Assembly: GCF_000008365.1 (NCBI RefSeq)
Contig: NC_006908.1
Coordinates: forward strand, 240,001-272,000
DNA: 32,000 nucleotides
Reading direction: 5' to 3'
Origin: Mycoplasma mobile 163K
Lineage (GTDB): Bacteria > Bacillota_I > Bacilli_A > Mycoplasmatales > Metamycoplasmataceae
Part shown: positions 1 to 32,000 of the stretch, in pieces
How the letters are laid out: every line of letters begins with the position of its first letter
How positions within the stretch are numbered: position 1 is the first letter of the stretch
Program-made: the position numbers and the translations under genes
Notes under the pieces: model-generated
Databases searched by the model: none
Seen by the model: the letters and a program-made list of their open reading frames with translations, nothing else
What the model was told of the DNA's origin: nothing

Positions 1-430
1 CTAGACCTTTAATTAAAGGTTTTAAAAATCTTGATCCAACAGCAAATACGCAATATTTAAAACTAATTTTTTTCTCATTAATTATCAAATTATTTTTATC
101 CACTATGTGAACTGTTCCTATCAAAGAATCAATTCCTAGTTTAGTGAATGAATTTTGTCCAGTTTTTTCAATTAAATTATGCAATTTTAAGTTTAATTCA
201 GATCTAAAAAATTTAAATTTTTCATCCAAGCTCATTTTTTTTTCAATTTTATCAAGTGTATTTTGAAGAATTTGAATTGGTACATCTCTGTTAAATTGCT
301 TTCCACCAAAAATTTCATTTTTGTCAATTATTAAGACTTTAGCTCCAAATCTAGCTAAATTTTTTGCAAAATGAGATCCAACTCTTCCAGCGCCTATTAC
401 AACTGTATGATAGTCAAAACTTTTTTTCAT
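1..430 (-). CDS. FAD/NAD(P)-binding pyridine nucleotide-disulfide oxidoreductase family protein (Lpd/GR-like), N-terminal 143 aa only; gene runs off the left edge
   Basis: ATG at 430-428 (rc). Translation: MKKSFDYHTVVIGAGRVGSHFAKNLARFGAKVLIIDKNEIFGGKQFNRDVPIQILQ...KYCVFAVGSRFLKPLIKGL. It has a GxGxxG Rossmann fold, an acidic end to beta-2 (IIDKN), a GGxxxN segment and a later A-x-G-S motif, laid out as in dihydrolipoamide dehydrogenase or glutathione reductase. It is open to the window edge and is absent from the ORF track because it is truncated. Confidence 0.6.
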   Translation of the reverse strand, partial: MKKSFDYHTVVIGAGRVGSHFAKNLARFGAKVLIIDKNEIFGGKQFNRDVPIQILQNTLDKIEKKMSLDEKFKFFRSELNLKLHNLIEKTGQNSFTKLGIDSLIGTVHIVDKNNLIINEKKISFKYCVFAVGSRFLKPLIKGL

Positions 431-632
431 AAACCACCTATTTTCAATTTTTAATTTTACCTATTTTAAGAAAGTAAAATTAAACTTCCACTACAAATTT
501 ACTAACTTTAAAAAGTATAAAGTAATTATAAACTAAATTAATGATAATCAAATTCTTATTATTTTGCAAAATCAAATTTTTAATGTTTTTATTTCTAAGT
601 TCTTGAAATTTACATTTTATTGATTAAAAAGG

Positions 633-638
633 TATAAT
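633..638 (+). promoter_or_regulatory. Candidate -10 box (TATAAT) for rpsB-tsf, implying a leader of about 135 nt
   Basis: Exact TATAAT in ...aaaaaggTATAATaaaag... No well-spaced -35, as is usual in mollicutes. An AAGGA Shine-Dalgarno lies at 765-769. Confidence 0.3.
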
Positions 639-773
639 AAAAGAGTTATTTGCAAACTAATTTGTAAATACGAAAAAACAAAAAGCACTTTGGTGAATTT
701 ATTAGGTGTGCTCTAATTAAAAGAGTCTTAATTTTAGAAACCAAAGGAAGTAAAAACAAATATTAAGGAAAAT

Positions 774-1676
774 ATGAATATTAATGATATGAATGATGCT
801 CCTGAAGTAAGTTCTTCAGAGTCTCAAAAAAACGAAATAGTTTCTAAACAAAAACTTTTAGAAGCAGGAACTTATTTTGGTCACAAAGCAAGTTTGTGAA
901 ATCCTAAAATGAAACCTTTTATCCATTCAAAAAAAATGGGAACACATATTATAGACATTGCCCAAACAAGAAAAGCACTAGAATATGCTTATAAATTGAT
1001 TGAAAAATATGCTCAAAAAGGCGCTTCATTTATTTTTGTAGGAACAAAAAAACAGGCCAAAGATGTTGTTAAAGCTCAAGCACTAAGAACAAATTCAATT
1101 TATGTATCCGAAAGATGACTTGGTGGAACCCTTACAAATAGTAGAACTATTATGAATCAAGTAAGAACTTTAAGTGATCTTGAAAAATTAGAAGAATCAG
1201 GATATGAAGGATATACAAAAAAAGAAGGTGTTGAATTTTCTAAAAAATTAGCAAAGTTACAACGTAATTTAACAGGAATTAGAAACATGAAACACTTGCC
1301 ACAAGTAATGATTGTTGCTGATGTTAATACAGATAAAATCGCAATTAAAGAAGCTCAAAGAAAAAATATTAAAATTATTGGAATTTTAGATACAAATTCA
1401 GATCCTTCATTAGTAAATTTTGGAATCCCTGCAAATGATGATAGTGTTAAATCTTTAAATTTAATTATTACAATTTTAGCAGATGCAATTGTTGCGGCAA
1501 AAAATGGAAAACAGTTGTTTGCTTATCAAGGTGATGAGGCTATTGTATTTCCAGCAACTAGTGAAAATGTTGGTAAAGATGGAGAAGAAAGAAAACCAAG
1601 AAAACCTTATGTAAAAAGAAGACCAGATGGTGATTTTCAACCAAGACACAACAACAATGAAAGCGAGACAAAATAA
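774..1676 (+). CDS. rpsB: 30S ribosomal protein S2
   Basis: ORF fragments 909..1118 and 1152..1676 plus upstream sequence share one frame. They join through TGA codons at 897 and 1119. The joined sequence [23 protein letters not shown]...SERWLGGTLTN matches S2 hallmarks. ATG 774 follows AAGGA. There is a basic C-terminal tail. Confidence 0.93.
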
Positions 1677-2560
1677 TGGTTGATGCTGAAAAAATTAAAA
1701 AACTTAGAGAAATGACTGATAGTGGTTTTTTAGATTGTAAAAAAGCTCTAGAAGCTACAAAAAATGACTTAAATGCTGCAGTGAAATGATTACAAGAGAA
1801 CGGAAAAGCTAAAGCTGCAAAAAAAGCAGATAGAATTACAGCAGAAGGTTTAGTTGCTGCTTTTTCAAATGATAAATATGGTGTAATAATTGAAATTAAT
1901 TCAGAAACTGATTTTGTTGCTAAAAATCAAAAATTTAAAGATTTAGTAAATAAAATTGGTCAAGAATTGTTAAAACATGATTTTTATAAATACAAAAATA
2001 TTATAGAAGAAGTAAAAATAGGTAATGAAACATTAGCAGAACTTGTTGCTTCTGCATCTGCTACAATTGGAGAAAAACTAACTTTTAGAAGAGCAGAACA
2101 AGTCAAAAAATTTAATAGCAAACAAGTTATTGGAGTTTACAACCACTTCGATGGTCAAAAAGCAGCTGTTTTAATTATTGAAAATGGAACAGAAGATATG
2201 GCAAAACAATTGTCTATGCACATTACAGCAATGAATCCATTATTTTTAGATGAAAAAGAAGTTCCGGAAAAAGAAATCAAAAAATTGAGAAGCGAATTTG
2301 AAAAAGACGAGCAAATTCAACTAAAACCTGAAAAAATTCGTCCAAAAATAATCGAAGGAATGATTAATAAAAAACTTTCTGAAACAACTTTTACTTTGCA
2401 AGAATTTGTTGTTGAACCAGGACAAAGTATTAAACAATATATGAACTCAAAAAATTCTTTCCCTATTTCAAAAATAAGATATGAAGTTGGAGAAGGAATT
2501 GAAAAGCAAGTAGTTGATTTTGCAAGTGAAGTTGCAAACCAAATGAAGAACAAAGCTTAA
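1676..2560 (+). CDS. tsf: Elongation factor Ts
   Basis: ATG overlaps the rpsB stop (TAATG). [60 protein letters not shown]... is the EF-Ts UBA-like N-terminus. There is one in-frame TGA (VKWLQ). It is in the same frame as track ORF 1967..2560. Confidence 0.93.
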
Positions 2561-2582
2561 TTACAATATTTTTCAAACAATT

Positions 2583-2608
2583 AAAAAAGAGACAGCAGTC
2601 TCTTTTTT
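2583..2608. terminator. Rho-independent terminator hairpin after tsf (symmetric A/T flanks, potentially bidirectional)
   Basis: AAAAAAGAGAC-agca-GTCTCTTTTTT: perfect stem followed by a T-run, 23 nt after the tsf stop. Confidence 0.7.
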
Positions 2609-2647
2609 AATTGTAAAAGTAAAGCACAAAAAACAGCAAATGAAAAT

Positions 2648-2672
2648 AAAAAAGAGACTTTGTCTCTTTTTT
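2648..2672. terminator. Terminator hairpin downstream of tRNA-Gly on the minus strand, also symmetric
   Basis: AAAAAAGAGAC-ttt-GTCTCTTTTTT. It has the same stem sequence as the hairpin at 2583..2608 and lies 18 nt past the tRNA 3' end. Confidence 0.6.
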
Positions 2673-2690
2673 ATGATCAATTTAATGATT

Positions 2691-2764
2691 TGGAGCGAGT
2701 GAAGGGAATCGAACCCTCATAGTCAGCTTGGAAGGCTGAAGTTCTGCCATTAAACTACACTCGC
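2691..2764 (-). tRNA. tRNA-Gly (anticodon UCC), CCA encoded
   Basis: The reverse complement folds by hand into a 74-nt cloverleaf. Acceptor GCGAGTG/CACTCGC; D stem GTTT/GAAC; anticodon stem TCAGC/GCTGA with loop CTTCCAA (anticodon TCC); T stem GAGGG/CCCTT with loop TTCGATT; discriminator T followed by CCA. Confidence 0.92.
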
Positions 2765-2778
2765 ATTTAAGTAAAACT

Positions 2779-2784
2779 ATTATA
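2779..2784 (-). promoter_or_regulatory. Candidate -10 box for tRNA-Gly
   Basis: The minus strand reads aaTGTATAATagttttacttaaat, followed by the tRNA 5' end at 2764. Confidence 0.35.
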
Positions 2785-2813
2785 CATTAATACAAATAAT
2801 TTTACAAATTTTT

Positions 2814-3668
2814 TTAAAAAGTTTCTTTCAATTTAGGGCTAACACTTAATGCTATACTTCCATAACCAACATGGACCATAACTGCTCCACCTGAAATATC
2901 AATGCTTGCAATTTTTATGTTTTTACTTAATAGAACATCTTTTGCAATCTGAATTGTTTCCGGATCCAAAGTATGAACAATTCTGAACTCAAAATTCTCA
3001 ATATTTTCTTCCCCGCCTATAAATTTAATTAATTTTTCCACTACTTTTTCAGCTGCTTTTCTAACAGATCGTTTTAATCCTGAAACAGAGTTTTTATCTT
3101 TGAATTTAATAATTGGAATGAATTTCAAAGTTGTCATAACATATTTTTTCTTCCCGGTTAATCTACCACCATTAATCATAGCTTCTAGATTTTTAGGAAT
3201 TATATATGTAATTGTTTTACTATCAAAATCCTTAACAAAATCAATAATACTATCAATACTTTTTCCTTCTTCAGACATTTTTGTCAATTTTTTAGCAATG
3301 TCAAAATATAAAGTTCCTGTTAAACTATTGTTTAAAACATGAATATTTTTATATTCTTCAGTTTTAAGTCTTAATAAATTATATGTTCCTGACAATGAAG
3401 AAGAAAGCGGTAAAAAAATTAAATTTTCATATTTTTTTAAGCCATTTTCAATAATGTTATTGATTATTTCGACTGGTGGAAGTGATGTTTTTGGGTTCTT
3501 TGCATTTTTAATTAAACTTGTAGCATCTTCAAAACTATAATCTACACCATCAAGAAATACTTTTCCATCTAAATCTATTTGCAAAGGCAATTGAAAAAAA
3601 CCTTCTTGTTCTGCTACTTTTTTGCTGATTCCTGAAAAAGAATCAATTACTATTCCTAATTTTTTCAT
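2814..3668 (-). CDS. DegV family fatty-acid-binding protein (paralog 1)
   Basis: Intact 284-aa ORF. MKKLGIVIDSFSGI...KTSLPP...LSSSLSGTYN... follows the typical DegV/EDD-fold pattern. Confidence 0.85.
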   Translation of the reverse strand: MKKLGIVIDSFSGISKKVAEQEGFFQLPLQIDLDGKVFLDGVDYSFEDATSLIKNAKNPKTSLPPVEIINNIIENGLKKYENLIFLPLSSSLSGTYNLLRLKTEEYKNIHVLNNSLTGTLYFDIAKKLTKMSEEGKSIDSIIDFVKDFDSKTITYIIPKNLEAMINGGRLTGKKKYVMTTLKFIPIIKFKDKNSVSGLKRSVRKAAEKVVEKLIKFIGGEENIENFEFRIVHTLDPETIQIAKDVLLSKNIKIASIDISGGAVMVHVGYGSIALSVSPKLKETF

Positions 3669-3711
3669 AGTCCAATTATATTACAAAAGATTTCATTTAT
3701 ATTTATATATT

Positions 3712-4557
3712 TTAAATCTTTTCCCTAAAAACAATTGTAATACCTGTAAAACCACCATTTATCATTGCAGCAGCACTTGATAAGTAAATTTCATTTATTT
3801 TAAAATTCTTTTTTCCAAACATTTCCTTTGTCTCTTCTAATGCTAAAAAATCACCATTAGAAATTAAATCAATTTCATAATTTTCTATTTCTCTTTTTTG
3901 AATAAAATTTTCAATTCTATTCAAAGCTTTTTTAATTGATTTATTAATAAATGTATTTATGCTTGCAATTTTAATTCCATTTTCATCAAATTGAATTGTA
4001 AAAACTAAATTTAATTTATTTACAAAACTTTTTAAAAGAGTTGAGGCTCTTCCGCTTTTTGAAATAGTTGCAATTTTTCTTGGAATTATATAATTTATTG
4101 TTTTAGAATTGAATTCACTCACTCACTCTAAAATTTCTTCAATATCTAAACCACTATCCATTTTTTCTCTTATTGTTTTTGCAACATAAAAACCAGTTTT
4201 TCCAACAAAGCATGTATCTAAAACATGGAAATTTTTATTATCTTTTACTAAATTTTTTAATAAATTATATGTTCCTGAAAATTTTTGAGAAACAGGAATG
4301 AAAATAGCTCCATCATAATCTTTTTTTATTTCTTCAATTAAATCATTTAACAACTCTAAATTTGGTAAAGAAGTTTTACTTGATTTAGACTTGTTTATTT
4401 TTATTAAAAATTCTTCCAATGAGAAATCAACTCCTTCATTATAGGAAATATCATCTAAAATAATTTGTAAGGGAATATAAAATAAATTGTTTTCCTTTGC
4501 TTTTTCTTTTGTAATATTCGAAAATGAATCAATTACTATTGCAAATCTCTTTTTCAT
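3712..4557 (-). CDS. DegV family fatty-acid-binding protein (paralog 2)
   Basis: Track ORFs 4123..4557 and 3712..4122 are contiguous in one frame, joined by TGA at 4125-4123 (..EEILE-W-VSEFNSK..). The N-terminus MKKRFAIVIDSFSNI...KTSLPN...SQKFSGTYN parallels the neighbouring DegV. Confidence 0.85.
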
Positions 4558-4616
4558 TTAAAAATTATATTATTTTTTTAAAATAACTTTCTTTATTAAT
4601 AAAAATTGTTTTGTAA

Positions 4617-4622
4617 TATAAT
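4617..4622 (+). promoter_or_regulatory. Candidate -10 box for eno
   Basis: TATAAT in ttgtaaTATAATaatt. An AAAGAGG Shine-Dalgarno lies just before ATG 4670. Confidence 0.3.
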
Positions 4623-4660
4623 AATTAAGTAATTTTAAATTAACAAAATTAATATTTTAA

Positions 4661-6037
<1,377 letters not shown>

Positions 6038-6043
6038 TATTTT

Positions 6044-6075
6044 AAAAATCTCTTTTACAAAAAGAGATTTTTTAT
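6044..6075. terminator. Rho-independent terminator after eno
   Basis: AAATCTCTTT-tacaa-AAAGAGATTT followed by TTTATT, starting about 7 nt after the eno stop. Confidence 0.7.
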
Positions 6076-6150
6076 TCTTCTTGTATCTAAAACTTAATTA
6101 ATTTAAATGTAGTAAAATTTATAAAGCAAAAGAAAACCAAAAGGAGCCTT

Positions 6151-8994
6151 ATGAATCAAAAAATTGATACTCATAATTTTATTTCTATTAAAGGTGCAAA
6201 AGAAAATAATTTAAAAAATATTGATGTTGTTATTCCTAAAAATAAATTAGTTGTTTTTACAGGTCTTTCTGGATCTGGTAAAAGCTCACTAGCTTTTAAT
6301 ACAATTTATGAAGAAGGAAGAAGAAGATACGTAGATTCTTTAGGTAGTTATGCTCGTCAGTTTTTAGGTGGAACTAAGAAACCAGATGTTCATTCAATAG
6401 ATGGATTAAGTCCGGCTATTTCGATTGAACAAAAAACAACTCACAATAATCCACGTTCAACAGTAGGAACAGTTACAGAAATTCATGATTACTTGAGACT
6501 TTTGTATGCTAGAATCGGACATCCTTTTTGTTCTAACCATAAAATTAAAATTACATCCCAAAAATTAAAAGACATTTTAAACACTGTTTTTTCATATGAA
6601 AAAGATTCAAAAATTTTAATTCTTGCTCCTGTAATTTCTGGTGCTAAAGGAACACATCAAGTTTTATTAGAAAAATTAAAAAAAGACTTTTTAAGATTGA
6701 AAATTGATGGAGAAATATATTCTCTTGATGAAGAAATTAATTTAGATAAATCTAAGAAACATGATATTGAAATTGTTGTTGATAGATTGATTTTAAATGA
6801 AGAAAATCGTTCAAGAATTGCAGATGGAATCGAAATTGCCTTAGAATATTCTAAAGGTTTAGTTAATGTAGAAATTTTAGGAAAGGAGAAAAAAATGTTT
6901 TCTCAACTTTTTTCTTGTCCTTATGGAGATTTTGAAATGCCCAAAATTGAAACTAAATTGTTTTCTTTTAATTCTCCTTATGGAATGTGTGAAGTTTGCA
7001 AAGGAATAGGAGTTTCACTAAAATCTGATCCAGATTTATTAATTCCAGATAAAACAAAATCAATTTTACAAGGTGCAATTATTCCTTTTCAAAATACAGT
7101 AGAAACATCTAATTTAGATTGACAAGAATTTAAAGCTTTATTAGATTACTATGAAATTAGTGCAGCAAAACCAATTGAGAAAATGACAAAATCTGAATTA
7201 GATATTATTTATTATGGTTCTAAAGAAGATATAAATTATACTAATGTATCTGTTAGTGGAAATAAATATACTAGATTTAATAAAATTGAAGGTATTTTAA
7301 CAAAAATGGAGAGAAGATTTCTTGAAACAACAAGTGAACAACTTCGCACTTGATATTTAAAATTTATGTCTGAAATTCAATGTTCAAAATGTAAAGGAGA
7401 TAGATTAAATGATTATGCTTTAGCTGTTCAAATAGAAGGTTTAAACATTTCTGACTTTTCAAAATTATCAATCGAAGAAGGTCTTTCAAAGATTTTATCT
7501 TTGGAAATTAGTTCTTTTGAAAAGGAAGTTTCGACTTTAATTGTTAATGAAATTGTAAATAGATTGACTTTTTTAAGTGATGTCGGTTTAGAGTATTTAA
7601 CTTTAAATAGAACAGCTGAAACTTTAAGTGGAGGAGAGGCTCAAAGAATAAGATTAGCTACTCAAATTGGTTCAAATTTAACAGGTGTGTTATATGTTCT
7701 TGATGAGCCAAGTATTGGATTACACCAAAAAGATAATGAAAAATTAATTAAAACTTTGAAACACATGGTGGAAATCGGAAATACTTTAATTGTTGTAGAA
7801 CATGATGATGAAACAATTCTAGAAGCAGATTATATTCTTGATATAGGACCAAAAGCAGGAAATGAAGGTGGGCAAATTGTTGCACAAGGATCTGTTGAAG
7901 ATATTAAAAAATCAAAAGAATCTATTACTGGTAAATATTTATCTGGTGAATTAAAAATTGAAATTCCTACTTTTAGAAGAAGTGGAAGCGGAGAAATTAT
8001 AAGAGTAATAGGAGCTAAAGAAAATAATTTAAAAAACATTGATGTTAAATTTCCTATTGGTAAATTTATTGCTGTAACAGGAGTTTCAGGAAGTGGTAAA
8101 AGTACTTTAGTAAATGAAGTTTTAATTAAAGGAATTGAATTTGTAAAAGGGTCTCAAGTTCATCCGGGAAAACATAAAGAAATTAAGGGTTTACATAATA
8201 TTGACAAGATTATTCAAATTTCTCAAAGTCCAATCGGAAGAACTCCTAGGTCAAATCCTGCAACTTATACAACTGTATTTGATGACATCAGAGATTTATT
8301 TGCAAATACAGAAGATGCAAGAGCAAGTGGTTTTTTAAAAGGGAGATTTAGTTTTAATGTTAATGGTGGAAGATGTGATAAATGTTCAGGAGATGGATAT
8401 TTAAAAATTGAAATGCATTTTCTACCTGATGTTTATGTTGTTTGTGACCATTGTGATGGTAAAAGATATAATCCTGAAACTTTAGAAATTAAATATAAAT
8501 TCAAAAATATTAGCGATGTTCTAGATATGACCGTTTCTGAAGCATTTGATTTTTTTGCTAATAGAGCAAAAATTAGAGAAAAATTAGAAACCTTAATGGA
8601 TGTTGGCTTAGGTTATATCAAACTAGGACAACCAGCTACTACTTTAAGTGGTGGAGAAGCACAAAGAGTTAAACTTGCAACTCATTTATTAAAAAAATCA
8701 ACAGGGAAGACTTTATATGTTTTAGATGAACCAACAACAGGTTTACATTCATATGATGTTTCGAATTTATTAGAAGTCTTAAAAAGAATTGTTAATAAAG
8801 GAGATACAGTAATTGTAATAGAACATAATTTAGATGTTATTAAAAGTGTAGATTACATAATTGATTTAGGTCCAGGTGGTGGAACTAATGGCGGAAAAAT
8901 TGTTGCTACAGGAACCCCTGAGCAAGTAGCAGAGATAAAAGAATCATTTACTGGTCAATACTTAAAAAGGATGTTAAAAAATGCAATTAAATAA
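6151..8994 (+). CDS. uvrA: Excinuclease ABC subunit A
   Basis: ORFs 6151..7122 and 7366..8994 share one frame and join via TGA at 7120 and 7351. There are two ABC modules (GLSGSGKSS and GVSGSGKST Walker A, two LSGGEAQR signatures). The C-terminal zinc module is CDKCSGDG...CDHCDGKRY. Confidence 0.96.
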
Positions 8995-9949
8995 AGATAC
9001 ATATTTCAAAAAAGAAAATAAATCATTTATCTATGTAGATAAATTTTTAGAAGCTTTAAATTTAATCCCTAATAATTTTGAAAAAATTACTAAATGAAAT
9101 TTAATTAATTCCCCATCAATAAAAAGAGTTGGTTTAGAACTTGCTGGAATTGATACACATAATTACAAAAATTTTGGTAATATTATTGTTTGAGGTTTTA
9201 CAGAGCAAGAGTGATTTAAAACTTTAAATGAAAAAAGTCTAAAAGAAGTTTTAGCTAAAGTTTTTAAATTAAATCCTCCTCTAGTAATTCTTTCAAAATC
9301 CTTAACAGAAGAAACATCAAATTTCATAATTGAAGTTGCCTCTTTTTATTCAATTCCTGTTGTAAAAACAAAATTTAGTATTTCAGAAATTCACACTTAT
9401 ATTTCTCTTCCATTATCAGAAGTTTTTGCGCCTTCAGTTTCGAAGCATGCTTCTTTAGTTGAGATAAATGGTATTGGAGTAATGATCATTGGAGAAAGTG
9501 GTGTTGGTAAATCTGAAGCTGTTCTTGAATTAATTCAAAAAAGATTTCTTTTTATTAGCGATGATACAGTCATCATAAAAAGAATTGGTAATTCTTTTTT
9601 TGGTTATCCTAGCGAAATAACAAAAGGTATTTTAGAAGTAAGAGGATTAGGACTAATGGATGTCGAAGCTGTTTATGGAAAGGAAATCCATCGTAAAAGA
9701 AGTGAAATAAGACTTGTTGTTGAACTAGTAAAAGTTGCATTTGATCCAATTAAAGGCGACACATTTGATCGTTTGGGAAATCAAGAGTTATTTTATGAAG
9801 TTTTAGATTCAAAAATTCCAAAAATTCAAGTTCAAATTTTAGCAGGTAGAAATACTTCATCTTTAATTGTTGCCGCAACAAATTTATATTTGGCAAAATT
9901 AGATGGAGTTGATGCTTTAAATATAATTATGGAAAGATGAGAAAAATAA
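8981..9949 (+). CDS. hprK: HPr kinase/phosphorylase
   Basis: ATG 8981 lies inside the uvrA 3' end (14-nt overlap). It is in frame with track ORF 9482..9940. There are four in-frame TGA codons. The P-loop [11 protein letters not shown] and the motif LEVRGLG are present. After the TGA at 9938 the gene ends ...IIMERWEK*. Confidence 0.9.
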
Positions 9950-10833
9950 TGAATACTACTAGTTCTATAGGAGGAATATCAGTTGGCCAAGCAATTAGTT
10001 TAGGACCTATTTCTCTTTATTCTTTGTTAATAATTTTAGGTGTTATTGCATCAATTGTAACTATTTCATTTTTTTGAAAAAGAGAAAATTATAAATTTGA
10101 ATATTTAGCTATATTAATTATTATCACAATTCCTTCAGCTATTATCGGAGCAAGACTTTGATTCATTTTTGAAAGATTAATAGATAATCCTTTAGATCCT
10201 TTTCCAGGAAGTGCCTGATGAGCTATAACAGAAGGAGGTCTTTCTATTCAAGGAGGAGTCTTTTTAGCTGCTTTTGCAAATAGTGTTTATTTGTTCACTA
10301 AAAGAAAAGAAATAGTTTTTGCAAAAGCTTTTGGAATTATTTTACCTTCTGTTTTAATTGGTCAAGCAATTGGTAGGTGAGGAAATTTTACAAATCATGA
10401 AGTATTTGGAGTAATTACAGATAGAACTTCAATTGCTTGATTAGGTGATGCAATTGCAGACAACATGTTCATAACTTCTAATGGTATCACAGCATATCGA
10501 GTTCCTTTATTTTTTTATGAGTCAATTGCTAATTTAATAGGTTATTTATTAATTATTTGAGGAGTTCTATTTTTTGGTTGATCAAAACCTGGAGTAACAG
10601 GAGCCATGTATCTTCTTTGGTATGGTACAGTAAGAACATCTATGGAACCTTTAAGAGATGAACAATATCCATTTTATATTGTTTTATCAGTTCTTATGAT
10701 TATCGGAGGTATAAGTCTTTGATTATATTTTGAAAAAATAAATGGTAAAAAATATATAATTAAAAAAGAAGGTAGAATAAAATACTATGATCTACCTTTA
10801 ACAAATATTACAAGAAGGTGAATTAATGCATAA
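9949..10833 (+). CDS. lgt: Prolipoprotein diacylglyceryl transferase
   Basis: Missing from the track because it has about 11 in-frame TGA codons. ATG overlaps the hprK stop (TAATG). It is a multi-pass membrane protein with the Lgt signature GQAIGRWGNFTNHEVFG and the motif YESIANL. I read the whole frame and saw no TAA or TAG. Confidence 0.9.
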
Positions 10834-11761
10834 TGAAAAAATATATGATGTAATTATTATTGGTGGAGGACCAGCAGCTATGTCAGCTGCAATTTATGCC
10901 TCAAGAGCAAATTTATCAACTGTTTTTATTGAAAAAGGAGCTCCAGGTGGAAAAATGGTCACCACTTCTAGAATTGAAAATTATCCAGGTTTTACAACTA
11001 TTGGAGGCCCTGATCTTGCAATAGAAATGTTGAATCATGCCAAAGCTTATAAAGCTGAATATAAATTTGGAAATGTACTAAAAATAAATAATCATGGACC
11101 ATTTAACAAGGAAGTACTTTTAGAAAGAAAGAATGAAATAATCAAAGGTAAATCAATTATTATTGCAACCGGAATGGTAAATAGAGTTCCTAGAGATATT
11201 GAAGGAATCGAGGAATTTAATCATAAGGGTGTAAGTTACTGTGCTATTTGTGATGGACCTTTATTTGGAAAAACACCTTCAGCAATAATTGGAGGTGGAA
11301 ATAGTGCAGTTGAAGAAGCTATTTACTTAGCTTCAATTGCTTCTGAAGTTCACGTTTTTGTTAAAGACTCAAAATTTAATGCAGAAGAGAAATCTGTCAA
11401 TGATTTAAAATTATTAAAAAATGTAAAAATTCACATGAATTCTAGTATTTTAAAATTAAAAGGATCAAATAAATTAGAAGAAGCAGATGTTTTAATTAAT
11501 GGAAAAAAAGAAACAATTAAACTAACAAGTTTATTTCCATATATTGGTTTTATACCTTCAGTGGATTTTGCAAAGCACTTAGGAATAACTAATGAACAAG
11601 GTTTTATTCAAACTAATGAAAAATTAGAAACTAAATTAGAAAATATTTTTGCAGCAGGAGATATTAGAGTAAAAGACATTAGACAAGTAGCAACAGCAAT
11701 TGGCGATGGAGCTATTGCAGGGAAAGAAGTTGCTAATAAAATTAACTCAGAAAAAAAATAG
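10826..11761 (+). CDS. trxB: Thioredoxin-disulfide reductase
   Basis: Intact 311-aa ORF. FAD motif IIGGGPAAMSAA, redox centre VSYCAICDG, NADPH motif IIGGGNSAVEEA, C-terminal FAAGD. It overlaps the lgt 3' end by 8 nt. Confidence 0.95.
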   Translation: MHNEKIYDVIIIGGGPAAMSAAIYASRANLSTVFIEKGAPGGKMVTTSRIENYPGFTTIGGPDLAIEMLNHAKAYKAEYKFGNVLKINNHGPFNKEVLLERKNEIIKGKSIIIATGMVNRVPRDIEGIEEFNHKGVSYCAICDGPLFGKTPSAIIGGGNSAVEEAIYLASIASEVHVFVKDSKFNAEEKSVNDLKLLKNVKIHMNSSILKLKGSNKLEEADVLINGKKETIKLTSLFPYIGFIPSVDFAKHLGITNEQGFIQTNEKLETKLENIFAAGDIRVKDIRQVATAIGDGAIAGKEVANKINSEKK

Positions 11762-11768
11762 ATTTTAA

Positions 11769-11796
11769 ATAGGATTATAAAATCCTATTTTTTTTC
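11769..11796 (+). terminator. Rho-independent terminator after trxB
   Basis: ATAGGATT-ataa-AATCCTAT followed by a T8 run, 8 nt after the stop. Confidence 0.75.
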
Positions 11797-12011
11797 TTAA
11801 ATTTTATTAAAAATAAATGTTAACAAGTTTTTTTAAAATGTAAATATAACAAAATCAGCTTTTAATAGTATGTTTTTTAACACTTTATAAGTTTGTTCTT
11901 ATGTAAATATCTTTGTAAGTAAGATAAAAATTTTAAAAACATTTTAAATTTTATTTATCTATTCAAAAAGATAAAGTTAAAATAAACTCAATTGATTTTC
12001 TTGGGGGACAT

Positions 12012-13067
12012 ATGACTAATTTATTTATTGAAAAAAATTTTGAAATTTCTGATTCAGATTATAAAATTATTAGAAAACTATACCAACCTATAATTGGAAT
12101 AAAAGCAATTGCATTATTGTCAAATTTTTATGATCAAGTCGAAAACAAAAAAACAACAGATTTAATTGAAGTTGAAAATTTTTATAAAATTTTAAATATA
12201 GATTTTGAAGAATTTTTAGACTTAAGAAAAAAATTAGAATCTTTTTGCTTGATAAAAACTTTTGAAAAAAAGCAAGACAAATCAACACACTTAATAAGCT
12301 TGATAAAACCACTATATGAATTTCAGTTTGATAAAAACGTTATATATAAAAAAAGTTTGATAAAGGCAATAGGCTTAGATTTATACAAAAAAATGATCAA
12401 TTTAGAAGTTGAAAATAATGAAGATAATATCAAAGAATATTTTGATATAAGTGAAACATACATCAACTATATTGGTAGTGACTTTTTTTTGCAAAATCAA
12501 AAAAATGATTTTTTTTTCGAGAATAGTAAAACAATCCATTTTGAAGGACCTTCAGTCGAAGATTCGAAAAATTTATTGGAAAATGAGTTTATACACACAA
12601 ATGAAATACCAATTGTAAAAGCAAAAAATATTTTAGAAGCAATAAATGAATATTCTACTACTCAGTTTATTAAATACATTTGAAACAACAGTGCAACAAT
12701 CGAAATGACATTATGAATTAGTGAGGCTAATAAAAATGGATTTTCAGATGATGTTTTAAATCTTGTAATAAATTCTTGTGTTGATATTATTGGTTATTTT
12801 AATTTTCAATACATTAAAACAGTTGCGAATAATTTATTAAAACAAAATAAAATTTCTTATCAAAATGTTTTAAAACACTTTAGTTCAATAAAAAAATTGC
12901 AAAAAAAATCAAAGGAAGATTTTTTAAATTCAGTTCAAGTTAAAAATAATTTTTTAAAAAATACACAAAAAGAATACACAATTTTTGATTTCCAAAATAA
13001 TGATGATATTTCCTTTGAAGATTTATTTAAATATAAAAAATGAGAAGTAGAGGACTCTAATGACTAG
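12012..13067 (+). CDS. Replication initiation/membrane attachment protein of the Firmicute DnaB type (DnaD-like domain), helicase-loading factor
   Basis: ORF 12012..12683 continues in frame through TGA at 12681, 12714 and 13041 to TAG 13065. The N-terminal YQPIIGIKAIALLSNFY motif and the C-terminal segment TLWISEANKNGFSDDVLNLVINSCV...YIKTVANNLLKQNKISYQNV resemble the DnaB_2/DnaD repeat. A GGGGGA Shine-Dalgarno precedes the ATG. Confidence 0.6.
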
Positions 13068-13989
13068 TAAGATTGATAATTTGATTTCCTTCACAGAAAA
13101 AACATTAACTAAAGAAGAAAAAGTTAATACATTAAAAAATTTAATTAGAACTTCAAAAAGAGTTAGAAATTTTCATCTTAAATATAAACTAAAAGATAAA
13201 CTTGACAAAATTGATGAATTTTTACCAATTTTGATCGATATCTCATTAGAGGAAAAAAATGATTTAAATTCGAAATTGGTTACAACTTTATTTTTAGACA
13301 GAAATAATAATTTTATAAGTCTAATAGAAAATAATTTAGAATTTAAATCTAATTTTGTCTCTTTGATTGATTATCAAAATCTTTTTCCTTATGAAATTGG
13401 TATTTTTGACAAAGAATTTGAAAAAAACTCAAAAAAATATTTTGAAAAAAGTGAAAACAACCAATTCGAACAAATATTTTTTAATGAAGTAGCTTTAAAA
13501 AAATTTAATAAATTTGGAATTTACAAAATTAATGAGGAAATGTTTTCCGAAACAAGAAATGAGTTCTTATTAAACATTGCTTATCTATTTTTGAAAAAAA
13601 ATAAAAAAATTATTTTTACAACATTTAAAAAACTTGCAGAAACATTAGATGATGCAACAAGTTATAAAACAAGAAATGACTTTATAGCTGATTTAAAGAA
13701 AATCGATGGTCTTTTTATTTTAGATGCTTATTTAGGTTCATTTAACAAAAAATCTGTAGATGAAATTTTTTGAAATGTTTTTTTAGAAAGAATTCAAGAT
13801 AAAAAACTAACATTTATTAGTTCTAATTTGCAAATGGAAGAATTTAGCTTTATTGTAACCGTATATTCCCATGACAAAATTGGGTTTATTGATCATTTAT
13901 ACAAACAATTAAGAGAAGATGGGAATTTCTTTTTTAAAGTTCAAAAACAAGAGTTTTTAGAGAGATTGAAAATGCTTATTGTTATTTAA
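13060..13989 (+). CDS. DnaI-like helicase loader homolog with degenerate AAA+ motifs
   Basis: ORF 13060..13773 continues through TGA 13771 to TAA 13987. It overlaps the upstream gene by 8 nt. The C-terminal half is collinear with Bacillus DnaI (..LFILDAYLG..., ...KLTFISSNLQMEEF...), but the P-loop position reads GIYKINEEMFSETRNEF. Confidence 0.5.
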
Positions 13990-14027
13990 TTTTATAGTTT
14001 TTTTCATTATAAAAATTTCTTATGTCT

Positions 14028-14033
14028 TATAAT
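14028..14033 (+). promoter_or_regulatory. Candidate -10 box for gap
   Basis: TATAAT in tgtctTATAATtaag. A GGAG Shine-Dalgarno at 14071-14074 lies upstream of ATG 14079. Confidence 0.3.
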
Positions 14034-14078
14034 TAAGATTGTAGTGAAAGTTATTTTTACTAAGTAATAAGGAGAAAA

Positions 14079-15098
14079 ATGAAAAAAATCGCAATTAATG
14101 GATTTGGAAGAATTGGAAGAGTTATTTTAAGAACAATTCTTTCAGATGCTACAAGTTCAAAAAATATTCAAGTCATTGCAATTAATGACTTAACAGATGC
14201 TAATACATTAGCACATTTATTTAAATATGATTCTATTTATGGAAATTTTAATGGGTCAATAAAAGTTGATGAAAAAGCTGAATCATTAATTATTAATGGT
14301 CACAAAATCAGAATTTTGTCAGAAAGTGATCCTTTAAAATTACCTTGAGGTGATTTAGGAATTGATTTAGTTATTGAATCAACAGGAAGATTTGCAACTA
14401 AAGAACAAGCAAGTCAACATTTAAAATCAGGAGCTAAAAAAGTTTTAATTTCAGCTCCTGCTAAAGGCGCAGGAATTCCAACAGTGGTTCATAATGTAAA
14501 TCACCAAATTTTAAATGCAAGTGATACAATTATTTCTACAGCTTCATGTACAACAAATTCATTAGCACCAGTTGCACATGCAATAAATAAAGAATTTGGA
14601 ATAGAATCAGGTTTAATGACAACTATTCATGGTTATACAGCAGATCAAAAATTACATGATGCTCCACACTCAGATTTAAGAAGAGCACGTGCAGCAGCAA
14701 CTAATATTGTTCCAACTTCTTCAGGAGCAGCCATTGCTATTGGTTTAGTAATTCCTGAATTAGATGGTAAACTAGCAGGAGGTGCTTTACGTGTTCCTGT
14801 TATTACAGGTTCAGTAGTGGATTTAACTTTTACAACTACTCAACCAGCTACTGTTAAAGGAATTAATGAAGCAATCAAAAAACATGCAAATGAGTCAATG
14901 AGATACGAAACTAATCCAATTGTATCATCTGATATTATAGGCGCAACAGAAGGAACTATTTTTGATTCATTATTAACTCAAGAAATAAGTTCAAAAAATG
15001 GTAAGAAATTGTTTAAAATTACAACTTGATATGATAATGAAAGTTCATATGTAAACCAAGTAGTAAGAACTTTAAATTATTTTCTTAAATTAAATTAA
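14079..15098 (+). CDS. gap: Glyceraldehyde-3-phosphate dehydrogenase
   Basis: ORFs 14079.. and 14484.. share one frame and join via TGA at 14346. The gene extends through TGA 15027 to TAA 15096. INGFGRIGR, the catalytic SCTTNS and the C-terminal WYDNE(S) motif are present. Confidence 0.96.
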
Positions 15099-15122
15099 TT
15101 GATTTTGTATTTTATATAATTT

Positions 15123-15146
15123 AAAACAAGCTTTTTTGCTTGTTTT
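15123..15146 (+). terminator. Terminator hairpin after gap
   Basis: AAAACAAGC-tttttt-GCTTGTTTT. The downstream T-tract is interrupted (aaattatttttt). Confidence 0.55.
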
Positions 15147-15220
15147 AAATTATTTTTTCAAAAATAAGATTTTGAATTAAAAATTGTTATAGTACCAAAT
15201 ATTTTGAAAGGAATTTAAAT

Positions 15221-16210
15221 ATGGAATCAGGAATAAGGCCAGGAGCAAGCAAATTATTGGGTTTTTTTAGTTGACAAGGTAACAATTGATCATTTGAGCA
15301 ATCATCGTGGCTCTCTTATTTAATTATAGCTATTGCTTTTTTTATTATCTTTTTAATGATGATTTATAAAGTAAGAATTTATCAATACATTAATTTTCAA
15401 TCAAATAATTCTAAAATTCTAAAAATTTTTCCTTCTAAGGATTCGCTTTTTCAATTTATAGGTTATTTCGGAATGTTTTTTTTCTTACTTAGAATTATTC
15501 TTTTAGCAGTAAGTGGATACCCTAATCAATGAGAATTATTGCCTCTTCATTTTTGTAGACTATTTTTGTTTTTAATTTTTTTAGCTTTTATTTTTAAAAA
15601 ACATGAATTTATTAAATATTTTGCATTTTTATCTATTGGTGGAGCCATTATAGGTTTATTTATTTCAGATTTATCTAATTCACCTTTTTGAGGTCAGGCA
15701 AATGAGCTTTTTCCTGAACAATTTGGTAGAGGTGGTTTTGATATAGGATTAGATTCTTATATTTTTTGAGATTATTTTTTAGCTCATTCGATTGCTTTAA
15801 TTATTCCTGTTTTTGTTTTAACAATTTTGAAAGTAAAAATTACTAAAAGAGATTCACAAATTTCAATCATCATTTCATTTATATTTACAATTTTTATTTT
15901 CTTTTTAAATTGGTTATTATTTGAATATGCTTCAAGAGAATGAAAAAGTAATTATTTTTACATTGGAAGATTGGTACAAATAACAATTTTTGGTAAATTA
16001 AGTGAATGACCCCTTTCTTTACTTACATATATAGTTTTAGGGATTATAATTTATTATTTAATTTTTTGAATTTGAATTTTTCAAGATAAATTTTCATTTG
16101 AAGTATCAAAAAAATATTTAATCAAAAAAATAAGTTTAAATAAGAGTCAAAATTGAATATTTTACAATTCAAAATATTTTGTGGATTTAACAAAATTTAG
16201 AAATAAGTAA
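15221..16210 (+). CDS. YwaF/TMEM164-family (TIGR02206-like) integral membrane protein
   Basis: Absent from the track because it has 11 in-frame TGA codons. I read 329 codons from ATG 15221 to TAA 16208 with no TAA or TAG. It is multi-pass hydrophobic. The motifs ELLPLHFCRL, FLAHSIALIIP and NYFYIGR match what I remember of B. subtilis YwaF (LPLHLC ... ISHGG ... NYMF). Confidence 0.7.
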
Positions 16211-16907
16211 TTTTTGCAATTCTTGTTTTATTATTAATATCTTTAAGGTAACTAACTTGGATAAAGTCAATTTTGTTAATAAATTTGACTTTATCAGTAT
16301 CTATTTCAAGTAACAAAACTCCATTACTTTTTAAAAATTTTTTTGCAGAAAAAATAATTTTTTCAATAATTTCAAATCCTTCTTTTTTTGCAAAAAGAGC
16401 TAAATGTGGTTCATATTTCGAAACACTTTCATCTAAAACATTTTTATGGCTTAAATAAGGTGGATTAGACACAATTAAGTCAAATTTTTTCTCAATTTTT
16501 TCGAATAGATCACTTTTTAAAAAAAATATATCAAGATTATTGATTGCAACATTTTCTTGGATTTGTCTAATTGATTCTTCAGATATATCTGAAGCCATGA
16601 CATTAATTTTTGGAAAATGCTTTTTTATTGCTAAAGCAATAAAACCAGAACCTGAGCATAAATCCAAAACATCTAAATTATTGTTATTTTCAAGATATTT
16701 ATATGCTTCCAAAATTAACTCTTCAGTTTCGTATCTAGGAATTAAAACAAAATGATTTACATGAACAATTACATTTTGCATTTCAATAAAACCCATTATT
16801 TTTTGGATGGGAAAATTCAAATTAAGCATTTTTAACTCTTTTTCAGAAATTTCTTCTTTTAATTTATATCTTCTTTTTTCTTTTAATAAATCTTCAATTG
16901 TTGGCAT
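16197..16907 (-). CDS. prmC: Peptide chain release factor N5-glutamine methyltransferase (HemK)
   Basis: Intact 236-aa ORF directly downstream of prfA. SAM motif VLDLCSGSGFIA and catalytic IVSNPPYL (NPPY). Confidence 0.9.
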   Translation of the reverse strand: MPTIEDLLKEKRRYKLKEEISEKELKMLNLNFPIQKIMGFIEMQNVIVHVNHFVLIPRYETEELILEAYKYLENNNNLDVLDLCSGSGFIALAIKKHFPKINVMASDISEESIRQIQENVAINNLDIFFLKSDLFEKIEKKFDLIVSNPPYLSHKNVLDESVSKYEPHLALFAKKEGFEIIEKIIFSAKKFLKSNGVLLLEIDTDKVKFINKIDFIQVSYLKDINNKTRIAKITYF

Positions 16908-16913
16908 ATGTTT

Positions 16914-17990
16914 TTATAAATTAGCTTCTTTTATTTTTTCAGCTTGTTCTTCAGCATGTAAGGCTTCAATAATATTATTTATTTTTCCCTCCATAGCAAT
17001 TTTCAAGGAAGTTGAAAATCCAATTCTATGATCAGTTATTCTATCTTGAGGGTAATTATAAGTTCTAATTTTTTCACTTCTTGCTCCAGATCCAGCTAAT
17101 TTTCTAAATTTTCCTGTTTCTTCATTTCTTTTTTTGATTTCTAAATCATAAAGTTTTGATTTCAAAATTTTAAGTGCACTTTCTCTATTAGATATTTGGC
17201 TTTTTTCATCTTGTGAGCTAACAACAATACCACTCGGTAGATGTGTGATTCTAACAGCACTATCAGTTGTGTTAACGGATTGGCCACCTGGACCAGAAGA
17301 TCTGAAAGTATCAATTTTTAAATCCACCGGATTTATTTCTACTTCTGCAACATCATCAACTTCTGGCATAACAGTAACTGTTGTTGTAGATGTATGGACT
17401 CTTCCTTGAGTTTCTGTTACAGGAATTCTTTGAACTCTATGAACTCCTGATTCAAATTTTAGTTTAGAATAGGCCTTGTCTCCTTCAACAAGAAAAGTAA
17501 CTTGAGAAAAACCTCCTGAAGAAGCATTAGCATAATCAAGCAATTTTAACTTCATTTTATTAATATCTGCTCATTTGTTGTACATTTTAAGTAAATCACC
17601 TGCAAAAATATTAGCTTCATCTCCACCTGCAGCACCTCTAATTTCTATGATAACATTTCTCTCATCATTTTCATCTTTAGGTAAAATTAAAATTCTCAAT
17701 TTTTTTTCTAATTCTTGATTTTCTAATTCAGATTTGTGAATTTCATTTTTTGCAAAAGAAACCATTTCTTCATCTTTTTCATCAAGAAGAATTTTTGCAT
17801 CTTTGATTGTTTGTTCGTTAATCAAAAATTTATTAAAATTTTCTACTATTTCACTAATTGAATTATTTTCTTTTGAGATCTTTGTATATTCTTTTATATT
17901 GTTAAAAACTTCAGGTAGTAACAATTTTTTTTCATTTGAATCATATTTTTCTTTAATTGATTTTAAAGATTTATAAAGTGTATCTTCCAT
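16914..17990 (-). CDS. prfA: Peptide chain release factor 1
   Basis: ORFs 17571..18014 and 16914..17555 join via TGA (..[14 protein letters not shown]..). The GGQ motif [20 protein letters not shown] and the PVTE (PxT-type) tripeptide region are present. I place the start at ATG 17990 (MEDTLYKSL...) rather than the TTG at 18014. Confidence 0.93.
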
Positions 17991-18072
17991 ATTTGAAATT
18001 ATATATAAATACAAGAATTTTAAGTTAAATATGTTATCAAAGTAATTCTAATTTCTCAATAATAATGTTTTT

Positions 18073-18109
18073 AAAAAAATAATAGTGATATCTTCACTAT
18101 TATTTTTTT
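18073..18109. terminator. Long symmetric terminator hairpin at the yebC 3' end, separating it from prfA
   Basis: AAAAAAATAATAGTGA-tatct-TCACTATTATTTTTTT. The arm overlaps the yebC stop codon (18108-18110). Confidence 0.65.
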
Positions 18110-18842
18110 AAAAATCAATGTTGTGATAAATTTCTTGAACATCTTCATTGTCTTCTAAAGTTTCTATTCAAGTTTCTAATTTTTCCAATTTTTCTTTTTC
18201 GAAACTAACGGTAGTATTTGGTAAATATTGAATTTCAGCGGTGGCATAATTTTCCAAACTAAGAGCTTTATCAATTTTATCTTTTACTTCTTGAAAATTT
18301 GAAGGATTAGTTATTATTCTAGAAAAATCTTCAAATGTTTGAACATCTTCAGCTCCAGCATCTAATGCTTCGAGCATTAATTGATCACTATTTTCGTATT
18401 CTTCTTTTAGAATATCAAGAACACCTTTACGCTCGAAAATATATGGGATTGAACCACTTTTTCCTAATTGTCCTCCAATTTTAGAAAAAGCAGCTTTTAT
18501 ATTTGATATAGCTCTATTTAGATTGTCCGTTAAACAAATAACTAAAATAATTGCTCCACCAGGAAGAGACCCTGAATAAATTAATTCCTTAAATTCACTT
18601 GCATTTTTTGAATTACCTGAAGCCTTTGATAAAGCTTTTTCAATATTTGCTTTAGGCATGGATTGTGCTTTTGCTTTAGAAACTGCTAATCTTAAACTTG
18701 GATTTGTTTCGGGATCTGCTCCACCTGGACCAGATGCAGCAACAAAAATCTCTTTTGATAATTTCATAAAAATTTTGCTTCTTGCTGCGTCTTGAGCACC
18801 TTTTCTATGTTTAATATTTGCCCATTTTGAATGTCCTGCCAT
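18108..18842 (-). CDS. YebC/PmpR family DNA-binding transcriptional regulator
   Basis: MAGHSKWANIKHRKGAQDAARSKIF... is the hallmark YebC N-terminus. Track ORF 18168..18842 extends 19 codons through TGA 18170-18168 to TAA (..LET-W-IETLEDNEDVQEIYHNIDF*). Confidence 0.92.
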
Positions 18843-18854
18843 CTATTTTTCCTT

Positions 18855-19550
18855 TCAATTTCTATTTGGAATCTTTACAAAAATTCTCTTTAATTCAGTT
18901 AATGAATGTACCATTTCAATTTCATATTTAATATTTGCCAAAACACTTTCGTTGTTTAAAAAATTTTCTAAATCATTGAAATTGAAATTATATTCTTCAA
19001 TATTATATAGATTATTTAAGTTTAAATTATTTGGATTATCCAAAATTTCTAAATTTTTTGCAAGTAAATGAATTTCATTAGGATTTAGCTTTGCTAAGGG
19101 TGCTAAACTTTCTCTATCAATTTGATAATTTGTAAAAAGACCTAAAAAGTAATCATATAAATTAGCAGGATTTAAAATTATATAACTCATCTCAAGAGCA
19201 ATTCCATCCAAAACACTAGATCTAATTTTCTCTTTAATCTTTTCTCTTGATTTTTCGTTATCGAAAGTTAAAATATTTTCAAAAGACAAATAAGGAATTG
19301 TCAAATCAATTTCATTAAAGTCCAACTTTATTTTTTCCAATAAATTAGTCATTTCTTTTCTGTCATCTTCATTAATTGCATCAATTGGCAAAATCAATGC
19401 TAAAGAATTATTAGGAAATGCTTTTTTAGCTAAAAAAGCTAAAATTTTGCTATTTTCTGTTTTGTCTAAAACCAAAATAACTCCTTTTTTATTAGAATTT
19501 TTTACTTCAGTTTTTATTCACTGAGTCAAAAAATCAATATATTCCTTCAT
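18855..19550 (-). CDS. NAD+ synthetase (NadE)-like protein lacking the SGGxDS PP-loop (probable pseudoenzyme)
   Basis: Track ORF 18855..19475 extends upstream through one TGA to ATG 19550 (MKEYIDFLTQWIKTEVKNSNKKGVILVLDKTENS...). It is collinear by eye with B. subtilis NadE ([26 protein letters not shown]...). The start overlaps the galE stop (TAATG), with AAGGA upstream. Confidence 0.55.
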
Positions 19551-20542
19551 TATTTATCCTTTAAAATTTTTTTTCTTCAAGCAAGTTCTGTTTTAACAAT
19601 CTCTTCCAAACTGAATTTTGGTTTAAAATTCAATATTTTTGCAATTTTTGTTGTTGAAGCAACTAAAAAAGCAGGGTCTCCATCTCTTTTAGGATTAATT
19701 TCATAATTTAATTTTTTATTAAGTTGTTTTTCAAAAGTTTTAACAACTTCTAATACTGAAAATCCTTTTTCAGATCCAACATTTACAATTAAATTAGTTT
19801 TATTTTCAAAAATGTATTTTGCAGCAAGAAAATGAGCATGAGCTAAATCTTGAACATGAATATAATCTCTTATACAAGTTCCATCTTTTGTGTCATAATT
19901 ATTTCCAAAAATTTTTAGAGAGTCTAATTCATTGAAAACAAAAGATGAAATAGAAGGGATAAGATGAGAAACTTTATGGCCTTTTTTTGGAACTAAACCT
20001 ATAGAGTTATTTTGATGTGCACCTGCTACATTAAAATAACGCAAAATTGCAAATTTAAAATCATTTACATGAGCATAATCCTGAATAATTTTTTCAGACA
20101 TTTGTTTGGAAGAACCATATGGATTAATAGGATTTAAATCCTCATCTTCTCTAATCGGTAAATTTGATTTTTGTCCATAAACAGCTGCAGTAGAAGAAAA
20201 AATTAAAAACTTTTTATTATTTTCTTTCATAGATTCAAGCAAAATCATTACTCCATAAGTATTATTCAAATAATATTTAAGTGGTTCATAAACACTTTCA
20301 CTTACAACAATTGATGCAGCAAAATTTATTACAATTTCAATTTCTTTATTTTCATCAAAAATTTTATTTAAAATTTTTTTGTCTTTAAAATCTCCTTCAT
20401 AAAATTTAGCTTCTGGATGAATAGAAGAATTTGATCCAGTTGTTAAATTATCTAAAATAACAACTTTGTTATTATTTTCAATCAATTCATAAACTGTGTG
20501 GCTGCCAATATAACCAGCGCCTCCAATTACTAAATAAGTCAT
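19550..20542 (-). CDS. galE: UDP-glucose 4-epimerase
   Basis: MTYLVIGGAGYIGSH (GxxGxxG), the catalytic YGSSK (YxxxK), and RYFNVAGA. Track ORF 19577..20542 extends through TGA to TAA at 19552-19550 (..ELA-W-RKKILKDK*). Confidence 0.92.
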
Positions 20543-20573
20543 TTATATTACTCCTTTAAATTTATCATTATTA

Positions 20574-20579
20574 ATTATA
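20574..20579 (-). promoter_or_regulatory. Candidate -10 box for galE
   Basis: The minus strand reads aataTATAATtaataatg...AAAGGAGtaatataaATG. Confidence 0.3.
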
Positions 20580-20597
20580 TATTAAAAAAGCATAAAA

Positions 20598-20700
20598 AAA
20601 GCAACGCTCTATTTTCCCATTACTGGTATCTTCGACGCTAAGAGGCTTAACTACTGAGTTCGGAATGGGTTCAGGTGTACACTCTTGCTATAGTTGCTTG
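20598..20700 (-). rRNA. rrf: 5S ribosomal RNA, stand-alone gene; ends approximate to about 3 nt
   Basis: The reverse complement reads AAGCAACTATAGCAAGAGTGTACACCTGAACCCATTCCGAACTCAGTAGTTAAGCCTCTTAGCGTCGAAGATACCAGTAATGGGAAAATAGAGCGTTGCTT. It contains the conserved 5S core CCGAAC...GTTAAGC. The terminal helix I is AAGCAAC/GTTGCTT. No 16S or 23S sequence occurs anywhere in the window. Confidence 0.88.
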
Positions 20701-20705
20701 TTATT

Positions 20706-20711
20706 ATTATA
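20706..20711 (-). promoter_or_regulatory. Candidate 5S rRNA promoter -10 box
   Basis: The minus strand reads TTGAAA (20732-20727), then a 15-nt spacer, then TATAAT (20711-20706). Helix I of the 5S RNA begins 6-7 nt downstream. Confidence 0.4.
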
Positions 20712-20830
20712 CATAAAAAAAATTTTTTTCAAAAAAATAATACTTTTTTTACTTTATATTTTTTGGAGAAATTTGAATATTTTTTATATATAATTTTTGT
20801 AGATTATTTAAAATATCGATAGGAGAAAAT

Positions 20831-21079
20831 ATGTCTAAATACAGACCAAAGACAGCAATCGGAAATACAAATTTTACATGAGTAGGAATTTTGTTAACAC
20901 TTATTTTAGGATATGGAATTGGATTAATTGTCTACTTTTTAGTTAAAATTTTTGACTTAAAAAGTATTATTTGATATATTGTGTTTTTCTTTTTAACACC
21001 ATTTTCAGGTTTATTTATCTACTGATTTACAAAATCAAATTCATGAATTAGACCAGTATTTTTAAGATTTTCAAAATAG
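20831..21079 (+). CDS. Small two-TM membrane protein, PLDc_N-like (82 aa)
   Basis: An AGGAG Shine-Dalgarno at 20821-20825 precedes ATG 20831. Translation: MSKYRPKTAIGNTNFTWVGILLTLILGYGIGLIVYFLVKIFDLKSIIWYIVFFFLTPFSGLFIYWFTKSNSWIRPVFLRFSK*. It has 5 in-frame TGA codons, so it is absent from the track. The pattern W..(hydrophobic)..P..G..IY resembles small PLD-N-terminal-domain proteins. Confidence 0.55.
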
Positions 21080-21098
21080 TTTGAACAAAACAAAATTT

Positions 21099-21128
21099 AA
21101 AAAAACAAAGCAAATGCTTTGTTTTTTT
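21099..21128. terminator. Bidirectional terminator between the converging small ORF and ligA
   Basis: AAAAACAAAGC-aaat-GCTTTGTTTTT with A-run and T-run flanks. It overlaps the ligA stop codon. Confidence 0.7.
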
Positions 21129-23142
21129 AAATTAATTTATTGAATTCATTCTCGTCTAAAATTTTTATTGTATTTATTTTTTGAGCCTTTTCTATTTTTG
21201 AACCAGATTTTTCTCCGGTAAGCAAATAATTAATTCTATTGCTAATAGAATTTAAAACATTTCCACCGTTTTTTATTATTAATTCTTTAAAAAAGTCTCT
21301 TGGCTTTGAAAGAGTTCCAGTAATTACAAAATTTAAGCCTTGAAGTTTTTTTGATTCAAATTCATTTTCTAAGTTTTTAAAATCCAATCCTAATTCTAAA
21401 ATTATTTTAATTTCTTCAATTTCATTTTCATCACTAAAAAAACATTTTAAAGAATTGATTGTTTTGCAAGAAATATCTCTAATATTATTCAATTTTTCAA
21501 AGTCAAAATTTATCAAATTAGATAGTAATTTGACCTCATTTGCAATTAATTTTGCAGATCTTTCACCAATTTGTTTAATTCCGATAGCAAAAATAAATTT
21601 TTCTAAAGAGTTGCTTTTTGATCGATTTATTGATTCAATTAAATTATTAAATGATTTTTCTCCAAAAGAAGGTTGCGATTCTATTAAATTTTTATACTTT
21701 TCTAAAAAAAATAAGTCTGAATATTTAGTTAAAATTCCTAGTTTAAAAAATTTTTCAATATTTTGAAAACCTAGACCGAGAATATTCATTGCTTTTTTGG
21801 AAGCAAAGTGCTCGATTTTTCTTAACCTAATCATAAGGCATTTTTTGTTTATGCAATATTGATCTACTTCATCTTCTGGTTGAACTAATTTTTCATTACA
21901 GGATGTACAATATTCAATTCTTTTAAAAATTGTTTCAGAGTTTTTTTTACTTAAGGAAACAACTTTTGGAATGATTTCTCCTGCTTTAATAATCTTTACA
22001 TTATCATTTTTATTTAATTTTAGAGATTCTACATATTCATAATTATGAAGAGTTGCAGCGCTAACAAGAGTTCCATTAATAATTACTGGTTCTAATATAG
22101 CATTATATGTAATCTTTCCTGTCCTTCCTACAGAAATAAAAATATCAATTAATTTAGTTTCTATTGAAATATCACTAAATTTAAAGGCAATCATGGATCT
22201 TGGAAATTTAGAAGTTTGACCAAGAATGTCATAAAGGCTGAAATCATCTACTTTTACGACAATTCCATCTATTTCATAATTTAATTTCTCTCTATAATTA
22301 TTTTTTTCAAAATCTTTAATGAATTCATAAGCTTTTTCAATTGTGTCTACAAATTTATTTAAAGATGGAACTTGAAAATTATTTTCTTTTAAAAAGAGTT
22401 CTTGGTCATTAAAATTTTTTATTTTATGATCTAGTGGATTTGTAACTGAATAAAAAAATGAATTAAGTTTTCTTTCTTTTACTATTGAAGAATCTAATTG
22501 CCTTAAACTTCCACTTGCTGCATTTCTCGGGTTTGCAAAAATTGTCAAATTTTGTGATTTTTGACATTCATTTATTTCATAGAAAGTTGACTTAGATAAA
22601 TATATTTCTCCTCTTATTTCAATTGGTTTTGAATATTTTATTTGCTTAGGAATATCTTGTATTTGAAACACATTTTCTGTTACATCTTCACCACTTATTC
22701 CATCGCCTCTAGTTAATGCTTGAATAAGATTTCCATTATCATATTTTAATGAAATGCTTAAACCATCTATTTTTAATTCTAAAAAATAATTTGGAAAAAA
22801 ACCTAATTTGTTAATGTGTCTTTCAAAAATTTTTAAATCATCAAATTTATAAGCTTTATTAAGGCTGAGCATCGGAAATTGATGTTGAACTTTTGAAAAT
22901 TTTTTACTAACTTTTGCTCCTATATTTTTGGTTGGTGAATCAGAATTATCTAAAAATTTATATTGATTTTCAAATTTTATTAACTTTAATAAAGTAGCAT
23001 CATAAATACTATCTTCAACAAGTGGTTCATCGTAATCAAAATATGCTTTGTTCCAAAGGTTAATTTTATTTTTTAAATCATTGTACTCAGAAATAATTCT
23101 ATTATTTTTTTCATTATCATTCATTTTCGATTTTACTTTCAT
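21127..23142 (-). CDS. ligA: NAD-dependent DNA ligase
   Basis: Intact 671-aa ORF. Adenylation motif LELKIDGLS (KxDG), a Cys4 zinc finger (CTSCNEKL...CINKKC), HhH repeats and a C-terminal BRCT-like LNFVITGTL. The true start may be the internal Met at 23124. Confidence 0.95.
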
Positions 23143-24009
23143 TTATATATTTATTTTATTAAAAAATTCAAAGCATTTTTCTAGAGATCCAAAATTTTCT
23201 AGAGTAATTTCTTTTGAATCATCATATATGATCGAACCTTTTGAGAGAATTATAATTCTATCTGCTAAAAATGCAACTTCATCCATATCATGTGAAATAA
23301 TAAGGATTGTAATTTTATGTTTTAGGGCATAATTTTTTATAAATCTTTTGATTTCATTTCTTATTATAATATCTAAACCTGTTGAAAGCTCATCTAAAAT
23401 AATTATTTTAGGACGATGTAAAATTGCTAATAAGGCATTTAATCTCTGCTGTTGACCCCCACTTAAAGAGCTTGCATTTTTATTGTAAAATTCTCTTAAA
23501 CCAAAAATATTTATTAATTCAGAAATTTCATTTTTATTTAGTTTTGCATTATAAATGTCTAAAACAAATTTTATAACTCTTTTTACTTTAATACCAGAAG
23601 GATATGACGAATTTTGAAATTGAATTCCTATTTTCTCTTGAAAATGAATTTTATGACCTAAATTATATTCAATATAACCTTTAGAAGCTTTATTTAATCC
23701 TGCAATAATCTCTACTAAAGTTGTTTTACCCGCTCCATTTCCTCCTAAAATAGCAATATTTTGCCCTTCTTTTACATCCATATTTAAATTATCAATAGCT
23801 ACAAAATTTTTATTAAAAATTTTAGTTAAATTATTAATTCTTATTAATGAATTTCCTTCGTGTAAATTTTTTGCAATATAAGGAATTTTGTATTTTGCTT
23901 TCAAGTCTTTAATTTGATCAATTTCTTCTGTATTAAAATTACTTTTTCTTAATTCATTTATTTCTTTGGTGTTGAAGATGTTCTTATTATTTTTTTCATT
24001 TTGTTTCAT
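23143..24009 (-). CDS. ABC transporter ATP-binding protein (ABC-2/DrrA-like)
   Basis: Walker [10 protein letters not shown], signature LSGGQQQRL, Walker [14 protein letters not shown]-loop SHD. It has an N-terminal extension of about 55 aa. Its stop codon directly abuts the ligA ATG. Confidence 0.92.
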
Positions 24010-25058
24010 TATCTAATACCTCATTGAAATCATTTAAGTGAAACTCCTGAAGCAATTCCTATTCAAAGAAATGGAATTAAAAAATTAATTAACCTTGTAG
24101 CAAAATTAAAAATATTTTCAACAGGAATACTTTTTGTATTCATTTGAGCAAATTGATAAATGTTTAAATTAGAATTTAAATTTCAAATAAATGTTTTAGT
24201 ACTTTGTAAGACAATTGAAATATTAGGACTTGGATTTTCAAAAATTATTGATACTGCAGACCCATTAAATGCTTCAATACTTTGTGCTGAAACAGATTTG
24301 AATGGGGATACCACAAATCCTAAAAATCACATAATTTCATTATTAAAAATATTTGCAATCGGAATTACTTGAGCAGCTAGAAACATACTAAAAATAAAAA
24401 TACTTATCCCTATTGCTTGTAAAGTTAAAACATTTTTCGAAACACTTACAATTGCAAAACCAATTGTTATAGATAAAATCATAGAAATAAAATGTGAGTA
24501 CAAAAATCCACTTCATTCAACATTTGCAAATAAATCTTTTAGAGATTCGGATTTAATAGGAATTTCCAAAATAGGTATTGTTACTGGCTCTGAAATTTGA
24601 GTCGGAATTTGAGGGATCTGAGCAGTTATAATCGTTCTACCTGTTTCTCAAAACTCATTAAATATAGCTAAATACATAAGCATTGTTCAAAACAAACTAA
24701 TAATCATCAAAAAAAGATAATATAATCCAAGAATTAATAAAAAAGTTCTTGTGTTAATAGGTGTTGCCCCAATCCTTTTTAGCAAAACACTTCTTTTGAA
24801 TTCAAAGAGAGCTAATGGTAAACTAATCAATCCTGTTGCCATTGTTGGGAGAACCAATCCGCCTCCTAAAAGAGTTTCATATCCAAAAATTGTTCCTAAA
24901 ATACCTAAAATAATTATTGGGAAAATAAATGAAAAAAATGGACCAAAAAAAGAATATCAATAATAACTATTAATTAAACTAACAAGAGGAAAAAATTTTG
25001 TAGGGGCTTTTTTAGATTCATTTTCTACAAAAAGAGTTTGTGTTTTTTTATTCATCAT
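24009..25058 (-). CDS. ABC-2 type transporter permease
   Basis: Absent from the track because it has about 8 in-frame TGA codons. The minus strand reads MMNKKTQTLFVENESKKAPTKFFPLVSLINSYYWYSFFGPFFSFIFPIIILGILG... to ...GVSLKWFQWGIR*. It is multi-pass hydrophobic. Its stop overlaps the ATPase ATG (TAATG). I verified the two ends codon by codon but translated the middle only quickly. Confidence 0.7.
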
Positions 25059-25269
25059 TTAAAATTATAGTCTCAATTATGTTTAAGAAAATAAAATATA
25101 TTTCAAAAAATAAAATATTTTAAAAAACTAAAGTAAAATTGTAATTTGGAAGTAAAAAAGTTAATTTTTTATTTTATATATTTTTATTTTGAGTTGAAAA
25201 TCAAATGTTCAAAATAAAAATAAATAAAATTTGTAACTTTTATGCAATATAAACTTTCCAAAGGATATT

Positions 25270-25785
25270 ATGAATGATTTAAATGAATTGAAAAAATATA
25301 TTCAAGATGTAAAAGATTTTCCTATTAAAGGAATTGTTTTTAAAGATATTTCACCACTTTTAGCAAATGGAGAAATTTTTAGAATAGTTGTTGAAAAAAT
25401 GGCTGAAAAAGTAAGAGAAGTGGATGTCATTATAGGACCAGATGCAAGAGGGTTTATTTTTGGTGCAGCCGTTGCTTCATATCTTAAAAAACCTTTTGTA
25501 ATGATAAGAAAAGAAGGTAAATTACCTCATAATACAATTAAAATTGATTATAAGCTTGAATATGGAATGGGTTCTTTGGAAATTCAAAAGGATTTAATAA
25601 AACCGGGCCAAAGTGTTGCTATTCTTGATGATGTTTTGGCTACTGGAGGAACAACAAAAGCCTCTGTTGAACTTGTTAAAAAATTAGGAGCAAAAGTTAC
25701 AAAAGCTGTTTTTTTAATGGAACTAGAATTCTTAAATGGTAAAGAAAAAATAAATGCAGAAGTTATTTCTCTATTGAAATACTAA
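25270..25785 (+). CDS. apt: Adenine phosphoribosyltransferase
   Basis: Intact 171-aa ORF. FKDISPLL, and the PRPP loop VAILDDVLATGGT. Confidence 0.95.
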   Translation: MNDLNELKKYIQDVKDFPIKGIVFKDISPLLANGEIFRIVVEKMAEKVREVDVIIGPDARGFIFGAAVASYLKKPFVMIRKEGKLPHNTIKIDYKLEYGMGSLEIQKDLIKPGQSVAILDDVLATGGTTKASVELVKKLGAKVTKAVFLMELEFLNGKEKINAEVISLLKY

Positions 25786-25804
25786 AAATTAAAATGAGGT
25801 TATT

Positions 25805-27634
25805 ATGGAAATAAAAAATTACAAAAAATATGAGGATGTTCCAAAAGAATATCGTTTTGATTTAGAAGTCCTTTTAGAAGGTAAAAAAATTGAAAATCTT
25901 TTAGAAACATTTTTTGTAAAATATGAAGAATTAATCACAGAAAAAGACTCAAAATATGAATCAATTGAATCTTATGTAAAAAATATAGAAAAAAGCGAAA
26001 AAGCTTCTATTTTATTCAATAAAATTAGCAACTATATTTCTAATAATATTTCGACAAATTTTGTCAATCCAAAATTTAATAAAATGTATCAAGAATTACA
26101 ATTCAAATTTTATGAACTGAATAAAAAATTAGGAAACGAAGAAAATAGAATTTTTAAAAATGAAAGTAAATTGAGAAATTGATTAAAAGATAAAAGATTA
26201 AAAAACCATCAAAAGTCATTAGAATTTATTTTAGAGTCTAAAAAACATAAATTAGAAGATGAAATTGAAGAATTTTTGACCAAAACATCTAGAGCAGACA
26301 TAAATGCAGATGAGGTTTTTTCAATTTTAAATAATAGCGAATTAGATTATGGATTTGCAATTTCTAAAGATGGCAAAAAGACAAAAATTTCAGTTGCAAA
26401 TCGTGCAAAACTTTTGAAAAATAGTGATGAATCAATTAGAAAAACAACAACAATAAATTGATTAAATGCATCAATAAAACATAAACAAACATTTGCCAAT
26501 CTTTTGTTTCAACACTTTAAAAATGTATCAACTTGAGCTCAATTAAGAAATTATCCATCTGCAGTTGAATCAATCATTCAAGAAGATAAAGCAGATATTA
26601 TATTACTTGAAACTTTATATTCACAAGTTCAAAAAGCAATACCTATTTTCCAAAAATATGATTTTTGAAAGAAAAAATTTTTTAAAAAAAACTTTAACAA
26701 AAAAATGGAAAGATGAGATCACCAACTTCCATTAGTAAAAGTTAAAAATGAATATTCAGTAAAAGAAGCAAATGAATTAGTAATTAAAGCAGTTGAACCA
26801 TTTGGAAAAGAATATTTAGATAAAGTAAAAGAAGCATTTAATTCAAATTGAGTAGATTATATGCCAGTTGAAAATAAAAGAAGTGGCGCATATTCAATTG
26901 GCCAAAGTTTCGGATTAGATAAAAAATATATTCTAATGAATTTTGATGGATCTTTAAGAAGTGTTGCAACTTTAGCTCATGAAATGGGTCACTCTCTACA
27001 TTCATATTTTTCTGATAAATATCAACCTTATTCATTAAGTTCTTATCCAATTTTTTTAGCAGAAATAGCTTCTATTTTTAATGAATTAATGTTACAAGAT
27101 TATCTATTAAAGCAAAATCCAAGTGATAAATTTAAATTTTCTCTTTTGAGTAATTCAATTGAAGATTTTGAAGCAACTGTTAGAAGACAAACAATGTGAT
27201 CTAATTATGAATTTGATTTATATAATGCAATTGATAAAGGAGAACCAAAAAGCAATTTTGAAGCAATTAGTGAAGTATATCGTAATAATGCTTTGAAATA
27301 TAGTTTGGATAAAACAGTAAAATATAAAGAAGATCATGAATTAATTGCTTCTGTAATTGTGCCACACTTTTACTATGACTTTTATGTTTATAAATATGCA
27401 ATAGGTTATATTGTAGCCAATGTTTTTTTTCAAAGATACAAAAAACATGGAAAAGAAAAACTTCAAGAATATATTGATAAATTTTTAAAATCTGGTGGAA
27501 GAGATTGACCAATTCTAATTTTGAAAGATGCTGGAGTTGATTTATATGATGAAAAAATCTATCAAGAAGCATTTGTTGTTCTTGAAAAAAAAATCGATGA
27601 ATATATAAAAATTGGAAAAAAATTATGAAAATAA
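25805..27634 (+). CDS. pepF: Oligoendopeptidase F (M3B metallopeptidase)
   Basis: Track ORFs 25805.., 26276.., 26861.. and 27293.. all share one frame and join through about 10 TGA codons, which I read through. Zinc motif [11 protein letters not shown] (HExxH). The gene ends ...IGKKLWK*. Confidence 0.9.
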
Positions 27635-27650
27635 GCCTTTTGGCTTATTT
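27631..27650. terminator. Shared terminator hairpin between converging pepF and hydrolase genes
   Basis: ATAAGCC-tttt-GGCTTAT, then TTTT. It overlaps the pepF stop and lies 6 nt from the hydrolase stop. Confidence 0.55.
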
Positions 27651-27655
27651 TTAAA

Positions 27656-28456
27656 TTAAATTAAATATTTTTTCAAAATGGTTCAATAAGCCTTCTCATT
27701 TTCGATAAAAGCCAAATGGGAAATATTTTCTATTATTTCTCATTTGGCATTTTTTAAAACTTGACTTAAAATTTCATAGCTTTTTTCAAAAGGAACAATT
27801 TCATCTTTATTTCCAAAAATAATAATTGTCCTAGTTTCAATTACTCTCATTTTTTGTTGCGTTAAATTCATAGCTTTAGATCAAATTTTAAATTCTAACA
27901 TAACACTTAGATCTTGAACAGTGTTTGATTGTTGTTTTTTGAACTCGTAATTCACTCACTGATTTAATTCGTTTTCATGTTCTTTAAATTTAAACTTATA
28001 AATCATGCTTTTAAACACATCCTTTAAATCATTTACATCCTTTGAAATCATTTTTTCTATAATTTTTTTATTTTCTAAAACACTTAAATTTGCCGGTCCT
28101 TCTAAAATTAAAATCCTGATTTTTGTTCCTAAATTTGCTGCTACAATTGAAGCAATCGCCCCTCCCATTGAATGACCTATAATTATCAAATTATCCTCAA
28201 TTTGATATTTTTTTATAAAATCTAAAACTAATTCGGAAAAGTATTTAACTCTTAGTTTATTTTTCGGAAAATTGTTTGAATTGCCATGATTAGGAAAATC
28301 TATTCCATACCAATTGTACATATTAAATTTTTCAAAAGTCTTTTCCCTACTCAAAAATTTACTAGTAAATCCATGAATAAATAAAATATTATTGTTATAT
28401 TCATTGTTTTTTATTATGTACTCTGCTATTCCATTTTCATTTAAAAATTGGTTCAT
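27656..28456 (-). CDS. Alpha/beta hydrolase (esterase/lipase family)
   Basis: ORF 27956..28456 extends about 100 codons through four TGA codons to TAA 27658-27656. HGFTS oxyanion region, nucleophile elbow GHSMGG, and a C-terminal ..IENISHLAFIE (catalytic His region). Confidence 0.85.
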
Positions 28457-28525
28457 AGAAAAATTATAATATTAAATTTACGATTTTATTTTATAATTTA
28501 TTTATAAGCAATTACTAGGAGTTTT

Positions 28526-29206
28526 ATGAATAAAAAAACATTATATCAAGCAAATACTTTTGCAACAATTCAAAATAAACACTACAAAGGAGATATGTCT
28601 CTTTTAGAAGTTTTAAAAAAAGGTAAATTTGGAGTTGGGACTTTTAATTATACAGATGGAGAATTTATTTTAAAAGATGGCATTCCTTATTTAGCAGATA
28701 CAAATATGAATTTAGTAAAACCAAGTGAAAAACTATTTTTACCATTATATAGTGTAGGGGATATCAATAATAGTCAAAAAAGTTATAAACTTTCAAGTTC
28801 AATGAAAATGAAAGATTTTTTACTTTTTTTAGAAAATCAATTGAATTTGAAAAATTATCCTGCTCTTTTAAATATTGAAGTTAGTTTAGAAAGCGCTTTA
28901 TTAAGAAGTATTAAAAAACAAGAAGAACCTTTTTTAAATTTTATTGATAGTCTGAAAAAGTATGAAGTAAGAAAAGAACTTAAAAATCTTGAAGGTTCAT
29001 TAATTGGAGTTTGATACCCTAAACACTTACAACCCATTAATAATTCAGGTTTTCATTTTCATTTTATTGACAAAACAAACAAAATAGGTGGTCATTTACT
29101 TGATTTTGAAATTAAACCAAACATTAAAATTGCTTTTGAAGAAAAAACAAATCTTGTTGTAGAATTTTCAGAAAATGAAGATTTGAAAAATTTAACTATT
29201 ATTTAA
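28526..29206 (+). CDS. alsD: Alpha-acetolactate decarboxylase
   Basis: ORF 28526..29014 extends through TGA 29012 to TAA 29204. LYQANTFATIQNKHYKGDMSLLEVLKKGKFGVGTFNYTDGEFI.. and ..GVWYPKHLQPINNSGFHFHFIDKTNKIGGHLLDF follow the ALDC pattern, including the H-x-H ... GGH metal ligands. Confidence 0.8.
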
Positions 29207-29249
29207 TTCCTTTTTGAATTCTTTTAATGCTAAAATATTTTAAGGAAAT

Positions 29250-32000
29250 ATGGAATTTAAAAATATTTATAATAAATGAAACTCTTTTAAAACAAAAGAT
29301 CCAATATTTAAAAAATCTTTACTAAAAATTAGTGATCAAAAACTTTTTAGTGAAGCTTTTTCATCTTCTTTGAAAATTCATAATTCTCGAATTGTTGCAA
29401 AAATGGGAGCCAATACAAATCACTTAAATGAATTCACTATTACAGCAATTGCAGAAAGTTATGCAAATTTTATAAAACAGCTACCCAATTTTCAAAACAA
29501 AGGTATTATTATTAATTATGATAATCGAATTAATTCTGAATTATATGCAAAAACATTTGCCCATGTATTAAATTCAAATGGTGTATCTGCATTTTTTTTT
29601 AATAACAAATCTTCTACTCCGATAGAATTTTTGCCCTTTACAATAAAAAAATATCAACTTGAAGGCGGGGTTAATGTTTCAAGTTCAAAAAATTATAAAG
29701 GAATTAATGGACTATTATTTTATAAACAAGATGCTTTTTTATTAACAAGCGAAGATGAAGAAAAAATTCAAGAAAATTTAAAATCAACAATTTATTTGTC
29801 AAATCCTGAAGAAGTTCAAGAATATAAAATAAAGTATTTAGATTTTGAAATCGAAAATGAAATTGTTAATTTTTACAAAAGTCATTACAAGAGTAATTTA
29901 GAAAAAAAAATAAGAATTCAATTTAGTAGTTTGTATGGTACTTCAGAAATATTTAGTAAAATTTTAGGACAAATTGGTTTTGATGTAAATTTTGTAAAAT
30001 CAGAGTCAGAAAATGCAAAAAAAGTTAATCCTTGACAAAATTTAAAAAGAAAATCTTATTCGAGTTCAAATCCAAAAAGTTTAAATCGTGCAATCTTAAA
30101 AGCAAGACTTACAAATAGGAATTTTTGTGTAGCAATAAATCCTGATGGGTCCAAATTTTCTATTGCTATAAAACACAAAAAGAGATTTAAATATCTTAAA
30201 TCTTCTGAATTAGCAGCAATATATCTTAAATATGTTTTAGAAGATAGAAAAATTAAAGATCTTAATTTTAAAAATTTAAATATTGTTAAATCTTTCGGGA
30301 CAAGTTCTTTAATTAATAAAATAGCAAGAAAACATGATATTAATGTTATTGAAACATTCCATGATCTTAAAATAGATGAGAAAACAAAAGTTTTACTTGC
30401 TTTAGATGAAGATTTTGGTTTTTATGATTATAAGAGCAATTCAAATTTTAAAGATGCTTTTTCAATAATTATAACTTTAGTGGAAGCTGCTAATTTTTAT
30501 TTAAATACTCAATCAAAAGATTTTTTTGAAATTTTACAAGAGATAGAAAAAGAATATAATGTGCATAGAATTAGTTCTAAAAAAAGTATTATTTCTAATA
30601 ATAAGGCAAAAAGATTTTTTACAAGACTCGAAAATGCAACATACTTAGGAAAGAAAAAGATTGTAAATAAATATAGTTATATAGAAAATATTTCAAATGG
30701 TCAAAAACAGATACTTATTTTAAAATTAATTGATTTTAGTACAATAACTGTAGAATATAGTTCTGGTGATAAAATATTAAAATTATTTGTAGAAGTTATA
30801 GGTAAAAAAGAAGAATTATTAATGGATGTTGTTATAAATGAAAGACAAATTTATAATGACATAAAAGAATTTAACGAAGTAGATGAGAGTAAAAAAATTG
30901 GAAAAAAAGATATTTTTAGATACTCTATTTTTATTTCCATTTTTATTTTAATTTTTGTTTTTTTATTTCAAACAATTTATAGTTTGAATGGGAATCCTTC
31001 AGAAATTTTTAACCAAATTTCAAATATTTTATTACCGAATAAGGCTAATTTATACTTTTATGTTGCTCTTGTTTTATTTTCTGTTTTAGATATTAGTATT
31101 AGATCTTTTTCTCTTAAGAGAATGCTTCTTATTTTAGGACAAAAAGTAAAATTTAAGGATCTTTTTATAGGTGCTTATTTAGGAATTGCTCTTACAAATA
31201 TCACTCCTCTTCCAGGTGGTGGTGGAGATGTAATAACTTATTGATATTTAAGAAGAAGAGGAGTTGAAAGATCTTCTTTATATGCTTCAATTTTAATGGG
31301 ATCTATTCTTTATTCTTCTACTGTTGTTATAATGACTGTAATTTTTCTACCTATAGGAATAACTTTTTATGCAAAAGTTTTTGAAAATCCAGATCCTGCA
31401 ACTATAACTTTAATCATTTTTCTTTCAATAGGAACTTTATTTGATATTTTTAGTGCATCAATGATTACTTTAATTTCAGTAAATAAAAAATTACAAGAGT
31501 GAATAGTAAGAACTTCAATTAAATTTTTAGAATGAATTCCTTTTGTTACTATAAGCGATCCTGGTAGTGTTGCTAGTAAATTTCAATATGAATTTAGTGA
31601 AATTAGAAAAGGAATAAAAATGCTCACAAGAAAAAAGCGATATCTTTTTGAACAATTAGGATTTTATTTTATTCCTTGATTTATTTCTTCAGGCTCAACT
31701 TTAGGTGCAACAATTTTTCAAAATTCTGGAAGAATTATTCCGAATCTTCCTGCTGGTACATATTTTAATCTTTTAAGTGGGTCATCCTTATTAAGGGCTG
31801 CTAATTCAGTTTCTATAACACCAGGCGGGACAGGAACAATTGATTTATTTACAACAAGAATTTTTGAATTTATTTTTATCCCTACAAACAATTCTATTAG
31901 CAATTCAGCAGTTTTTTCACTTATGGATAGATTAATTAATTTAATTACTCCAACAATTCTTTCCTTTTTGTTAATAATAACAATTTATTTTGGTGAAAGA
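29250..32000 (+). CDS. Fusion protein: degenerate alpha-D-phosphohexomutase (PGM/PMM)-like domain plus a C-terminal flippase-like (LPG-synthase-TM/UPF0104-type) membrane domain; 3' end outside the window
   Basis: ATG 29250 follows AAGGA. Track ORFs 29370.., 30480.. and 31296.. all share frame 0. I read 917 codons to the window edge and found only TGA interruptions (29277, 30033, 31242, 31500, 31533, 31677). The N-terminal 550 aa or so are collinear with PgcA-type phosphoglucomutase. From about 30921 there are 8 or more hydrophobic segments with ITPLPGGGGD and ITPGGTGT motifs. Confidence 0.75.

Follow-up and report, generated by a model that had tools for sequence, protein, structure and literature searches.

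The movement of lipids and glycolipids across the bacterial cytoplasmic membrane is still largely unexplained. Surface glycolipids are major antigens of the wall-less mycoplasmas. To our knowledge, the lipid translocation ascribed to PF03706 (PplT) proteins other than MprF is mostly inferred. The E. coli YbhN, P. aeruginosa GpgF and C. difficile HexF proteins (COG0392, 'AglD2/YbhN') belong to the same membrane domain family, and the genes of GpgF and HexF accompany those of glycosyltransferases responsible for glycosylated lipids (PMC12713373). Fusions of the PplT domain to lipid head-group enzymes, or operons that contain both, are widespread (10.1101/2022.03.11.483950; PMC12713373). Hauser et al. 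catalogued archaeal GT-A-PplT and actinobacterial GT-B-PplT fusions in a survey that names no Mollicutes and no mutase partner (bioRxiv 10.1101/2022.03.11.483950). The end of the stretch of Mycoplasma mobile 163K DNA analyzed here (32,000 nucleotides, referred to as the window) encodes a protein in which this membrane domain follows a mutase-like domain. The gene and the two halves of its product are located as follows.

29250..32000, + strand: reading frame of the fusion gene, first 917 of 965 codons (genetic code 4); the window ends inside the ORF
29250..30884, + strand: N-terminal cytoplasmic phosphohexomutase-like domain, amino acids 1-545 (Pfam, alignment, AF2 pLDDT 87, Foldseek)
30915..32000, + strand: C-terminal polytopic membrane domain of the PF03706/PplT (MprF-flippase) type, from amino acid 556 on (Pfam, AF2, Foldseek)

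Translation with table 4 produced a single ORF that starts at the ATG at 29250 and includes six in-frame TGA codons read as Trp (29277, 30033, 31242, 31500, 31533 and 31677). The initial annotation described one uninterrupted frame of more than 917 codons, and the ORF was indeed open, with no stop codon or frameshift, through the end of the window, beyond which it terminates to give a product of 965 amino acids (AAT27688.1 / Q6KI88). The sequences of this product from the NCBI genome and from an independent Logan assembly were identical. All six motifs quoted in that annotation were found exactly in place, at amino acids 144 (SSSKNY), 297 (NPDGSK), 385 (LDEDFGFY), 502 (EYSSGDK), 653 (PLPGGGGD) and 857 (TPGGTGT). 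A scan of this AT-rich DNA for promoter-like sites returned 41, with 36 expected, and a terminator scan of the same DNA found none, so neither is informative.

Residues 1-545 form a complete four-domain phosphohexomutase (PGM) fold, that of the alpha-D-phosphohexomutase superfamily, in which every catalytic loop is altered. This half of the protein matched solved PGM structures with TM scores up to 0.80 (E 1e-18, Foldseek), and a gapped MAFFT alignment with 11 canonical PgcA-type mutases was collinear through all four domains. The Pfam profiles PGM_PMM_I to IV followed by PF03706 had been expected; PGM_PMM_I (67.5 bits, 1.3e-18, cutoff 22.5) and PF03706 were above their cutoffs in the M. mobile fusion, but PGM_PMM_II and PGM_PMM_III scored below theirs and PF00408 (domain IV) gave no match. 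The NCBIfam entry NF045968 (MAG5620 putative phospho-sugar mutase) was considered as a description of the fused family and rejected, since the M. mobile fusion and the M. agalactiae fused protein each scored 41 bits against a cutoff of 115. The former catalytic loops read as follows.

29679..29696, + strand: SSSKNY at the site of the phosphoserine loop TASHNP; S146 kept, His replaced by Lys and Pro by Tyr
30138..30155, + strand: NPDGSK at the site of the metal loop DPDADR; of the three Asp ligands only the middle one kept, Arg lost
30402..30425, + strand: LDEDFGFY at the site of the sugar loop GFEESFGY; first E replaced by D, second E kept, S replaced by D
30753..30773, + strand: EYSSGDK at the site of the phosphate loop RPSGTEPK; Arg replaced by Glu

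None of the superfamily signatures T-A/G-S-H-N-P, D-x-D-x-D-R, G-x-E-E-S-x-G and R-x-S-G-T-E-P is present in the M. mobile protein, and the alignment showed that the GTxGxRG loop was lost as well. The claim that all four signature loops are altered was therefore borne out by the gapped alignment. The loss of catalytic residues, however, is less complete than initially described: S146 at the phosphoserine position, D299 in the middle of the metal loop and E387, the second Glu of the sugar loop, are still there and had been overlooked.

The membrane half runs past the window to amino acid 965, with one additional terminal TM helix in the part beyond it. It matched PF03706 (LPG_synthase_TM) with 52.9 bits (5e-14, cutoff 33.4) over model positions 4-301 of 302, and scored 35-37 bits with the NCBIfam flippase-like model TIGR00374, below its cutoff of 43.2. 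The best five meaningful PDB matches found by Foldseek were all MprF (9j8s, 9goe, 9j8q, 6lvf and 7duw), with a probability of 1.0 and TM scores of 0.40-0.47 over about 386 columns, a moderate resemblance (rmsd about 9.6 Å). No MprF was found when the profile of the membrane half was compared with PDB sequences; a GPCR match in this comparison rests on 'YWYFRR' and was discarded as spurious. An indexed protein search with the membrane half alone as the query returned no match, not even itself, and a family profile run in the same search recovered only matches already known; neither outcome is informative. The aminoacyl-PG synthase domain (DUF2156/PF09924) had no Pfam match in the fusion, and its score with NF033480 (bifunc_MprF) was 21.5 bits against a cutoff of 600. 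Two motifs mark the membrane half.

31206..31229, + strand: motif 1, PLPGGGGD, with YWYLRRRG after it; invariant family positions P653 and W665
31818..31838, + strand: motif 2, TPGGTGT, with ANSVS before it; invariant family positions P858 and G862

Near-invariant family positions are T652, G658, G659 and Y666 at motif 1, and N852 and G859 at motif 2. The pTM of 0.81 of the full-length AF2 model suggests that the two halves are docked in a fixed arrangement. Pfam, alignment, AF2 and Foldseek thus agree with the initial annotation on an in-frame fusion of a degenerate phosphohexomutase to a PF03706 flippase-like domain.

This fusion has many relatives. An exhaustive profile search identified about 48 clusters (counted at 50% identity) of proteins of 890-990 amino acids with the same end-to-end architecture, and all named members are from Mollicutes. 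The family is recognized by the membrane motifs TP..GG[DE]...YWYLRRKG and ANSxSxTPGGxGT; the M. mobile protein has both and aligns end to end over about 950 amino acids. Approximately 10 members, one of them from Mycoplasma sp. ATU-Cv-703, keep every mutase motif and carry PGM_PMM_I-IV and PF03706. In some 38 others, the proteins of M. mobile, M. bovis (MBOVPG45_0728) and M. agalactiae among them, the mutase is degenerate; catalytic loss occurred several times within the family. Pfam detected PF03706 in 48/48 members, PGM_PMM_I in 31/48 and domain IV in 8/48. Every invariant and near-invariant column of the family falls in the membrane half. Conservation was 41% in the N-terminal half versus 32% in the C-terminal half among members with an intact mutase, and 20% versus 28% among degenerate members, most of which, M. 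mobile aside, also lack the phospho-acceptor Ser. A degenerate DNA pattern search for relatives gave 18 matches, two of which, one in an Aenigmatarchaeota MAG and the other in a Proteobacteria MAG, were dismissed as chance. The architecture is already present in databases with precomputed Pfam domains, under the name 'LPG synthase (TM) domain-containing protein' in RefSeq and 'Phosphoglucomutase/phosphomannomutase' in UniProt, yet it is unstudied and the family had not been analyzed previously.

The M. bovis MBOVPG45_0728 and M. pulmonis MYPU_4840 proteins are orthologous members of the family with degenerate mutase motifs. The 2973-bp MBOVPG45_0728 gene encodes 990 amino acids, in agreement with the ORF found here (L014). 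Their N-terminal halves have eroded further than the M. mobile one, and both genes adjoin fmt whereas the M. mobile gene adjoins acetolactate decarboxylase and ROK genes. MBOVPG45_0728 tolerates transposon insertions 35% and 47% of the way along its ORF (PMC4045577), and M. bovis has a separate probable phosphomannomutase and GalU (PMC5426083).

Both halves of the protein are under purifying selection in the M. mobile lineage, with a dN/dS of 0.27 in the dead mutase half and 0.27 in the membrane half. When the M. mobile protein was compared with a relative 64% identical to it, the former active-site loops were 79% identical versus 60% for the rest of the N-terminal domain (p = 0.0016). The sequences NPDGSK and EDFGFYDYKS are unchanged in this relative, with which the identity across the N-terminal domain is 63%. 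Two genes precede that of the fusion in the window.

28526..29206, + strand: alpha-acetolactate decarboxylase (PF03306), upstream neighbor
27656..28456, - strand: alpha/beta-hydrolase, neighbor

The synteny of decarboxylase and fusion is kept only in the 64%-identical relative; the decarboxylase is a neighbor by position. The relevance initially given to the 'lipase-like hydrolase' was not sustained. This alpha/beta-hydrolase has no homology to the abhydrolases found repeatedly in related glycolipid clusters and, therefore, it is probably not a component of the system. The link to export of glycolipids or glycoconjugates proposed in the initial annotation, on the other hand, found backing in the gene neighborhoods of related family members. 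Those with an intact mutase mostly adjoin glycosyltransferases, LicD phosphotransferases and nucleotidyltransferases. In the contexts from uncultured lineages, glycosyltransferases were located within a few genes of the fusion in 9/10 cases and directly adjacent to it in 5/10; in one context a GT4 ends 3 nt upstream of the fusion gene, and in another a GT4 starts 2 nt downstream. The same clusters include LicD, IspD/NTP-transferase, choline-kinase, HAD, PGI and NagA/NagB genes. The glycosyltransferase context of GpgF and HexF matches that of these intact-mutase members. No glycosyltransferase adjoins the fusion gene in M. mobile or other cultured species, so the glycolipid link reaches M. mobile by homology only.

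We propose, with a probability of roughly 0.55, that the M. mobile protein translocates lipids or glycolipids and carries a non-catalytic, mutase-derived cytoplasmic module. The C-terminal module, of the PplT/MprF-flippase type, would most probably move a membrane lipid between leaflets, with a glycolipid or a phospholipid as the likeliest substrate. The cytoplasmic N-terminal half would derive from a hexose-phosphate mutase of the PgcA/ManB type that lost its phosphotransfer machinery and would now act as a ligand-binding or regulatory module, or as a scaffold. The ancestor may have been bifunctional, with an active mutase that supplied hexose-1-phosphate to neighboring nucleotidyltransferases and glycosyltransferases, and a fused PplT module that translocated the lipid-linked product of those enzymes. 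In cultured Metamycoplasmataceae, including M. mobile, catalysis would have been lost and the translocator kept, the former mutase remaining attached to it; M. bovis, at least, also has a probable stand-alone mutase.

A more specific role for the dead mutase is that of a ligand sensor that binds a hexose phosphate or a phosphoglycolipid head-group and gates or feeds the PplT translocator. A candidate ligand is glucose-6-phosphate from the adjacent ROK kinase, which may bind in the conserved cleft of the former active site and act allosterically on the fused translocator. Such a sensor or gate is plausible from the purifying selection and the conservation of the former active-site loops, which are the evidence for it, but as a precise mechanism we regard it as doubtful. 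If true, the export of surface glycolipids in a wall-less bacterium would be tied to sugar supply, and the protein would be a bacterial lipid flippase regulated by a pseudoenzyme, a type with repeated origins from a bifunctional mutase-flippase ancestor. The conserved loops could instead belong to an enzyme whose chemistry has changed, such as a phosphotransferase or phosphatase, metal-independent or differently liganded, that acts on a sugar phosphate or the head-group of a phosphoglycolipid. The retention of S146, D299 and E387 leaves room for residual or altered chemistry, and the identity of NPDGSK and EDFGFYDYKS in the relative, together with purifying selection on the domain, is consistent with it. 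We nevertheless consider such an enzyme improbable, given that two of three metal-ligand Asp residues, the metal-loop Arg, the phosphate-loop Arg (now Glu) and the GTxGxRG loop are gone, and that the Ser is missing in most other degenerate members, so that the family as a whole shows no other conserved set of catalytic residues.

The confinement of all invariant columns to the membrane half would also be expected of a general phospholipid scramblase with an inert relic, in which a membrane half like the stand-alone YbhN/PplT proteins has no link to sugars in M. mobile and the mutase-like half is a folded spacer, kept since its deletion would destabilize the protein. Erosion of the N-terminal half past Pfam detection in 17/48 members, the tolerance of M. 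bovis to transposon insertions inside this half and the lack of glycosyltransferase neighbors in M. mobile point in the same direction, as does the promiscuous scramblase activity reported for P. aeruginosa MprF in work cited in PMC12713373. However, no member, all of them being 890-990 amino acids long, has shed the N-terminal half, its dN/dS equals that of the membrane half, and the former active-site loops are better conserved than the remainder of the domain; a relic is possible but unlikely. The membrane half might alternatively let a soluble sugar phosphate or some other solute through, as a transporter or channel, with the mutase-like domain as its cytoplasmic substrate-binding part. 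Lipid flipping was shown experimentally only for MprF, weak Foldseek matches to CitS and anion exchangers ranked below MprF, and sugar-phosphate enzymes (PTS, PGI, NagA/NagB, ROK) are nearby in several contexts. Against this, the structural matches other than MprF had rmsd values above 20 Å and low probability, PF03706 was above the Pfam threshold in every member, and the neighborhoods are dominated by glycosyltransferases and by LicD-type enzymes for lipid or polymer head-groups, all of which makes solute transport very unlikely. An error of sequencing or assembly that joined two neighboring genes can be given practically no weight: nothing was found in its support, and the two independent assemblies, the unbroken code 4 frame and the continuous alignment across the clusters, from many genomes, all speak against it.

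With the translocator reading preferred, the fused family is a concrete candidate for a lipid translocator in Mollicutes. It also represents a natural experiment, in which intact members within glycosyltransferase clusters can be set against several independent lineages where the mutase half is dead, still attached and under selection. This comparison could reveal the non-catalytic contribution of a cytoplasmic partner to a PplT/MprF-type flippase, and the existing M. bovis transposon mutants are open to lipidomic testing.

Vertebrate PGM5/aciculin and Paramecium parafusin are proteins with a phosphoglucomutase fold that are reported to be non-catalytic. Their structures were among the fold matches of the M. 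mobile N-terminal half, but they are eukaryotic, soluble or cytoskeleton-associated, and have no membrane domain fused. The alpha-D-phosphohexomutases of the PgcA/ManB type (such as the Streptococcus PgcA-like P0004-P0010) share the collinear four-domain fold at 23-26% identity; they are soluble and their TASHNP, DPDADR, EES and RPSGTEPK loops are intact, whereas the M. mobile domain has lost the loops and is tethered to the membrane. On the membrane side, YbhN, GpgF (whose flippase activity is putative) and HexF are, unlike the M. mobile protein, fused to no enzyme. MprF is alike in that a PF03706/PplT module is covalently joined to a cytoplasmic domain handling a lipid head-group precursor, but its order, with the flippase N-terminal and the tRNA-dependent synthase (DUF2156) C-terminal, is reversed in M. 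mobile, where the partner is a catalytically dead phosphohexomutase fold in place of a synthase domain. The order found in M. mobile is that of the GT-PplT fusions, in which an N-terminal sugar-handling enzyme precedes a C-terminal PplT domain; the partner is a glycosyltransferase in those proteins and a mutase in M. mobile.

The stretch has a G+C content of about 25% and contains in-frame TGA codons. Its host, [Mycoplasma] mobile, belongs to the genus Mesomycoplasma of the Metamycoplasmataceae. Translation with genetic code 4 identified the following reading frame.

29250 to past the window end: fusion ORF, starting at an ATG preceded by AAGGA; 917 codons within the window, six of them TGA read as Trp

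The full product has 965 amino acids (AAT27688.1 / WP_011264722.1 / Q6KI88), and its sequence is the same whether taken from the 777-kb genome or from an independent Logan assembly, which bears out the single uninterrupted ORF described in the initial annotation. The motifs quoted there were all found in place in the code-4 translation. The fusion gene encodes a single polypeptide.

The domain order expected for this protein was PGM_PMM_I-IV followed by PF03706. Pfam matches to PGM_PMM_I (1.3e-18) and LPG_synthase_TM (PF03706, 5e-14) were above the gathering thresholds, the latter supporting the proposed flippase-like C-terminal half; PGM_PMM_II and III were below threshold, and domain IV had no match. 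MAFFT alignment to 11 canonical mutases of the PgcA type showed the N-terminal half to be collinear through all four domains and its signature motifs to be altered, as had been claimed. The GTxGxRG loop became HNSRIVA, TASHNP became SSSKNY (Ser retained, His replaced by Lys), DPDADR became NPDGSK (only the middle Asp retained), GFEESFGY became ALDEDFGF, and RPSGTEPK became EYSSGDKI (Arg replaced by Glu). An AlphaFold2 model built from the 48-sequence family alignment was confident (pLDDT 87, pTM 0.81), and its N-terminal half matched solved phosphohexomutases with TM-scores of up to 0.80. This half is a complete phosphohexomutase fold, catalytically stripped. The C-terminal half is a membrane domain of the PF03706/MprF-flippase type. 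When residues 546-965 were modeled separately (pLDDT 84.6), the sole meaningful PDB matches were MprF of P. aeruginosa and R. tropici, a moderate resemblance (probability 1.0, TM 0.40-0.47 over about 386 columns).

An indexed protein search returned only one other fused protein, P0002, which is 64% identical and has matching flanking genes. When 1.84 billion cluster representatives were searched exhaustively with hmmsearch, about 48 proteins of 890-990 amino acids were retrieved in single end-to-end matches, all of AT-rich amino acid composition. The fusion is not, then, a unique architecture. The initial observation was confirmed and its interpretation was largely right, but the protein is a member of a Mollicutes-wide family that includes members predicted to be active and others predicted to be inactive. 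Hosts were named by scanning genomes with a degenerate pattern for the membrane motif N-S-x-S-x-T-P-G-G-x-G-T-x-[D/E]. They were Mycoplasmopsis agalactiae, bovis, gallinarum, lipofaciens, primatum, hyopharyngis and mucosicanis, Mycoplasma simbae, elephantis and zalophidermidis, and several MAGs; cluster look-up added M. miroungigenitalium and Mesomycoplasma molare. RefSeq names the fused proteins 'lysylphosphatidylglycerol synthase (TM) domain-containing', 'flippase-like domain-containing' or 'YbhN family', and UniProt names the M. mobile fusion 'Phosphoglucomutase/phosphomannomutase'. No NCBIfam model covers the fused family; the MAG5620 mutase model was rejected for this purpose (41 bits vs a cutoff of 115).

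Inspection of the motif columns showed intact GTAGIRG, TASHNP, DPDADR, EES and RPSGTEPK in about 10 representatives and in the oyster-associated Mycoplasma sp. ATU-Cv-703; these canonical members carry PGM_PMM_I-IV and PF03706. About 38 members are degenerate, including every sampled cultured Metamycoplasmataceae species, and most are further eroded than that of M. mobile, which is a comparatively intact pseudoenzyme within an uncharacterised mutase-PplT family (PplT being the MprF-flippase-type domain). PF03706 was detected in 48/48 proteins, PGM_PMM_I in 31/48 and domain IV in 8/48. Every column that is invariant or nearly so falls in the membrane half (T652, P653, G658, G659, W665, Y666, Q689, P701, Y838, N852, P858, G859, G862 and S905). 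Conservation was 41% in the mutase half vs 32% in the membrane half among canonical members, and the reverse, 20% vs 28%, among degenerate ones. No family member has lost the N-terminal half. In a neighbor-joining tree of the membrane half, a midpoint-rooted distance tree only, the canonical members form a basal, paraphyletic assemblage within which degenerate members are nested at several points (P0016 beside canonical P0014, with C-terminal halves 65% and N-terminal halves 42% identical; P0050 beside P0033; P0036 beside P0025), and M. mobile and Mycoplasmopsis fall in one large degenerate clade. Because of this repeated nesting together with the large clade, catalysis was probably lost at least four times.

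Other mutase-related proteins were also found. P0057, P0067 and P0070 are unfused, AT-rich mutase-like proteins of about 525-550 amino acids with degenerate catalytic motifs, and are either stand-alone pseudo-mutases or split or fragmentary fused genes. Two further matches of the family hmmsearch are other fusions of the same mutase lineage: P0069 (780 amino acids) joins canonical PGM_PMM_I-IV to a PNP_UDP_1 (purine/uridine phosphorylase) domain, which suggests a phosphopentomutase-phosphorylase, and P0063 (880 amino acids) joins PGM to a region that weakly matches a BspA-type LRR.

Comparison of M. mobile with P0002 (Nei-Gojobori, dS about 0.9) gave the same dN/dS, 0.27, for the mutase-like and membrane halves. 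Both halves are under selection. Identity is 79% across the five former active-site loops vs 60% for the rest of the N-terminal half (Fisher p = 0.0016), and NPDGSK and EDFGFYDYKS are unchanged between the two species.

The M. mobile fusion gene is preceded by an alpha/beta-hydrolase gene on the opposite strand and then an acetolactate decarboxylase gene, and is followed by genes for a ROK sugar kinase, an MFS transporter, a GDPD phosphodiesterase and an amino-acid permease. Only the decarboxylase and ROK kinase are shared with P0002, and no glycosyltransferase gene neighbors the M. mobile gene. In Mycoplasmopsis the fused gene is divergent from fmt, amid housekeeping genes, and P0028, from the clade adjoining M. 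mobile, has housekeeping neighbors only. Glycosyltransferases occur in 9/10 contexts from uncultured lineages, immediately adjacent in five. Canonical P0014 has GT2 genes on both sides, then SDR and IspD and two LicD genes. P0015 is flanked by a DXD glycosyltransferase on one side and a HAD sugar phosphatase on the other; the genes that P0017 faces encode PGI, an aminotransferase, an NTP-transferase and an abhydrolase-GT2 fusion. P0047 begins 3 nt after a GT4 gene, with NagA, NagB and PTS genes upstream. Only 2 nt separate P0029 from a downstream GT4, after which come ATP-grasp, a second GT4 and GT2, and genes for GT2, GT4 and an acyltransferase lie no more than a few kb from P0025. Degenerate P0016, P0036 and P0050 retain glycosyltransferase-type contexts, that of P0050 comprising a choline-kinase/NTP-transferase fusion, EamA, GT2, HAD, TMEM164, an aminotransferase and an NTP-transferase. 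Further features on the contigs of uncultured relatives and in the window were as follows.

L022 (contig of P0014, uncultured mollicute) 1719-5021 (-): 1100-amino acid GH85 endo-beta-N-acetylglucosaminidase, a few genes from P0014
L031 (GCA_024721275.1) 2010-16745: compact cluster resembling a phosphocholine-glycolipid pathway, in the order DXD-GT, NTP-transferase+choline-kinase fusion, EamA, fused gene, GT2, abhydrolase, two HAD phosphatases, TMEM164, aminotransferase, NTP-transferase
Window 15221-16210 (+): TMEM164-family membrane protein (PF14808, 3e-30)
Window 19550-20542 (-): GalE-type NAD-dependent epimerase (PF01370, 9e-53)
Window 2814-3680 (-) and 3712-4557 (-): tandem ORFs with DegV-like N-termini (MKK..IVIDS motif, assigned by eye)

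Homologues of the window TMEM164 protein recur in the glycolipid-type fused-gene clusters L024 and L031 (34% identity to the L031 copy). This protein may be a lipid-related partner, but the M. mobile gene lies 13 kb from the fusion gene. DegV proteins bind fatty acids. The GalE-type epimerase implies nucleotide-sugar metabolism in M. mobile, for which a working hexose-phosphate mutase would be needed somewhere in the genome.

In M. bovis PG45 the gene is MBOVPG45_0728, annotated 'PGM/PMM domain-containing protein' (2973 bp) (PMC4045577); its 990 amino acids equal the length of the fused ORF L014 identified here. Disruptions lay at 35.4% and 47.1% of the gene, which is not required in vitro, occurs in 8/20 mycoplasma species and is absent from M. 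genitalium (PMC4045577). The M. pulmonis orthologue MYPU_4840 (26% identity) was earlier scored essential. Its essentiality is ambiguous, since Table 2 of that paper lists it as essential without the '#' that marks genes later found disruptable, while the text lists the M. bovis orthologue with genes whose M. pulmonis counterparts later proved dispensable (PMC4045577). M. bovis HB0801 has a separate probable phosphomannomutase and GalU (PMC5426083).

We infer that the ancestor combined a functional hexose-phosphate mutase with a lipid translocator, in a pathway that would have led from sugar-6-P through sugar-1-P and NDP-sugar to a glycosyl-lipid, possibly decorated by LicD-type transferases before its translocation. 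The catalytic role would have been lost in cultured, host-adapted lineages, a stand-alone mutase being present at least in M. bovis, and the translocator would persist, the mutase body remaining attached as a non-catalytic module in the cytoplasm. This module may be purely structural or may bind a ligand, as in the sensor or gate proposed in the initial annotation; the extra conservation of the old active-site loops and the adjacent ROK kinase tilt the balance towards ligand binding. The fusion protein would probably translocate a lipid or glycolipid; for M. mobile itself, the glycolipid link would be drawn from the glycosyltransferase neighbors of its uncultured relatives.

The MprF flippase domain was named PplT by Hauser et al., who reported 148 architectures in which it stands alone or is fused, with partners including Aa-PG synthase, GT-A, GT-B and kinase; Mollicutes and a mutase partner are both unmentioned in that survey (bioRxiv 10.1101/2022.03.11.483950). 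The M. mobile protein is not MprF itself because it has no aminoacyl-PG synthase domain; its membrane half moderately resembles that of MprF, whereas the synthase domain of MprF has no counterpart in it. PaMprF is a promiscuous scramblase according to evidence cited in PMC12713373. Another PplT-family arrangement is the GpgF/HexF-type operon: in P. aeruginosa gpgSDF, likened to C. difficile hexSDF, the UPF0104 protein GpgF is encoded alongside glucosaminyl-PG synthesis enzymes (PMC12713373). The mutase-PplT family adds another partner to the known PplT/MprF-type flippase fusions.
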